Assembly (NCBI GenBank): GCA_963729605.1
Contig: CAVSNY010000004.1
Coordinates: 224,001-288,000 of the forward strand
Source: an uncultured Gammaproteobacteria bacterium
GTDB taxonomy: Bacteria; Pseudomonadota; Gammaproteobacteria; DRLM01
DNA length: 64,000 nt
Direction of reading: 5' to 3'
Positions 1 to 64,000 of this stretch are shown here, piece by piece; positions within the stretch are counted from its first letter, which is position 1, and each line of letters opens with the position of its first letter. Made by a program: the position numbers and the translations under genes. A model generated the notes under the pieces. The model ran no database searches. It was given only the letters and a program-made list of their open reading frames with translations, and was not told where the DNA came from.

Positions 1-2
1 CC

Positions 3-143
3 GGCGGAAAATTTACCGCCGGCGCCCAACCGCTCATTAAAGAGGAAACCAGGACCGGGCCGCATGTTCCCGGCGTGAACGACACTGGGCGGGTGAATGG
101 ACAAGACGATGTGGACGATCTTTTGTCCAGTCTAGGGTTTTGA
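3..143 (+). CDS. cheZ: CheZ phosphatase, 3' end only (partial)
   Basis: Frame ending at TGA 141-143 reads ...GQDDVDDLLSSLGF*, the canonical CheZ C-terminal CheY-binding peptide; directly upstream of cheA. Confidence 0.9.
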   Translation, partial: GGKFTAGAQPLIKEETRTGPHVPGVNDTGRVNGQDDVDDLLSSLGF

Positions 144-153
144 GGCGATAGTC

Positions 154-2172
154 ATGGCGATCAACGTGGACGATGAGATACTGCAGGATTTCCTCGTCGA
201 GGCGGGTGAGATTCTCGAATCGTTGAGTGAACAATTGATCGAACTCGAGAATCGGCCCACCGACAAGGATTTATTGAATTCCGTTTTCCGGGGTTTCCAT
301 ACCGTCAAGGGCGGCGCGGGTTTTCTAGGCGTCACCGCCCTGGTGGATATCTGTCACCGTGCGGAAGACGTTTTCAATATTCTGCGTCAGGGTGAACGCA
401 CCATAGACGCGGCCTTGATGGACGTTGTGTTAAAGGTGGTGGATATCGTCAATAACATGATGAAGCTGATCCGTTCCGGCGAAGAGCCCAAGCCGGTTGA
501 TGCCGCCTTGCTGACCACCTTGGAAGCCTTCGCGAAACCGGCCAGCGCACCCGCGCCGGCAGCCGCCGTCAGTGAAGAAATTAAACCCCAAGAACCCACG
601 CTCGATGAGATAGACCGGGAGTTTGAGGAGCTGTTGAATAAAATGGCGCCGCAAGGCCAGGTGGCGCCGGCCGCGGACGAGGACCGGTCACCCGCCGCTT
701 CGGAGCCGGCGGTGTCGGACGCGGATAAAAAGGAAATATCCGAAGAAGAGTTCGAGTCTTTACTCGATCAATTGCATGGCAAGGGAAAAAGTATCGGTCC
801 GTCGGCCGCGATATTGCCGGCGAGCCCGCAACCCGCCGCCGTTCACCAATCGCATGTCCCTGAATCCTCAGCGACCAATAGCGCCGCGCCGATTCCTGAA
901 AGAAGGGAGGATAAAAAACCGCTTGCCGCCGCTGTTCCTGCCATCGCGGACACGGCGGAAGTTGCTGCCAAGCCTCCGGCCAAGGAGGGGAGCCAACAAC
1001 AAATCGATCCGACGGTGCGGGTCGATACCAAACGTTTGGACGACATTATGAACTTGGTCGGCGAACTGGTGTTGGTCCGCAACCGCCTCGCCACGTTAAA
1101 GGCGAGTATGGACAACGAAGAGGTCTCGCAAGCGGTCGGCAATCTCGATGTGGTTACCTCGGACTTGCAATCCGCGGTGATGAAGACGCGGATGCAGCCT
1201 ATAAAAAAGGTGTTTGGCCGTTTCCCGCGGGTGGTGCGCGATTTGTCGCGGACTCTGAATAAAGAGATCAATCTGGAGTTGATCGGCGAAGAGACCGATT
1301 TGGATAAAAACCTGGTTGAGGCCTTGGCCGATCCTTTGGTGCACCTGGTCAGGAATTCCATCGATCACGGCGTCGAGGAACCCGCCGTCAGGGCCACTCT
1401 TGGTAAAAATAGGGTGGGGACTATCGTGTTGTCCGCCAGGCAGGAAGGCGACCATATTGTGCTCAGCATTAAAGACGACGGCGCCGGCATGAGCGCGGAC
1501 CGTTTGCGCCGAAAAGCGCTGGAAAAAGGCCTGATCGAGGAAGAAACCGCGGCGCGCTTGGATGATAAGGATTGTTACAATCTGATTTTTCTTCCGGGAT
1601 TTTCCACGAAAAACGAGATATCCGACGTGTCTGGCCGCGGCGTCGGCATGGACGTGGTCAAGACGAGAATTACCCAGCTCAATGGTAGCCTGGAGATTGA
1701 CTCAGAGGAAGGAAAAGGCACCGAAATTACCATCAAGCTGCCTTTGACGCTGGCCATCGTTCCTACCTTGATGGTGATGTTGGGCAGACAGATATTTGCG
1801 ATTCCGCTGGCCAATGTCAGAGAAATTATCCAGAAGGATTCGGTGAAGACCAATGTCGTGGAAGGGCGGGCGGTGGCGATCATCCGCGACCATCCGCTGC
1901 CGTTGTTTCATCTCGGCCGCTGGCTGGTCAGGGCGGGCTGGACGGAACAGGGCAGCCCCAACAGCTACATCGTGGTCGTGAAATTCGGCACTAGTCAGAT
2001 CGCCTGCATAGTCGATCATCTGATGACGCAAGAGGAGGTCGTGATTAAACCGCTCGGCGCATTGCTGCAAGGCATTCCGGGTTTGGCGGGCGCGACCATT
2101 ACCGGCGATGGAAGAATAGCCTTGATTTTGGATATGCCGGGTCTAATGGCGGCCTATGCGGGCAAGAGGTAA
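154..2172 (+). CDS. cheA: Chemotaxis histidine kinase CheA
   Basis: HPt (FRGFHTVKGGAGF), dimerisation (VRVDTKRLDDIMNLVGELVL), HATPase (HLVRNSIDHG, GFST, SGRGVGMDVV) and C-terminal CheW domain. Confidence 0.98.
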   Translation: MAINVDDEILQDFLVEAGEILESLSEQLIELENRPTDKDLLNSVFRGFHTVKGGAGFLGVTALVDICHRAEDVFNILRQGERTIDAALMDVVLKVVDIVNNMMKLIRSGEEPKPVDAALLTTLEAFAKPASAPAPAAAVSEEIKPQEPTLDEIDREFEELLNKMAPQGQVAPAADEDRSPAASEPAVSDADKKEISEEEFESLLDQLHGKGKSIGPSAAILPASPQPAAVHQSHVPESSATNSAAPIPERREDKKPLAAAVPAIADTAEVAAKPPAKEGSQQQIDPTVRVDTKRLDDIMNLVGELVLVRNRLATLKASMDNEEVSQAVGNLDVVTSDLQSAVMKTRMQPIKKVFGRFPRVVRDLSRTLNKEINLELIGEETDLDKNLVEALADPLVHLVRNSIDHGVEEPAVRATLGKNRVGTIVLSARQEGDHIVLSIKDDGAGMSADRLRRKALEKGLIEEETAARLDDKDCYNLIFLPGFSTKNEISDVSGRGVGMDVVKTRITQLNGSLEIDSEEGKGTEITIKLPLTLAIVPTLMVMLGRQIFAIPLANVREIIQKDSVKTNVVEGRAVAIIRDHPLPLFHLGRWLVRAGWTEQGSPNSYIVVVKFGTSQIACIVDHLMTQEEVVIKPLGALLQGIPGLAGATITGDGRIALILDMPGLMAAYAGKR

Positions 2173-2180
2173 TCAGGCTT

Positions 2181-3233
2181 ATGCAACTGCGGGTCTTGGT
2201 GGTCGATGACTCTCGTTTTTACCGAAACCGTGTCGCCGAAATGTTGGCCGTCGATGGGGAACTGCAGGTCATCGATATGGCTGAAAACGGCGCGGAGGCC
2301 GTTAAGAAAGTTTTAACACTGAGACCGGATGTGGTCACCATGGACATTGAGATGCCGATAATGGACGGGATTTCGGCGGTGAGAGAGATAATGAAGGCGC
2401 GGCCCACTCCTATTTTGATGTTCTCATCCTTGACCACCGAGGGTGCCCAGGCGACACTCGCCGCCTTGGAGGCGGGCGCCCTGGATTTTTTGCCGAAGCG
2501 TTTCGAGGACATCGCCCGCGATAAAGGTGAAGTCGCCCGCGAGTTGTGCCGCCGCTTGAAAATGTTGGGGCGTAAGCGCTTGGGATTTCCCAGAGTCGCG
2601 CCGGCCATGCCCGCGGCGAAAGCATCGGCGCCGACCGCGCATGTTTCGGCCGGCGGCGCATTGAGAAATTGCCGATTGTTGTTGATCGGCGCATCCACCG
2701 GCGGCCCCGCGGCCTTGCAAACTATTTTGTGTTCCCTGCCTGAAAATTTCGCGGTCCCTATCGTGGTCATACAGCACATGCCGTCGGCCTTCACCGGTCC
2801 GTTCGCCACGCGTTTGAATTCATTGTGCAGGGTGCAAGTCGATGAAGCGAAAGACGGCGATCTGCTGAAGCCGGGCCGGGTGTTGATCGCGCCGGGCGGA
2901 AAACAGTTGGAATTGCACGGCGCCGGCGCCGGGTTTAAGGCGGTGATCAGGGAGAGTAAGGCCGAGGAACAGTACAAGCCGTCGGTGGATGTGGGGTTTA
3001 ATTCGGCCGCCGCGGTGATCGGCAAAGGCGTGTTGGCCATTGTACTGACCGGCATGGGCGCGGATGGAAAAAAGGGTGCCGCATCGTTGAAATCGCAGGG
3101 ATCGTCGGTATGGGCGCAGGATGAAGAAAGCTGTGTCGTATACGGGATGCCGCAGGCGGTGGTCGATGCCGGTTTGGCCGATAGAGTGTTATCTCTTCCG
3201 GAGATTGCTGCAACGCTGGCGCACGGAACTTAA
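2181..3233 (+). CDS. cheB: Chemotaxis response regulator methylesterase CheB
   Basis: N-terminal REC plus GASTGGP, QHMP and LTGMGADG esterase motifs. Confidence 0.98.
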   Translation: MQLRVLVVDDSRFYRNRVAEMLAVDGELQVIDMAENGAEAVKKVLTLRPDVVTMDIEMPIMDGISAVREIMKARPTPILMFSSLTTEGAQATLAALEAGALDFLPKRFEDIARDKGEVARELCRRLKMLGRKRLGFPRVAPAMPAAKASAPTAHVSAGGALRNCRLLLIGASTGGPAALQTILCSLPENFAVPIVVIQHMPSAFTGPFATRLNSLCRVQVDEAKDGDLLKPGRVLIAPGGKQLELHGAGAGFKAVIRESKAEEQYKPSVDVGFNSAAAVIGKGVLAIVLTGMGADGKKGAASLKSQGSSVWAQDEESCVVYGMPQAVVDAGLADRVLSLPEIAATLAHGT

Positions 3234-3236
3234 GCC

Positions 3237-3977
3237 ATGGATGTGCTCACCATAGTCGGGATGGTATTGGCGCTGGGAGCGATCATCGGCGGCAATATCA
3301 TGGAAGGCGGTCATACCAGCTCCCTCATACAGCTAACCGCGTTTATCATCGTCATGGGCGGGACCATCGGCGCGATCATGGTGCAGACGCCGTTGCCTAC
3401 GTTCGTCAAGTCCCTGAAGATGATCATGTGGACGGTTTTTCCGCCGAAATTGGCGCAAGCCGAAGCCATCGAGAAAATCGTCAACTGGAGCAATATCGCG
3501 CGCAAAGAGGGTTTGCTGGGTCTGGAACCCTTGACCGAGAGCGAACCGGAGCTGTTCGCCAGAAAGGGTTTGCAGTTATTGGTGGACGGCAGCGAGCCGG
3601 AAACCATCCGCAGCATACTCGAAGTCGAACTCGAGTCCATAGAACATGCCGATACCGAGTGCGCCAAGGTCTATGAAGGCATGGGCGGTTATTGTCCCAC
3701 CATCGGCATCATCGGCGCGGTGATGGGTTTGATTCACGTCATGAACAATCTGGCCGATCCGAGCAAGCTGGGTCCGGGTATCGCCGTGGCCTTTGTCGCG
3801 ACCATTTACGGCGTGGGGCTGGCCAACATCGTTTTTCTGCCGGTCGCCAGCAAGCTGAAGAGTAATATTCACAAGCAATCCAAGTTTCGGGAAATGATCA
3901 TCGAAGGGATCATCGCCATCGCCGAGGGTGAGAATCCGCGCAATATCGAGACCAAGCTGAAAGGGTATATGTTGTAG
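3237..3977 (+). CDS. motC: Flagellar stator protein MotC (MotA family)
   Basis: ARKEGLLGLE, PTIGIIGAVMGLI and AFVATIYG motifs; position after cheB. Confidence 0.92.
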   Translation: MDVLTIVGMVLALGAIIGGNIMEGGHTSSLIQLTAFIIVMGGTIGAIMVQTPLPTFVKSLKMIMWTVFPPKLAQAEAIEKIVNWSNIARKEGLLGLEPLTESEPELFARKGLQLLVDGSEPETIRSILEVELESIEHADTECAKVYEGMGGYCPTIGIIGAVMGLIHVMNNLADPSKLGPGIAVAFVATIYGVGLANIVFLPVASKLKSNIHKQSKFREMIIEGIIAIAEGENPRNIETKLKGYML

Positions 3978-4032
3978 GGCGGATCGCTAAAACCGTCCAG
4001 GCCGATTCGCGCCGCCACATTTAGGATCATCC

Positions 4033-4986
4033 ATGGCGAGAAAAAAGAAACATGAGGAGCACGTAAACCATGAAAGGTGGCTGATATCGTACGCCGATTT
4101 CATCACGCTGCTTTTCGCGTTCTTCGTGGTGATGTACTCCGTATCTTCCGTGAACGAAGGTAAATTCCGCGTGTTGTCGGATGCCATGATCGCCGCGTTC
4201 CGCTCCTCAAATAAAAGTCTGGAACCCATTCAAGTCGGCACCGAGGCCAAGGCTCAAAAGCAGACCACGCTGGTGCCGCCGGTAGTGGCAAAACTCGGCA
4301 ACGCGCCGGAACAAATACCCGACATCGCCAGCAAGGATACCGGCGCTACCGCCCGTGACGGAGGTCAGCCGGAACAGAAGCAGGACGGCCAGGCTCAGGC
4401 CAGTAAAGATCAATCTCTTGCGAAGGCCGCCAGCCAGGAATTCGTCACCCGGATATCCGATAAAATTGAAAACGCGATGGCCAATCTCATCCAGCAGAAA
4501 CTGATCGCCGTGCGGCGCGGCGCGTTGTGGGTGGAAGTGGAAATCAATACCAGTATTTTATTCTCGAGCGGCAGCGCGCTACTCCAACGCGATGCCCTGC
4601 CGGTGCTCAAGGAACTGGCGAATATCCTCAATGAATTTCCTAATCCGGTGCGGGTGGAAGGTTTTACCGACAGCGTGCCGATCAATACCTTGGCCTTCCC
4701 GTCCAATTGGGAGTTGTCCGCGGCGCGGGCGGCGAGTGTGGTGCATCTATTCAGCAACGAAGGTCTTGAGCCCACCCGGATGGCGGCGATAGGTTTCGGG
4801 CAATTTCGCCCCGTCGCCGATAACTCCTCGCCGGAGGGACGCAACCGAAACCGGCGTGTGGTCATCATCATTTTGGAGAGCGTGCAGGCCGAACGCATCT
4901 TCAGCGCCCGCGAGCCGGAACCCGTCGCCGCGCAATCGGTGACGGAGACGCCGGCCGTTCCCGCGGCTGCGACCGGCGGGCAGTAA
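4033..4986 (+). CDS. motD: Flagellar stator protein MotD (MotB family)
   Basis: WLISYADFITLLFAFFVVMY transmembrane segment; OmpA-like domain (NWELSAARA, RNRRV). Confidence 0.92.
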   Translation: MARKKKHEEHVNHERWLISYADFITLLFAFFVVMYSVSSVNEGKFRVLSDAMIAAFRSSNKSLEPIQVGTEAKAQKQTTLVPPVVAKLGNAPEQIPDIASKDTGATARDGGQPEQKQDGQAQASKDQSLAKAASQEFVTRISDKIENAMANLIQQKLIAVRRGALWVEVEINTSILFSSGSALLQRDALPVLKELANILNEFPNPVRVEGFTDSVPINTLAFPSNWELSAARAASVVHLFSNEGLEPTRMAAIGFGQFRPVADNSSPEGRNRNRRVVIIILESVQAERIFSAREPEPVAAQSVTETPAVPAAATGGQ

Positions 4987-5043
4987 AATATCTTCAACAG
5001 ACCCTAAGGCGCATGGTCAGCGCGGCAGCATGAGGGATCGGCG

Positions 5044-5847
5044 ATGCAAACTTGGATAGTGGCAAATCAAAAAGGCGGCGTGGGCAAGACCACGACGGTG
5101 GTGTCGGCGGCGGCGGCGCTGGCGCGGCGCGGCCAGCGCGTATTGATGATCGATCTCGATCCCCACGGTTCGCTCACCACCTATTTCGGCATGGACGAGA
5201 GCGGCATCAATGCCTCGGTGTATAACCTGTTTCAAGACGCCGGACCCCCCGTTGGATCGTTGATAAGCGCCACCCGTTTCGACAATTTATGGCTGATGCC
5301 TTCCTCGGCGGCCTTGGTTACCTTGGATCGCCAATTGGGCGCGCAGCTGGGTAAAGGCACCGTGCTGCGTCAGGCCCTGGCGAAAATTCGCGGTGGTTTC
5401 GATTATGTCCTGATCGATTGCGCCCCCACCCTGGGGATATTGATGGTCAATGCGCTCGCCGCCGGCGATTTGTTGGTGCTGCCGGTGCAAACCGAATTCC
5501 TGGCGTTGAAAGGCTTGGAGCGGATGCTGGTGACGCTGGCCATGGTCAATAAGGCGCGCGCTACGCCGATTCCCTTCATGATAGTCCCGACCCTGTTCGA
5601 CAGGCGCACCAAGGCCAGCCGTGACGCCTTGACCTATTTACAGGAAACACATGGCAAGGATTTATGGGAGTTGATCATCCCCGTGGATACCCAGTTCCGC
5701 GACGCCAGCAAGGCGGGTATTCCGCTGCCGCTCTTGCAGGCCGGCGCGCGCGGGGCCTTGGCTTACGAGAGCCTGGTCGACACGCTGATGGATATGATGG
5801 GTTCCCCCATCGCACGGACCGGCAAGGAGGTCACGACTTATGAATAA
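5044..5847 (+). CDS. ParA/ParC-like ATPase of the chemotaxis cluster
   Basis: Deviant Walker A NQKGGVGKTT and DLDPHGSLT; located between motD and cheW-like genes. Confidence 0.9.
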   Translation: MQTWIVANQKGGVGKTTTVVSAAAALARRGQRVLMIDLDPHGSLTTYFGMDESGINASVYNLFQDAGPPVGSLISATRFDNLWLMPSSAALVTLDRQLGAQLGKGTVLRQALAKIRGGFDYVLIDCAPTLGILMVNALAAGDLLVLPVQTEFLALKGLERMLVTLAMVNKARATPIPFMIVPTLFDRRTKASRDALTYLQETHGKDLWELIIPVDTQFRDASKAGIPLPLLQAGARGALAYESLVDTLMDMMGSPIARTGKEVTTYE

Positions 5848-6445
5848 ACTCGAAGAGCAGCACAGTGCGCTGGAATCCTATCTCGTCGCCTTGCTGGCGG
5901 CGGATATCGCGGATATTGAGCCTGCCTCCATCGCGGATACTCAAGGCGTTCCCGCGCATCCGGCGATCGTGGCGGAGAACCCGGGCGAAACGGCGGCCGC
6001 GCCGGAGGGAGGGCAATTGACTTTCATGAGCTTTCAAGTCGGCGGTCTGAAGTTTGCCCTGGACACCGCGCAGGTGAAGACGGTCATTCCGTTTCCCGCC
6101 CACGGCGTGGAGTACGAAAACGCGCGGCCCGTGCGCCTGGCCGCAGCGGGCCGCCAGTCGCCGCTGGATATCGTCGATACTCGGCGGCGGGTATTTCCCG
6201 AAGGCCATCCCGCGCACCATGACACCCGTCCTTACGGCTTTTTGATTTTACTCGGCACGGATACGTTCGCCTTGGCCTGTGATGATATCGAGCAGGTGGT
6301 GCGGGTCGCCTCCCATCAAGTGCTGTGGCGGCGGGAGCGCGGTAGCCGGCCTTGGTTGGCGGGCATGCTCAACGATCCCAAATGCGCCGTGTTGGATGTG
6401 AAGGAATGGCGCAAAAGCGCGCGCGCCGAGGCGCCCCGGCATTGA
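5840..6445 (+). CDS. Divergent CheW-domain protein (ParP-like)
   Basis: FQVGGLKFAL, LACD, WRRERGSRPWLAG and CAVLDV motifs typical of the CheW-like gene following the chemotaxis parA. Confidence 0.7.
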   Translation: MNKLEEQHSALESYLVALLAADIADIEPASIADTQGVPAHPAIVAENPGETAAAPEGGQLTFMSFQVGGLKFALDTAQVKTVIPFPAHGVEYENARPVRLAAAGRQSPLDIVDTRRRVFPEGHPAHHDTRPYGFLILLGTDTFALACDDIEQVVRVASHQVLWRRERGSRPWLAGMLNDPKCAVLDVKEWRKSARAEAPRH

Positions 6446-6539
6446 AATAGGCGGGAAGTTGGCAGAGATCGTGCATTTATCAACAATAGTCCAGGTTGCG
6501 TCAGAGGACTGACGGATACCCCACAGAGGAGCGGCATTC

Positions 6540-6989
6540 ATGCGCCAAGTTGAAAGAGCGGTTGATACATCGGTTTCTCAGTGGGTGACATTCCAGTTGG
6601 GGGACGAGACTTACGGCATCGATGTGTTGCAAGTGCAGGAAGTGCTGCGCGTGACGGAAATTTCCCCCGTGCCCGGCGCGCCTTCGTTTGTGCTGGGCAT
6701 CATTAATTTGCGCGGAAACGTAGTAACCGTATTGGACGGCCGCCATCGCTTCGGCCTGCCCCCCAAGGAGCCGGATGAGGCCTCGCGGATTATCGTGGTG
6801 GATGCCTTCGAGAAAGTGATAGGTCTGCTGGTGGACAGTGTCTCCGAAGTGGCTTACGTAAAAAAAGAACAAATCGAAATGCCGCCTTCGGTAGGTACCG
6901 ACGATAATCATAAATTGATTTCAGGCGTATGTAATCGCGACGGCGAGCTGCTGATCATGGTGGATCTCGCTAAGATGCTGGAGACTTAA
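6540..6989 (+). CDS. cheW: Chemotaxis adaptor CheW
   Basis: QWVTFQLGDETYGIDVLQVQEVL, GIINLRGNVVTV, IGLLVDSVSEV. Confidence 0.97.
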   Translation: MRQVERAVDTSVSQWVTFQLGDETYGIDVLQVQEVLRVTEISPVPGAPSFVLGIINLRGNVVTVLDGRHRFGLPPKEPDEASRIIVVDAFEKVIGLLVDSVSEVAYVKKEQIEMPPSVGTDDNHKLISGVCNRDGELLIMVDLAKMLET

Positions 6990-7140
6990 GGGACCTCTGA
7001 TTTTATTCAGCGGTTCCTGCGGCACACGGAGGTACCGCCATTTTCAATGGTCTTAGTCATTGAAAATGGAGGGCGGCGAAAATCAGCATTTTCGCCGCGC
7101 GTGCTCTGAAAATTCCAGGATGGAATTATTCAGAGCCTCC
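6990..7140 (+). mobile_element. MITE-like element family A, copy 1 (151 bp, flanked by TTAA)
   Basis: TTAA at 6986-6989 and 7141-7144; imperfect terminal inverted repeats (GGGACCTCTGATT / TTCAGAGCCTCC); internal hairpins; homologous copies elsewhere in the window. Confidence 0.75.
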
Positions 7141-7210
7141 TTAAAGTGCGGGGCGATCAGTCGTGCGGTTCTGATCAAAGGGCTGGGCACGGACATGGAG
7201 GGTCATCACC

Positions 7211-7375
7211 ATGGCGGCAATCGACGGAGTCAAACCACTCGGGCCTATCTGGCCCAAGCAGCCGTTACGACGGCCGGAGCGCAAGGACGAGCAGCAAGAG
7301 CGGCCGCGAGGCGGTGAGAAACCGCCCCCCGCGGAAGGGGATGAGCAGCCCCCTTCGATCGATGAATACATTTAG
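7211..7375 (+). CDS. 54-aa small protein ending in SIDEYI (not in ORF track)
   Basis: MAAIDGVKPLGPIWPKQPLRRPERKDEQQERPRGGEKPPPAEGDEQPPSIDEYI*; GGAGG RBS at ~7197-7201; ends 6 nt before the DUF2802 gene. Confidence 0.65.
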   Translation: MAAIDGVKPLGPIWPKQPLRRPERKDEQQERPRGGEKPPPAEGDEQPPSIDEYI

Positions 7376-7381
7376 AGTTGA

Positions 7382-7768
7382 ATGAATATGTTTGAGCTAC
7401 TGATCCAAATCGCCATCCTTGCCGCTATCCTCGGCTTATTTGCCGTGGAAATAGTCAGGATCGTGCGTTTTTCACGACGCGAGCGGCAATGGCAAGCTAC
7501 CGTACAAACTCTTCAGAAGGATGTCACCGCCCTTTGCGCCGGCGCGGTAAGTCTGGGTAAACATCTCTCGGCCATGGAACAGCGAGTCCGGCGTTTGCAT
7601 GAGCGGCAGGACCAGATAGAGTTGCGCGATCCGGATCAGCAGTCTTATGGGCATGCCATCCGGCTGGCGCAACGCGGTGCCGATGTGGATGAGTTGATTT
7701 CCAATTGCGGCCTGGCGCGCGGCGAAGCGGAATTGTTGTTGCGTCTCCATAGCGTAGAGAAACATTAA
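7382..7768 (+). CDS. DUF2802 domain membrane-anchored protein
   Basis: N-terminal TM, coiled coil, and YGHAIRLAQRGADVDELISNCGLARGEAELL signature; usual position after cheW. Confidence 0.88.
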   Translation: MNMFELLIQIAILAAILGLFAVEIVRIVRFSRRERQWQATVQTLQKDVTALCAGAVSLGKHLSAMEQRVRRLHERQDQIELRDPDQQSYGHAIRLAQRGADVDELISNCGLARGEAELLLRLHSVEKH

Positions 7769-7784
7769 ACATCCCGTCAGCGCG

Positions 7785-7920
7785 TTTGAATCTTGAAATT
7801 CCCCCGCGATTTGCCGAGGCTAAGCGGTACGCTCGAGGAGGGGAAGGTGTAACGAGGGGCACGATTCTCCCCTTCGAGCAAGCGCGGCGTTCACCCCGCG
7901 CGCGGTCAGACCAATTTAAT
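7785..7920 (+). repeat. Intergenic repeat family B, longest copy
   Basis: AATCTTGAAATTCCCCCGCG...GAGGGGCACGATTCTCCCCTT...GCAAGCGCGG...TCAGACCAATTTAAT; related sequence at 18037-18072, 25321-25428, 28973-29073 and 49783-49825. Confidence 0.65.
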
Positions 7921-8197
7921 AATCAAGTGCCTTTGAGATAGCGTCTAGCACTTATCTCAAATCGATTTTTAAACTCAGCGAGTACAATGGCTATTTTCCG
8001 CTAAGCGTCCACTTCCCGAAGTTAAACCACGTAAGGCACGCCTGGCCCGTTCAACACTAAAAATCGCAGTACATTCCCCCCGCCGCGGACGGGCGAGAGC
8101 GTTAAGAACGGCGCCTCAGTGCGGGATGGAATTTTTTTCCAAATTTAGAGATATTTTTTATTCTAAAAAGCGCGGCGATGCGTTTTTGAGATGGCTT

Positions 8198-10054
8198 CTA
8201 ATAATCTAATGTGGGTTCGGTGAATTCGGGTTGCGGCTTACCGATGTAGTAGCCTTGTGCGTAATCCGCGCCCCAATCACGCAACATCTCTAAAGTGGCG
8301 CGATCCTCCACGAATTCGGCCACGGTTTTCTTGCCCAAGGTGCGGGCGATATCGATCATGGAACGAACCAGGGATTGATCCACGGTGTCCTTGGCCAGAT
8401 TGCGGATGAAGCTGCCGTCGATCTTGATGTAATCCACCGGGAACTCGCGGAGATGGCGGAATGAATTGAAGCCGGCGCCGAAATCGTCCAAGGCGAACAT
8501 GCAACCGAGCTCGCGCAGCTTCATGATCATCTCCCGGGTCTGCTCGTAGTTGGCCACCGCCGCGGTTTCGGTGATTTCGAAGGTGATCCGTTCGGCCTTG
8601 ACCCCGGTTTTCTCCAGCTTCTCGCGCAACATCGGCAACAAGGCCTTATCTTGGAAGGCGTAGCTCGACAAGTTGATATTCATGGCGATGTGAGATTGAT
8701 GAGGGGGAAGATTCTGCAGGACGTCGATAGCCTGGTTTACCACCCAGAGGTCGATGTCGTGGATCAAACCCATATGCTCCGCCACCGGGATGAAATTAAT
8801 GGGCGTGATCAACTTGCCGTCGTCGCCGACCATGCGGATCAGCGATTCGTAGTGATTGGCCTGTTTATTTTTGATGTCGAGCACCGGCTGGAAGACCAGC
8901 TTGAATTTATTGTTGGCCAATGCGTCGCGGATGATCGGCACCCAATGGATGGCGCTGCGCAGGGTCACCATCGCCGTGTCTTCTTTATTGAAGAGATGAA
9001 CGATGTTGCGGCCGTTGGTCTTGGCGACATAACAGGCCTGATCGGCGCGGGCCAGAATCTCGCTGGCGCCGGTGACGTCGCCGGGCTGAATCAGCGCGAT
9101 GCCGATGCTGGCGCCGATGTGATAACAATGATTGTCGGTGCGGTAATAATAGGCGTCGAGTAATTTGCGCAAGCGTTCCGCGGTTTCGAGCACCGCCGCT
9201 TCCGTGGTGTTTTCGATCAGGATGGCGTATTCGTCGGCGCTGACCCGCGCCAGCAGATCGTTGAGGCCGATTTCCCGGCGCAATAGATTGGCGACTTCAA
9301 TCAGCAGGCAATCGCCGGTGATGTGGCCTTCGGCGTCGTTGATGACCTTGAAGTGGTCGAGATCGATGTAGAGCAGGGCGCTGAACCGCTGTTTTTTGCG
9401 GGAACGCAGCACCGCGATTTCCAATTGCTGTTCCAGGCGGCGGCGATTGAACAGACCGGTGAGATCGTCGTGATTCACCAAATGTTGCAGCCGCGTCTCC
9501 ATGATGCGGCGTTCGGCCAGTTCGGTTTCCAACTCCTGTTCGCGGGATTTGCGCAGGTCGCGTTCTTTTTTGAGGGCCAGCGACGACAGGATGCGCGGCA
9601 TCAGATCCACGCGGCGGATCGGTTTGAACATGATGTCGGTGGCGCCGGCGTCGAAACTTTCGCGGGCGACCTTTTCCTGCCAGGTGGCATTGGCGGTCAC
9701 CATGATGACCGGAATATCCGCCCATTCTTCGAAGGCGCGCATGGTACGGCACACTTCGTAGCCGTCCATTTCCGGCATCATGATATCCAGCAACACCGCG
9801 TCGATGGTGCTGATGTGATTGCGCATGTTTTCGCGCAGATGGGTCATCGCCTCTTTGCCGGACGCCGCGGTCAACACGCGGGTGAAGCCGCTCTTGGTCA
9901 GCATGGCCTTGAGCAAATCCACGTTGTCCGGCACATCATCGACGATCAGCACCGTCATCGAACGCAGTTCGTCGTAGTGCAAGGAACCGAGATGGGGTAA
10001 ACCGCCGAGTGTTAAATGGGGAGGGAGCGCTGACTTTTCCTGCCGTTCTGCCAT
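8198..10054 (-). CDS. REC-GGDEF(degenerate)-EAL protein, probable c-di-GMP phosphodiesterase
   Basis: REC (VDD, LLDIMMP, KP); GGDEF position reads SADEY; EAL region YESLIRM, FEITET, DDFGAG, IKIDG. Start re-called at ATG 10054 (MAERQ). Confidence 0.9.
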   Translation of the reverse strand: MAERQEKSALPPHLTLGGLPHLGSLHYDELRSMTVLIVDDVPDNVDLLKAMLTKSGFTRVLTAASGKEAMTHLRENMRNHISTIDAVLLDIMMPEMDGYEVCRTMRAFEEWADIPVIMVTANATWQEKVARESFDAGATDIMFKPIRRVDLMPRILSSLALKKERDLRKSREQELETELAERRIMETRLQHLVNHDDLTGLFNRRRLEQQLEIAVLRSRKKQRFSALLYIDLDHFKVINDAEGHITGDCLLIEVANLLRREIGLNDLLARVSADEYAILIENTTEAAVLETAERLRKLLDAYYYRTDNHCYHIGASIGIALIQPGDVTGASEILARADQACYVAKTNGRNIVHLFNKEDTAMVTLRSAIHWVPIIRDALANNKFKLVFQPVLDIKNKQANHYESLIRMVGDDGKLITPINFIPVAEHMGLIHDIDLWVVNQAIDVLQNLPPHQSHIAMNINLSSYAFQDKALLPMLREKLEKTGVKAERITFEITETAAVANYEQTREMIMKLRELGCMFALDDFGAGFNSFRHLREFPVDYIKIDGSFIRNLAKDTVDQSLVRSMIDIARTLGKKTVAEFVEDRATLEMLRDWGADYAQGYYIGKPQPEFTEPTLDY

Positions 10055-10160
10055 ACAGTGCCAAATCCCGAGTAATGAACTGCTATGCCGTTCGAAGAGG
10101 CCAAAAATGACGCATTTGGCTGGCCAATTTCGCTTCCTGCACGGACGGCGCGTAAAACAT

Positions 10161-10187
10161 CTATCGGCGCCCGCGATGGGTTCTTTA
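10161..10187 (-). promoter_or_regulatory. Sigma-28 (FliA)-type promoter
   Basis: Minus strand TAAAG-N14-GCCGATAG, ~105 nt upstream of the REC-GGDEF-EAL start. Confidence 0.65.
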
Positions 10188-10469
10188 GGAACCGCGCGGT
10201 GGTGGGACCTTGCCGCTGAGAAAATAGGCGAACGCAATCACTTGAGCAACCGCCAGGTAGAGGTTTTCCGGAATCTCGTCTCCCAGTTCGAGGCGGGACA
10301 GCAATACCAGCAATTGAGGGTCGGTATGCAGCGGTATATTGTGTTCCGCGGCGACGGCGAGGATGTGTTTCGCCACTTCGCCGCTGCCCTTGGCCACCAC
10401 CCGCGGCGCGCCCTTGCCCTCGTAACGGAGCGCGACGGCTTTGGGCGGCGGCGTGGGTTTATCGTTCAT
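10185..10469 (-). CDS. Stand-alone FlhB C-terminal-like (EscU/YscU family) protein
   Basis: AVALRY...APRVVAKGSGEVAKHI...IPENLYLAVAQVIAFAY; start overlaps the fliK-like stop (ATGA). Confidence 0.9.
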   Translation of the reverse strand: MNDKPTPPPKAVALRYEGKGAPRVVAKGSGEVAKHILAVAAEHNIPLHTDPQLLVLLSRLELGDEIPENLYLAVAQVIAFAYFLSGKVPPPRGS

Positions 10470-11527
10470 GCGCGCACATCCACCAGTTGGGACGGCAGTT
10501 TCGGGAAGGGGTCGCGGGGCGGACTCCCGATAAAACATTGTAACTGGCCTATTGTTAAACCCGCCGCGGTCAGCGCCTGTTCTAGCCAGTTTAAATGGCG
10601 GGTAATCAGCTCGCCGGCCGCCGCTTGCTCGGCCCATAACAGGCTGGACACCTGTTCGGAAGCGAATGTCAGTTTGGCATGCACGGGGCCGAGCGACGGC
10701 AACTCGAAATTCAGCCATACCGTCCAGACCGGACCGGATTGGCCGTCGCGCGCCGGAGACTCCCGATCGATTTGCAATTGAAAGACATCCACCCCGTCGG
10801 CACGGCGCAACGGTAATTCCGCGCTGACCGCGGTGGCGGGAGAGGGCTCGGCCAGGGCGCTCAGTTGATGCAGCTCGATGCGGGCCAAGGCGGCGGAGAC
10901 CGATCGGCGCAGATCGCCGTTGTTCTGATCGTCCTTTTGAAGCGTGGCCAATAGCCGCAGCAGATTGGCTTTGAGATCGCCGTCGAGTCGTGCCCCGTCG
11001 CCGCGGCTGAGTTTGTTCTCCAGCAGAATGCCGGAATCGTTGAGCGCCTGCTTCAGCGCGCCGGCCTGAAAACCCGCGCCTGCGCCGGGCAGATGATCGA
11101 GCAGCTGTTTGAGCAATTGCAGCGCCGGGGCCGGTAAACCGGCGGCGGTGCCGGCGTTGAACACGACCTGGAGGGCGGCGAACGCCTGTTGCAGGGGCAA
11201 TTGTTGAGGGAGGACGCCGCGCAGGGCGGCGCTGAGCGGATCCGGATCGGGCGCGACGGTCGGGTTGGACGTGGTTGGTACGATCCGCAATACCGGTTGC
11301 GCGCCGCCTCGCACCACTTCGAGTTGCAGCGGGGTGCGGGGCGCGAGCGGGGTGGCGGTGGTGGCCTCCACGGTAAACGCGCCGATGCGCAACGAAACGG
11401 TCTGCGGCCCGCTGTGGCCGAGCACCACGGCATTGAGACGTTGCCCGGTTTGCCAGGCAGGCAGGGCGGCCGCGCCCGCGGAGGGCGGCAAAACGGCAAA
11501 GGTGGTGGCGGTGGGTGCGACAGGCAT
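10466..11527 (-). CDS. Flagellar hook-length control FliK-family protein
   Basis: Pro/Ala-rich; SGILLENKL, DLKANLL and C-terminal WTVWLNFELPSLGPVHAKL FliK_C motif; paired with the FlhB-like gene. Confidence 0.8.
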   Translation of the reverse strand: MPVAPTATTFAVLPPSAGAAALPAWQTGQRLNAVVLGHSGPQTVSLRIGAFTVEATTATPLAPRTPLQLEVVRGGAQPVLRIVPTTSNPTVAPDPDPLSAALRGVLPQQLPLQQAFAALQVVFNAGTAAGLPAPALQLLKQLLDHLPGAGAGFQAGALKQALNDSGILLENKLSRGDGARLDGDLKANLLRLLATLQKDDQNNGDLRRSVSAALARIELHQLSALAEPSPATAVSAELPLRRADGVDVFQLQIDRESPARDGQSGPVWTVWLNFELPSLGPVHAKLTFASEQVSSLLWAEQAAAGELITRHLNWLEQALTAAGLTIGQLQCFIGSPPRDPFPKLPSQLVDVRA

Positions 11528-11634
11528 ATCGGCTTCCGTTTCAGTCCCCGCGGATGCGGCGAGTATACCCCAGCGGGAGGCATTCGGCGGTGCGCTGTTT
11601 GACGCTGTGGGTGCGCTTGGTTAGATTAGCCTTC

Positions 11635-12540
11635 ATGTCGATCATCAATGTCTGGTACATCCGTCGCAATGGCGAGGTCAAAGGACCTTTTCCGTCAGGC
11701 TTGGTTACCCGGCATATCCTGCTTGGCCGCGTCCGCGAGGACGATGAAATCAGCCCCGATGGCCAGACGTGGTCGCGGGTCAGCGAGCATCCCGAACTGA
11801 TCCCCGCCGTAGTCAAAGAAAATCCCGGCGACCCCGCCGCGCAGGACCGGCTGATCACCGCGCGGCGCTGGGCCGACGAACGTAACGGCGAACGCCGCGG
11901 CGATGACGCCGCGCCCGGCATCGAAAAACGTCGCCGCACCGACCGGCGGACACCGGAAACCCCCGAGGAAATGGAATATCGTTTGCTGCGTTCGGTGCGG
12001 ACTCACGAAGAACAAAAAGAATCGCATCAACGGGCGATCGTATTGGGCGTCGTGGCCGTGCTGGTCATCGGCTTAGGCGCCATGGCGTATTTTTATGAAC
12101 CGGCCTTGCAGGATAAAGGGGGGGCGGAGTGCGCGCGCGCCCCCGCGCCGAATATCGATTGGAGCAACTGTAGCCTGGAGGGTGCGCGACTGACGGGGGC
12201 CAATCTCGCCGGCGCCAAACTGTACAGTACCAAGTTGACCGGGGCCAATTTGCGGGGCAGCCGCCTGGCCGGTGCGAATTTGTCTTACGCCTTTTTGAGT
12301 TTGGCCGATCTGGACAATGCCGATTTACGCCAGGCGGATTTGATGGGCGCCAATCTACGCCGCGCCAATCTCGCCCACGTCCGGTTCGATGGCGCCAATC
12401 TTTCTTACGCCGACCTCACCGGTGCCGAATTGGCCGGCGCGGATTTGAGCAATGCAAAACTGGGCAATGCCATTTGGCCCGACGGCACGATCTGCGCGCC
12501 CGCTTCGTTGGGCCGGTGCGAATCTGCTTCCAGCAACTAA
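11635..12540 (+). CDS. Membrane-anchored pentapeptide-repeat protein with N-terminal GYF_2-like domain
   Basis: WYIRRNGEVKGPF N-terminus, one TM, long A(N/D)LxG/A pentapeptide array bracketed by Cys pairs; start re-called at ATG 11635. Confidence 0.8.
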   Translation: MSIINVWYIRRNGEVKGPFPSGLVTRHILLGRVREDDEISPDGQTWSRVSEHPELIPAVVKENPGDPAAQDRLITARRWADERNGERRGDDAAPGIEKRRRTDRRTPETPEEMEYRLLRSVRTHEEQKESHQRAIVLGVVAVLVIGLGAMAYFYEPALQDKGGAECARAPAPNIDWSNCSLEGARLTGANLAGAKLYSTKLTGANLRGSRLAGANLSYAFLSLADLDNADLRQADLMGANLRRANLAHVRFDGANLSYADLTGAELAGADLSNAKLGNAIWPDGTICAPASLGRCESASSN

Positions 12541-12735
12541 TTCCGATACGGGCGGCGATGTTCAGCTTCGAGTAAACGCGGCGATACATGCGTACGCCGG
12601 GACCTTTACAAGTAAAAAAAGCGCAGATGCAAACCACGGAGGACCCGGAGAAAAATAAATGGCCGCGCGCCGTGGCCGAAATCAGCTAATAGGTGAACTC
12701 ACTCAGTGCCCCTCTCTCCGTATCTTCGTGGTCCA

Positions 12736-13293
12736 TCATGAATGCGCGTCGATCTGCGTGGCGGTGTAGCGGTAGATGCGCAGTTCCTCCGCCCAGAATT
12801 CTTCGGGCAAACCCGCCTTCAATTTCAATTGGAGCAGGAACTGAATGGGGTCGGGTAACATCTCCCATACCGCAGGCAGGAAAGTGGCGCGCCGTTGTCC
12901 ATATTCCAAGATCACCCCGTCGATGCCGGGACGCAGCGCCGTCAGCAAGGCCGTTTCATCCGCCACGGGCATGACTTCGGGGGACGACAAGATCGACAGA
13001 CTGAGCCGCACCGCCGGCCATTCCGATGCCGCCAGTGGCGCGAAACGCGAGTCGCGAAAGGCCGCCGCATAGGCGTTTTCGTGAATATCCGCCGCCAGCG
13101 GCCGCACGGCTTCCAAACTGCCGATGCAGCCGCGCAAGGCCTGCCCTGATTTGAGTGTCACGAAACAGGCGCGCGGCGCCTGCAATTCTTCGGGAAATAC
13201 CGCCGTATCGAGGTCGAAACAACGGGCGTGCTGCAAGCCATGTTCGATGGATTCCCGCGCGATGGTTAGCAGCTGGGGCGCGAAGCCGTTCAC
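12736..13293 (-). CDS. amrA: AmmeMemoRadiSam system protein A (AMMECR1 family)
   Basis: ACFVTL...LRGCIGS, AAAFRDSRF, ATFLPAVW, LKLKAG. Confidence 0.93.
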   Translation of the reverse strand: MNGFAPQLLTIARESIEHGLQHARCFDLDTAVFPEELQAPRACFVTLKSGQALRGCIGSLEAVRPLAADIHENAYAAAFRDSRFAPLAASEWPAVRLSLSILSSPEVMPVADETALLTALRPGIDGVILEYGQRRATFLPAVWEMLPDPIQFLLQLKLKAGLPEEFWAEELRIYRYTATQIDAHS

Positions 13294-13311
13294 CGTTGTA
13301 TCGCCGGCGCG

Positions 13312-14103
13312 TCAATGAAACGCATAAGCGCCGTAGCCGACCACCCGATTGCGCGGACCGGCGGTGTCGCCGGAATTGCGCAGATCCAGGGTCTCGCCGC
13401 GCAGGCCGTGTTGGCGGGCGGCCTCCAGCAGTCCGTTCACCGCCTTGCTGCCGCAGGCGTGCTCGGCGTCGATGCCGCGGGTTTCCAAGGCGCTGATCGC
13501 GTTCGAGGTGGCGCGGTCCATGGCCAGCGCCGTGGCGTAATCGTGATAGTGGCTGAGGTCCGAACTCACGACGATCAAAGTCTCGATGCCGTCCCACAGC
13601 AGGGTTAACACTTCGCTCACTTCCTGGGCGCTGGCTTCGCCCACCACCAAAGGCACCAGCGTGAAGTCTCCCAGCGCCAATTGCAAAAAGGGCAGTTGGA
13701 CTTCCAGCGAATGTTCCCAGGCGTGGGCTTGATCCAATACCTGTACTTGCGATAACGCGGCAAGCAGCCGCACCGCGGATTGATCCACTGTCACGACGCC
13801 CAAGGGCGTGGTGAAACCGCTGGCGCTGCTGGTGGCCAGGCCGTGAAACGGAATGCGATGGGAAGGCCCCAATAACACGACGCGGCGAATGGTGTCGCGA
13901 CCGCTCATCACTTGTGAGTAAGCGCTGGCGGCGACCGGCCCGGAATAGATATAACCGGCATGAGGAACGATGATGGCCTTAGGCGGCGCCGTGCCGCCGG
14001 GATGTGCCGCCAGCATCCCGCTCACCATCTCGCGCAAGAGCGCGCTGTCACCTGGATAAAAACTCCCCGCTACGGCGGGCGCGCGTATGGTCGTCATAAT
14101 CAC
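13312..14103 (-). CDS. amrB: AmmeMemoRadiSam system protein B (MEMO1 family)
   Basis: RAPAVAGSFYP, PHAGYIYSG, GPSH, EHSLEVQLPFLQ, SSDLSHY, VVGYGA. Confidence 0.95.
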   Translation of the reverse strand: MIMTTIRAPAVAGSFYPGDSALLREMVSGMLAAHPGGTAPPKAIIVPHAGYIYSGPVAASAYSQVMSGRDTIRRVVLLGPSHRIPFHGLATSSASGFTTPLGVVTVDQSAVRLLAALSQVQVLDQAHAWEHSLEVQLPFLQLALGDFTLVPLVVGEASAQEVSEVLTLLWDGIETLIVVSSDLSHYHDYATALAMDRATSNAISALETRGIDAEHACGSKAVNGLLEAARQHGLRGETLDLRNSGDTAGPRNRVVGYGAYAFH

Positions 14104-14387
14104 CCTCCGCTGACTCGGATATTACAATGCTTATTGGGCGGTACCCGAGTAAAAATTTCACCTTCGGAATGCTGCCTCCTCGTGACACCGCTACACAGGC
14201 ATGGCATGCAAAGGAAACGTCGCCTTAACAAGCCGATGTATGAGTACTGGTTTATGAGTACTGTGTCAGTCTTTTTTAAAGATAGTACGGCGCGCACGCT
14301 TGGCAAGTTCCGCCGTTGCCGCGCCGGGTTGAACTATACTTGATCTAAGACGTCGCAAAACAGCGGCTGCGATGTCAAGGAGACAAC

Positions 14388-15485
14388 ATGCCGGCCGAAG
14401 TTCCGCGAAGCGTGGTACCCGTCAATTACTGGCATCGTTTGGATGACGGACGCGTGCAATGCGATCTCTGTCCGCGTTTCTGCAAATTGCACGAGGGGCA
14501 GCAGGGTTTGTGTTTCGTGCGCGCGCGCCGGAACGACCGGATGGTGCTCACCAGTTACGGCCGTTCCAGCGGCTATTGCGTCGATCCCATCGAGAAAAAA
14601 CCGCTTTACCATTTTCTGCCGGGCACGCCGGTGCTGTCGTTCGGCACGGCGGGCTGCAACCTCGCCTGCAAATTCTGCCAGAACTGGGACATGAGCAAGG
14701 CCCGCGAGATGGACGTGCTCGCCGACCACGCCCCGCCCGAACTGATTGCCCGCGCCGCACGTGATCTCGGCTGCGGCAGCGTGGCCTACACCTACAACGA
14801 TCCGGTGGTGTTCATGGAATACGCGGTGGACGTGGCCGAGGCCTGCCGCGCCGAGGGCATCAAGTCGGTGGCGGTGACGGCGGGTTACATCACCGAGCAG
14901 GCGCGCGAGGATTTCTTCCGGCACATGGACGCCGCCAACGTGGATTTGAAGGCCTTCACCGAACGGTTTTATCACAAGGTCTGCGGCGGTCATTTGCAAC
15001 CGGTGCTGGATACCTTGATGTATTTAAAACAGCTCGGCTCGGTATGGCTGGAAGTCACCACCTTGCTCATCCCCGGCGAAAACGACGGTGAAGCGGAGCT
15101 GGAAGCGATGAGCGCCTGGATGATGGAATACCTCGGCCCCGACGTGCCCTGGCATTTCAGCGCCTTTCATCCCGATTGGAAGATGCTGGACATACCGTCC
15201 ACGCCCCTGACCGTTTTGCTGCGTGCGCGCGACATCGCCCGTAAACACGGCATGCGTTATGTCTACACCGGCAACGTGCACTACGCGACCGGCGATAGTA
15301 CCTATTGCCATCACTGCGGAGAAAAGGTGATCGGCCGCGATTGGTACGTGCATACCGCGTGGCATCTCACCGACAACGGTCGTTGTTTGACGTGCGGCAC
15401 GCCGCTGCCCGGTGTCTACGCCGGTCCGCCGGGCGAGTGGGGGGCGCGGCGCCGGCCGGTGCGCTTGCAGGATTTCTCCGCCTAA
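14388..15485 (+). CDS. amrS: AmmeMemoRadiSam system radical SAM enzyme
   Basis: CDLCPRFC, DPIEKKPLYHF and CNLACKFCQN (CxxxCxxC); adjacent to amrA/amrB. Confidence 0.95.
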   Translation: MPAEVPRSVVPVNYWHRLDDGRVQCDLCPRFCKLHEGQQGLCFVRARRNDRMVLTSYGRSSGYCVDPIEKKPLYHFLPGTPVLSFGTAGCNLACKFCQNWDMSKAREMDVLADHAPPELIARAARDLGCGSVAYTYNDPVVFMEYAVDVAEACRAEGIKSVAVTAGYITEQAREDFFRHMDAANVDLKAFTERFYHKVCGGHLQPVLDTLMYLKQLGSVWLEVTTLLIPGENDGEAELEAMSAWMMEYLGPDVPWHFSAFHPDWKMLDIPSTPLTVLLRARDIARKHGMRYVYTGNVHYATGDSTYCHHCGEKVIGRDWYVHTAWHLTDNGRCLTCGTPLPGVYAGPPGEWGARRRPVRLQDFSA

Positions 15486-15523
15486 TCGCTGCGCGTGTGA
15501 TGCCGGTGCCGGTTAACGTTTTA

Positions 15524-16390
15524 TCACTCGCGGCGCGCATCCCCCGTCTTCACGGCGACCTCCACGTTTTCCCGCGAAGTGGCCAATAATCTCGACACCG
15601 CCAGGCCGGCGGCGTAGTAATAATTTTCGCGCACCAAGGGGCTGTCTTCGAACACCGCGCCGCTGAGGTTATCCAGACGCGCGAAGCCGCCTATCCACCA
15701 ATCGCCATAGCGTTTTTGCGCGGTGAGGGTGATCCGGCTGCCGGAGTAACCGCCGGCGGCGTGGTATTCGGGGCGCGTGGCGGTGGCCTGGCCGGGCAAC
15801 ACTTCATAGAAATAATCGTGATAGCCGCGGGTGGCGAACAGCGGCCCGGCGCCGACGCCGACCTTCCAGGGACCGCGCGTGCCGCCGTTGCGGGTTTCGT
15901 ATTCGATATAGGGCGCGAATACCCAGCCGTGATCGTCGAACTCGTTCCAGTCCACCGAGAAGGCGGCGCGCAGCGGCAGGCGCAGCCACAGCGCGGCGTC
16001 GCGCTGGCGGGCGCGCCGCAGCCGGTATTCCAGTTGCGGGCCGATTTCCAAGGTCGGGTGCAGTTCGCGCATGCCGGCGCGGGCGCCGTCGCTGGTTTCG
16101 GGGACGGGCACGCCGGCCGCCACGCTGATGTCGAGCAGGAGCCGGTCGCTGGTGAACAGTTTGCCGCGCAGACCACCTTCGTCCACTTGCAGATAACGGC
16201 CGCGATACTTGAAATACGGTATCGGCAAGATATAACTGCGGCCCGCGTCGGCGCCGCGGTAAAACGGTACGGAGATCACGCCCAGCCCCAGTCCCACTTC
16301 CCACTTCGGCAGGGATTGGGCGCGGCTGGGCGCGGCGGCGACTAACAAGGCGACGGTTAGAACAAGGCGGAAACGAAACGATACCGACAT
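15524..16390 (-). CDS. MipA/OmpV family outer-membrane protein
   Basis: Signal peptide; WEVGLGLG..PFYRG, PIPYFKYRG, YHDYFY, GGYSG, FEDSPLV. Confidence 0.82.
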   Translation of the reverse strand: MSVSFRFRLVLTVALLVAAAPSRAQSLPKWEVGLGLGVISVPFYRGADAGRSYILPIPYFKYRGRYLQVDEGGLRGKLFTSDRLLLDISVAAGVPVPETSDGARAGMRELHPTLEIGPQLEYRLRRARQRDAALWLRLPLRAAFSVDWNEFDDHGWVFAPYIEYETRNGGTRGPWKVGVGAGPLFATRGYHDYFYEVLPGQATATRPEYHAAGGYSGSRITLTAQKRYGDWWIGGFARLDNLSGAVFEDSPLVRENYYYAAGLAVSRLLATSRENVEVAVKTGDARRE

Positions 16391-16427
16391 CGGTGTAGTG
16401 GCCTATGGCTAAAGATTCGCGGCGGGG

Positions 16428-17621
16428 CTACCAGCGCCGTTCGACGATTTCGCGGATCTCGCGGTCTTCGAGCAGGATGGGATTGGTCTTCATGCTGTTG
16501 CCGCGACTGTGGGCGACGATCTTGTCGAAATCCGCCGGCGCGACGCCGTAGTCGCGCAGGCGCGGCAGGTCCAGTTGTTCCGTCCAGGCGCTTAGCGTCG
16601 CCATCAGCGCGTCGCAGGCCGCCATTTCATCGCCGTGCGCGGCGCCGCTCAACAGCGCGCCCAACTCGGCGTATTTCTTGAGCGCCGGGCCGTCGGGCGC
16701 GCGGGCGCGCAGGGCGCGGATGTTCACCTCGCTGGCGGTCGCCAACAAGGTGCCGCACACCACGCCGTGTGGGATGGGGAAAAACGCGCCGAGCGGCGAG
16801 GCCAGGCCGTGCACCGAACCCAGCCCGACCTGGGCGAGGGTGATGCCCGACAGCAGCGCGCCGTAGGCCAGGCCCGCGCGGCCGTCGGCGGCGTCGGGGC
16901 CGTCGCCGCGCCAAGCGGGGAAGAAGCCTTCCTGCACCGCGCGGAGGCCGCTCAAGGCCAAGGCGTCCGTAATCGGATTGGCCTTGCTGGAGACGTAGGA
17001 TTCCAGCAACTGGGTGAGCGCATCCATGCCGTTGGCGGCGATGAGGGCCGGCGGGCAGGTGCGCAACAGCTCGGGGTCCACCACCGCGTAGGCGGGGACC
17101 AGGCATTCGTGGCGGAAGGATTTTTTGAAGCCGTGCGGGCCTTGCACGCTGAGCACGGCGTTTTTGGTGGCCTCGCTGCCGGTGCCGGCGGTGGTGGGTG
17201 CGGCGATGAAGGGCACGGCCGGTCCCTGATATTCGCCGCTGCCCACGCCCTCCAGATAATGCATGACCGATTCGTTATGCCGCAGCAGACCGGCGATGGC
17301 CTTGCCGGCGTCCAGCACGCTGCCGCCGCCGACGGCGATCACCACTTCGATTCCGTGGCCGCGTTGCCGGGCGACCGCCTCGTCGATGACCGCGGGCGAC
17401 GGTTCGCCGCTGATGGTCTCGTGTTCCCAGGTGATGTCTTGTTGGCGCAGACCGTCGATGAACGGCGCCCAGAACGGCGATGCAATGAAGGCGTGTCGGC
17501 CGGTCACCAGCAAGGCGCGGTGGCCGAATTCGCGGGCGAGCCGCGGTACCTCGGCGAGCCGGCCCGCGCCGAAGACGATACGCGGCAGGCGGGAAAGGCT
17601 GAAGGGTGCGATGCCGGTCAT
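16428..17621 (-). CDS. Iron-containing alcohol dehydrogenase
   Basis: GGGSVLDAGKA, PTTAGTGSEAT, GMDALTQLLES, HGLAS, PHGVVC; start re-called at ATG 17621. Confidence 0.93.
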   Translation of the reverse strand: MTGIAPFSLSRLPRIVFGAGRLAEVPRLAREFGHRALLVTGRHAFIASPFWAPFIDGLRQQDITWEHETISGEPSPAVIDEAVARQRGHGIEVVIAVGGGSVLDAGKAIAGLLRHNESVMHYLEGVGSGEYQGPAVPFIAAPTTAGTGSEATKNAVLSVQGPHGFKKSFRHECLVPAYAVVDPELLRTCPPALIAANGMDALTQLLESYVSSKANPITDALALSGLRAVQEGFFPAWRGDGPDAADGRAGLAYGALLSGITLAQVGLGSVHGLASPLGAFFPIPHGVVCGTLLATASEVNIRALRARAPDGPALKKYAELGALLSGAAHGDEMAACDALMATLSAWTEQLDLPRLRDYGVAPADFDKIVAHSRGNSMKTNPILLEDREIREIVERRW

Positions 17622-17893
17622 CAGGGCGTCTCGGGGAAGAGGCCGATGTATTTCACGCCCAGCCGGGGTCCGGCCATCCACGGCGCGACCCATTCGCGCC
17701 GGCGCGAATAATGGGCGGCGGCGTCGCGGCAGGCCTCGTGCGGCACGGAGCGCGCGGGGGCGGCGTCTTGCGGAATATCGAAGCGCGGATTACCCACTTC
17801 GCGTACCGAGTCCTGGTGATCGGCGCGCCAGGCGGTGTTCAAGTCCGCGATATGTTTCTGTTTTGCATGAACCTGAACGAGGGTGAGGTGCAT
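17621..17893 (-). CDS. Antibiotic-biosynthesis-monooxygenase (LsrG/YgiN-like) protein, apparently degenerating
   Basis: MHLTLVQVHAK...SVREVGNPRFD...WMAGPRLGVKY resembles ABM proteins, but the core FVLYEAY-type motif reads SVPHEAC and the AAHKxTxHY segment is shortened. Confidence 0.6.
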   Translation of the reverse strand: MHLTLVQVHAKQKHIADLNTAWRADHQDSVREVGNPRFDIPQDAAPARSVPHEACRDAAAHYSRRREWVAPWMAGPRLGVKYIGLFPETP

Positions 17894-18036
17894 GACCGGG
17901 CTCCGTTGCGCGCCGAGCGCCGCTCATCGGCCTGCGCGGCAAAGGCCCTTATCTTCAAAGCTTCACGCGCCCAGCGCAAGCCCCGCCGGGCGTTTTGTCC
18001 CGGCACAGGGAGGAGTGATCTATATTTATCTTGTAA

Positions 18037-18072
18037 CTCCCGCGGCCAGCCGCGGGGAATTTTAAAATCAAA
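18037..18072 (-). repeat. Repeat family B, end fragment (palindromic CCCGCGGCCAGCCGCGGGG-AATTTTAAAATC)
   Basis: Matches the terminus of the copies at 28973 and 25321-25428. Confidence 0.55.
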
Positions 18073-18146
18073 CAAGGAATACATGCGCCGTGCGCAATCG
18101 GAACAATGGAGTCCATGACGATACGCGGCGGCTAGGAGGACGGTCC

Positions 18147-18656
18147 ATGGGCTTGGCCACGATGTTGGTGAGATATTTGATCCGCAATGGCGTGAGTTAT
18201 GAAGTCGTGACTCACCGGATGACCGCGTGCAGCGCCGCGAGCGCCCACATGGCGCAGGTGTCCAGCAGCCAGGTGGCGAAGAGCGTGGTGTTGAAGGACG
18301 ACACCGGTTACCTGCTGGCGGTATTGCCCGCCGCCAACCGAGTGTTGCTGGGCCGTTTGCACCAGCAGCTCCAGCGCGCCATCGGTTTGGCTACCGAGAA
18401 CGAAGTGAACGGTTTGTTTTGGGATTGCGTCCCCGGCGCGGTGCCGCCCCTCGGCCCGGCCTACGGTCTGGAGGTCGTCGTGGACGACACCCTCTGGGGC
18501 CTGTCTTATGTGTATTTCGAGGGGGGCGATCACCGTGAGCTGGTGAAAGTGCAGGGTGATGATTTCCAGCGCCTGTTGCCCGGTGCGCGGCATGGCCGTT
18601 TCAGCCGGCCCGCGCCGCGGTCCTCGCGTTCCGCATGGGCCGCCGTGCGGGCTTGA
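18147..18656 (+). CDS. YbaK/ProX-family aminoacyl-tRNA deacylase
   Basis: VAKSVVL, LATENE, DCVPGAVPPLG, VYFEGGDH; AGGAGG RBS before ATG 18147. Confidence 0.88.
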   Translation: MGLATMLVRYLIRNGVSYEVVTHRMTACSAASAHMAQVSSSQVAKSVVLKDDTGYLLAVLPAANRVLLGRLHQQLQRAIGLATENEVNGLFWDCVPGAVPPLGPAYGLEVVVDDTLWGLSYVYFEGGDHRELVKVQGDDFQRLLPGARHGRFSRPAPRSSRSAWAAVRA

Positions 18657-18698
18657 TCCAAGCCGCCATGGGCCCATAATAGGGCGGAGAATTTTTAA

Positions 18699-18845
18699 GG
18701 GAGCGCTGAATAATTCCATCCGGGAATCTCAGGGCGGGGAAAGCGAGAAATGTCATTTTCGCTTTCCTTCACTTTACAATGGCTGACCGCCGTTGAAGAT
18801 GGCGGCACCGTATGCCGCGGGAACCGCCGATTAATCGGCGGTTCC
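18699..18845 (-). mobile_element. MITE-like element family A, copy 2
   Basis: Reverse-complement homolog of 6990-7140; TTAA at 18695-18698 on one side only. Confidence 0.7.
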
Positions 18846-18890
18846 GTGCCAAAAACGAAAATCCCCCAGCAGAATGAAGGAGTGACGAAT

Positions 18891-19238
18891 ATGGGCGGCG
18901 AGTGCCTGTTCTGCAAAATGGCCAATGGCCAAATCAAGCCCGATATCGTTTACGAGAATGAGGCGGTGCTGGCGTTCAAAGACATCAATCCGCAGGCCCC
19001 GGTGCATGTGTTGGTCATTCCCAAAAAACACATTGCCACCCTCAATGACCTCGAGCCCAACCACGAGGTGCTGATCGGCGAGTTGTATTTGACGGCGAAA
19101 AAAGTGGCCCGGCAACTGGGCATCGCCGATGGCGGTTATCGGACCGTGATTAACTGCAACGCCGACGCGGGGCAGACGGTGTTCCATCTCCACCTGCATG
19201 TGCTCGGCGGGCGCCAGTTGGGTTGGCCGCCGGGGTGA
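18891..19238 (+). CDS. hinT: Histidine triad (HIT) nucleotide-binding protein, HinT-like
   Basis: CLFCKM, FKDINPQAPVHVLVIPK, GQTVFHLHLHVLGGR; AAGGAG RBS. Confidence 0.93.
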   Translation: MGGECLFCKMANGQIKPDIVYENEAVLAFKDINPQAPVHVLVIPKKHIATLNDLEPNHEVLIGELYLTAKKVARQLGIADGGYRTVINCNADAGQTVFHLHLHVLGGRQLGWPPG

Positions 19239-19247
19239 ACCGGGCAT

Positions 19248-19276
19248 AAAAAAACGCCGGCGGGAGGCCGGCGTTT
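19248..19276 (-). terminator. Intrinsic terminator between convergent genes
   Basis: AAAAAAACGCCGGC-GGGAG-GCCGGCGTTT hairpin with U-tract on the minus strand. Confidence 0.75.
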
Positions 19277-19302
19277 CAGGTTTTCGCAAACAGGCGACGC
19301 GT

Positions 19303-19434
19303 TTATTTGCGTTTGCTGGGGAGGCGGGCGCCGTCCTCGACGCGATAAATCTGTATCGTGAGATAGGTCAGCAGCACCGTAGTGACCACGGCGACCGCAA
19401 TGACCATATTCGTAATAAGAGCTTCGGATAACAT
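19303..19434 (-). CDS. 43-aa single-TM small protein
   Basis: MLSEALITNMVIAVAVVTTVLLTYLTIQIYRVEDGARLPSKRK*; GGAGG RBS; followed by a terminator. Confidence 0.65.
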   Translation of the reverse strand: MLSEALITNMVIAVAVVTTVLLTYLTIQIYRVEDGARLPSKRK

Positions 19435-19646
19435 GCTAGCCTCCCGTTGATGATCACGGCCGGAACCCGTCCGGCGTATAAACAGCCGATACCATAACAC
19501 AGCTTTTTCGGGCTGGGTAGGTGGCGGCGGGGCGGTCACGGCCCGGGTAAGGATGCCGGTCGGGCTGTGGACGTTTTGTCCCGGCCGGCGCAAGGAAAGA
19601 GGGGGTGAATAAAAGGGAATAAGGTTTGTAAGAATAAGGTTTGTAA

Positions 19647-21497
19647 TTAGAGGCCGGATTTTTTGTTTTTTCCCTGGAGCAGCGCCACGAACTCCGCCTC
19701 CGGCAGGGGCTTGCTGAAAAAGTAGCCTTGAAATTCGTCGCAATGGATGTTTTTCAGAAACGCCAGCTGGGCCTCGGTCTCCACGCCTTCCGCCACCACG
19801 TTCAAGCCCAGGCTGTGCGCCAGGGTGATGATGGTGGCGGTGATCGCGGCGTCGTCGGCGTCGTGGGGAATGTCCTTGATGAAAGAGCAATCGACCTTCA
19901 ACTCGTCCAGCGGAAAGCGCTTGAGGTAACTCAGCGACGAATAGCCAGTGCCGAAATCATCGACTGAAACCTTGAGTCCCATTTCCTTCATCTCGCGCAG
20001 GGCCGCCACGCTTTCGACGGGGTTGGCCATGATCATGCTTTCGGTGAGTTCGATGACCAGGTGTTGGGGATCCAAGCCGGTTTGCGCCAGGGTGCCGCGG
20101 ATGATTTGCACCAAGCCGTATTGACGAAACTGTTGACTCGAAACATTGACCGAAATGCGCAGTGCGCCGAGGCCGAGGGTCTGCCAGTTCTTGCAGTGGC
20201 TGCTGGCGGTATGCAGGGCCCACGCGCCGAGCTCGGTGATCAAGCCGGTATCCTCCGCGATGGGGATGAATTCGAGGGGCGATATCATGCCGAATTCGCC
20301 GTGACTCCAGCGCATCAAGGCTTCGGCGCCGATGATCTCACCGTTGCCGATGTTGATCTTGGGCTGATAATGCAGGCTGATCTCGTCGCGCGCGATCGCC
20401 TTGCGTAACTGGGTCTCCAGGCTGAGCCGCCGCTCGGAGCGGGCGTTGATCTCCGCCGAATAAAATTGATAGGTATTCTTGCCCTGTTGCTTGGCGTGCG
20501 ACATCGCGATGTCGGCGTGTTTGATCAGCGTGTCCAAGTCTTCGCCGTCGTCGGGAAATACCGCGATGCCGATGCTGGAAGTGAGGAAAATTTCCTGATT
20601 GGCGATGGTGCATGGTTTGGCCAGGGCGCCGAGGATGCGGGTCGCCACCTGCCGCGCGTTGTCGGTCTTTTCGATCAGCGGGATGAAGATGGTGAATTCA
20701 TCGCCGCCGATCCGCGATAGGTTATTAATGGCCTCATAGGTGTTCGATTTGGCGATCAGGTCATCGGGCCGCAGGCAACTTTCCAGGCGCTGTGCCACCA
20801 GCTTGAGCAGTAAATCGCCGGCCCGGTGGCCGAGGGTATCGTTGATCTGTTTGAAACGATCGAGATTGATATGCAGGACCACGCAGTATTTTCCGTCGTG
20901 TTTGGCTCGGCTGAGCGCGCGTTCGAGCCGGGTCATGAAGGTGCGGCGATTGGGCAGTCCGGTCAATCCGTCGTAATAGGCCAGACGATCCTGATAGGCC
21001 TTGGCGGCCAGCGTGTTACGCATTCGCAGAATCAGCTCGCTGGAATCCAGCGGTTTCCCCAGAAAATCGGTGGCCCCGAGTTCCAGGGCCTTCAGCTTGG
21101 TGCCGGTATCGACGGCGGAGGTCAGGATGATGACCGGTACATGCTTCAAAGCGGGCTCGGCCCTCAATCTGACCAGGATCTCGAAGCCGTCTATCTTGGG
21201 CATTTTGATGTCGAGCAGAATGACGTCCGGGTGCTGATCGAGGATGATATTGAAGGCGGCGGTAGGGTCGGTGGTGGTGATGAACTGGGTGTAACCCGCT
21301 GTTTCTAAAAACAGGCGCACCAGATCAATGACGGTTTGATCGTCGTCAATGATCATGATCCTGGCGTGGTTTTGCGAACCGGAATGTTTGTCCAAGGAAT
21401 CCATGTTCGACGCGATGATTTCTTTATCCGCCGATTTGCGTGTTTCGCTCCCGTCCTTGAAGGGATGTAATTGTTTTGGCGGCGTCAAAACTGACAA
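19647..21497 (-). CDS. REC-GGDEF-EAL response regulator
   Basis: REC (IDDD, LLDIKMP, KP), GGDEF, EAL, DDFGTGYSSL; start codon uncertain (TTG 21497 or a later ATG). Confidence 0.93.
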   Translation of the reverse strand: MSVLTPPKQLHPFKDGSETRKSADKEIIASNMDSLDKHSGSQNHARIMIIDDDQTVIDLVRLFLETAGYTQFITTTDPTAAFNIILDQHPDVILLDIKMPKIDGFEILVRLRAEPALKHVPVIILTSAVDTGTKLKALELGATDFLGKPLDSSELILRMRNTLAAKAYQDRLAYYDGLTGLPNRRTFMTRLERALSRAKHDGKYCVVLHINLDRFKQINDTLGHRAGDLLLKLVAQRLESCLRPDDLIAKSNTYEAINNLSRIGGDEFTIFIPLIEKTDNARQVATRILGALAKPCTIANQEIFLTSSIGIAVFPDDGEDLDTLIKHADIAMSHAKQQGKNTYQFYSAEINARSERRLSLETQLRKAIARDEISLHYQPKINIGNGEIIGAEALMRWSHGEFGMISPLEFIPIAEDTGLITELGAWALHTASSHCKNWQTLGLGALRISVNVSSQQFRQYGLVQIIRGTLAQTGLDPQHLVIELTESMIMANPVESVAALREMKEMGLKVSVDDFGTGYSSLSYLKRFPLDELKVDCSFIKDIPHDADDAAITATIITLAHSLGLNVVAEGVETEAQLAFLKNIHCDEFQGYFFSKPLPEAEFVALLQGKNKKSGL

Positions 21498-21560
21498 TTC
21501 CTCTCATTACGGCCGGAGGCGGGCGATTGCCCTCAGGGCGCGTGGGCCTGGTTTACCCCT

Positions 21561-21586
21561 ATATCGGCATCTTTCGCACACCTTAA
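21561..21586 (-). promoter_or_regulatory. Possible sigma-28-type promoter
   Basis: Minus strand TTAAG-N13-GCCGATAT (spacer 1 nt short). Confidence 0.35.
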
Positions 21587-21731
21587 TAGTGTTCGTTGCC
21601 AAACCCGAAGCCCGCCATGCGGCGCGGATAACGGGGGATAATCGCCGCTTGAGAGGTGAGTCTTTTCTTGCCCGGGACCGGCGCGCCGCGACGGCGGCGT
21701 CCATCCCTCCAGCGACAGGCCGCGCGCCGCC

Positions 21732-24700
21732 TTAGCGGGGAATTTTGAGCGGGGAAATCGAGTTTACAAATTCCTCGGCCACGACCGGATGGCCGTACCA
21801 ATGTCCTTGACCTTCGTCGCAACCCAGCGCGGCGAGAAATTGATGTTGTTCTTCGGTCTCGACGCCCTCCGCGATCACCTCGAGATTGAGGCTTTGGCCC
21901 AGCGCGATCACCGCGCGGGCGATCGCCTCGTCATTGGGATCGTGGGGAATGTCGCGGACGAAGGATTTATCGATTTTCAATTTATCCACCGGCAAGCGTT
22001 TCAGGTAACTCAAGGAAGAGTAGCCGGTGCCAAAATCGTCTATGGAAATGGTGACGCCCAACTGCTTGAGCTTGTCGAGCACGTTGACCGTCCAGGCCGT
22101 TTTCTGCATGACCAGGCTCTCGGTGATCTCCAATTCCAGACACTGCGAACCGAGACCGCTGGCTTCCAGCGCGCGACCGACGGTGGCGACGATGTCACCC
22201 CTTTGGAATTGAATACTTGAAAGGTTTACCGCCATCCGCTTCAACGGGAAGCCCGCGTCCAACCAGGTTTTCATCTGTTTGCACGCGCACTGTAATACCC
22301 ACTCGCCGATCGATTCGATCAGTCCGCATTCTTCGGCCAGCGAAATGAAGCGCGACGGCAAAATCAGCCCCATGTCGGGATGCTGCCAGCGGATGAGCGC
22401 TTCCGCGCCGATCAACTCACCGGTTTTCAGCCGGTATTGGGGTTGATAGAAAAGTATTAATTCGTTTTTTTCCAGGGCATGCCGCAGGGCGTTTTCCAAG
22501 GTCAGGCGCTCGAAGGCGGCGGCGGTGAGGGCCGTGGTGTAGAACTGATAGGCGTTACGGCCTTCTTCCTTGGCGCGGTACATCGCCGCGTCCGCGTTCC
22601 TGACCAGGGTGGCGCCTTCTTCACCGTCGCCGGGATAGAGGCTGATGCCGACGCTGACCGTCAGATGTAATTCATGGCCTTTCACTGAAAACGGATTGCC
22701 CACCGCCTCGGTGAGTTTTTTGGCCAAGTGCGCCACATCCTGCGCGTCGTCGATCTTTTCGATCAGAATGATGAATTCGTCGCCGCCCAGCCGCGCCACG
22801 GTGTCTTCCTGGCGGATCAGCCGCGTGATGCGTTTCGCCGTCTCCTTGAGCAGGATGTCGCCGACCGGATGACCGAGGCTGTCGTTGATGTTCTTGAAGC
22901 GGTCGAGATCGAGGAACAAGACCGCGACTTGATGGCCTTCGCGTTCGGCGCGTTTTAACGCGTGTTCAAGCCGGTCGTTGAACAGCAAACGATTAGGCAG
23001 TTCGGTGAGCGGATCATGATGCGCCAAAAAATCCAATTGTTCTTGCGAACGTTTGATCGCCGAGATATCGGAAAATACCGCGACATAATTGATGATGTTG
23101 TTGTCGACGTCGCGTACGACGCTGATGGTCGACCACGCGGGAAAAATCTCGCCGCTTTTCCGCCGGTCCCAGATTTCGCCCTGCCACAGCCCGGCGGTTT
23201 CGATCGCCGCCCACATGGTCCGGTAAAAATCCCGGTCATGCCGATCGGATTTTAAAATGCGCGGATTATTCCCCAGAGCGTCCTGTTCCGCATACCCGGT
23301 GATTTCGGTGAAGGCCTTGTTGACAGCGATAATCCTGTTATTGGCGTCGGTGACCACCACCGCTTCCGCGGTGTTCTTGACCACCGCGGCCAATTGGCGC
23401 AGTTCTTCTTCGGCCCGTTTGCGTTCGGTGATGTCGCGCACGAAGGCGACATGGAGTTCATGATCGCCGAGCCACAGGTGGCGCGCCGACACCTCCACGG
23501 GAAACACCACGCCGTCCTTGCGGCGATGCGTGGTTTCGGTGTGCATGGTGTCGATTTCCTCGGAGTGGTGTTGCGCCCACAACAGTCGCCATTTTTCCAT
23601 GGGGAACAACGGATCGATGTCCCATAGATGCAAGCTCAGCAATTCATCGCGGGTATAGCCGAGCGAACGGCAGGCGGTTTCGTTGACGTAGGAGAAGCCG
23701 CCGTCGCGGGTCATGAAGAAGACCCCTTCCGGGGCATTTTCCATCGAGAAGCGGTACATCTGTAACGCTTCCTCCGCCCGTTTTCGTTCGGTAATGTCGC
23801 GCCACACGGTGTAGATGGCCTGATGGTCGCCGAGGGTGATGGTGGTAAGCAGCACCTCGACCGGAAAGTCTTCGCCGTCGGTGCGGCGGTGCATCCATTC
23901 AAAGCGGTTGCTGCCTTTTTCCAGGGTGGTGCGGATGATTTCCTCGGCCTTTTCGTAGGACGGGCGGCCGTCGGGCTGATGGGCGGGCGAAAGGACCGAA
24001 GGATGCAGCGAGAGGAATTGTTTTTTGTCGGTGGCGCGCATCATCTCGACGGTGGCCTGATTGCAGTCGGTGAATACGCCGTTTTCAAAAAGCAGGATGG
24101 CGTCGGCGGATTTTTCGAAGAGCGAACGGAAGCGGGCTTCGCGTTCTTGGATGGCGGCTTCGGCCTGCTTGCGTTCGCTGATGTCGCGCACGAAGGCGAC
24201 GTGGTGGCCCTTTTCGGGGAGCCAGAGATGTTTCGCCGAGACTTCCACGGGAAATACCGTCCCATCCTTACGGCGATGCAAGGTTTCGGTGAAGACCGTG
24301 TCGGCTTTGGTGGCGATGATCTCGTCCCAGCGTGCCTTTGGGAAAACCGGATCGATGTCCCATAGTTTCAGTCCCATCAGCTCTTGCCGGGTATATCCCA
24401 GCGAGCGGCAGGCCCGGTCGTTCACATAGGAAAATCCGCCGTCGCTGGTCATCAAGAACACCGCGTCCGGCGCGTGCTCCATGAAGAACTGATACATGTG
24501 CAGCGCCTCTTCGGCCTGTTTGCGGTCGGTGATGTCGCGCACGAAGGCGACGTGATAATCGGCATCGACCAGCCAGAGGTGCTTCGCGGAGATTTCGACG
24601 GGGAAGAGACTGCCGTTCTTATGGCGGTGAGTCGCCTCCACCTGGTGGACCGGGACCTTGTTTTTTTGAAACCGTTGCCACATCGCCTCCCAACCGGATT

Positions 24701-24944
24701 CCGAGATGGCGGGGTCGATGTCCCACAGTTTAAGACTCATTAATTCATCGCGGCTGTGGCCGAGCGAGAGGCAGGCCTGTTCATTGACGTAGAAGAACCC
24801 GCCGCCGCTGCTTATGATGAACACGCCTTCCGGCGCATATTCTATGGAAGACAAAAACAGTTGCAGGGTTTCTTCGGTGAGGTTGCGTTCGCCGGCAATC
24901 CACGCCTTGCCGTCGAAATGTAACTGGGGCTCGCTGGACGTCAT
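21732..24944 (-). CDS. Cytoplasmic 5xPAS-GGDEF-EAL protein
   Basis: Five PAS/PAC units ending in RDIT/SDIS motifs; GGDEF, EAL and DDFGTGYSSL intact. Confidence 0.95.
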   Translation of the reverse strand: MTSSEPQLHFDGKAWIAGERNLTEETLQLFLSSIEYAPEGVFIISSGGGFFYVNEQACLSLGHSRDELMSLKLWDIDPAISESGWEAMWQRFQKNKVPVHQVEATHRHKNGSLFPVEISAKHLWLVDADYHVAFVRDITDRKQAEEALHMYQFFMEHAPDAVFLMTSDGGFSYVNDRACRSLGYTRQELMGLKLWDIDPVFPKARWDEIIATKADTVFTETLHRRKDGTVFPVEVSAKHLWLPEKGHHVAFVRDISERKQAEAAIQEREARFRSLFEKSADAILLFENGVFTDCNQATVEMMRATDKKQFLSLHPSVLSPAHQPDGRPSYEKAEEIIRTTLEKGSNRFEWMHRRTDGEDFPVEVLLTTITLGDHQAIYTVWRDITERKRAEEALQMYRFSMENAPEGVFFMTRDGGFSYVNETACRSLGYTRDELLSLHLWDIDPLFPMEKWRLLWAQHHSEEIDTMHTETTHRRKDGVVFPVEVSARHLWLGDHELHVAFVRDITERKRAEEELRQLAAVVKNTAEAVVVTDANNRIIAVNKAFTEITGYAEQDALGNNPRILKSDRHDRDFYRTMWAAIETAGLWQGEIWDRRKSGEIFPAWSTISVVRDVDNNIINYVAVFSDISAIKRSQEQLDFLAHHDPLTELPNRLLFNDRLEHALKRAEREGHQVAVLFLDLDRFKNINDSLGHPVGDILLKETAKRITRLIRQEDTVARLGGDEFIILIEKIDDAQDVAHLAKKLTEAVGNPFSVKGHELHLTVSVGISLYPGDGEEGATLVRNADAAMYRAKEEGRNAYQFYTTALTAAAFERLTLENALRHALEKNELILFYQPQYRLKTGELIGAEALIRWQHPDMGLILPSRFISLAEECGLIESIGEWVLQCACKQMKTWLDAGFPLKRMAVNLSSIQFQRGDIVATVGRALEASGLGSQCLELEITESLVMQKTAWTVNVLDKLKQLGVTISIDDFGTGYSSLSYLKRLPVDKLKIDKSFVRDIPHDPNDEAIARAVIALGQSLNLEVIAEGVETEEQHQFLAALGCDEGQGHWYGHPVVAEEFVNSISPLKIPR

Positions 24945-25320
24945 GCTCGGTTTCCCCTTGCTCAGGTCACGCGTTTTTTATATTTCATTCAAGGAACAGA
25001 TGCGGCGGGAGTTCGGAAAATAGCTTCTTTTTCAGAATCACTATTCTCATGAAGGGCGGTAATTCCATGGGAATTCCCTCCAGCGGTGATTGTTATCGAC
25101 TCCCCGAAGCCAAGTCGATGCCCGGACGGCGGCATCAACGGCAGTCGTCGCCGTTATCTGAACCAGTTCCCCCTCGTAAGCGATAGCGTATCGGTGTCGC
25201 TCGTTGCGTTACTTGTTATGGGTATGCGAAAAGCCGCGCCAGTCGCTACCCAGCTAACCCGGATGTGGTGCGAGCTTAACCCGAAAACCAGGGTAACGGA
25301 TATATGTTTAGTCGGCGGGA

Positions 25321-25428
25321 TTCAATCGGTCCGAGTGCGCACGGGGAATGAACCCCCGCGCTTGCTTACAGGGGAGTCTCGCATCGCCTTGTCCTCGCGG
25401 CAGGCCGCGGGGAATTTTGAGATTAAAA
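25321..25428 (-). repeat. Repeat family B copy (internally deleted)
   Basis: Reverse complement reads TTTAATCTCAAAATTCCCCGCGGCCTGCCGCG...CTCCCC...GCAAGCGCGG...GACCGATTGAA, colinear with 7785-7920. Confidence 0.6.
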
Positions 25429-25435
25429 TGGCTAG

Positions 25436-25580
25436 GGAATCTGAGCGATTTATGCGGAGGTCCTGCGGCATATGGATGGGCATTTTCAAGGGTGTCGGTC
25501 ATTGAAAATGAAGGGAAGCGAAAATCACATTTCGCTTCCCTCGCTTTGAAAATCCCAGGATGAAATTATTCGAAGTCTTG
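25436..25580 (+). mobile_element. MITE-like element family A, copy 3 (degenerate ends)
   Basis: CATTTTCAA...CATTGAAAATG, GGGAAGCGAAAAT...TTTCGCTTCCC and GAAAATCCCAGGATGAAATTATTC match copy 1; preceded by CTAG. Confidence 0.65.
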
Positions 25581-25680
25581 CTGATCTCGCGATGCGGCGC
25601 ACGGTCGCACCGGTCGCACCGAATCGGGGTTAAATTTTTTATCTCCTTATTTTGCGCAAGGTAAAAAACGGGTGATGGAT

Positions 25681-26493
25681 TTATTGATTGGGCATTAAGC
25701 CCACCGCGACGCTGCGCATGTCGATGGCGCCCATCTCTATTCCTTCCACGGGAAAACTGACGGCTTCACCCGGCTGCTGTTGCGCGATCACATACAGCAG
25801 CGGCAAATAATGTTCCGGGGTCGGCACACTCAGCCGGGCGTCCTCGCCGTTGCCCAAATAATGGAGCAAGGGCGTGTGTTCGCCGGCCAGCACATGCCCG
25901 CGCACCCAATCGGAAAAGCGTTGCGACCAAGCGTAGGGCGGCGTGTCGTCGGCCCAGGTCAGGCGGCGCAGATTGTGGACGATGTTGCCGCTGCCGATGA
26001 TCAGCACTCCCTCGTCGCGCAGCGGCGCCAGCCGCCGCGCGAGTGCGTAATGCCAGTCGGAGGATTGTGTCGCGTCGAGACTGAGTTGTACCACGGGAAT
26101 GTCGGCCTGCGGAAAGGCATGTACCAGCACCGACCACGTGCCGTGGTCGAGTCCCCAGCCCTGGGTGGTGTCCTCGTCCAATGCCACCGGCACCGGGGCA
26201 AGCAGCTGTTGCACCCGGTGCGCCAAGGCGGGGGCCCCCGGCGCCGGATACTGGACCTCGAACAAGGCGCGGGGAAAACCGCCGAAGTCGTGGATGGTGC
26301 GCGGCCGCGCCATGGCGGTGACCGCCGTGCCGCGGATATACCAATGCGCGGACACCGAAAGTATGGCGGCGGGACGGGGCAGCGACGCCCCCAGTCCCCG
26401 CCAGGCCTCGGTGTAGCGGTTGGGTTCGATGGCGTACATGGGATTGCCATGGCCGAAGAAGATTGCCGGCATACGCGGGGGCGGTGTGGTCAT
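25681..26493 (-). CDS. ygiD: 4,5-DOPA extradiol dioxygenase (YgiD/LigB family)
   Basis: FFGHGNPM, SAHW, TIHDFGGFP, WGLDHGTW, GSGNIVHNL, PTPEHYLPL. Confidence 0.93.
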   Translation of the reverse strand: MTTPPPRMPAIFFGHGNPMYAIEPNRYTEAWRGLGASLPRPAAILSVSAHWYIRGTAVTAMARPRTIHDFGGFPRALFEVQYPAPGAPALAHRVQQLLAPVPVALDEDTTQGWGLDHGTWSVLVHAFPQADIPVVQLSLDATQSSDWHYALARRLAPLRDEGVLIIGSGNIVHNLRRLTWADDTPPYAWSQRFSDWVRGHVLAGEHTPLLHYLGNGEDARLSVPTPEHYLPLLYVIAQQQPGEAVSFPVEGIEMGAIDMRSVAVGLMPNQ

Positions 26494-26538
26494 CGTCTTC
26501 TCCTTTCCCGATTGAATGTGGGTTCGCCGGTTTCCATG

Positions 26539-26949
26539 TCAGGCGCGCGACGTAGCGCGTTCGGCCGACAACGGTCCGCTGCCATGTACGACGATGTACA
26601 AGAGTCCGCCCATGATCGCCAGATTCTTCATGAAGTGGATCATCTGATTCTGCGCCTGCTCGGCGGGCATCGCCCAGAAATTGTGGAAGACCAGCGCGGT
26701 GGTCGCGGTGAACAAGAACAGCGCCGCCGCCGCCCAGCGGGCCTTGTAACCGGCGGCGATCAGCAATCCACCGCCCAATTCGACCACGATCGCCACCACC
26801 GCCGCGATCGCCGGCAGCGGCAGACCGACGCTGGCGATGTAGCCTACGGTGCCTTCGTAGCCGGCGATCTTGTTCCAGCCGGCCATGATGAAGATTAACG
26901 CGATTAAAATACGGCCCACCAAGGGGCCGACGGTTTGCAGGGTGTTCAT
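26539..26949 (-). CDS. DoxX family membrane protein
   Basis: GRILIALIF..G.NK, ELGGG, FHNFW, FMKNLAIMGGLL; start re-called at ATG 26949. Confidence 0.9.
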   Translation of the reverse strand: MNTLQTVGPLVGRILIALIFIMAGWNKIAGYEGTVGYIASVGLPLPAIAAVVAIVVELGGGLLIAAGYKARWAAAALFLFTATTALVFHNFWAMPAEQAQNQMIHFMKNLAIMGGLLYIVVHGSGPLSAERATSRA

Positions 26950-27074
26950 GACTGTTCCTTTCGTTGTGAAGCGTCGTGCATATCGCACGAGGCGGATTTA
27001 CGGCTTGAATTTTCTCCCCCATGCGGGGGAGAGTGGATTTCAAACTGTCTGCGATTGAGGAGGGCGCTTACCGC

Positions 27075-27944
27075 TCAGCGCGCGAAAAAGTCCTCGATCA
27101 AGTTATCGAGCGGCGGCGCGGGGTGGCCCACCAAGGCGGCGAAATCGCCGGTGACTCGATCGAAGTTGCCCACCGCCACCGCCGTGTACATATTGGCGAT
27201 GGCCCGCGCCATCCATTCAGGCACTTTGTATTCAACGAGGGCCTGGGCGTAGTCGTCTTCGCTGACCGGCTGATAACGGATGGGTTTGCCGGTGACCCGC
27301 CCCAGCGCGGCAGCCACCTCGTGAAAGGTGTGCGTGGCCGGACCGGTCAATTCGTAGATGGTTTTTTCCAAACGGTCTTTGACCGCCACGGCGGCGAGGG
27401 CCTGCCCGAGTTCCGCGCGGCTGATGAAGCTGGTGCGTCCTTCACCCGCCGAGAGATAAAACACCCCGGATTGCAAGGCGCCGCCGACGGTCATCGGCAG
27501 ATAATCGGCGTAGAGCGGATTGCGCAGTATCGCCAATTCCAGGCCGCTGGCTCGCAGTTCGGCCTCGGTGGCGTGGTGGACCGCGGCGAACTCCGACGGC
27601 GAATCGGCCTTCACGTCGAGAAAGCTGGTGTAGATGATCCGTTTGACGCCCGCGGCCTTGGCGGCGCGGATGGCGGTGCGATGCTGGGCGATGCGCAGTT
27701 CTTTGGGGCCGTCGGTGGAGATCAGCACCAGCCGCTCGACACCGGCGAAGGCCTGGGCGAGGGTCTCGGGTTTATCGAAATCGCCGTGGCGGACCGTGAT
27801 GCCGCGCTCGGCGAGCTCGTCGGCCTTGGCCGGATCGCGCACGCTGACCGCGAGTTGTTCGAGGGACGACGGGCCCAGCCGTTTGGCCAGGTGTTCGACG
27901 GTGTGGCGGCCGAGGTGGCCGTTGGCTCCTGTGACTAAAATCAT
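27075..27944 (-). CDS. NmrA-like SDR, NAD(P)H:quinone oxidoreductase (QorB/YtfG-like)
   Basis: ILVTGANGHLG, GDFDKPETL, AGVKRIIYTS, LRNPLY. Confidence 0.88.
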   Translation of the reverse strand: MILVTGANGHLGRHTVEHLAKRLGPSSLEQLAVSVRDPAKADELAERGITVRHGDFDKPETLAQAFAGVERLVLISTDGPKELRIAQHRTAIRAAKAAGVKRIIYTSFLDVKADSPSEFAAVHHATEAELRASGLELAILRNPLYADYLPMTVGGALQSGVFYLSAGEGRTSFISRAELGQALAAVAVKDRLEKTIYELTGPATHTFHEVAAALGRVTGKPIRYQPVSEDDYAQALVEYKVPEWMARAIANMYTAVAVGNFDRVTGDFAALVGHPAPPLDNLIEDFFAR

Positions 27945-28040
27945 GGCGGTACTCCTTGAGTTGGGTGTACTAACTATAGGCCACCGATGCGCACCTAAAT
28001 AGTGGACAATCGGCTCTTGTCAGTTGCAGAATCGGCAACA

Positions 28041-28976
28041 ATGGATCAACTGGCCGCCATGAGGATGTTCGTCAGGGTCGCAGAGGCGGGGAGTTTCGCC
28101 GCCGTCGCCGCCCAGCTCGGCCTCGCCCGCTCGGTGATCACCCGCCAGATCGCCGCGCTCGAGGCGCGGCTCGGTACCAAACTCATCGCCCGCAGCACGC
28201 GCCGGCTGGCGCTCACCGCCGCCGGCGCGGCGTACCTGGAAAAATGCCGCGAGATCCTGGCGCTGGTCGAGGAAGCGGAGGGCGATTTGTCCGACGCGCG
28301 GCGGGAAATTCGCGGCAGACTGCGCCTGTCGGTGCCGCTGAGTCTCGGCGTGCGTCATCTGATGGCGATGATCTCCGAATTCACCACCCTCCATCCGCGG
28401 CTGAACGTCGAGATCGATTTCACCGACCGCCGCATCGATTTGATCGCCGAGGGCATGGACCTCGCCGTGCGGGTGGCGGCGGAGCTGGACGAGACCGTGG
28501 TCGCGCGCCGTTTGGGAATCTGCCGTTCGGTGGTGGTGGCGTCGCCCGCCTATCTGGCGCGCCACGGCCGGCCCCGCCATCCGCGCGAATTGATCGACCA
28601 CGAATGTTTCGGTTATGTGCCTACCTTACGTTCGAGCTGGCCGTTCATCATCAATCATAAACTGACCTGGGTGCGCACCCACGGCCGCATCCAGGCCAAC
28701 AACGGCGACGCCCTGCTCGACGCCGCGATCCGCGGTCTCGGAATCACCTATCAGCCGACCTTCATCGCCGCGCAGGCCATCGCGGCGGGACAGGTCGAGC
28801 CCATCCTCACCGACTATCCGCCCATCGAAATGAACCTGTACGCGATCTTTCCCGGTGGGCGTTACGTGCCGCATCCGGTGCGGGCGCTGGTGGATTTTCT
28901 GGCCGAACGGGTCGGCGATCAGCCGCCGTGGGATCGCCATGGACCGGATCGACCCGAACCGCCCGGCCGGCTTTAA
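28041..28976 (+). CDS. LysR-family regulator (CrgA-like)
   Basis: HTH FVRVAEAGSFAAVA...LEARLG..L..RSTRRL; DLIAEGMDLAVR; divergent from the oxidoreductase operon. Confidence 0.95.
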   Translation: MDQLAAMRMFVRVAEAGSFAAVAAQLGLARSVITRQIAALEARLGTKLIARSTRRLALTAAGAAYLEKCREILALVEEAEGDLSDARREIRGRLRLSVPLSLGVRHLMAMISEFTTLHPRLNVEIDFTDRRIDLIAEGMDLAVRVAAELDETVVARRLGICRSVVVASPAYLARHGRPRHPRELIDHECFGYVPTLRSSWPFIINHKLTWVRTHGRIQANNGDALLDAAIRGLGITYQPTFIAAQAIAAGQVEPILTDYPPIEMNLYAIFPGGRYVPHPVRALVDFLAERVGDQPPWDRHGPDRPEPPGRL

Positions 28977-29073
28977 TCTTAAAATTCCCCGCGGCAAGCC
29001 GCGGGGAGCAAGCGATGAGAGATATTTCAAGGAGGGGCGAGTCTGGCGAGGGGCGCGATTCTCCCCCTTGAGC
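28973..29073 (+). repeat. Repeat family B copy
   Basis: TTAATCTTAAAATTCCCCGCGGCAAGCCGCGGGG...GAGGGGCGCGATTCTCCCCCTTGAGC; begins at the LysR stop codon. Confidence 0.65.
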
Positions 29074-29362
29074 TGGCGGCCGTTTCGCGAGGGCATCGAT
29101 GTCCATCGTTTGTAGGGCGGCCATGACGACGGGCTGGCGGCCTTGTTGCGTTACCAGCCGGGCGCCACGGCGCCACTGCATGTCCACGAAGGTATCGAAC
29201 ATATTTTGGCAGTGAGCGGCGGCGCCAGTCCGGCGAGCACGGCCCTTACGCGGTGGCTTCTTGCTGATCAGCCCACCGGCTTCCAGGCATCGCGTCACCA
29301 GCGCCGAGGGCCGCATCATGCCGGCGATCTGGCAACGCCCCGTGCGTTTCTGGATCGACTGA
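29068..29362 (+). pseudogene. ChrR-like cupin pseudogene
   Basis: LSWRPFREGIDVHRL*GGHDDGLAALLRYQPGATAPLHVHEGIEHILAVSG, then out-of-frame LLISPPASRHRVTSAEG..AIWQRPVRF; TAG at 29113-29115 and frameshifts; 5' end replaced by repeat B. Confidence 0.75.
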
Positions 29363-29426
29363 GGGGCTTGGCTTGCCCGGCGCTTCCATCCCCCGCAAAT
29401 CGCAACGAGGACTTCAAGCCGATTAA

Positions 29427-29574
29427 GAAAGCTCTGAATAATGGCATCCTGGAAGTTTCAGAGCACGGGAAGCGAAAATGTGGTTTCGCTGCCCTGCATT
29501 TTCGATGGTTAACGCCGTTGAAAATGGCGGCACATCCGTGTGTCGCGTGCATCTCTGAATAAATCAGAGGTTCC
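29427..29574 (-). mobile_element. MITE-like element family A, copy 4 (148 bp, flanked by TTAA)
   Basis: TTAA at 29423-29426 and 29575-29578; ends GAAAGCTCTGAATAA...AATCAGAGGTTCC. Confidence 0.75.
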
Positions 29575-29670
29575 TTAACGGTCCTCGGGAACTAAATCAT
29601 CGCACGTGGGTGCTCGCGCCCCCGATGCTCAAGTCGATTTTGAGAGAGTTCTCATCATCTTCTCCGCGCT

Positions 29671-29698
29671 TAAAGCTTCAAGACGGCATTGCCGTTAT
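29671..29698 (+). promoter_or_regulatory. Possible sigma-28-type promoter for the kinase-GTPase-ATPase operon
   Basis: TAAAG-N15-GCCGTTAT, ~80 nt upstream of ATG 29781 (spacer 1 nt long, -10 mismatches). Confidence 0.35.
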
Positions 29699-29780
29699 CC
29701 GTCCTGGGCATCACCCGTTTTCCGATGGGACGGGATGCTTAACTGTGGTTAGAAGACGCTGTTAATCCAGGCATATTAGG

Positions 29781-31211
29781 ATGGAGAGCATGGACACCGA
29801 TCAAATAGAAGTTTCATGGGTTGAAGAACTGTTCAGGCTCGGTGCCGACATGGTCCGGGAAAAACCAGCGACGGTATTGGGCCGGCTTCTGTCGCACACC
29901 GTCGCGGGTTTTAAGTCTTCCAGCGGTTGCTTGGCCTTGCTGGGGGAAGATCAGCAGAGTTTGAGTATCGTCGCCGGCGTGGATTTGCCGCCGCATCTGA
30001 TCGGCCACAGCATTCGCCATGGCGAGGGGATCATCGGCCGGGTCGCCGCGTCCCGCCAGCCGCTTTTATTGGAGGGCGATATCTCCAAAGACCCGCGCTA
30101 CAGGGAGGCGGTCGAAAAACGTGAGCGGCCGCGGCCGGCCTCGGCGCTGTGTTTGCCCCTGCAATTGGAGCAGCGCCTGTTCGGCGTGGTGACCCTCAAT
30201 CGGTCCAGCGGCATGTCCTCATTCACCGAAGCGGATGTCCGGCGCGGCCAAGCGGCGGCCAATCTCATGACCCTGGTGATGCATAACGCCAGGTCGCAGG
30301 CGGTCCAGCAGCAGAAAATCCGCGAATTGGAAATATTGAACGGCGAAGTCAGCGCGATGAATCGCCGTCTTGAAAGCGCCCACAGCGAACTGACTCACGC
30401 GGAGAAGATGATCGCGATCGGGCGCCTGGCCGCCGGGGTCGCTCATGGAATCAATAATCCGGCGAGTTATGTCAATTCCAATCTCTATACCCTGCACGGT
30501 TATATGGATGACTTGTTTGCCCTGCTGGATGCCTACGCCGAACTGGACGGCGTATTTCCCGAACACGAGGCGGTGAAGGCGATCCACGCCTTGAAGCAAC
30601 GTATCGATCTCGCTTATCTCAAGGGCGATAGCGCCGATCTGCTCCGGGAATCCCAGGAAGGCGTCGAACGGATACGACTAATCGTGTGCGATCTTCAGCA
30701 ATTTTCCCAAGCGGAAAGCACCGCCTGGCAATGGGTCGATCTGCATCAAGGCATGGAGAGTGCCCTCAATCTCTTCCGCAACGAGATCAAATGCAAGGCC
30801 GACGTCGTCAAGGAATACGGCGATCTGCCGCCGGTGAAATGCATCCCCTCGCAAATCAATCAGGTGTTCATTAGCCTGTTGCTGAACGCGCTGCAGGCCA
30901 TCGAAGGCCAGGGCGTCATCACCGTGCGCAGCGGCGTCGAATCCGCATGGATCTGGTTCGAGGTGCAGGATAACGGTAAAGGTATCGCGCCCGACCATGT
31001 GCATCACATCTTCGAACCCTTCTTTACCACCAATCCGGTCGGCAAGGGTACCGGTCTTGGCTTGTCGGTATCCTGGAATATCGTCTCCAGGCACGGCGGG
31101 TGTTTCGAAGTAAAAAGCGTATTGGGAGAAGGATCCCGATTTCGAGTCTGTTTACCCCGCGCCGGCACCGCGGTCGCTGAAATAGCGAGCGATAAGGCGA
31201 CCCCTTCGTGA
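29781..31211 (+). CDS. GAF-domain cytoplasmic histidine kinase (H-box HGINNP)
   Basis: GAF (GEGIIGRVA, SALCLPL), [38 protein letters not shown]. Confidence 0.92.
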   Translation: MESMDTDQIEVSWVEELFRLGADMVREKPATVLGRLLSHTVAGFKSSSGCLALLGEDQQSLSIVAGVDLPPHLIGHSIRHGEGIIGRVAASRQPLLLEGDISKDPRYREAVEKRERPRPASALCLPLQLEQRLFGVVTLNRSSGMSSFTEADVRRGQAAANLMTLVMHNARSQAVQQQKIRELEILNGEVSAMNRRLESAHSELTHAEKMIAIGRLAAGVAHGINNPASYVNSNLYTLHGYMDDLFALLDAYAELDGVFPEHEAVKAIHALKQRIDLAYLKGDSADLLRESQEGVERIRLIVCDLQQFSQAESTAWQWVDLHQGMESALNLFRNEIKCKADVVKEYGDLPPVKCIPSQINQVFISLLLNALQAIEGQGVITVRSGVESAWIWFEVQDNGKGIAPDHVHHIFEPFFTTNPVGKGTGLGLSVSWNIVSRHGGCFEVKSVLGEGSRFRVCLPRAGTAVAEIASDKATPS

Positions 31212-34144
31212 TGTTCGAGGTGGCGCCGCGCCACTCCCTTCCCAAGGCACTGCGGGGAATCGTGTGCCTGATTTTCATGATCGCCCTGGTCATGGCCGGT
31301 TATTCCATCTGGCTGACCACTTCGATCGTCGATCGCCATGCCGCGCTCTTGAAACTCAGCGAAAGCATGCGCGATCACGCGAACTCGCTTTATCGCAGAC
31401 TGGTCATCGCCGAAAGCGACGGTTATGAATACGCGAGTGTGCTCGCTTTGGTGGACGCAGAGCTTCGGCTGGTGCATATCGGCTTGGAGGGCGGCGGTAC
31501 CGACGAAGTGATCCTGCATGCGGTGCGCAACGCCGATTTGCGCGAGGACTTGAAAAACATCCACGATCTGTTGAGGCCATGGCGAGATCGACTGGCGCTG
31601 CTCGCGCCGGAGAAAAATGCCTTGTACAAGGCGCGGCCGGACGACATTTCCTTATCCGACGATTTGCTGATCCTGGTCGATGCCATGGCGGCGGACGTGC
31701 AAACCGTCATCGTCAAAGACGGCCGCCGCTTGATCTGGACCAATGCGATTACCTTGCTCGTGTTGCTGACCTTGTTCGCCTATATCCTGCTACGCAGGCG
31801 GCGTTATCAGCGGGGTATCGTCACGCGCGCGCAGGAACTCGATGAACTGGTGGGTCGGCGTACCATGGAGTTGCAACAAGCCCTCGACAATAATGCCGAA
31901 CAGATGGCGGCCTTGCGTGTGGCCAATATCCGTATTCTCGCCATGGACGAGGTCTTTAATAAATTGCGGGAGATCGCCCAGCGATTATTCATGGATCGCG
32001 ATTATCCGGCTTTTTATAAAGAGGTGATCGCCGATGTCATGAAGATGACCGACGCCCGCGGCGGCGTGGTGCATTTGCTGGCTGGCGAAGACCGCGCCGC
32101 GGCGGTTTTTTCCCGCAATATGCCTGAAGAGCGGATAAACGATATTGAAGATGCGCTGCGGCGTCGAGATCTTTGGGAACACATTTGCCGCGAGAAAAAA
32201 ATCGTGCGCCTGGATGCGCTGGCGGCGAGTGACGGCATCGCCGAGGACGCGGCGCCGGGTCTGCTGGGCGTGCCCTTGGTGGTCAAGCAGACGGTTTTCG
32301 GAATCCTGTATTTAGTGGAAGGGGGAAAGCCTTTTTCCGATAACGACGAAATCGCCCTCGGCATGTATGCGCGCGAACTCACCCAAGTGCTGGACCATCA
32401 GCGGCTGATGGAGGCGCTGGAACGCGACAACGCCGAGCGCCGCGTCGCCGAAGACAGCCTGGCCCAGGCCCGGGCGCGTATTCAATCGCTGATCGATAAC
32501 AGTCCGGCGCTCATCTATAGTTGCCGGCCCGACGACTTCGCGCTCACTTATATGAGCGACAATATCGAACGTATTTTCGGCGCCCGCGCGGCGGATTTCA
32601 TCGGCGATGCCAGCTTGTGGATGGAACGCGTGCATCCGGACGATTTGCCGATGGTGATGGCCAAGTCGCAGGACTTGATGGCGAACGGGGAAAGGGTCTT
32701 GGAATGCCGGGCGCTGCGTAACGACGGTGAATATTGCTGGATACGCGATAACGCGCGGGTGGTATGCGACGCCGCCGGCCGGCCGGTGGAAATTCTGGGG
32801 GTGGTGACCGACATCACTGAATATAAATTGGCGGAACAGGCGATGCGTACGATGGAAGCCTCCGCGCAGGCGACATTGGATGGATTATCCAGCCGCATCG
32901 TGTTGCTCAACGAGCGTGGCGAAATCATCGCCGTCAACGCGGCGTGGCGCGCCTGCGCCGAAAGTCCGGACAGTCTTTGGTGCGGCGGCTGCGTCGGTAT
33001 CGATTATTTGGAGCTGGCGCGCCAACGGTCCGGCCAAATCGCGATTCAGGACGGGGAAACCGCCGTGGCGCAGGGTCTTTCGGCACTGATGGCGGGACAG
33101 TGCCAAGAGTATTATCTCGAATATCTGCACGCGGCCGTTTCCGGCGCACGCTGGTACGCTTTGCATGCCACGCGTTTTCAAAACGCCGCCGATCTGCGCA
33201 TCGTGATTTCCGAGCAAGACATCACTCAGCGTAAATTGGCCGAGGCCGAACTCCGACAGCAGCATGCCGCTTTGCAAAGCATCAACAGCCGTTTGGAAAT
33301 GGCGAATCTGCAATTGCTGCAATCGGATAAAATGGCGGCGATCGGCCAGTTGGCCGCCGGAGTCGCCCATGAAATCAATAATCCGGTGGGTTACGTCAGT
33401 TCCAATCTGAGCAGCCTGCAACATTATGTCGATGATTTATTCCGGGTGATACGGGCCTATGAAGAGATTGAACCGGCTTTGCCGGAGCAAGGCGAGGCGT
33501 GGCGGGCCCTTCAGGCCGTCAAGAACGAGGTGGATTTGAATTTTCTCATGGAAGACGTCGTGAGTCTGCTTGGTGAATCGCAGGAGGGTGTGGCGCGGGT
33601 GCGGGATATCGTGCAAAACCTCAAGAGTTTTTCCCATGTCGACGAGCAGGTCTGGGAATGGAACGATCTGCATAAGGGATTGGACAGTACTTTGAACATC
33701 GTCCACAACGAACTCAAATACAAGGCGCAGGTGATCAAGGAATACGGCGACCTGCCGCTGATCGAATGCCGTTTGTCCCAGCTCAATCAGGTATTCATGA
33801 ATCTATTGGTCAATGCGGCGCAAGCCATCGAAGAGCGGGGAACCATTTGGATACGGACCGGTGTCGAAGGCGAGACGGTGTGGGTCGAGATCGAGGACAC
33901 CGGCAAGGGTATTTCGCCGGAACAACTGGGCCGGATCTTCGAGCCGTTTTTCACGACTAAACCGGTGGGCAAAGGTACCGGCCTCGGTCTGTCGCTCTCC
34001 TACGACATCGTCGCCAAACACGGCGGGCGTATCGACGTGAAGAGCACGCCGGGCAAAGGCAGCTGCTTTCGCATTTATTTATCCCGCTGCCGTCCGTCCG
34101 GCGAGGAAATCCGCGTGACGGCGCCCGAGGCATTGGAAAGGTGA
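31208..34144 (+). CDS. Membrane histidine kinase: 2TM-GAF-PAS-PAS-HisKA-HATPase
   Basis: Two TMs, GAF (LLGVPL), PAS/PAC (VHPDD, DITE, DITQ), [29 protein letters not shown]. Confidence 0.95.
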
Positions 34145-34248
34145 ATGATGAGTGCCGTTGATCGAGCGCGAACCGGGTATCGCGGGCCGGGGCGGATCGC
34201 GCCGCGCCTCGAGCGGCGCGCTGTCCGTGCGGCGGTCGAGCGCTAGCG

Positions 34249-34911
34249 ATGGCGGAATTCGACGAAGCCGCCCGGCGTTTGACCATCAAGCTGGTTTATT
34301 ACGGCCCGGCCCTCAGCGGCAAGACCACCAATCTCATCCGTCTGCACGACATGCTGCGGCCGGAGTTGAAAGGCGAGATGATGACCTTGGAAACCCGCAA
34401 TGACCGTACCTTGTTTTTCGATCTTCTGCCCTTGGGATTTCGCGCGCCTTCCGGTTTGCTGGTGAAGTTCAAACTGTATACCGTGCCCGGCCAGGTGGCC
34501 CACGACAGCACCCGCAAGGCGGTGTTGTCGCGCGCCGACGGCGTGGTGTTCGTCGCCGATTCCCAGCGTTCGCAAGGCGTGAACAACGCCGAGGCCTTTC
34601 AGAATCTGGCGGACAACGCTCAACGGGTGGGCCTGGATTTCGCCAGCCTGCCCTTGGTGGTGCAGTTCAACAAGCGCGATCTGCTCGACGGCGTCAGCGA
34701 AGAGGAGGTGGCGGCGCGCTGGGCGGCGACGCCGTGGCCGGTGATTTACGCCACCGCCATCAAAGGACTGGGAGTGCGCGAGACCTTTCGCTGCTTATTG
34801 GGCAAGGTGTATGAACTTATCGACCGTCAACATCAACTGGCGACGGCGCATGGCATGAGCGGTACCGCCTTCGTGAAGGCGGCGGAGGAGAGCGATGGCG
34901 AGCGTACGTGA
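34249..34911 (+). CDS. MglA/SofG-like small Ras-like GTPase
   Basis: IKLVYYGPALSGKTTN (G1), DRTLFFD (G2 with Arg finger), YTVPGQV (G3), ADGVVFVADS, QFNKRD (G4), ATA (G5). Confidence 0.92.
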   Translation: MAEFDEAARRLTIKLVYYGPALSGKTTNLIRLHDMLRPELKGEMMTLETRNDRTLFFDLLPLGFRAPSGLLVKFKLYTVPGQVAHDSTRKAVLSRADGVVFVADSQRSQGVNNAEAFQNLADNAQRVGLDFASLPLVVQFNKRDLLDGVSEEEVAARWAATPWPVIYATAIKGLGVRETFRCLLGKVYELIDRQHQLATAHGMSGTAFVKAAEESDGERT

Positions 34912-36142
34912 TGCGGGCGACGGGTTGACCGAGTGGTGTTTCGACCGCGATCTGACCCTCAGTGAATTGCTGACCGGCGTGGACGGCGGGCGTTTGTTCG
35001 ACGCGTTGAAGATCCTGCTCGCGGCGCCGCTGCGCCTGGTGGATACCGAGGATCAGGTGTTGTTGGGGACCGACGTGCCCGCCGCGGCGCGGCGAGTGGT
35101 GATCAAGGGTGAACTGGAGCCGCTCGGTTATCTGGAGGCCCTCGCCCCGGAAGAGGCCTTGCGCGCCGCCGCGCAGTTGCTGGAAATCATTCTGCGCGGC
35201 GCGGCGCGTTATCAAATGGCGTCGGACCTGCATCTCGAGGCGGTGAGCGAGGATTACCGCGAATTGCAACGCCGCCACGACGCCTTGCAGATGTCCGAGG
35301 CGCGCTACCGCGCCTTGACGGCGACCTTGGAACAACAAGTGGCCGCGCAGGTGCAGACCATCGACAACGCCCGCCGCCAGCTCTATCAATCGGAAAAACT
35401 CGCCGCGGTCGGCCAGCTCGCGGCGGGCGTGGCCCATGAAATCAACAATCCCATCGGTTTCATCAGCAGCAACCTGTCCACGGCCCTCGCCTATTTGACC
35501 AAGCTCGATGAATTCGGCGGGCGCCTCGCCGAACACGGGACGGCGCCGTTGCGAACGGCCTGGCGCGAGGCGGATCTGGATTATGTGCTCAAGGACTTTT
35601 CCGCGCTGATGCAAGAATCCTTGGACGGCGCGCGCCGGGTGACGCGCATCGTGGCCGATCTCAAAGGGTTCTCGCGAGTGGATAGCGCCGCGGTCGCGCC
35701 GGCGGACGTCAACGAGATCATCCGCGGGATGTGCAATGTCAGCCGCGGTCAGACCGAGGGTCGGGTCGAGTTGGTATTGGATCTGAGTCCGCTGCCGATA
35801 CTGGAATGTAACGCCGCCGCCTTGGGTCAGGTGTTCTACAATTTACTCAGTAACGCCGCGCAGGCGATGGAGGGCCAGCCGGCGGCTCGTCTGCGGATCG
35901 CCACCGTCCAGCGCGGGGGAGAGATCGTAATCACGCTGGCGGACAACGGCCCCGGCATTCCCGCCGAGGTGTTGCCGCGGATCTTCGATCCGTTCTTCAC
36001 CACCAAGGACGTGGGGCAGGGCACGGGACTCGGCTTGACGGTGTGTACCGATGTCGTGCACGCCCATCGGGGCCGCATCACCGTCCAGAGCCGTGAAAAC
36101 GTGGGGACTGAATTCACGGTGTATTTACCGCTGCCGGGTTGA
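34895..36142 (+). CDS. Cytoplasmic histidine kinase with uncharacterised N-terminal domain and coiled coil
   Basis: [52 protein letters not shown]; overlaps the GTPase stop by 17 nt. Confidence 0.93.
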
Positions 36143-36214
36143 ATCAGCCGGAAACGCGACAGCGGTACCGCACTACGACTACTACGCCAATCGGGAACCG
36201 ATTTCGAGATCGCC

Positions 36215-38458
36215 ATGTCACGTTATGCCTCCTTATTCACCGACGCCTCGGCGCCGCCGCCCGAGTCCAGTCCGCCGGACGTGACCTATCGCATCCTGCT
36301 GGTGGACGACGAGCCCAATGTGCTGCGCGCCCTGCGGCGGGTGTTTCATCGCGAGCATTACGAGATCGTCACCGCCGCCGACGGCAATCAGGCCCTCGCC
36401 CTGCTCGCCGAGCGGGAATTCCAGCTCATCATCTCCGATTACATGATGCCCGGCCTCAACGGCGCCGAGCTGCTGAAACGCGCCAAGAACATGCGGCCCG
36501 ATATGATCCGCATCATGCTCACCGGCCATGCCGACGCCGGCGCGGTGATGGGCGCGGTCAACGAGGGCGCGGTCTATAAATTCATACTCAAACCCTGGAA
36601 CGACGACGATCTGCGGGTGACCACGGCCTTGGCCCTGGAGCAATATGATCTGATCCAGCGCAATCGCCGTTTGCAGAGCGAGAATACCAAGCAGGGCCAA
36701 GAGATCACCCGGCTCAGCAAACTGACGGTCACCAACCGCAGCCAGTTGGCGATCATGCTGCACAAGCGCGGCCTGCTCAACGACGCCCAGGTGCAGGAGC
36801 TGTATAAGCTGTATCAAGTCCGTAAAGAACCTTTGATCAAGCTGCTGTTGGAGAAGGGCTGGGTGGAGGAGCGGGCGATACGCGCCATTCTGCGCAAGGA
36901 CCTGATGGTGGACGAGGTGCAACTCGCCGAGTTCCAGGTCGATCCGGCGGTGACGGTGCTGCTGCCGCGCAGTTTTTGCGAACGGCAATGGGTGATCCCG
37001 CTCAAGCTGCAAGGACGGCGGCTGATGCTGGCGGTCGCCGATCCGATGGACCAGGGCCTGGTGGACGATCTGCGTTTCATCTCCGGTTTGGAGGTGCAGC
37101 CGGTGATGGCCGACGTGGCCGCCATCCAGGCCAAGATCAAGGAGGTCTACGGCGACCGCGACGACACGTCGCTCGTCGAGCTGAATACCGTGGTGGGATC
37201 GAGCGATCCGCTCGACACCATCGAGATCGTGATTGAAGACGAGGAAGACGTCGCGCTGGACGAACTGCTGCGCAGCACCGAGGAGCCGCCGGCCATCCGT
37301 CTAGTAAACGCGGTGATCCTCGAGGCCCTGCGCATGGGGGTGAGCGATATCCACATTCAACCCCGCACCAAAAACGTGGTGGTGCGTTACCGCCTCGACG
37401 GCGTGCTCACCGACAAGATTCAGATACCCCATTATCTCTATCCGTCCCTGGTGTCGCGCATCAAGATCATGGCGGAGCTCAACATCGCCGAGCGGCGGCG
37501 CCCGCAGGACGGCCGCATCGCGGTGAAGACGCCGAACCGTATCGTCGATCTGCGCATCTCGACCTTGCCGACCATCAACGGCGAGAAGATCGTGATGCGT
37601 ATCCTCGACCGCAATTCGGCGATCCATCGCATCGAGGAACTGGGTTTCGCGGCGAACGATCTGGACAAGGTGCTGGCCATGGTCACCCGGCCGCAGGGCA
37701 TCATACTCGCCACCGGTCCCACCGGCAGCGGCAAGACCACCACTTTGTATTCTTTGTTGCAGCACGACGCGACGCCGACCAAGAACTACATCACCATCGA
37801 AGACCCGGTGGAGTATTACCTCGACATGGCCGGCCAGGTCCATGTGCGCGAGAAAATCGTGGATTTCGCGGGGATACTCCGCGCGGTGCTGCGCCAGGAT
37901 CCGGACGTGATACTGCTGGGCGAGATCCGCGACACCGCGACCGCCGACGTGGCGTTTCAAGGCGCGCTCACCGGCCATCTGGTGTATTCGACACTGCACA
38001 CCAATTCCGCGGCGGCCACCATCGCCCGCCTCTTCGACCTCGGTCTCAAGCCTTATGTGGTGGCGTCCGCGCTGGAAGGCATCATCGCCCAACGGCTGGT
38101 GCGGCGCATCTGTCCCGAATGCCGCGAGCCCGCGGCGGCGGAGCCGACCCTGCGGCGCCGGCTGGGTGCGTTGTTCACGGAAGAGCTGACCGCCAGCTTC
38201 CGTGGTCGCGGCTGCGGCCATTGTCACAACAGCGGTTATCGCGGCCGTTTGCCCCTCTACGAGGTCTTGGTGCCCGACGATGAATTGCGCCATCTGATCG
38301 GTAGTGGCGCCACGGTCCTGGATCTGACGCGACTCGCCCGCCGGCGCGGCGCCGGCAGTTTGCTGGAAGACGCCCAGCGCAAGGCCAACGCCGGCTTGAC
38401 CACCTTCGAAGAAGTCCTGCGGGTCTTGGGCGCGCAGTCCCCGGAGACCGTGATCTAG
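36215..38458 (+). CDS. Receiver-domain-fused PilB/GspE-family ATPase
   Basis: REC (VDDE, ISDYMMP, LTG, KPW); N1/MshEN-like region; [14 protein letters not shown], Walker [47 protein letters not shown]...CGHC. Confidence 0.95.
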
Positions 38459-38701
38459 CGCCGCGACATCATTCGCGCACGCCCGGCGGTCCTCTCATTC
38501 GGTTGAATGTCACTGTCCGCATCCCCCTTGGCCAGCGTCGTTCTGGTAAAAATACGCGGACACACCGCGCCTGTGACCGCCGTCGCGACGCCCGCGCCTT
38601 CCGCCGCCGCGATCTTGTATACTCCGGGGGCGTATCAGCAAGGCACCGGCAACGGATGCGAGTGGCGCTCTCGCCACCTCAACACAGGGAAGGATGAACC
38701 T

Positions 38702-39971
38702 ATGTCTTATCGGAAGAGTCTCGAAACAATTCTGGCGGCGGTGCTTGCCGTCTTCTCCACCGGCGCCTGGGGAGACGGTTTCAACGACGTATATGTGATC
38801 GGCGATAGCTTGTCCGACCAGGGCAACTTGTTCAACGCCACGCAGCAGAGCACCGGCAACGGCGTGCCGGCCGACGATCACTATTATCAGGGACGCTTTT
38901 CCAACGGCGAGATTGCCGTGGGCCTGCTGGCGCGGAAACTCGGCGTGCATTTGAAGGCGTCGAGTGAAGGCGGCAACAATTTCGCCTACGGCGGCGCGCG
39001 CACCGACTTACAACGTGGTGGAAGCGGATGTCGTCAAACCCTTTCCGGTGTCTCTGCTGCCGCAGGGCGGCGCCTTTCCCGAGGACGCCTTCCCGTGGAC
39101 CATCAATGGCCAGAGCGCCGTGTTCGCCGCCCGTCCTGTTTCCAACCCCGATGCGCTCTACGTGGTGTTCACGGGTTCGAATGACGTCGCCGATCTGATC
39201 AACATGGTGGCGGCGCACGCGGTGAATCCGGCCTTCCCGGCGGTCGATGTCCATGCCGTGATCGCGAACGTGGTGCAGGATATCGACGCGGCCATCGCCG
39301 CCGCGGTGGCCGCCGGGGCGCGGGACGTGCTGCTGCCCAACGTCCCCAACTTCGGGATCGTGCCCCGCGTCACTCGCTCAGGTCCCGCGGTGGCCGCTCT
39401 CGCGAGTGGCCTGGCGCGGCAATACAACGCGGCCTTCGCCGCCATGCTGGCCGGTTGGACGGGGCGGGTGAACATCATCCCCTTCGATATGTATGCCCTG
39501 TCGTCCGCGGTCGCCGCGCGTCCCGCCGCCTTCGGCTTCAGCAATGCCACGCTACCCTGCTACTCCGGTTTCGTCGCTCCCGGCGGACCCGACGCCACGG
39601 TTTGTCCCACCCCCGCCAGCTACGTGTTCTGGGACGATGAACATCCCACCGCGGCCTTCCATGCCCTGCTGGCGGAACGCCTGTATGCCGCCGTCATGAT
39701 CGATATCTTCGATGACCTCGCCGAGCGCGTGCACGGCGTGCCCGCGCCCAAGGGCGTGACGGCCGCGCTCGCCGCCAAATTGGAGGGCGTCAGACGGCTG
39801 CTGACGGATGCCGGTACCGCCAATGACGCGGGCGCCGTCAACAAGCTTAAAAGTTTCGTCCTCGCGGTGGAGGCTCAGCGGCGCAAAGGCAAGTTGTCCG
39901 CAGCCGAGGCCGCCGTCCTCAGCGAGCGGGCGGAGAAGCTCATCTTTCTAGTGAAGCGGCCGCAGGGTTGA
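38702..39971 (+). pseudogene. Secreted GDSL/SGNH hydrolase, frameshifted at ~39008
   Basis: Signal peptide, GDSLSD, GRFSNG and NFAYGGA in one frame; GSND and FWDDEHP in the next. Removing one T from GACTTACAAC restores T-D-Y-N-V-V. Confidence 0.8.
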
Positions 39972-40050
39972 TGCGCTCGACGATGTCGCCGCGCCGGTGA
40001 GCGCGACGGTTTTCAAATAACCTAAACCGGCGCGCTGCCGCCGCCTGCAT

Positions 40051-40626
40051 TCAGAAGCCCATACGCTGGCCGGCGCCCAGCAGCGTGGCGATGCCGAGTA
40101 TCGCGAAAATGGCCGCCGCGATGCCGTGAACCAAGCGGACGGGCATGCGCCGGGCGATGCGGTCTCCCAGCAGGACGGCCGGTACGTTGGCGATCATCAT
40201 GCCGAGGGTGGTGCCGGCGACCACGTAGAAGAAGGCCTGGTATTGCGCGGCGAGGGCGACGGTCGCGATCTGGGTCTTGTCGCCCATCTCGGCGAGGAAG
40301 AAGGCGACCAAGGTCGTGCCGAAGACACCGAAGCGGGCGAGCTTGGCGTCGCCCTCGTCGAATTTATCGGGAACGAGTATCCACACCGCCATCGCGATGA
40401 AGGACAGGCCGAGTATCCAACGCAAGGTCTCGGGCGCGAGCAAGGACGTGAGCCACGCCCCGAGCGCGCCGGCGAAGGCGTGATTGGCCAGGGTGGCGAC
40501 CAGGATGCCCAATACGATAGGCAGGGGTTTGCGGAATTTGGCCGCGAGGAGGAAGGCGAGGAGTTGGGTCTTGTCGCCGATTTCGGCGAGGGCGACCACG
40601 CCGGTCGAGATGAGGAAGGCTTCCAA
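40051..40626 (-). CDS. TMEM165/GDT1 (UPF0016) family Mn2+/Ca2+ transporter
   Basis: Two E(I/M)GDKTQ motifs; TTG start at 40626 with AAGGAG RBS. Confidence 0.93.
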   Translation of the reverse strand: MEAFLISTGVVALAEIGDKTQLLAFLLAAKFRKPLPIVLGILVATLANHAFAGALGAWLTSLLAPETLRWILGLSFIAMAVWILVPDKFDEGDAKLARFGVFGTTLVAFFLAEMGDKTQIATVALAAQYQAFFYVVAGTTLGMMIANVPAVLLGDRIARRMPVRLVHGIAAAIFAILGIATLLGAGQRMGF

Positions 40627-40695
40627 AATGACTGCTCCTTGGCCGGACACGATCCCATGACCATACGCCTCCCCGGCCAAATCCGGAGGCGGTAT

Positions 40696-40805
40696 GGTCA
40701 AAGGTCTTGCCAAGCAAAGGCACCGCTTGCGCCATGACCGTGAGGTCAAGTGTGTTGACGCAAGCCCCTTCCGCGCGGTGCGAAGGGCGGCTACTCCCCA
40801 ATGAC
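40696..40805 (-). promoter_or_regulatory. yybP-ykoY (Mn2+-sensing) riboswitch
   Basis: Minus strand GTCATTGGGGAGTAG...CGTCAACACACTT...GGCAAGACCTTTGACC upstream of a GDT1 gene; followed by an alternative hairpin GACCATACCGCCTCC/GGAGGCGTATGGTC. Confidence 0.88.
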
Positions 40806-40978
40806 GGGCGGGATTTTACGCAGCCGGGCTTCCCGCGTCCATCGAAAATTTTCGTTAAGCGGGACCGCCGACGCCGAAGCCGTCCAGGCCAATGCCACAA
40901 CATTATTTATTCTCCGTGTCCTCCGGGATCGATATCCGCATTTTTCAGGATCGATGACGCCGGCCCGTAGCGGAAAGC

Positions 40979-41296
40979 TCAGCGCGGCTGGAAGGCGATG
41001 ATGCCCATGCCGATCAAGGCGACGCCGGCGCCGACCACGTCCCAGGTCGTCGGCCGGATGCCGTCCACCGCCCACAGCCAAACCAGCGCCGCGCCGATGT
41101 AGACGCCGCCGTAAGCGGCATACACCCGGCCCGCCGGGTGGTCGTGCAAGGTCAACAGCCAGGCGAACAGCGCGAGGCTGGCCGCCGCCGGCAGCAATAG
41201 CCAGACCGAGCCTTGGCGCTGCAACCACAGATAGGGAAGGTAGCAGCCGACGATCTCGGCGAGGGCCGTCGCGAGGTAGAGCAAAAGGGTTTTCAT
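40979..41296 (-). CDS. ynfA: YnfA (UPF0060) small membrane protein
   Basis: [39 protein letters not shown]. Confidence 0.93.
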
Positions 41297-41323
41297 GCCG
41301 TGTTAACGCGGCCGCGCCGCGAG

Positions 41324-43033
41324 TTAACGCGCATCATCTTCGACCGCCGCGCCCATGCGGGCCAGCACATGGCGGGTCATGCCCTGCGCCAATTCGTGTT
41401 CGCCGAGGAAGACTTTGCCGACGTTTTCCTTTTGCAACAGTTGCGCCTCTTCTTCGCTGTGGGTGCGCAAAACCGTTTCAATGGCTGGATTGAGGGTGCG
41501 GGCGATCTCCACCATCTTGCGGACATGAAAGGTGTCCGGCGTGGCGATGACCAGCATGCCGGCCCGCGCGATATGGGCCTGGATCAACACCGCGGGATCC
41601 GATGCATCGCCCGAGACGGCCGGGATGTTGCGGGCGCGCAATTTTTCCACTATCTCGCGGTTCTGCTCGGCGACGACATACGGAATATGTCTCGCGGTGA
41701 GCGCCTCGGCGATGCGGCGGCCGACCCGCCCGTAACCCACCAGCACCACTTGGCCGGTCAGTTGAGACTGATCGACCGACATCGGCAATTCAGCGAGCGG
41801 ATCGGTTTTTTGCTCGAGTTTCCGCGCGAGGCCGGAGCGGGTGCGGACCCAGGCCTGCGCCGGCTCGATGGCCGCGAAGACCAGCGAATTGAGCGCGATG
41901 GAAATCAAGGCGCCGGCGAGGATCAGGCTTTGCCCTTCGAGCGGCAGCAGATCCAGCGCGACGCCGAGTCCGGCCAGGATGAAGGAGAACTCGCCGATCT
42001 GGGCCAGGCTCGCCCCGACCGTGAGCGCGGTGTTGAGCGGATAACGGAAGGCCAGCACCAGGGCGACGGCGGCGAGGGTCTTGCCGACCATGATGATGGC
42101 GACCACCGCCAGCACTTTGAGCGGTTCATCGACCAGCACCATGGGGTCGAACAACATGCCGACCGAGACGAAGAACAACACCGAGAAGGCATCGCGGAGC
42201 GGCAGGGATTCGTCGGCGGCGCGGTGGCTGAATTCCGACTCGCGCATCATCATGCCGGCGAAAAAGGCGCCCAGCGCGAAGGACACATCGAACAATACCG
42301 CCGAACCGTAGGCGACCCCGACCGCCGCCGCGATCACGCACAGCGTGAACAGCTCGCGCGAACCGCTGCGCGCCACCAGCCAGAGTATGTGGGGAAACAC
42401 CCGGCGTCCCACCACCAGCATCAAGGCGATGAAGGCCGCGACCTTGGCCAGGGTGAATCCCAGCGTCGTCCACAGATTGCCGGCATCGGCCGCATCCGGC
42501 TTGCCGCCCAGCAGCGCGGCGAGGGGCGGCAGCAACACCAGCGCCAGGACCATCACCAGATCTTCGACGATCAGCCAGCCCACCGCGATGCGGCCGTTGA
42601 CCGATTCCAATACGCCGCGGGCCTCGAGCGCGCGCAGCAGCACCACCGTGCTGGCGACCGACAAGGCGAGGCCGAACACCAGCGCCGCGCCCAGGTTCCA
42701 GCCCCAGAAGTGAGCGGTCACCATGCCCAGCGCGGTGGCCACCGCGATCTGCACGATGGCGCCGGGGATGGCGATGCGGCGGACGGCGAGCAAGTCGTTC
42801 AAGGAAAAATGCAGCCCCACGCCGAACATCAGCAGCATCACCCCGATCTCGGCGAGCTGCACGGCGAGTTCCATATCGGCGACATAACCGGGTGTGGCAG
42901 GGCCGATCATGATGCCCGCCAGCAGATAGCCGACCAGCGGCGGCATCTTCAAACGCGACGCAAGGTAGCCAAAAATCATCGCCAACCCCAGCCCGGCTGC
43001 AATGGTGGTGATCAGGTTGATGTCGTGAGGCAT
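41324..43033 (-). CDS. ybaL: YbaL/RosB-like CPA2 cation:proton antiporter with TrkA-N domain
   Basis: LVGYLLAG, ASTVVLL, GWLIVEDL, SLAQIGEFSFIL, VGYGRVG. Confidence 0.9.
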   Translation of the reverse strand: MPHDINLITTIAAGLGLAMIFGYLASRLKMPPLVGYLLAGIMIGPATPGYVADMELAVQLAEIGVMLLMFGVGLHFSLNDLLAVRRIAIPGAIVQIAVATALGMVTAHFWGWNLGAALVFGLALSVASTVVLLRALEARGVLESVNGRIAVGWLIVEDLVMVLALVLLPPLAALLGGKPDAADAGNLWTTLGFTLAKVAAFIALMLVVGRRVFPHILWLVARSGSRELFTLCVIAAAVGVAYGSAVLFDVSFALGAFFAGMMMRESEFSHRAADESLPLRDAFSVLFFVSVGMLFDPMVLVDEPLKVLAVVAIIMVGKTLAAVALVLAFRYPLNTALTVGASLAQIGEFSFILAGLGVALDLLPLEGQSLILAGALISIALNSLVFAAIEPAQAWVRTRSGLARKLEQKTDPLAELPMSVDQSQLTGQVVLVGYGRVGRRIAEALTARHIPYVVAEQNREIVEKLRARNIPAVSGDASDPAVLIQAHIARAGMLVIATPDTFHVRKMVEIARTLNPAIETVLRTHSEEEAQLLQKENVGKVFLGEHELAQGMTRHVLARMGAAVEDDAR

Positions 43034-43500
43034 TACTTCTCTTCCTTCCTGGCGGGTTTCGGCCGCGTCGCTTGGCCGGGACGTCCTGATCGGCGGCCGA
43101 TGCGGCGGCGTCCCCGCGATTTATCTATGTGAATTGAGGTTTGACTAAGCGGCAGATCGCCGGCGGTGGCCGGGACTGCCGTGAGGATTTTATAGACCGA
43201 CCGCGATTTAGGACAGCGCCGACCGCGGCAGGGTCAGCGGGATATGGTAACCCGGTTGTCCCGGTCTGGCGATGAGTTACTGAAACCCCGTTACCGAAGC
43301 CGCCTTCATTTTGCCTTGTGCGTTCTAACAAGAAGGTGGGCCGGGGCCGGGCGAGTGAGAAAGCATTTTCAGCACACTCCAGTGCATGGGCGGCGTGGGG
43401 AGTGAGGAAATCGCGCGGCGTACCTCTGGCCTCAGGCCCGGGTTTGCGTGATGCGTCGGCCCGCCGATGCGGCCTGTGATGCCAGGGCTCTAATACATCA

Positions 43501-43543
43501 TGCTCTGAAAATTCCAGGATGGAATTATTCAGAGCTTCCTTAA
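43501..43543 (+). repeat. MITE family A right-end fragment plus TTAA
   Basis: TGCTCTGAAAATTCCAGGATGGAATTATTCAGAGCTTCC-TTAA, near-identical to 7102-7144. Confidence 0.75.
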
Positions 43544-43590
43544 TAAATACATGGGCGTAAACGGGGCTGCGATCGCCCCGGCGGCGCTGG

Positions 43591-43617
43591 CTAAGCTTCT
43601 CGATGCGGGGCCGATAA
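43591..43617 (+). promoter_or_regulatory. Sigma-28 (FliA)-type promoter
   Basis: CTAAG-N14-GCCGATAA with perfect -10; ~430 nt upstream of the hybrid kinase. Confidence 0.6.
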
Positions 43618-44050
43618 TATTGCAGCGGCATCAGCGGCGCAGGGAAGCCTCGGGGGTTTTCCCGCCCCGTCCCGGCTTGGGGCGGCAGCGCTGGCGATGA
43701 AGCGCAGGGATATGGTTATCACCTCCCGTGGAGTTTGTAATACGGATGTTTGTATTCGCCGACCGGCCCATGCCTCTTTTCATTATTATTTCGCTATCGG
43801 AAATAATGCAGCCGTGGTTGCGCGCCTCGATCAGGGCCCGCGGCAATCCAAGTCGGACCTCGACGACTCTCCGCCTTGCGCGTTTTCCTTCTCGCGCCCT
43901 GTCCGTCTTCGCCCCCAGGTTTACCTCGCCGCCGCCGTGCTCGATCGGCCGGTGGGCGGTGGATGAACCGAGCCACGTCAGTACCTCGGCGCGGATACCG
44001 GTTGCAGCGGTCGCAATGTTTCAACGGCATAGGCGGCGCGGAGTGGGGAT

Positions 44051-47000
44051 TTGAACGCGGCGGTTAATTACTTAGGCAAGGTCGCGTTGTTCGCCGCGGC
44101 TTATTATCTCACCGGCCGCTTGGGGTTGTTATTGGCCGTGCCGCCGGGTTACGCCACGGCGATGTGGCCGCCCTCCGGGTTTGCCTTGGCGGGATTATTG
44201 TTGCTCGGTTATCGCTACTGGCCCGCGGTGTTGCTGGGTTCGTTCGGCGTCAATCTATTCACTTCATTCGATCCCAGCAATAACGAGACGATGCTTTTTT
44301 CGAGCATCATCGCGGTGATCATCGGCGCCGGTGCCGCCCTGCAAGGGGTGGTCGGCGCCTGGCTGGTGCGGCGTTTCGTCGCACTGCCCAATTCGCTGGA
44401 GCAATTGCGCGATATCAGTCTGCTGCTGTTGTTCGGCGGGCCGGTGAGCTGTCTGATCAATTCCCTGATCGGCGCCGGCACGCTGACCTACTTCGGCAAG
44501 ATCGGGTTCGAGCTGATGCCGTTCACGTGGTTGACCTGGTGGACGGGCGACGTGATCGGGGTGCTGGTGTTCACGCCGATCTTACTTTTATTGTTTGGAC
44601 CGCGCGGTTTGGTGAGTGTCCAACGCAAGGCGGTGATCAGCGCCGTGTTGTTTTTGATTTTCTCCATCGCGGTCGCCATATTTTTCGACGCGCGGGATCG
44701 GGAGCACCAACGTCAGCTCAACGAGATCGAGCAGGTATACGATCGCGCGGCGGCCAATCTGCAGGGCGTGATGGCTCAATATGCCGACATTCTGCATGAC
44801 ACGGCCAGTCTGTTTAAAATTTCCCGGCCGATTTCGCGGGAGGATTTTAAAAAATTCACCGATGATATCCTGACCCGTTATCCCGGCATCCGGTTGTCCT
44901 GGAGCAAACGGGTCGCGGATTCGGAACGCGCCGCTTATGAAACGGCGCAGCGCGCCGAAGGATTCACCGATTTTTTCATTCGCGAGCGCGACGAGAACAA
45001 TCGATTCGTTCGCGCTCGACGGCGCGCCGAATATTTTCCGGTGACATATATCGAGCCTTATCATCCCCAGGTGCACGGCTACGATAATAATTCGGAGGCA
45101 CAGCGCAAACGCGCGCTCGAAGCCGCCCGCGACAGCGGCGAGCTGAGGGTCACCGGCAGAATCAATATTATCCAAAAGGACCAAGACAAATTCGGATTGC
45201 TGTATTTCATGCCTTTATATCAGGGCTCGCCGCCTGCCACGCTGGAGGAGCGTCGCCGCCGCCTCGACGGCTACGTCGCCGGCGCCGTGATCATCCCCGA
45301 GATCATCACCGTGAATTTCGCCGAATTTTCTAAGCGACAGATCAGCTTCGTCATATACGACGATGACGCGCCGGCGGAGGCGCGGCTGTTGTATGACTCC
45401 CGCACCCCCGACCATAGAGCAGACCTCGCTTTGACCAAGGCCAAGGCCAAGAGCCAGGGACAGGATCAACGTTGGAGTAAACAAATCACCGTCGGCGGCC
45501 GTCATTGGACCGTGGAGTATTTCCGCAGTCAGACCGCCACGGCCGCCGATCAGAACTGGACGGTTTGGTTGACCCTGGTGGGCGGTCTGTTGTTTACCGG
45601 TTTCTTCGGCGTGTTCGTGTTGGTCTTCACCGCGCAAACCGATGTGGTGAAACGATTGGTGGATGAAAAAACTGCCTTGTTGCGGCGCAGCGAAGAGCGG
45701 TTCCGCCTGCTGGTGGAGGCGGCGCTCGATTACGCCATCGTCATGCTCGATCCCGACGGTAAAGTCGTCAGTTGGAATGCCGGCGCGCAGAAAATCACCG
45801 GTTATCGCGCCGACGAAATTCTCGGCCGGAATTTTTCCGTGTTTTATCCGCCGCAACTGGTGGCGCAGGGTTGGCTCGAATATGAACTGGCGCAGACGCG
45901 GGACAACGGCCGCTTTGAAGATGTCGGCTGGCGGGTGCGCAAGGATGGCACGTTGTTCTGGGCTGATGTGGTGATCGCGGCCTTATACGACGAAAACGGC
46001 GCGCTTTATGGTTACTCCAAAATTACCCGCGATCTCAGCGAGACCTGGCAGCAGGAAGAAAAACTCCGCGAATACACCGCGCTGCAACGCGCCATACTCG
46101 ACAGCGCCGGTTATTCGATCATCGCGACCCTGCCGGACGGCACGATCACCTTATTCAATCCCGCCGCCGAGGCGATGCTGGGTTACCGCGCCGACGAGGT
46201 GATCGGCCGTATGACGCCGGCGCTGATCCATGACGCGCAGGAAGTGGCGGCGCGCGCTCAAACCCTGGCGATGGAACTCGATGAGCCGATCGAACCCGGT
46301 TTCGAGGTCTTCGTCGCCAAGGCCCGCCGCGGCGGTTCGGATGCCAATGAGTGGACTTATATCCGCAAGGACGGCAGCCGCTTTCCGGTGTTGTTGACCG
46401 TCACCGTCTTGCGCGGGGATAACGGGCAAATTTTCGGTTTTCTGGGCATCGCCGCCGACCTGACTGATAACAAATTGGCCGAGGACCGTTTTCGCAGCGC
46501 GGTGGAGACCGCGCCGGCCGCCATCATGATTTTCGATCATGGCGGCCGGATCAGCATGGCCAACGACGAAGCGAACCGCGTCTTCGGCTATCGGCGCGGT
46601 GAGATGCTCGGTTTGCAGGCCGAGGACTTGTTGCCGGAAACGGCGCGGGCCGGCCACGTAGTATACCGGGAAAAATTTCAGCGCGACCCGCAAGCCCGCC
46701 GCATGGGGGTCGGACGGGAATTATACGCCTTGAGAAAAACCGGCGAACAGTTTGCGGTGGAGGTCGGACTCAGTCTGATTGAAACCCCGCAAGGCGCCAA
46801 TATCATGGCCATGGTGTTCGATATCACCGAGCGTAAGCAGTACCAACTGCAACTTGAACAGGCCAAGGCGGCCGCGGAAAACGCCGCGCGCGCCAAGGCG
46901 GAATTTTTGGCCAATATGAGCCACGAAATCCGCACCCCGATGAACGGCATTCTGGGCATGACCGCCCTGGTATTGAACACCGCTTTGACGCCCCAGCAGC

Positions 47001-48841
47001 GGGAATATCTCACGCTGGTGCAGGATTCGGCCGACTCCTTGCTATATCTGCTCAACGACATTTTGGATTTCTCGAAAATGGAAGCCGGCAAACTCAAATT
47101 GGCGCCGCTGGATTTTGATTTGCGGGAGAAACTGGCGATCACCTTGAGCCGTATCGCGCCCAGCGCCGGCCAGAAGGGCCTCGAACTGATTTTCCATGTC
47201 GCCGACGACGTGCCGCGTTTGATCTACGGCGATCCGGATCGCCTGATGCAGATCGTCATTAATCTGGTCGGCAACGCCATCAAATTCACCGAGCGGGGCG
47301 AGGTGGTGGTCAACGTCGACAACCGGCGTCACGACGACGGCATCGAGCTTTATTTCAGCGTGCGCGACACCGGCATCGGCATTTCCGCCGCGGTGCGCGC
47401 CCGCATCTTCGAGGCCTTTGCCCAAGCCGACACCTCGACGACGCGCCGCTACGGCGGTACCGGTCTCGGCCTGAGTATTTGCAAACAGATCGTCGATCTG
47501 ATGGACGGCCGCATCTGGTTGGAGAGCGAGGAGGAGAAAGGCAGCACCTTTCACTTTACCTTCCGCTTCGAAACCGCGACGCAAAGCGAAATCCCGCCCC
47601 CGGCGGACGATGACGACGTTTTGCACGATCAACCGGTATTGGTGGTCGATGACAATGCCGCCAATCTTGCATTGGTGGGAGGGATGCTCGCGGCGTGGCG
47701 GATGCGCCCCAGCTTACATAGCGACGGGACGGCGGCCCTCGCGGAGGCGGCGCGCGCGGAAGCGGCCGGTGAGGGCTATGCCTTGATCGTGCTCGATCAG
47801 CACATGCCCGGCTTGGACGGTTTGACGATCGCCGATCGGTTGCGGCGGCGGCACGGCGCGGGACTGCCGGTCATATTGATGTTGTCCGCCGGCGATTCGG
47901 CCGACAGCGTGGAATATTGCCGGCAAAACGGGATCGACGTTTATTTGCGCAAACCGATTCGACGGTCGGAGTTGTTGACGGCCGTCCGCACCGCGCTGAG
48001 CGGCGGGACCACCGCTCATGCCGCCGCGCCGGCGATGGACGTCGCGCCGGCCGCGGCGGGCCGAGCCTTGAACATCCTGTTGGCCGAGGACCATCCGGTC
48101 AATCAGAAACTGGCGCTGGCCGTGTTGTCCCAGGGCGGACACCGCGTCAAACTGGCGGAGAACGGGCGGCAGGCGATCGAGCTTTATCAAAAAGAGGCGT
48201 TCGATTTGATATTGATGGACGTGCAGATGCCGGAAATGGACGGCGAAGAGGCCACCCTGGCGATACGCGAACTCGAACGCGGCACGGGCCGGCATGTCCG
48301 TATCGTGGCGTTGACGGCGCATGCCCTGGTCGAGGATCAGCAGCGGCTTTTGCAGGCGGGTATGGACGGTTATCTTTCCAAGCCATTTCGTCCCGCGCAA
48401 TTATTGGCGGTGGTGTCCAATGCGTCGGAGGCCGTCGACCCGCCGATTTTATCGACCCGGCCCTCCGGCTTATTGTCCGCGCCTCCGGCCAAATTCGGAC
48501 TCTGCTTTAATCTCGACGCGGCCTTGGAGCGCTCCATGCACCAAATAAATTTTCTGAAAAAGCTGGCGGCGGTTTTCATAAGCAGCGTGCCGCCGATGCG
48601 CGAGCAAATGCATGCCGCGCTCAAGGCGCGGGACGCCACCGCCCTTGCCAGGACGGCGCATGCCTTGAAAGGTTCGGTGGGCAACTTCATGGCCGCTGAT
48701 TGTTTCGAGGCGGCTAAACAAGTGGAGGCCGCGGGCCGCGCGGGCGATCTCGGCGCCGCGCGATCTTCGCTGGAGCGTTTGGACCTGGAAATCGATAGAC
48801 TGGTCGCCGACCTGCAGACTCTGGGATTGGAGCAGACGTGA
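44051..48841 (+). CDS. Hybrid sensor kinase MASE1-CHASE-3xPAS-HisKA-HATPase-REC-REC-HPt
   Basis: MWPPSG/WWTGD (MASE1), YFPVTYIEP (CHASE), PAS/PACs, FLANMSHEIRTPMN, GGTGLGL, two REC domains, AHALKGS (HPt). Confidence 0.95.
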   Translation: MNAAVNYLGKVALFAAAYYLTGRLGLLLAVPPGYATAMWPPSGFALAGLLLLGYRYWPAVLLGSFGVNLFTSFDPSNNETMLFSSIIAVIIGAGAALQGVVGAWLVRRFVALPNSLEQLRDISLLLLFGGPVSCLINSLIGAGTLTYFGKIGFELMPFTWLTWWTGDVIGVLVFTPILLLLFGPRGLVSVQRKAVISAVLFLIFSIAVAIFFDARDREHQRQLNEIEQVYDRAAANLQGVMAQYADILHDTASLFKISRPISREDFKKFTDDILTRYPGIRLSWSKRVADSERAAYETAQRAEGFTDFFIRERDENNRFVRARRRAEYFPVTYIEPYHPQVHGYDNNSEAQRKRALEAARDSGELRVTGRINIIQKDQDKFGLLYFMPLYQGSPPATLEERRRRLDGYVAGAVIIPEIITVNFAEFSKRQISFVIYDDDAPAEARLLYDSRTPDHRADLALTKAKAKSQGQDQRWSKQITVGGRHWTVEYFRSQTATAADQNWTVWLTLVGGLLFTGFFGVFVLVFTAQTDVVKRLVDEKTALLRRSEERFRLLVEAALDYAIVMLDPDGKVVSWNAGAQKITGYRADEILGRNFSVFYPPQLVAQGWLEYELAQTRDNGRFEDVGWRVRKDGTLFWADVVIAALYDENGALYGYSKITRDLSETWQQEEKLREYTALQRAILDSAGYSIIATLPDGTITLFNPAAEAMLGYRADEVIGRMTPALIHDAQEVAARAQTLAMELDEPIEPGFEVFVAKARRGGSDANEWTYIRKDGSRFPVLLTVTVLRGDNGQIFGFLGIAADLTDNKLAEDRFRSAVETAPAAIMIFDHGGRISMANDEANRVFGYRRGEMLGLQAEDLLPETARAGHVVYREKFQRDPQARRMGVGRELYALRKTGEQFAVEVGLSLIETPQGANIMAMVFDITERKQYQLQLEQAKAAAENAARAKAEFLANMSHEIRTPMNGILGMTALVLNTALTPQQREYLTLVQDSADSLLYLLNDILDFSKMEAGKLKLAPLDFDLREKLAITLSRIAPSAGQKGLELIFHVADDVPRLIYGDPDRLMQIVINLVGNAIKFTERGEVVVNVDNRRHDDGIELYFSVRDTGIGISAAVRARIFEAFAQADTSTTRRYGGTGLGLSICKQIVDLMDGRIWLESEEEKGSTFHFTFRFETATQSEIPPPADDDDVLHDQPVLVVDDNAANLALVGGMLAAWRMRPSLHSDGTAALAEAARAEAAGEGYALIVLDQHMPGLDGLTIADRLRRRHGAGLPVILMLSAGDSADSVEYCRQNGIDVYLRKPIRRSELLTAVRTALSGGTTAHAAAPAMDVAPAAAGRALNILLAEDHPVNQKLALAVLSQGGHRVKLAENGRQAIELYQKEAFDLILMDVQMPEMDGEEATLAIRELERGTGRHVRIVALTAHALVEDQQRLLQAGMDGYLSKPFRPAQLLAVVSNASEAVDPPILSTRPSGLLSAPPAKFGLCFNLDAALERSMHQINFLKKLAAVFISSVPPMREQMHAALKARDATALARTAHALKGSVGNFMAADCFEAAKQVEAAGRAGDLGAARSSLERLDLEIDRLVADLQTLGLEQT

Positions 48842-49722
48842 AAATCCTCATTGCCGAAGATGAAGAATTGATGCGGCTGTGGCTGGAAACGGTGTTGGGC
48901 ATGTGGGGCTACGAATGTATCTCCTACACCGACGGTGAACAGGCCTGGCGGGTTTTGCAGCAACCGGAAGCGCCGCAGCTCGCGATTATCGATTGGGAAA
49001 TGCCGAAACTGGACGGCATCGAAGTCTGCCGCCGGGTGCGGGCCGATCCGGATATGCGCTACACCTATATCATCATGCTGACCGGAAAATCGGAAACCGC
49101 CGATATCGTCGAAGCCCTGCAGGCCGGCGCCGACGATTTTATCGTCAAACCCTGTCACCCCGAGGAACTCAAGGTCAGATTGCGGGCGGGTTCCCGGATC
49201 ATACAATTGCAGGAAGAGCTGTTGCTCAAGGCCAGCCATGATCAACTCACCGGGATTTTTAATCGCGGGATGCTGATGGAGCTGGCCGCGCGCGAGCTGG
49301 ACCGCACCACGCGCACCAAGGCGCCGCTGTCGCTGCTGTTGCTGGACATCGATTTTTTCAAACATATTAACGATCGTTACGGCCATCAGGCCGGCGATGC
49401 GGTGTTGCGGGAAACGGCGCTGTGCATCAAATCCGATTTGCGCGGCATCGATATCGCCGGCCGTTATGGCGGCGAAGAATTCATGGTCGTCCTGCCGCAC
49501 TGCGACACCCAGGCGGCATTCCATGTCGCGGAGCGTTTGCGGACTAAGCTCACGGCGCATTCGATCGTTTATGCCGGCACCGCGCTGAAGATTACCGTCA
49601 GTATCGGCGTGGCCAGCGGGGCAGCCCCTGCCGTGGGTTTGGAAGACTTGGTCCGCGAGGCCGACCGCGCGCTCTATCGAGCCAAAAATGCCGGCCGCAA
49701 TCGCGTCGAAGTGGCTGGCTGA
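48838..49722 (+). CDS. REC-GGDEF diguanylate cyclase
   Basis: REC (AEDE, IDWEMP, KP); RGID I-site plus GGEEF; overlaps the kinase stop. Confidence 0.95.
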   Translation: MKILIAEDEELMRLWLETVLGMWGYECISYTDGEQAWRVLQQPEAPQLAIIDWEMPKLDGIEVCRRVRADPDMRYTYIIMLTGKSETADIVEALQAGADDFIVKPCHPEELKVRLRAGSRIIQLQEELLLKASHDQLTGIFNRGMLMELAARELDRTTRTKAPLSLLLLDIDFFKHINDRYGHQAGDAVLRETALCIKSDLRGIDIAGRYGGEEFMVVLPHCDTQAAFHVAERLRTKLTAHSIVYAGTALKITVSIGVASGAAPAVGLEDLVREADRALYRAKNAGRNRVEVAG

Positions 49723-49782
49723 ATTAAAAACCCGGCGCGGCCTTGCACCCGCCGTTCGATTTTTAAAGCTGGGTTGTCATCG

Positions 49783-49825
49783 TTTAGATCTTAAATTCCC
49801 CCGTGCGCCGTCAGACCCGTTTAAT
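49783..49825 (+). repeat. Repeat family B, fused ends only
   Basis: TTTAGATCTTAAATTCCC joined to CCGTGCGCCGTCAGACCCGTTTAAT, i.e. both termini of the 7785-7920 copy. Confidence 0.5.
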
Positions 49826-49990
49826 CGCCCATTTCCAAAAAATGGATTCCGGCCTCCTTGACCCACTCTGGCGCATGAACCGAGCCGCAGCGAAGCGCGT
49901 GAGCGCCGTGCCTTGTCTTTTACGCGGGAAGGATTACTCTGTTCGGGTGAACTCGCGAGTGCGCGGGAAAATAAACCGGGAGGATGGATC

Positions 49991-50626
49991 GTGGCTAAAG
50001 AAATCGTGCGGGGAAAAGCGGCGGTCATTCACTTCGACGGCGCGCTGTGCATTCACGCCCGCCACTGCGTATTGTCGCGGCCGGATGTCTTCGTGCCGAA
50101 TGTGAAGGGGGAGTGGATCCATCCCGATGCCGCCTTGCCTGAAGAAGTGGCGGACTTGGCCATGCATTGTCCGTCCGGGGCGATCCGTTATGAGCGCCTG
50201 GACGGCGGGCCGCAGGAACGGCCTCCCTTGGTGAATACCGTACGGGTCCGGGAAAACGGGCCGCTGGCGATACACGCCGATGTGGCCATCAACGGAGTCG
50301 AATCCGGTTATCGGGTCACCTTATGCCGCTGCGGCGCCTCCAAGAACAAGCCGTTTTGCGACGGCAGCCATGGGCCGGCGGCCTTTGCCGCAACCGGCGA
50401 ACCGCCTTCCGTCGAGGCCGCGACGCTGCAACGGCGCGATGGGCCGTTAAATGTTCAAACCACCGCCAATGGGCCATTGCATGTGAGCGGCAACCTGGAA
50501 TTGGTGAGCGGTACCGGCCGCATGCTGAACAAAATGTCCGAAGCCTGGCTGTGTCGCTGCGGGCAGTCTAAGAACAAACCTTATTGCGACGGCAGTCATA
50601 CCGCCAGCGGTTTTGTCGCCGAGTGA
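49991..50626 (+). CDS. Divergent 4Fe-4S (Fer4_19-like) plus two CDGSH iron-sulfur domains
   Basis: CIHARHC...CPSGA; LCRCGASKNKPFCDGSH and LCRCGQSKNKPYCDGSH; GTG start with GGAGG RBS. Confidence 0.9.
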   Translation: MAKEIVRGKAAVIHFDGALCIHARHCVLSRPDVFVPNVKGEWIHPDAALPEEVADLAMHCPSGAIRYERLDGGPQERPPLVNTVRVRENGPLAIHADVAINGVESGYRVTLCRCGASKNKPFCDGSHGPAAFAATGEPPSVEAATLQRRDGPLNVQTTANGPLHVSGNLELVSGTGRMLNKMSEAWLCRCGQSKNKPYCDGSHTASGFVAE

Positions 50627-51223
50627 TTAACAATAAGTGGGGAAAACCACCTTCATCGGCGAAGACGTCATCAAATGTGATTTCTAAAAATGAATCACCG
50701 CGTATTTTTTGAACACGCTCTTCGTTCTCGGCGCCCTCCCCCTAGCGGAGAGGACGGCCATTATTTTGCAAGAACGCCTTCCTCCTTTTCATTCTTTCCC
50801 ACCCTGACGGCTGCGACCCCTCGCCGCACTCTCCCCGCTCGTGGAAGAAGGAATGTGTTCTGAGATTTTTTGTATTAAACAGATCAGTTTGACGACTCGG
50901 CTATTCAATCGCTCGCAGAATCGCAACAGGGCCTCAAGCCCGTTGAGGGCCCTCGGAAAAATAATCCATCGTCGTGGTTATCACGCCCGCCCCCTATTTT
51001 CAAAATCGATTTGAGGGGGTTCTGAATGCCGCTTATTATCAGCGCCTTATTTAAGCATCATCCTGCAATGAGCCCCGCGCTGCATGGTCACACCGGTTTC
51101 CGGTCTCGGTTCCGGGTGAGCGGCGGGAGCGGCGAAGAGGACTTCCCTGGCGCGCCGGGTTGGCCGGACCGGTGTGTTCACGACGGTTGCCGGCAGGGTG
51201 GGATCTCCTCCATTAAATTTACA

Positions 51224-51253
51224 TTGAAATTAAAAATGATTCTCATTTAGAAT
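51224..51253 (+). promoter_or_regulatory. Sigma-70 promoter overlapped by a Fur box
   Basis: TTGAAA-N18-TAGAAT enclosing AAAATGATTCTCATTT; upstream of hemP-tonB-exbBD. Confidence 0.75.
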
Positions 51254-51408
51254 GTGGCAATGTGCTTTAAGCGTATTAGCCAGCTAACTGGTGTCGCCGT
51301 CTCATTAGCCCGCATAGAAGAGAACTGTCAGGAGAGCCCAATGGATTTTGCCGGACCATTTCACAGCGGAATCCCTCGTCGCCGCGGGATTCCCGTGAGG
51401 TCGCGGTC

Positions 51409-51588
51409 ATGAATCCGCCGCGTATCGACAAGCCCGAGACCGGGTTCCCCGCCCGGGTCCCGGCGCAGACCCCGGTATATGAGAGTAGCCAATTGTTCGG
51501 CGCGGGTCGGGAGATTCTTATCCGTCACGCCGGCGAGCTTTATCGCCTGCGGATCACCCGTCTGAACAAACTGATACTCACCAAGTGA
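51409..51588 (+). CDS. hemP: Hemin uptake protein HemP (59 aa, not in ORF track)
   Basis: ...YESSQLFGAGREILIRHAGELYRLRITRLNKLILTK*, the HemP signature. Confidence 0.9.
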   Translation: MNPPRIDKPETGFPARVPAQTPVYESSQLFGAGREILIRHAGELYRLRITRLNKLILTK

Positions 51589-51596
51589 GCGCAAGC

Positions 51597-52280
51597 ATGG
51601 CCGCTTCCACATCGCCTTTCATGGCCTCCCGCATGCGGCGCGGCGACTGGGCGATCTTGGCCGCGGTCATCGCCCTGCATGGCCTGGTATTCGGCCTGCT
51701 GTGGTGGTTGCCGTCGCCGCCGCCCGAGCCGTTGTGGCGTCCGGCGCTGGTCGCCGCTCTGATACAGCCCGAGGCCCCCGCGCCGGTCATCATCCCGCCT
51801 AAACCCCTGCCGGCGAAGCCGCGGCCGGTGGTGCAGCCCACGCCCACCCCGCCTGTGCTGGCCGCGCCGGAAATCTCCCCGGCCCCCGAACGTGTGCTGG
51901 TCCCCGCGCCGGTCGAAGAACCGCCGACCCCGGCGCCGCCGGAACCTGCCCCGATCATCGCGGCGCCACCCGCGCCGGCGGTTGAGCCGGTGGCGGTCAT
52001 CCCGCCGCGTTTCGACGCGGATTATCTCGACAACCCCGCGCCGCCGTACCCGCTGTTGTCCAAGCGCCTGCGTGAGGAGGGGACCGTGCTGGTACGGGTC
52101 TACGTCGAGGCCAACGGCTTGCCGGCGCTCGTCGAGCTGAAAAATTCCAGCGGCTATCGGCGCCTCGACGACGTCGCGCTCGCCACGGTGCAGCAATGGC
52201 GCTTCGTCCCGGCGCGGCAGGGCAGCGCGCCGGTCGCGGGCTGGGTCATCGTTCCCATTTCATTTAGTTTGAGGAGTTGA
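51597..52280 (+). CDS. tonB: Energy transducer TonB
   Basis: TM with ALH, Pro-rich linker, NPAPPYP...EEGTV, SSG..RLD..A, WRF. Confidence 0.93.
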   Translation: MAASTSPFMASRMRRGDWAILAAVIALHGLVFGLLWWLPSPPPEPLWRPALVAALIQPEAPAPVIIPPKPLPAKPRPVVQPTPTPPVLAAPEISPAPERVLVPAPVEEPPTPAPPEPAPIIAAPPAPAVEPVAVIPPRFDADYLDNPAPPYPLLSKRLREEGTVLVRVYVEANGLPALVELKNSSGYRRLDDVALATVQQWRFVPARQGSAPVAGWVIVPISFSLRS

Positions 52281-52283
52281 AGT

Positions 52284-53009
52284 ATGGAGTCACCGTTGGG
52301 CATTACCCATTTTCTCACCCAGAGCGACGGCGTCGCGCGCTTTTTGCTGGCCGTTTTGATCGTGATGTCCATCGCCACCTGGTATCTCATCGTCATCAAG
52401 GCCTACCGCTATTGGCAAATGCGCAATCACAGTGCGCGTTTTCTTTCCTATTTCTGGCAGGCCGCCGACTTCGACCAGGTGAGCAAGTATCTGCGCGACA
52501 CCGGCGTGCACGATCCGTTTTCGCACCTCACCCACCACGGCCTGCGCGCCGCCGAGCAGTACCGCAAGCGCGACGGCAGCCGCATGATCGAGTCGGGTTC
52601 CGCCGATGAATTTCTCACCCGTGCCCTGCGCCGCGCCATCGAGCAGGACACCGCCCGCCTCGAATACGGCTTGACCGTGCTGGCGTCGGTGGCGTCCTCG
52701 GCGCCGTTCGTCGGCCTGTTCGGCACGGTGTGGGGCATTTATCACGCGCTGCTCGCCATCGGCATGTCCGGCCAGAGCGGCCTCGATCAAATCGCCGGCC
52801 CGGTCGGCGAGGCCTTGATCATGACCGCGCTCGGCCTCGCGGTCGCGATACCCGCGGTGCTGGCCTACAACGCCTTCAACCGTTCGAATCGGCTGATCCT
52901 CGCCGAGCTCGACGGCTTCGCCCACGACTTTTTCGCCTTTATGTCCACCGGCATCCGCACCGACCATCGCGTGTCGACGGCCGATGCGCCTTTAGCGAGG
53001 GGCGTGTAA
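52284..53009 (+). CDS. exbB: ExbB (MotA/TolQ/ExbB family)
   Basis: APFVGLFGTVWGI, GEALIMTALGLAVAIPAV. Confidence 0.93.
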   Translation: MESPLGITHFLTQSDGVARFLLAVLIVMSIATWYLIVIKAYRYWQMRNHSARFLSYFWQAADFDQVSKYLRDTGVHDPFSHLTHHGLRAAEQYRKRDGSRMIESGSADEFLTRALRRAIEQDTARLEYGLTVLASVASSAPFVGLFGTVWGIYHALLAIGMSGQSGLDQIAGPVGEALIMTALGLAVAIPAVLAYNAFNRSNRLILAELDGFAHDFFAFMSTGIRTDHRVSTADAPLARGV

Positions 53010-53431
53010 TGGCCTTCGGCGGATTTACCAAAGGCCAGACCGGCCAGCCGATGGCGGAGATCAATATGATTCCGCTGATCGACGTGATGCTGGTGTTGCT
53101 GGTGATTTTCATGATCACCGCGCCGCTGTTGAGCCACGCGGTGAAGATCGACCTGCCCAAGGCCTCGAGCTCGCTCAATGTCGTCAAGCCCGAAAATATT
53201 CATCTGAGCTTGGATGCGGAGGGACAAGTCTATTGGAACGATCAACCGGTCGAACCGGCGGAATGGCGCAGCCGCATGGCCGAGGCCGCCAAACAACAAC
53301 CGCAACCCGAGGTGCAGATCCGCGCCGACGGCGAACTCGCCTATCGCAAAGTGGTGCAGGTGATGTCCGACGCGGCGCAGGCCGGGCTCACCCATTTGGG
53401 TTTCGTCACCGACCCGCGTGATGCGCCGTGA
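53009..53431 (+). CDS. exbD: ExbD biopolymer transporter
   Basis: EINMIPLIDVMLVLLVIFMITAP; start re-called at ATG 53009 overlapping the exbB stop. Confidence 0.93.
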   Translation: MAFGGFTKGQTGQPMAEINMIPLIDVMLVLLVIFMITAPLLSHAVKIDLPKASSSLNVVKPENIHLSLDAEGQVYWNDQPVEPAEWRSRMAEAAKQQPQPEVQIRADGELAYRKVVQVMSDAAQAGLTHLGFVTDPRDAP

Positions 53432-53599
53432 ACATGTCCTGATACTCAAAGAGTCCGTGTATGTCGCTGAGCGGTCCGTCCGCCGAGGTGTAAATGCAAA
53501 TGAATTAATCGAAATCAATGAGCCAGCCCGCCTGTTTTCAACTCGCCAGCCCGCCACAAGCAAGGCCTATCAGCCTATCAATAGAAGAGGAGCGAGCGA

Positions 53600-55855
53600 G
53601 TGAAAAGAAAACCATCCATACAACGGCGCAAAGCCAAGCAAACAGCGCCGGCGGCGCCGATGACGAGTGTTTTGCCTTTGGGGGCGATGATGTTGGCCGG
53701 CCTGTCGTTGACGGCCTACGCGGAAGAACCCGCCGCCGTGTCGCAGGACGAACAGGTGATGTCGGCCGTCAAGGTGCAGGCCGACGGCGAGATTCCGCAG
53801 GACGGTTATCAAGGCACCAGCACCCGGGTGGGCAAGGTGCTGCAAAATCCCCATGACGTGCCGCAGGCCGTGACCACCGTCACCCGCACCCTTATGGACG
53901 AGCAGAAGGCCAGCTCGCTGCGCGAGGCGCTGCGCAACGTCTCCGGCCTGACCTTCAACGCGGCGGAGGGCGGCCGCTCCGGCGACAACATGATGCTGCG
54001 CGGTTTTTACACCTTCGGCGACATCTATCTCGATGGCATCCGCGACACCGCGCAATACAATCGTGAGGTATTCAACCTGGAGCAGGTGGACGTGCTGCGC
54101 GGCGCGGCGGCGATGTTGTTCGGCCGCGGTCAGGCCGGCGGTGTCATCAATCAGGTCAGCAAGACACCCTTCCTCGCCGACCGCGGCAAGGTCGGCGCCG
54201 CGGTCGGCACCGACGATTATTACCAGCTCACCGGCGATTTCAACCAGCGTCTGGGTGAGACCACTGCGCTGCGTCTCAACGTGATGAAACGTGACGAAGG
54301 CAGCTGGCGCGGCAACCCGGCGAGCGGCGACGGGCCCGATATCCATCGTGACGGCATCGCGCCCAGCATCGGCTTCGGTCTCGGCACCGACAACGAATTC
54401 ATCCTCAGCCACGTCCTAACCCGTACCGACGATATTCCGGATTACGGCATCAGATTCAACACGGACACGCGTAAGCCGAGCACCAACTTTCCCGCGAGCA
54501 CCTTCTGGGGCACCGATCGCCACTTCGACGAAAGCGAGACCAACATCTCGACCGCGACTTATACCCATCACTTATCGCCCCGCAGTGCATGGCGCACCCA
54601 ACTGCGTTATGGCGATTATGAACGCAGCTATTGGGCGAGGACGCCGAGCGCGACCGATGCCCCCAATGCGCAAGGCACCGTGCTGGGCGGCAACGGCGCG
54701 CCGAACGGCGGCCCGACCCGCGCCATGGAATATAAGACGGTGACCCTCCAGACGGACTTCAACAACGCGTTCCAGGCCTTGGGCATGCAGCACGAATTCC
54801 TGGTGGGCGCCGAATATTTGAAGGAAGACAGCTTCCGCCACAGTCTACAAAACTTGGGAGGCACCACCGTCGATAATCCGCCTTTCTTCCTGCCCTATCA
54901 GATTAACAGCGCGGGTACGCCGGTCGAGTTCGACGCCAATTCCTACGCCTTGTACGCGCAGGATACCGTGGAGTTCATCCCCAAATGGAAGGCCACGCTG
55001 GGCGCGCGCCGCGACGAGTTGGATGCGGATTTCTCCAGCACCACCTCGCCGCAGCTTTCCTACGGCGAATGGAGCACGCGCGCCGCGCTGTCATTCCACC
55101 CCGCGGACGAAACCCACTATTACGTGGCCTACAGCGATTCCTTCAGCCCGACCGCGGACCTCTATCAACTCACCGTCGTGCCGCAGCCGCCGGAACGCAG
55201 CCGAGTCCTGGAGCTGGGCACCAAGTGGATGCTGTTCGACGGTGATTTGGCGGTACGTGCCGCAGTCTATCGTGCCGAGAAGGAATGGGAACGCAACAAC
55301 GATCTCGAATCCACCGCGGCCATCTTGACCAAGGAACGCCGCACCGATGGCGTGGAACTCGAACTCGCCGGACGCGTCACCGACAAGTGGGAGGTCTTCT
55401 CCGGACTGGCCTTGATGGATTCGGAGATTTTGGAAGTGGCCGAGAACGTCAACCCCAACACCGGGGCGACCACGGTCGGCAATCCCGGTTATAAAGGTCA
55501 GCGCGCGCGCAATACCCCGCCCTACACGTTCAACGTGTGGACGACCTATAAATTGGTCGGCGGCTGGAAGATCGGCGGCGGTGCCGAGGCCAAGGGTGAA
55601 CGTTACGGCTACAACCCGAGCGGCGCGGGCGCGATACCGACCTTGCCGAACCAGACCGCGTTCCACCCCAACACCGCCCCGGCCTATGTGCGCTGGGATG
55701 CGATGCTGGCCTACGAACAGCGTAAATATGCGTTGACCTTGAACGTGCAGAATTTGTTCGACGAGGTCTACTACGACGCCCTGTACGACAACGGCACCCT
55801 GGTCGTGCCGGGTCAGGGACGCAGGCTGATCGTGTCCGGCGAGTACAAGTTCTAA
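53600..55855 (+). CDS. TonB-dependent siderophore receptor (Fiu/PiuA-like)
   Basis: Plug domain (PQAVTTV, LREALRNVSG, RGF, GGVINQVSK), NVQNLFD, C-terminal YKF; followed by a piuC-like gene. Confidence 0.92.
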   Translation: MKRKPSIQRRKAKQTAPAAPMTSVLPLGAMMLAGLSLTAYAEEPAAVSQDEQVMSAVKVQADGEIPQDGYQGTSTRVGKVLQNPHDVPQAVTTVTRTLMDEQKASSLREALRNVSGLTFNAAEGGRSGDNMMLRGFYTFGDIYLDGIRDTAQYNREVFNLEQVDVLRGAAAMLFGRGQAGGVINQVSKTPFLADRGKVGAAVGTDDYYQLTGDFNQRLGETTALRLNVMKRDEGSWRGNPASGDGPDIHRDGIAPSIGFGLGTDNEFILSHVLTRTDDIPDYGIRFNTDTRKPSTNFPASTFWGTDRHFDESETNISTATYTHHLSPRSAWRTQLRYGDYERSYWARTPSATDAPNAQGTVLGGNGAPNGGPTRAMEYKTVTLQTDFNNAFQALGMQHEFLVGAEYLKEDSFRHSLQNLGGTTVDNPPFFLPYQINSAGTPVEFDANSYALYAQDTVEFIPKWKATLGARRDELDADFSSTTSPQLSYGEWSTRAALSFHPADETHYYVAYSDSFSPTADLYQLTVVPQPPERSRVLELGTKWMLFDGDLAVRAAVYRAEKEWERNNDLESTAAILTKERRTDGVELELAGRVTDKWEVFSGLALMDSEILEVAENVNPNTGATTVGNPGYKGQRARNTPPYTFNVWTTYKLVGGWKIGGGAEAKGERYGYNPSGAGAIPTLPNQTAFHPNTAPAYVRWDAMLAYEQRKYALTLNVQNLFDEVYYDALYDNGTLVVPGQGRRLIVSGEYKF

Positions 55856-55861
55856 GCGTGT

Positions 55862-55977
55862 GCTGCTGGCACAGGGACGTGCTGGCGCCGTTCAAATGTG
55901 TTTGAACGACAGGTAAAGCGAGTTTTTTGCTTTGCAATCTGAAAAAGTCCAGGATGGGTTTTTCAGGAATTATTTAA
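55862..55977 (+). repeat. Highly degenerate MITE family A remnant
   Basis: CTGAAAAAGTCCAGGATGGGTTTTTCAG...TTAA and residual hairpins resemble the right half of copy 1. Confidence 0.4.
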
Positions 55978-56050
55978 GCAAGCCGAGCGCACCGGCGTTC
56001 CGCAGGGGCGGGGCGAAGGTGGCGCGGTGCGGTATCAAGGAGTGTTGGTC

Positions 56051-56734
56051 ATGCTCATCACCATCGACGAGGTGTTGACAGCCGCGGAACTCGCGGCCAT
56101 GCGGGATTTGCTGAAGCGTTCGCGGTGGGCGCACGGTGAGATCACCGCCGGCACCCAATCGGCCAAGGTGAAAAACAACCAGCAGTTGGCCGAGGATGCC
56201 GAGCATTTACCGGCGTTGCGCCGGATGGTGCTGAGTGCCTTGAATCGCAATCCGCTGTTCTTCACCGCGGTGTTGCCGCGGCGGATATTTCCACCGCTGT
56301 TTAATCGTTACGGAGGAGAAGCCAACTCCTTCGGCAACCATATCGACAATGCCATGCGGCCGCTACCCGACGGCAGCGATTACCTTCGCACCGATGTCTC
56401 CGCCACCTTGTTTCTCGCCGAAGCGGATGAATACGACGGCGGTGAATTGGTGATCGAAGATACCTTCGGTACCCATGGAGTCAAACCCGCGGCCGGCAGC
56501 ATGGTGGTGTATGACGCGTCGTCCGTCCATCAAGTCACGCCGGTCACGCGCGGACAGCGGCTGGCCTGTTTCATGTGGATGCAAAGCATGGTGCGCGACC
56601 CCGGTCGGCGCCGTTTGCTGTATGAAATGGATATGGCCTTGTTACAGCTGCGCCAAACGCACGGCGACACCGACCCGGTCATCCGCCTCACCGGCACCTA
56701 CCATAATTTGTTGCGGAGCTGGGCGGAGATCTGA
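56051..56734 (+). CDS. piuC: PKHD-type Fe(II)/2OG dioxygenase (PiuC/YbiX)
   Basis: TAG.Q...[51 protein letters not shown]. Confidence 0.92.
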
Positions 56735-57102
56735 TCTAACCTCAGCTGCTGACCGGCGATCCACAGGGTAGTGGAGAAACGTCGGGGTGAAAATCCGGCG
56801 TCAGATGCACCCGTTGGTGTTCGCCGCCCGACAGGCTGGGATAACGGCGGGTCGCGAGATGGGTCACGCCCGCCATGGCCATAGTCTCGGCGGATGGCCC
56901 GATCGGGAAAAATCCCTTACTGACGCAGTATTCAAAGACAAGACTATACTTTGACGAGCCGGGATTTAAATTGAAGCGGCGTGGATGAAGATCGCAGTGT
57001 GCCTGTCCGTCGCGCGGGGCTTGAAAATCAAGCCGCCGCGCGTAGCATGAATCCCACGGCGGGTGAATTTAAAATGATCCGCCATGACCCCGGAGGGCGC
57101 TG

Positions 57103-58050
57103 ATGAAATATAAAGATTACTACGCTATCTTGGGTGTCGAGCGCGGCGCCGAGCCCGCGGAGATCAAAAAGGCGTACCGCAAACTCGCGCGCAAATACCA
57201 TCCGGACGTCTCCAAGGAAAAGGGCGCGGAGGAAAGATTCAAGGAAATCGCCGAGGCCTATCAAACCCTCAAGGATCCGGAAAAACGCGCCGCCTACGAT
57301 CAATTGGGCAATTATCAGCCCGGTCAAGAATTCAAACCGCCGCCGGATTGGCGGCAGCAGTATAGCGATCAACCGTTTTCCTTCGATGATATCGATCTCT
57401 CCGATCTGTTCGCCGGCCTGCGTGGCGGCGGGCGGCGTGAACGCGGCAGTATGTCCGGCCAGGACTACGAGGTTTCGGTGCACCTCACGCTTGAAGAGGC
57501 CTATCGCGGCATCGAGGTAAATCTGGATTTGACCGTGCCCGAATACGATAAGCAGGGTTACGTGCACCGGGTGCCGCACGCCTTCAAGGCGCGTATCCCC
57601 AAAGGCGCCACCGACGGGCAACGTTTGCGCGTGGCGGGCAAGGGCGGCAAAGGATTGCACGGGGGGCGCGATGGCGATCTCTATCTCAACATCGTGCTGC
57701 ATCCCCATCCCCTGTTTCGCGTGAGTGGCCACGATTTGTATTTGGATTTGCCGCTCGCGCCCTGGGAGGCCGTGCTCGGCGCCACGCTGCAAGTGCCGAC
57801 ACCGGGTGGATCGGTACGGCTCAAGGTGCCGCCGGGTACGCGTGCCGGGCAACAATTGCGGCTGCCCAAACGTGGTCTGCCGCGCCCGCGCGGGGAAGCG
57901 GGCGACCTCTTCGCGATCGCGCAGATCGTCGTGCCCGGTGTAGTGAACGAACAGGAGCGGGCGCTATTTCAACAACTCGCCGACAACTCGGCGTTCAACC
58001 CGCGCGCGCATTTCGAACAGGAGGCAGGCCATGCGCATCGAACTGACTGA
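57103..58050 (+). CDS. cbpA: Curved-DNA-binding DnaJ homolog CbpA
   Basis: J domain (KDYY, YHPD), no Zn finger, DnaJ_C (GDLYL, PWEAVLG); followed by cbpM. Confidence 0.92.
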   Translation: MKYKDYYAILGVERGAEPAEIKKAYRKLARKYHPDVSKEKGAEERFKEIAEAYQTLKDPEKRAAYDQLGNYQPGQEFKPPPDWRQQYSDQPFSFDDIDLSDLFAGLRGGGRRERGSMSGQDYEVSVHLTLEEAYRGIEVNLDLTVPEYDKQGYVHRVPHAFKARIPKGATDGQRLRVAGKGGKGLHGGRDGDLYLNIVLHPHPLFRVSGHDLYLDLPLAPWEAVLGATLQVPTPGGSVRLKVPPGTRAGQQLRLPKRGLPRPRGEAGDLFAIAQIVVPGVVNEQERALFQQLADNSAFNPRAHFEQEAGHAHRTD

Positions 58051-58357
58051 GCTGCTCTGGCTGGATCAGCAGCGCGATTTTTCGCTGGTGGATATCGTTG
58101 AATTATCCGGATTGCCTGAAGCGGAGCTGCGCGCATTGGTGGAGTGCGGGGTCCTGGCGCCGGCCGATCCCGCCGCCGCGGAGTGGCGGTTCGGCGCCGA
58201 CTGCTTGTTGGCCGCCCGCGCCGCCTGTCGCTTGCGCGAGGATTTCGAACTCGATAGTCAGGGTTTGGCGGTGGCCTTGACGCTGATGGAACGGATTCAC
58301 GATCTCGAAAGGCAATTGGGCGAACTGCGCGCGCGATCGCCGCGGCGCATGGCTTGA
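58031..58357 (+). CDS. cbpM: Chaperone modulator CbpM (MerR_2-like)
   Basis: LVECGVL, RLREDFEL..GLAVALTLMERI; overlaps cbpA. Confidence 0.9.
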   Translation: MRIELTELLWLDQQRDFSLVDIVELSGLPEAELRALVECGVLAPADPAAAEWRFGADCLLAARAACRLREDFELDSQGLAVALTLMERIHDLERQLGELRARSPRRMA

Positions 58358-58501
58358 CCATGATTTATGGGAAGTGCCGATTCCTTTCCTCTTGAAATTT
58401 TCAGAATACAAAAACGCAATACGGAATTTTATTTCCCCGCATTTTCGATAGCGCTACATCCGTGCCGCAGGAATTCTCGATTGATATGGATGTTGCGGCG
58501 T

Positions 58502-60109
58502 TTAATGCAGCCGGGGCATGATTTCCAGTAGCGTTTTCAAGTCCACCTTGCGCAAAGACACCCATCCCTCCGATGTCAACGCCTCGATTTTGTCGGGTGA
58601 GATGGGGATGTCTTTTATCAATCTGACGTATTTATCCTTGGGATGTTGCGGATCGATTTCCATGGCGGGTATGTGATCGGCCTCGATCTTGAACCGCAAC
58701 AAGATCGGCTCCCGCTCGGTGACGTCGTGTTCGGAATAAAGACCTTTGCCGAATTGCTCCTCCGTGTATTCGAAGCGCTGATTGGTATACAGCTTGATGT
58801 TGTCGCGGCTGGAGGTGGTGGCTATTCTCCTCACCGAGTGTTTTTGTGAACCTTCTATCATCTCTCGGTCGCCGGTAACTTCGCTGGTTTCGCTGGCGCC
58901 GCCCTTGCCACCGCCGAGTTTGGGATCCAGGCCGGAACCTAGGACACCCGAGCCCGGTTTGGCCAGTTCGGGATGGGACAGGATGTTGCGCAGCGTGGTC
59001 AGATGAAAGACGTATTTCCCGATATTGTCTTCCCGGGCATAACCTACCGAAACGCCGCCCGCCTTGGGCGCGCCGCTGGTCTCTTCGAATTCGGATTGCT
59101 TCAATTTTTGTTTGTGCGAGGTCAGGGTGGTGACCTGGCCTTTCTCGATCCGGTGGGCGACGGTGGTGATGATGAAGGGGGAATAGTCGTGCTTGGGGAG
59201 TTCATCGGGTGTTTCATCGCGCTCGACTATGCTGTTGTCGGTGTCGAGCGGGGTGAAACCCAGTTCTACCCAGGCCGTATAAGGCCGGACGATTTTTTGG
59301 AATTTCAGCAAGGCCCGGTTCTCGTCCGAAAGATGTTCTATGACGAAATACATGTCGTCGGCGTGTTTGCCGGCATACCATCTCACCCCCGCCAAGGTGG
59401 TATGCCACTGATAATAATCCTGGTGAAAAGGCGAGGGTTTCCATACTCCTTGCAGTGGAGCGGCGTGATCCTGCGTGCCGCGGTTTTGTAAAGGCGTCAG
59501 CGCGCCGGTTTGTAAATTCTCGCCGCCGGCTTGCAGCGCGCGTGCCCCCATCCTGTCCGCCTCGCTTTCCAAACGGGCATCATCGTTGATCTGGGCGCCG
59601 GCCATCTGCAGGGTGGGTTTGACCCGCCCCTGTTGTTGCTGCACCACATGCCAGGCTTCGTGGGGCAGGTGTTTTTCCTGGCCCGTCGCCAGATGGATGT
59701 CGCGGCCTTGGGCAAAGGCATGGGCGTTTAATTGCGCGGGCTTGGAAGAATGATAGTGAACCTTGACATCGTGCATGGCGACGCCCGACAGATGTTCAAT
59801 ACCGGTTTGCAGTTTTTGAGGTAAGCCGCTTTTGGAAGGCGATCGCCGCGATGAATCCTGTAGTGCCTCTATGCGAGAACGCTGCAAGGTGGCGCCCGGG
59901 CTGACATCCGCCATGGATTGCGCGCGGGCGGCGAGTTGGAAATCAGGGCCACTCGGGAGGCCTGACCGCAATTTGTTTTGGACCACGGACGCGGGCCGCT
60001 GGTCTTGAAAAGCAAGCGCGGCCGGCGACGAGTTGGCGGTGCGGTTACGGATGGAGTGAACGATCCCGCTTTCGGCGACGGCGGTTTGCCGGTCCTGGCC
60101 TGTTTTCAT
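58502..60109 (-). CDS. DUF4157 (eCIS core-associated) protein with variable C-terminal putative toxin domain
   Basis: GLPQKLQTGIEHLSG..MHDVKVHYHSSKPAQLNAHAFAQG..IH...QEKHLPHEAWHVVQQ.QGRV.PT...LESEADRMG. Confidence 0.88.
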   Translation of the reverse strand: MKTGQDRQTAVAESGIVHSIRNRTANSSPAALAFQDQRPASVVQNKLRSGLPSGPDFQLAARAQSMADVSPGATLQRSRIEALQDSSRRSPSKSGLPQKLQTGIEHLSGVAMHDVKVHYHSSKPAQLNAHAFAQGRDIHLATGQEKHLPHEAWHVVQQQQGRVKPTLQMAGAQINDDARLESEADRMGARALQAGGENLQTGALTPLQNRGTQDHAAPLQGVWKPSPFHQDYYQWHTTLAGVRWYAGKHADDMYFVIEHLSDENRALLKFQKIVRPYTAWVELGFTPLDTDNSIVERDETPDELPKHDYSPFIITTVAHRIEKGQVTTLTSHKQKLKQSEFEETSGAPKAGGVSVGYAREDNIGKYVFHLTTLRNILSHPELAKPGSGVLGSGLDPKLGGGKGGASETSEVTGDREMIEGSQKHSVRRIATTSSRDNIKLYTNQRFEYTEEQFGKGLYSEHDVTEREPILLRFKIEADHIPAMEIDPQHPKDKYVRLIKDIPISPDKIEALTSEGWVSLRKVDLKTLLEIMPRLH

Positions 60110-60510
60110 GGCGATTCCCTGGTGATTTATACGCCCGAAGAGATGATCTTACCGCGCGCCATGCCACGTCAACCTGAAAATTATGGTCGCGGCGAAGATA
60201 TCGTGAAACTACCGGTTGCCGTGTAAAAACTTCTCTTTCATGGCAAACACTACAGCCGACTCGCGGTTAACTTTACGCGATGCGCGTGATGAGTGGCGAT
60301 GGCCTTTTTTATTTTAAATGATCACGACTCACTCAAGTCTTTGCCGAGCGGGATAAATATTCGAAGGTGGCGCTAAAGATCCGGATTTTTCCGTCTCCAT
60401 GTACTGAAGTGGCATTCCATGTGCAACCCAACAAGCAGCGACTGTGATAACGACAGCGTTGATGAAAAATTCTGGTTGTAAATTTTATTTGAATCAATTA
60501 GGAGGATGTC

Positions 60511-60906
60511 ATGAAAAAACAACTCGCTATCACCGTTCTTGCGGTGAGTTTCAGCATGGCGGCCGGCGCGGATTCCCTGTCGGGCAATGCCTCGGGCAAG
60601 GCCGGCGTGGGTGTGCAAGGCCAAGCTCAATTTAAGGACCTCGATACCAACGGCGATGGTGTCATCAGCAAAGAAGAGGCCCAGGGCCACTCCCAGATCT
60701 CCAGCAAGTTTTCCGATCTGGACAAGAATCGCAACGGTAAACTTGAGCAAGGCGAGTTCGCTCGATTCGAGACCGCTCCGCGCGATGGCACCAGCGCCCC
60801 GTCGGGTGCCGATCGCGACCGTATGCTGGATCGTAATGCCGATCCCATGAATCGCGGTGATGGTACGGGTTCGACTACCCGGCCGAACACCGGAGGCATG
60901 AATTAA
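60511..60906 (+). CDS. Secreted EF-hand protein
   Basis: Signal peptide; DTNGDGVISKEE and DKNRNGKLEQGE loops; AGGAGG RBS. Confidence 0.88.
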   Translation: MKKQLAITVLAVSFSMAAGADSLSGNASGKAGVGVQGQAQFKDLDTNGDGVISKEEAQGHSQISSKFSDLDKNRNGKLEQGEFARFETAPRDGTSAPSGADRDRMLDRNADPMNRGDGTGSTTRPNTGGMN

Positions 60907-61151
60907 GTCGATCGGATACGCGCATGACGCGATCAGCTAATGGCATAAGGATGTGCCGACGCAACCCTCCCCCCTCCCCGGGTTGCGGAGAGTCCCGAGG
61001 GGCTCCAGGGCGTGGCTGGGCGGCGTGCAGCCGTCCAGCCACTTTTTTTCGCGGTATTTGGCGATAAAGTCTTGTGTGGAATCTCCAGACTGGATAAGGG
61101 AAATATTGAAACCCGTCGCGCAAGTCCGGATTCAATTGTAAGGAGAACGAC

Positions 61152-61229
61152 GTGGGAAAATATTTTATCGCGTGGCTGCTCGGCGTTCCGGGGATAGTTT
61201 TGATCCTTATTTATTTTCTAATGAATTAA
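61152..61229 (+). CDS. 25-aa hydrophobic small protein (not in ORF track)
   Basis: MGKYFIAWLLGVPGIVLILIYFLMN*; AAGGAG RBS 6 nt before GTG. Confidence 0.75.
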   Translation: MGKYFIAWLLGVPGIVLILIYFLMN

Positions 61230-61310
61230 ACCGCGGCCGATTCGGCTGATTTATTTTCATTGATCAATTCTATTTAGAACGGTGCCGTTTCAAGCACGAC
61301 TGTAACAGGC

Positions 61311-61329
61311 AACCGCCGACGGTTTTTTT
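61311..61329 (+). terminator. Weak intrinsic terminator
   Basis: AACCG-CCGA-CGGTT followed by a T-run. Confidence 0.4.
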
Positions 61330-61437
61330 ATCCACGACCAGGTGAATAATGTTCTTGGATGACGGCTTATATCCGCGTCCACGTATGCTGTGGACGATAG
61401 CGTCTAAGCGTTTCAATCAGCGGTGAGAGATTCCGCT

Positions 61438-62847
61438 ATGGGCACCCACGTTAAGCAGCGAATTAAGCGCGACGGAGTCGCCGCTTGTTGGGGAATGATC
61501 GCGGCGGTGAGTCTGACCGGATGCGCATCCTTGCCGGTTCTGGTGCCCGATATGGCCGCTCATCCGTCCCACCCCATCCGGCTCGAGGGCGCGCGTGGTC
61601 CGCTCTCGGTCAAACAAAGCCGTATGATCCTCGACGGGCTCAAAAGCCGGGACAAAGACAGCGATATTTTCGAGCGGCATCTGGCCTTGGAGGAAGTGAT
61701 CGTCGGCAGTCCATTGGTGGTCGGCAATGATGTATCGCTGCTGGAGGACGGTCCGGCCACTTTTAAGGCGATGTTCGACGCCATCCATAATGCAAAAGAC
61801 CATATCAATATGGAAACCTATATCCTCGACGATGACGAGGTGGGCAGGCGTTTCGCCGACGCGCTCATCGCGAAACAGGCGCAGGGGGTGCAGGTAAATT
61901 TAATTTATGACAGCGTGGGCACGCTTTATACCCCTCGCGAATTTTTCCAGCGTCTCGCCGACAACGGGGTTCAACTCCTGGAATTCAACCCCGTCAATCC
62001 GCTGAAGGCGAAAAAAGGTTGGGAGGTGAATCATCGCGATCACCGAAAACTATTGATCGTCGATGGCGAGACCGCGTTCCTCGGCGGTATCAACATCAGC
62101 AGCGTCTATTCGAGCAGTTCGTTCCGTCAGCGCCCCAAACCGCCCAGGTCGGACGGCCTGCCCTGGCGCGACACCCACTTCCAAGTTCAAGGGCCGGTGG
62201 TCGCCGAGCTGCAAAAGCTGTTTATCGAGACCTGGAAGAAACAGCAGGGCGCGCCCCTCGCGCCGAGGAATTATTTTCCTCCGCTCAGCAACCGGGGCCG
62301 GGAAGTGGTGCGCGCCATCGGCAGCTCGCCCGATTATGGCTATAGCCTGATTCATACGACCTTGCTTTCGGCGATCGGCAGCGCCGAGACCAGCATCTAT
62401 TTAACCAACGCGTATTTCGTTCCCGACCCGCAGTTGCTGGCCGCGCTCAAGCAGGCCGTTCGGCGCGGCGTGGATGTCAAAATCATCCTGCCGAGCAGTA
62501 CCGATTCCGGCTTGGTGTTCCATGCCGGACGTTCCTATTACGATGAGCTGTTGAGCAGCGGCGTTAAAATTTATGAACGCCATGAGGCCCTGCTGCACGC
62601 CAAGACCGCGCTGATCGACGGGGTATGGTCGACCATAGGATCGACCAACCTGGACTGGCGAAGCTTTCTGCACAACGATGAACTGAACGCGGTCGTCCTC
62701 GGTCCTAATTTCGGTAAGCAGATGTTGGCCATGTTCGAAAAGGACCTGGCGTCGTCGCGGCTAGTCACCCTCGAGCAATGGCGCAACAGATCGTTGACCC
62801 TGCGTTTAAAGGAAATGGCGGCGAAGATCTGGGCATATTGGTTATGA
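61438..62847 (+). CDS. cls: Cardiolipin synthase (PLD superfamily) with lipobox
   Basis: HRKLLIVD and HAKTALID HKD motifs, WRDTH, GSTNLD.RS; SLTGC lipobox; start uncertain. Confidence 0.92.
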   Translation: MGTHVKQRIKRDGVAACWGMIAAVSLTGCASLPVLVPDMAAHPSHPIRLEGARGPLSVKQSRMILDGLKSRDKDSDIFERHLALEEVIVGSPLVVGNDVSLLEDGPATFKAMFDAIHNAKDHINMETYILDDDEVGRRFADALIAKQAQGVQVNLIYDSVGTLYTPREFFQRLADNGVQLLEFNPVNPLKAKKGWEVNHRDHRKLLIVDGETAFLGGINISSVYSSSSFRQRPKPPRSDGLPWRDTHFQVQGPVVAELQKLFIETWKKQQGAPLAPRNYFPPLSNRGREVVRAIGSSPDYGYSLIHTTLLSAIGSAETSIYLTNAYFVPDPQLLAALKQAVRRGVDVKIILPSSTDSGLVFHAGRSYYDELLSSGVKIYERHEALLHAKTALIDGVWSTIGSTNLDWRSFLHNDELNAVVLGPNFGKQMLAMFEKDLASSRLVTLEQWRNRSLTLRLKEMAAKIWAYWL

Positions 62848-63857
62848 CGAACCGTAAGTTTTATTCGCCGGTCCGCGGCTATCACCAGCCAGATTGGCGG
62901 AATAAATTGGAAGGGATTGATTTGGGTATTCACTCTCGCTTGCCGCGGCATCGCTGGATTAGCCGGTTCAACCAGGCGGTGCTGAGTTTTTTGTTAATTA
63001 TGGTCTTGTATCCGGCCGTGGGCTGGACCCGGGCCGAGCCGGAGCAATCCGATCCGGTCGCGGCGCTGCGCAGTCAATATCAAGCCTTGAGCGATCAGTC
63101 CAAGGATAACCAGTTTCATGAGCCGCTTTATCTGCATTCCAATGAGACCGAGGATAAGCTGACGGGCGATATCCATGCGCTGATCGATCACCCGTTTTCA
63201 ACGGTGGCCGCGATGCTGGCCAAGGCGGAAAACTGGTGCGACATCCTGATCCTGCACCCCAACACCAAATATTGCCGCGCGGCGCCCGCCGAACCCGCCA
63301 CGGACATCGCCGTGTATGTCGGCCGCAAGTACGACCAGCCGCTGGAGGAGGCCTCGCGGGTAAATTTCAAATATAAGCTCGCCGAGAAGAATAGCGATTA
63401 TTTGCAAGTGCAATTACATGCCGACGCCGGTCCGCTCGGTACCCACGATTATCGAATCATGATCGAGGCCGTGGCGATGGACGACAAGCGCACCCTCATT
63501 CACTTTGCCTATTCTTATTCCTATGGCCTCATGAGCCGCCTGGCCATGCGGACCTATCTCGGCACGGTCGGCCGGGACAAGGTGGGATTCACCATCACCG
63601 GCCGCCAAGCAGACGGGCAACCCATTTACGTCAAAGGCATGCGCGGGGTGGTGGAACGCAACACCATGCGTTATTACCTGGCCATCGAAAGTTTTTTCGA
63701 TACGGCGGCGGTACCCGCGCCGGATAGGCTCGAAAAGCGGCTGAGCGATTGGTTCGCGGCGTCGGCGGTCTATTCGAAGCAACTTCATGAAATGGAACGC
63801 GATGAATATCTCGAAATGAAACGCAGTGAATATCGGCGGCAGAGCGAGACGCAATAG
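62844..63857 (+). CDS. Hypothetical exported protein
   Basis: Long ORF with ATGA overlap on the cls stop, hydrophobic signal-like segment and globular remainder; start uncertain. Confidence 0.7.
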   Translation: MTNRKFYSPVRGYHQPDWRNKLEGIDLGIHSRLPRHRWISRFNQAVLSFLLIMVLYPAVGWTRAEPEQSDPVAALRSQYQALSDQSKDNQFHEPLYLHSNETEDKLTGDIHALIDHPFSTVAAMLAKAENWCDILILHPNTKYCRAAPAEPATDIAVYVGRKYDQPLEEASRVNFKYKLAEKNSDYLQVQLHADAGPLGTHDYRIMIEAVAMDDKRTLIHFAYSYSYGLMSRLAMRTYLGTVGRDKVGFTITGRQADGQPIYVKGMRGVVERNTMRYYLAIESFFDTAAVPAPDRLEKRLSDWFAASAVYSKQLHEMERDEYLEMKRSEYRRQSETQ

Positions 63858-63916
63858 CCATCCGCCGTACCGATGATGGCCAATCACGGTTGCGGCGGCG
63901 TGCGCGGAGGTGGGTC

Positions 63917-64000
63917 ATGGGGATGGAAATAGTCATCGGTTTAAGCGTGCTGGCGTTCGCCGGGGTGGGTTTCATTCTCTATTTGATCAAGCTCGATCGG
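63917..64000 (+). CDS. Small membrane protein, 5' part (runs off window)
   Basis: GGAGG RBS; MGMEIVIGLSVLAFAGVGFILYLIKLDR... Confidence 0.5.
   Translation, partial: MGMEIVIGLSVLAFAGVGFILYLIKLDR

Follow-up and report, generated by a model that had tools for sequence, protein, structure and literature searches.

A conserved cassette of an MglB-less MglA-family GTPase, a histidine kinase and a receiver-fused PilB/GspE-type ATPase

Results

Organization of the locus

The window, a 64,000 nt-long stretch of one contig from an uncultured gammaproteobacterium, contains five co-oriented genes encoding three histidine kinases (HK1 to HK3), a small GTPase and an ATPase of the PilB/GspE type that carries its own receiver domain. 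The open reading frames lie exactly where a first-pass annotation had placed them, and their Pfam matches agree with the domains it had assigned. The genes and the parts of them discussed below are:

29781..31211, plus strand: HK1, cytoplasmic GAF histidine kinase, 476 aa (ORF and Pfam)
31208..34144, plus strand: HK2, membrane sensor kinase, 978 aa (ORF, Pfam and hydropathy)
34249..34911, plus strand: MglA-family small GTPase without MglB, 220 aa (match to MglA structures in the PDB)
34895..36142, plus strand: HK3, soluble histidine kinase, 415 aa (Pfam HisKA and HATPase_c)
34895..35299, plus strand: N-terminal domain of HK3, aa 1-135 (AF2 model; predicted GTPase docking site)
36215..38458, plus strand: REC-MshEN-T2SSE ATPase of the PilB/GspE type with N-terminal receiver, 747 aa (Pfam)
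36290..36619, plus strand: receiver domain of the ATPase, about aa 26-135 (Pfam Response_reg; intact phosphoacceptor site)
36737..36889, plus strand: MshEN_N-like stretch of the ATPase, aa 175-225 (alignment; c-di-GMP motif residues replaced)
37280..38422, plus strand: T2SSE core of the ATPase, aa 356-736 (Pfam; catalytic boxes and tetracysteine site)

From first to last, the genes are joined by a 4-nt overlap, a 104-nt gap, a 17-nt overlap and a 72-nt gap; the 17-nt overlap is that of the GTPase stop with the HK3 start, and comparable overlaps occur at other cassette loci. Scans for sigma-70 promoters and terminators performed no better than chance, so that the case for co-transcription of the five genes is made by their spacing. 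A gene for a LysR-type transcription factor (28002-28976) is located on the same strand ~800 nt upstream of the cluster, and the earlier statement that no transcription factor is present is therefore true of the five-gene cluster and not of the window. Genes encoding HDOD and GGDEF-EAL proteins are also found near the cassette. In public runs, the region is present in the form of contigs only, for which an origin from RNA or from DNA is uncertain.

Conservation of a core trio

The conserved core of the cassette is a trio in the order GTPase, HK3 and REC-PilB/GspE ATPase. Among the best 80 loci from the genome_contigs set, 34 encode a GTPase of at least 52% identity and 46 one below this threshold, which was picked after the data had been seen. 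HK3 is adjacent to the GTPase in 32 of the 34, and 29 have a full-length REC-ATPase (directly adjacent in 28), with two further REC-ATPases cut by the contig end; a REC-ATPase is present at one of the 46 loci of lower identity. A GTPase tree placed all 32 trio-bearing rows, together with L041, L046 and L050, in one clade of 35 rows (SH-aLRT 99) that ranges over Pseudomonadota, Thermodesulfobacteriota and Nitrospirota. Co-conservation of GTPase, histidine kinase and REC-PilB, the neighbourhood check named in the first-pass annotation, was thus strong in the locus counts as well as in the independent tree.

The trio was retained in six of seven other genomes of the class that encode the GTPase. 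Within the order, 3 of 12 genomes carry the cassette, and within the class 8 of 400 scored genomes do; it is dispensable. Cultured carriers include Stutzerimonas azotifigens DSM 17556, Marinobacter spp., Geomonas edaphica and Desulfoluna butyratoxydans. It is extremely improbable that the five genes are chance neighbours with no joint function: the promoter and terminator scan is uninformative and would allow this, but the trio is kept in at least three phyla and in a single GTPase clade, gene ends overlap, and the congener G407 has the identical five-gene layout with 72-92% protein identity. For the trio, the chance reading is already contradicted. Literature searches turned up no published description of a GTPase-HK3-REC-ATPase cassette, in keeping with the initial remark that no characterised example was known, and the cassette appears to be widespread and undescribed, its core three-gene unit being apparently unstudied.

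The cassette GTPase and its relation to MglA

In a PDB search, the GTPase aligned over aa 5-185, spanning the whole G domain, with the MglA structures of Myxococcus xanthus and Thermus thermophilus (E 9e-43 to 2e-42), followed by Arl3 as the second-best family (E 7e-4); in Pfam, Arf is the sole match (E 8.7e-7). The motifs of the MglA family are all found, namely the P-loop GPALSGKT, the intrinsic arginine R53, Q82 and NKRD. Residues G19, P20, A21, S23, G24, K25, T26, R53, NKRD 141-144, H201 and F208 are invariant in 21 homologues, and the catalytic glutamine Q82 is kept in at least 90% of them. MglA and MglB form a polarity module in M. xanthus and T. thermophilus, in which MglA-GTP stimulates type IVa pili via SgmX. 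The cassette GTPase resembles that MglA in being co-linear with it, in retaining Arg53 and Gln82 and in its tie to a PilB-type ATPase, and differs in its C-terminal extension of ~25 aa, in the alanine that is invariant in the 21 sequences at the position of MglA Gly21 and in its fixed partners, a histidine kinase and a receiver-fused ATPase. Substitutions of G21 lock MglA in the GTP form.

A further difference is that MglB is missing. The cassette GTPase is the only MglA-like gene of the genome, which is 94.5% complete and yielded no Roadblock/LC7 (PF03259) match at E ≤ 0.01, and no Roadblock/MglB protein cluster was found across 35 cassette sources, so that its earlier description as an orphan GTPase was borne out and the cognate MglB expected of an MglA family member is absent. 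As a control, ORFs lying upstream of canonical MglA genes were searched, and 13 of 15 matched Robl_LC7; MglB is encoded within a few genes of 390 of 449 MglA members (Wuichet 2014). The cassette GTPases form their own clade, separate from the MglB-linked MglA genes.

In M. xanthus the orphan paralogue of MglA is SofG, which has an N-terminal extension and works with a bactofilin. The cassette GTPase is set apart from it, on SofG's description only, in having no such extension, because its alignment to MglA starts at residue 5. The likeness is that both are MglB-less GTPases of the MglA family with a functional tie to PilB-type ATPases, SofG being described as positioning PilB and PilT (PMC4316618).

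HK3 and a predicted complex with the GTPase

HK3 has HisKA and HATPase_c matches in Pfam and no hydrophobic segments, and it bears the full set of histidine kinase motifs, neither H181 in AAGxAHEINNP nor the N, G1, F and G2 boxes varying among the 23 orthologues. In its AF2 model (pLDDT 86), the kinase core compares with ZraS at Z 23.8. The N-terminal domain (aa 1-135), for which no Pfam family was matched, is modelled as a pair of helices with a sheet of four strands (aa 22-82), after which comes a long helix (pLDDT 89.8). A profile of this domain found 392 representative clusters among 1.84 billion at E ≤ 0.001; in the best 150 of these, the match sits at or near the protein N-terminus, and 111 of the 150 are kinase-sized (380-526 aa), 98 of them with an H-box. 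A fold search returned GAF domains (Z 6.0-6.5) and MglB (3t1r_A, Z 6.0, rmsd 2.6, 77 aligned residues, 22% identity; 6hjm_A, Z 5.5), with no row at Z 8 or above.

When aa 1-135 of HK3 were modelled with the GTPase, ipSAE values of 0.66, 0.64 and 0.64 were obtained, versus 0.01 for the best of three controls, this score being the confidence of the model itself. Of 80 solved complexes, 58 attain the mark applied, as do 2 of 110 mismatched pairs; these counts hold only roughly here because our own alignments were used for the complex model. The runs share at least 90% of contacts with a partner pLDDT of at least 84, and the contacts fall on GTPase residues 41-48, 55-63, 71-77 and 87-95; the switch regions of the GTPase are thus predicted to lie on the family-specific N-terminal domain of HK3.

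An interface covering the switch regions would also suit an HK3 N-terminal domain that stands in for MglB as GAP or GEF of the GTPase, with the true effector elsewhere; information would then run from the kinase to the GTPase. MglB is absent while HK3 is a fixed neighbour, MglB is among the top fold rows, and the alanine at the Gly21 position hints at changed hydrolysis control, but we consider this quite improbable: the profile-profile (hhalign) probability against 15 MglB-position proteins is 3.65%, GAF domains score as high or higher in the fold search, and the strict linkage to the REC-ATPase is better explained by a flow from kinase to receiver.

The model also bears on whether the GTPase instead acts after the kinases or alongside them, localising or activating the REC-ATPase directly while HK3 serves only as phosphoryl donor. 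The C-terminal extension of the GTPase, with its invariant H201 and F208, is outside the modelled HK3 interface and so is free for another partner, and the ATPase carries a conserved N-terminal YAxLF peptide in which F8 is invariant. Co-inheritance of the trio, homology to MglA and the Myxococcus precedent of MglA and SofG acting on PilB and PilT (PMC4316618) are in line with such a direct action, which we nevertheless judge unlikely, as the modelled contact with HK3 takes up the switch regions, the usual effector surface, and the GTPase gene overlaps that of HK3 and not that of the ATPase.

The predicted docking of the GTPase on HK3 recalls the actinobacterial conservon, which consists of the kinase CvnA, the Roadblock protein CvnB, CvnC and the GTPase CvnD, with no response regulator. 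In both, a histidine kinase gene accompanies that of an MglA-family GTPase, and the kinase is the presumed target of the GTPase (PMC4316618); the cassette differs in having neither a Roadblock nor a CvnC protein and in its fixed third gene for a receiver-fused ATPase, and hence does not have the composition of a conservon.

The upstream kinases HK1 and HK2

HK1 comprises GAF_2 and HATPase_c in Pfam, with no hydrophobic segment and the H-box AAGVAHGINNP (read by eye). It shares 48% identity over 453 aa with the upstream kinase of locus L016 and 76% with the G407 copy and, judged by sequence, corresponds to "HK-A", the kinase encoded upstream in related cassettes. HK2 matches GAF_2, PAS_3 and HATPase_c, has an H-box of 11 residues (read by eye) and is 72% identical to the G407 copy; a hydropathy scan gave hydrophobic segments at aa 10-41 and 175-197, which enclose ~130 aa, presumably a periplasmic loop, and a third (351-370) that falls within the GAF match. 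Apart from G407, no counterpart of the full HK2 architecture was seen at the same position in other cassette loci. The H-box helices of HK1, HK2 and HK3 are nearly identical and all three kinases match one NCBIfam kinase core, NF038348 "T2SS_HK", with 372.8, 292.9 and 252.5 bits, below the 450 bits of a full-length match and covering only model positions ~277-574; the N-terminal half of that model finds its match in an MHYT-domain protein encoded at another place in the genome.

The receiver-fused ATPase

Pfam divides the ATPase into Response_reg (27-134, E 2.3e-24), MshEN (235-316) and T2SSE (356-736, E 4.7e-123). In 25 of 25 orthologues (45-71% identity), the receiver residues D31, D32, D75, T103 and K126 are invariant, as are Walker A (G501-T508), D562, E570, D573, H588 and H595 of the T2SSE core and the tetracysteine site C633, C636, C667 and C670, which together with the T2SSE boxes identifies a domain of the PilB/GspE extension ATPases. 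The protein scores below the cut-offs for both PilB (TIGR02538, 536.2 versus 675.65 bits) and GspE (TIGR02533, 533.5 versus 630.25 bits). Its nearest solved relative is Geobacter PilB (421 bits), and it is about equidistant (36-43% identity) from the PilB, the GspE and two other orphan paralogues of the genome.

With the c-di-GMP-regulated ATPases of the MshE/PilB type, the cassette ATPase shares the ATPase family and an N-terminal MshEN region. The MshEN motif of 24 residues, RLGxx(L/V/I)(L/V/I)xxG(L/V/I)(L/V/I)xxxxLxxxLxxQ, occurs in tandem (PMC5013675). In the cassette ATPase, the two MshEN_N-like repeats read QLAIML..G.. and PLIKLL..G.., with the motif Arg and first Gly replaced in both, as in the non-binding XpsE (PMC5013675), and the tandem c-di-GMP motif is absent on this reading; the orthologues from Thermodesulfobacteriota and Nitrospirota retain LG..L(V/I)..G. 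Control of the ATPase would be expected to act via phosphorylation of Asp75 rather than via c-di-GMP. REC-MshEN fusions have been catalogued by Wang et al. 2016, with mention of the response regulator Bd2402 (PMC5013675).

Platforms and second receivers

No platform, pilin or secretin gene was found beside the cassette in this locus or in the 35 clustered cassette sources, and the ATPase thus differs from PilB and GspE as encoded beside a platform. The only T2SSF matches of the genome are C7:695107-696087 and C2:21432-22407, the secretin matches are on contigs C7, C2 and C3, and the pilin N-methyl matches are likewise on contigs other than that of the cassette, which upholds the first-pass annotation on the absence of linked pilin, PilC/GspF and secretin. 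PilB/GspE-type ATPases number five in the genome, with GAF-fused and plain MshEN orphans among them, versus two T2SSF platforms. Platforms were present in 12 of 12 cassette genomes searched, which says little because 13 of 14 control genomes have them too.

Genes for REC-HD-GYP and REC-only proteins accompany the cassette upstream in 23 of the 35 sources; in this genome the pair is on contig C3, so that the receiver of the ATPase is probably not the sole target. Convergence of three kinases on a single receiver, as first proposed, agrees with the layout of the cluster, but the arrangement of HK1 and HK2 upstream of the core is specific to this genus (the same in G407), and the pair on C3 supplies further receivers. 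The pair persists in the same-genus genomes G112 and G406 without the cassette, and the REC/REC-HD-GYP branch can therefore work without the trio.

These neighbours, with the HDOD and GGDEF-EAL genes nearby, the surplus of ATPases and the unlinked platforms, would fit an ATPase that drives no pilus or secretion machine and acts in signalling or remodelling, the output being control of c-di-GMP or biofilm by way of the HD-GYP branch, or some other target. This seems improbable given that the catalytic boxes and tetracysteine site typical of extension ATPases are all invariant and the N1-like domain (the Pfam MshEN match) is kept; the presence of T2SSF in the cassette genomes counts only weakly against it, platforms being nearly universal.

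Discussion

Type IV pili are controlled by two-component and chemosensory systems, among them PilS-PilR, Pil-Chp (PilG/PilH) and PdeK-PdeR/FimX/PilZ/PilB (PMC11656802). The cassette would share with these systems a His-Asp signalling route that ends at PilB activity or localisation (PMC11656802), with the difference that their receiver is on a separate regulator or adaptor and that of the cassette is fused to the ATPase. That review (PMC11656802) gave no passage on a PilB with a fused receiver, and it uses neither the term MglA nor the term SofG.

As the best reading of the cassette we favour, somewhat above an even chance, a two-component pathway that is gated by a G protein and has a PilB-like ATPase as its phosphorylation target. 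According to the complex model, the switch/interswitch surface of the GTPase would dock on the N-terminal domain and adjoining helix of HK3, and its GTP/GDP state would therefore set the kinase or phosphatase output of HK3. HK3, together with HK1 and HK2, which have the same H-box type, may transfer phosphate to Asp75 of the ATPase receiver, and further substrates of the three kinases are probably the paralogous REC and REC-HD-GYP proteins of contig C3. Phosphorylation of the receiver would, by analogy with other receiver-gated ATPases, turn the hexameric ATPase on or off. In the weakest step, the ATPase might then act on a platform encoded elsewhere, for which the type IVa pilus (pilB-pilC on C7) and the T2SS (C2) are the sole candidates seen in the genome; the output of the pathway is a guess because none of the cassette loci has a linked gene for a platform, a pilin or a secretin. 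The frequent REC-HD-GYP partner may connect the pathway to c-di-GMP turnover. Of the multi-input module with a GTPase switch on the ATPase that was initially envisaged, the co-conserved trio stands, but the model puts the GTPase on HK3.

More tentatively, and somewhat short of an even chance, the cassette can be described as a "G-protein-coupled" two-component system, in which a GTPase that has lost MglB has the HK3 N-terminal domain as its partner, its GTP/GDP state is turned directly into His-Asp phosphotransfer, and a PilB-type motor is gated by this phosphotransfer via the fused receiver. If true, this would be a third, undescribed control of pilus/secretion-type motors, beside c-di-GMP and adaptor proteins. 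The cassette is predicted to unite, across several phyla, a small GTPase with a dedicated kinase and a PilB-like ATPase that is gated by phosphorylation, and it would supply a function for the many "orphan" PilB/GspE paralogues that outnumber pilus platforms. It bears on how MglA-type GTPases act outside Myxococcus and on how PilB-family motors are switched, and the cultured carriers make both questions directly accessible to genetics and biochemistry.

Gene organization

The source genome (3.48 Mb in seven contigs, completeness 94.5%) carries five ORFs at exactly the coordinates proposed in the first-pass annotation, with the following Pfam matches:

HK1, 29781-31211 (+): histidine kinase of 476 aa; GAF and HATPase_c
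HK2, 31208-34144 (+): histidine kinase of 978 aa; GAF, PAS and HATPase_c
GTPase, 34249-34911 (+): MglA-type GTPase of 220 aa; weak Arf match
HK3, 34895-36142 (+): histidine kinase of 415 aa; HisKA and HATPase_c
ATPase, 36215-38458 (+): receiver-fused (REC) PilB/GspE-type ATPase of 747 aa; Response_reg (27-134), MshEN (235-316) and T2SSE (356-736, E 4.7e-123)

The HK1 and HK2 genes overlap by 4 nt and the GTPase and HK3 genes by 17 nt, with gaps of 104 nt between HK2 and the GTPase and 72 nt between HK3 and the ATPase. In a hydropathy scan, hydrophobic segments were confined to HK2 among the five proteins. Two of its segments, at aa 10-41 and 175-197, flank ~130 residues, which is compatible with a membrane sensor, and a third, at aa 351-370, lies within the GAF match. 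The earlier statement that there is no transcription factor in the window has to be corrected, as a LysR-type regulator is encoded at 28002-28976, ~800 nt upstream of the cassette.

Directly 3′ of the ATPase gene is a GDSL-lipase gene (38507-39971, +) that is divided between two overlapping frames, with the N-terminal portion of the Pfam model matched by 38507-39184 and its remainder by 38964-39971. Both parts are in a single frame in the congeneric genome G407, and the split in the source genome stems from a frameshift or else from an error of assembly. A second apparent assembly frameshift affects the type II secretion system (T2SS) gene gspF (contig C2, 21432-22407), adjoining gspE, where T2SSF matches were found in two frames with the change near 21580-21590; this second case points towards an error in sequencing and away from decay.

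The GTPase, HK3 and REC-ATPase genes form a conserved cassette

When genomes sampled from the class were scored, 8 of 400 proved to carry the GTPase, the source genome included, and scoring failed for one more. In six of the seven other carriers, tblastn placed GTPase, HK3 and REC-ATPase in the same order, with identities of 64-73%, 46-52% and 61-70%, respectively. A scan of genome contigs with the GTPase alignment matched at least 600 stretches; 578 of these passed confirmation, and the analysis used the 80 best. Among these 80, 34 loci encode a GTPase at least 52% identical to that of the window; an HK3 homologue starts directly after it in 32 of the 34, and a full-length REC-ATPase is found in 29 (directly adjacent in 28), while the contig ends within the ATPase gene in 2 more. 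Below the 52% line, 1 of the 46 loci has a REC-ATPase (L044, GTPase identity 51.7%).

Because this line was set post hoc, with the data known, a GTPase tree was built as a further check from loci of the best 80 of 578, omitting L047, which was too short. It contained one clade of 35 rows (SH-aLRT 99, stem length 0.49) holding all 32 trio-labelled rows together with L041, L046 and L050, in which the trio is broken or missing. Its members include:

Beta- and gammaproteobacteria: Sulfuricella, Azonexus, Rhodoferax, Marinobacter, Stutzerimonas azotifigens, Pseudomonas zhanjiangensis
Thermodesulfobacteriota: Geomonas, Geobacter, Desulfoluna, Desulforapulum
Nitrospirota: Thermodesulfovibrio, Magnetomicrobium

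MglA genes linked to MglB fall outside this clade, and 13 of the 15 ORFs taken at the upstream position of such genes encode Roadblock/LC7 proteins. The spread is patchy: within the order 3 of 12 genomes have the cassette, and within the genus 2 of 4. Carriers available in culture include Stutzerimonas azotifigens DSM 17556, a Marinobacter isolate and Geomonas edaphica. The co-conservation of GTPase, kinase and REC-PilB, for which a neighbourhood analysis had been proposed, is borne out by the shared gene order in the class and by the single clade, and the trio is a conserved cassette rather than a chance neighbourhood.

Two loci just outside the clade, in a member of the Bdellovibrionales (L052, 10001-12044) and one of the Polyangia (L054, 10001-11880), have an MglA-like gene followed by a weakly HK3-like kinase (22-26% identity) and lack a REC-ATPase; this arrangement may represent an older GTPase-kinase pairing. 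At the locus of an uncultured Geobacter (L042), a 1176-aa gene (11961-15491) sits between HK3 and the REC-ATPase.

Upstream regulators and the general plan

ORF clustering of 34 cassette loci and the window (35 sources) recovered kinases in 30 sources, the REC-ATPase in 29, a protein with REC and HD-GYP (HD_5) domains of ~443 aa in 23 and a REC-only protein of ~191 aa in 23. The latter two are encoded upstream of the GTPase, usually behind an HK1-equivalent kinase; the upstream kinase of locus L016 shares 48% identity over 453 aa with HK1 of the window. No conserved platform, pilin, secretin or Roadblock family was found among the 35 sources. The general plan is kinase, REC-HD-GYP, REC, GTPase, kinase, REC-ATPase. 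HDOD and GGDEF-EAL genes are present in some loci. Upstream of the cassette in the window, a large PAS(x4-5)-GGDEF-EAL protein is encoded at 21732-24944 (-); it clusters with similar proteins of two other cassette loci (cluster 10), strengthening the c-di-GMP theme.

The window cluster is without REC-HD-GYP and REC-only genes, and the source genome encodes a paired REC (158 aa) and REC-HD-GYP protein (427 aa) on another contig (C3, 37809-39572). Since the closest relative of this REC-HD-GYP protein in a sister genus (G292, 62% identity) is encoded directly upstream of the cassette GTPase there, the C3 protein is, judging from this kinship, the putative regulator of the cassette. The pair also occurs in the congeners G112 and G406, both without the cassette. 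The layout of three kinases with one receiver, described initially as the architecture of the system, is present in the window and, identically, in G407 (identities of 76% for HK1, 72% for HK2, 90% for the GTPase, 89% for HK3 and 92% for the ATPase), but it is not the general plan, to which REC-HD-GYP and REC belong. Given the frequency of these two genes among the sources and the layout shared with G407, it is a genus-level remodelling of the more general plan.

The GTPase is an MglA homologue in a genome without a detectable MglB

Compared with solved structures, the GTPase matched best to MglA from Myxococcus xanthus and from Thermus thermophilus, aligning co-linearly over aa 5-185 (E ~1e-42), and it is the sole MglA-like gene of the source genome. 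The proposed absence of an MglB/Roadblock GAP extends from the window to this 94.5% complete genome, where no Roadblock/LC7 gene was found at E ≤ 0.01. In 21 GTPase sequences, the P-loop GPALSGKT, R53, which corresponds to the intrinsic arginine of MglA, and NKRD are invariant and Q82 is conserved in at least 90%; the position of MglA Gly21 is an invariant Ala. A C-terminal extension (34801-34908) with invariant H201 and F208 lies outside the modelled HK3 interface described below.

The N-terminal domain of HK3 is predicted to bind the GTPase

Across 23 HK3 sequences, H181 (within AAGxAHEINNP) and the N, G1, F and G2 boxes are invariant, and the H-box helix is nearly identical in HK1, HK2 and HK3. 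All three kinases match NCBIfam NF038348 ('T2SS_HK'), but below the cut-off and only over the kinase core, and we did not take this as a link to secretion. A fold search with whole HK3 returned kinase cores only, and the first 135 residues matched no Pfam family. Modelled alone (pLDDT 89.8), this N-domain folds into a pair of helices, a sheet of four strands and a long helix. Searched with this model, GAF domains reached Z scores of up to 6.5, LAMTOR/Rag C-terminal domains 6.3, MglB of T. thermophilus 6.0 (rmsd 2.6 over 77 residues, 22% identity) and MglB of M. xanthus 5.5, all below 8; the ESM Atlas gave leads below 0.9 (hypothetical proteins, PocR 0.82, GAF 0.80). The domain may serve as an MglB substitute, and the MglB matches in the fold search are in keeping with this; with respect to a Roadblock fold, profile-profile comparison with the MglB-position proteins (hhalign) gave a probability of 3.65%, and the fold search put MglB level with GAF.

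A profile of the N-domain matched 392 representative clusters among 1.84 billion at E ≤ 0.001, 196 of them at ≤ 1e-10. For the best 150 of the 392, the match lies at or near the protein N-terminus; 111 are proteins of 380-526 aa, 98 of them with an H-box, and the remaining 39 are shorter, reach the H-box in 17 cases and are probably fragments.

Complex prediction with HK3 aa 1-135 and the GTPase gave ipSAE values of 0.66, 0.64 and 0.64, compared with 0.01 for the highest-scoring of three controls, with at least 90% contact agreement between runs and a partner pLDDT of at least 84. For calibration, 58 of 80 solved complexes attain the ipSAE mark, as do 2 of 110 mismatched pairs, counts that are rough here as author-made alignments were used. 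The modelled interface comprises residues 41-48, 55-63, 71-77 and 87-95 of the GTPase and 15-19, 73-75 and 101-126 of HK3. By comparison with MglA, the GTPase side can be read as the surface formed by switch 1, the interswitch and switch 2, and such a contact would support binding that depends on the nucleotide state. Alternatively, the GTPase may act on the ATPase directly; the predicted contact with HK3 points to the kinase as its partner.

The REC-ATPase and candidate machines

The receiver residues D31, D32, D75, T103 and K126 are invariant in 25 REC-ATPase sequences, as are the Walker A and B motifs, the Asp and His boxes and four cysteines. The receiver is preceded by a conserved N-terminal YAxLF peptide (36215-36290; F8 invariant in the 25 sequences), which is outside the modelled HK3 interface. 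The ATPase scored 536 bits for PilB versus 533 for GspE, both under the equivalog cut-offs; among solved relatives Geobacter PilB comes first (421 bits versus 383 for GspE), and the ATPase shares 36-43% identity with each of the four other PilB/GspE-type paralogues in the genome. Read against the c-di-GMP motif given in PMC5013675, the stretch ahead of the Pfam MshEN match preserves the hydrophobic pattern, with the Arg and the first Gly replaced in both repeats. Orthologues from Thermodesulfobacteriota and Nitrospirota are nearer to the motif, and c-di-GMP binding was, judged from the motif alone, probably lost in the lineage of the window.

No pilin, PilC/GspF or secretin adjoins the cluster: the matches to T2SSF platforms, secretins and pilin-type N-methyl motifs were on other contigs without exception. 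A single pilB-pilC pair (C7) and a single T2SS (C2) are present, and the genome encodes five PilB/GspE-type ATPases versus two T2SSF platforms. Two further ATPases are located away from both T2SSF genes:

C2, 284092-286536 (-): GAF-MshEN-T2SSE, 814 aa
C5, 126626-128380 (-): MshEN-T2SSE, 584 aa

Alternatively, the ATPase may act without a role in pili or secretion. Every one of the 12 cassette genomes searched has T2SSF, but so do nearly all genomes, and this co-occurrence was rejected as a link to a machine.

Leader region and transcripts

A dispersed repeat of ~158 bp (62 blastn hits genome-wide, many copies also in the congener G112) has these copies in the window:

6986-7144
25447-25571 (inverted)
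29423-29578, inside the 800-nt leader of the cassette
43501-43544

It matched no Rfam family and looks like a REP- or MITE-type element. Because the genome has 62 hits but the right edge none, it was dismissed as a mobile-element boundary at the left edge of the cassette. A riboswitch or known RNA in the leader was likewise discarded, the sole match being a sub-threshold anti-hemB (16.3 bits versus 49.5, E 0.57). Promoter-like sites (2 versus 3.3 expected) and terminator-like sites (13 versus 10.1 expected) were uninformative. Public runs containing the region, available as contigs only, come from a mud metagenome labelled RNA-Seq, whose RNA nature is a guess, and, with a small share, from compost. 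Over 29000-39000, contigs of a strain ~90-99% alike cover the region and a single one spans 33428-35179; their RNA or DNA origin is uncertain, and they were set aside as evidence of expression or co-transcription.

Discussion

No paper was found on the cassette or on REC-PilB or REC-GspE proteins, although supplementary tables may list the genes. Wuichet and Sogaard-Andersen (2014; PMC4316618) set aside 59 MglA genes without MglB, and the available part of that paper describes no such neighbourhood, with its supplementary tables possibly listing cassette genes; the same applies to the tables of Wang et al. (2016; PMC5013675), who mention that MshEN-fused domains include REC. The accessible text of a 2024 PilB review (PMC11656802) contains nothing on receiver-fused PilB.

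The cassette is real and conserved, an undescribed arrangement of known families. In the best-supported of the readings considered, the GTPase would be the input subunit of HK3, which together with HK1 and HK2 would phosphorylate Asp75, the phosphoacceptor in the receiver of the ATPase; the three kinases would probably also phosphorylate the paralogous REC and REC-HD-GYP proteins, and phosphorylation of Asp75 would gate the ATPase.
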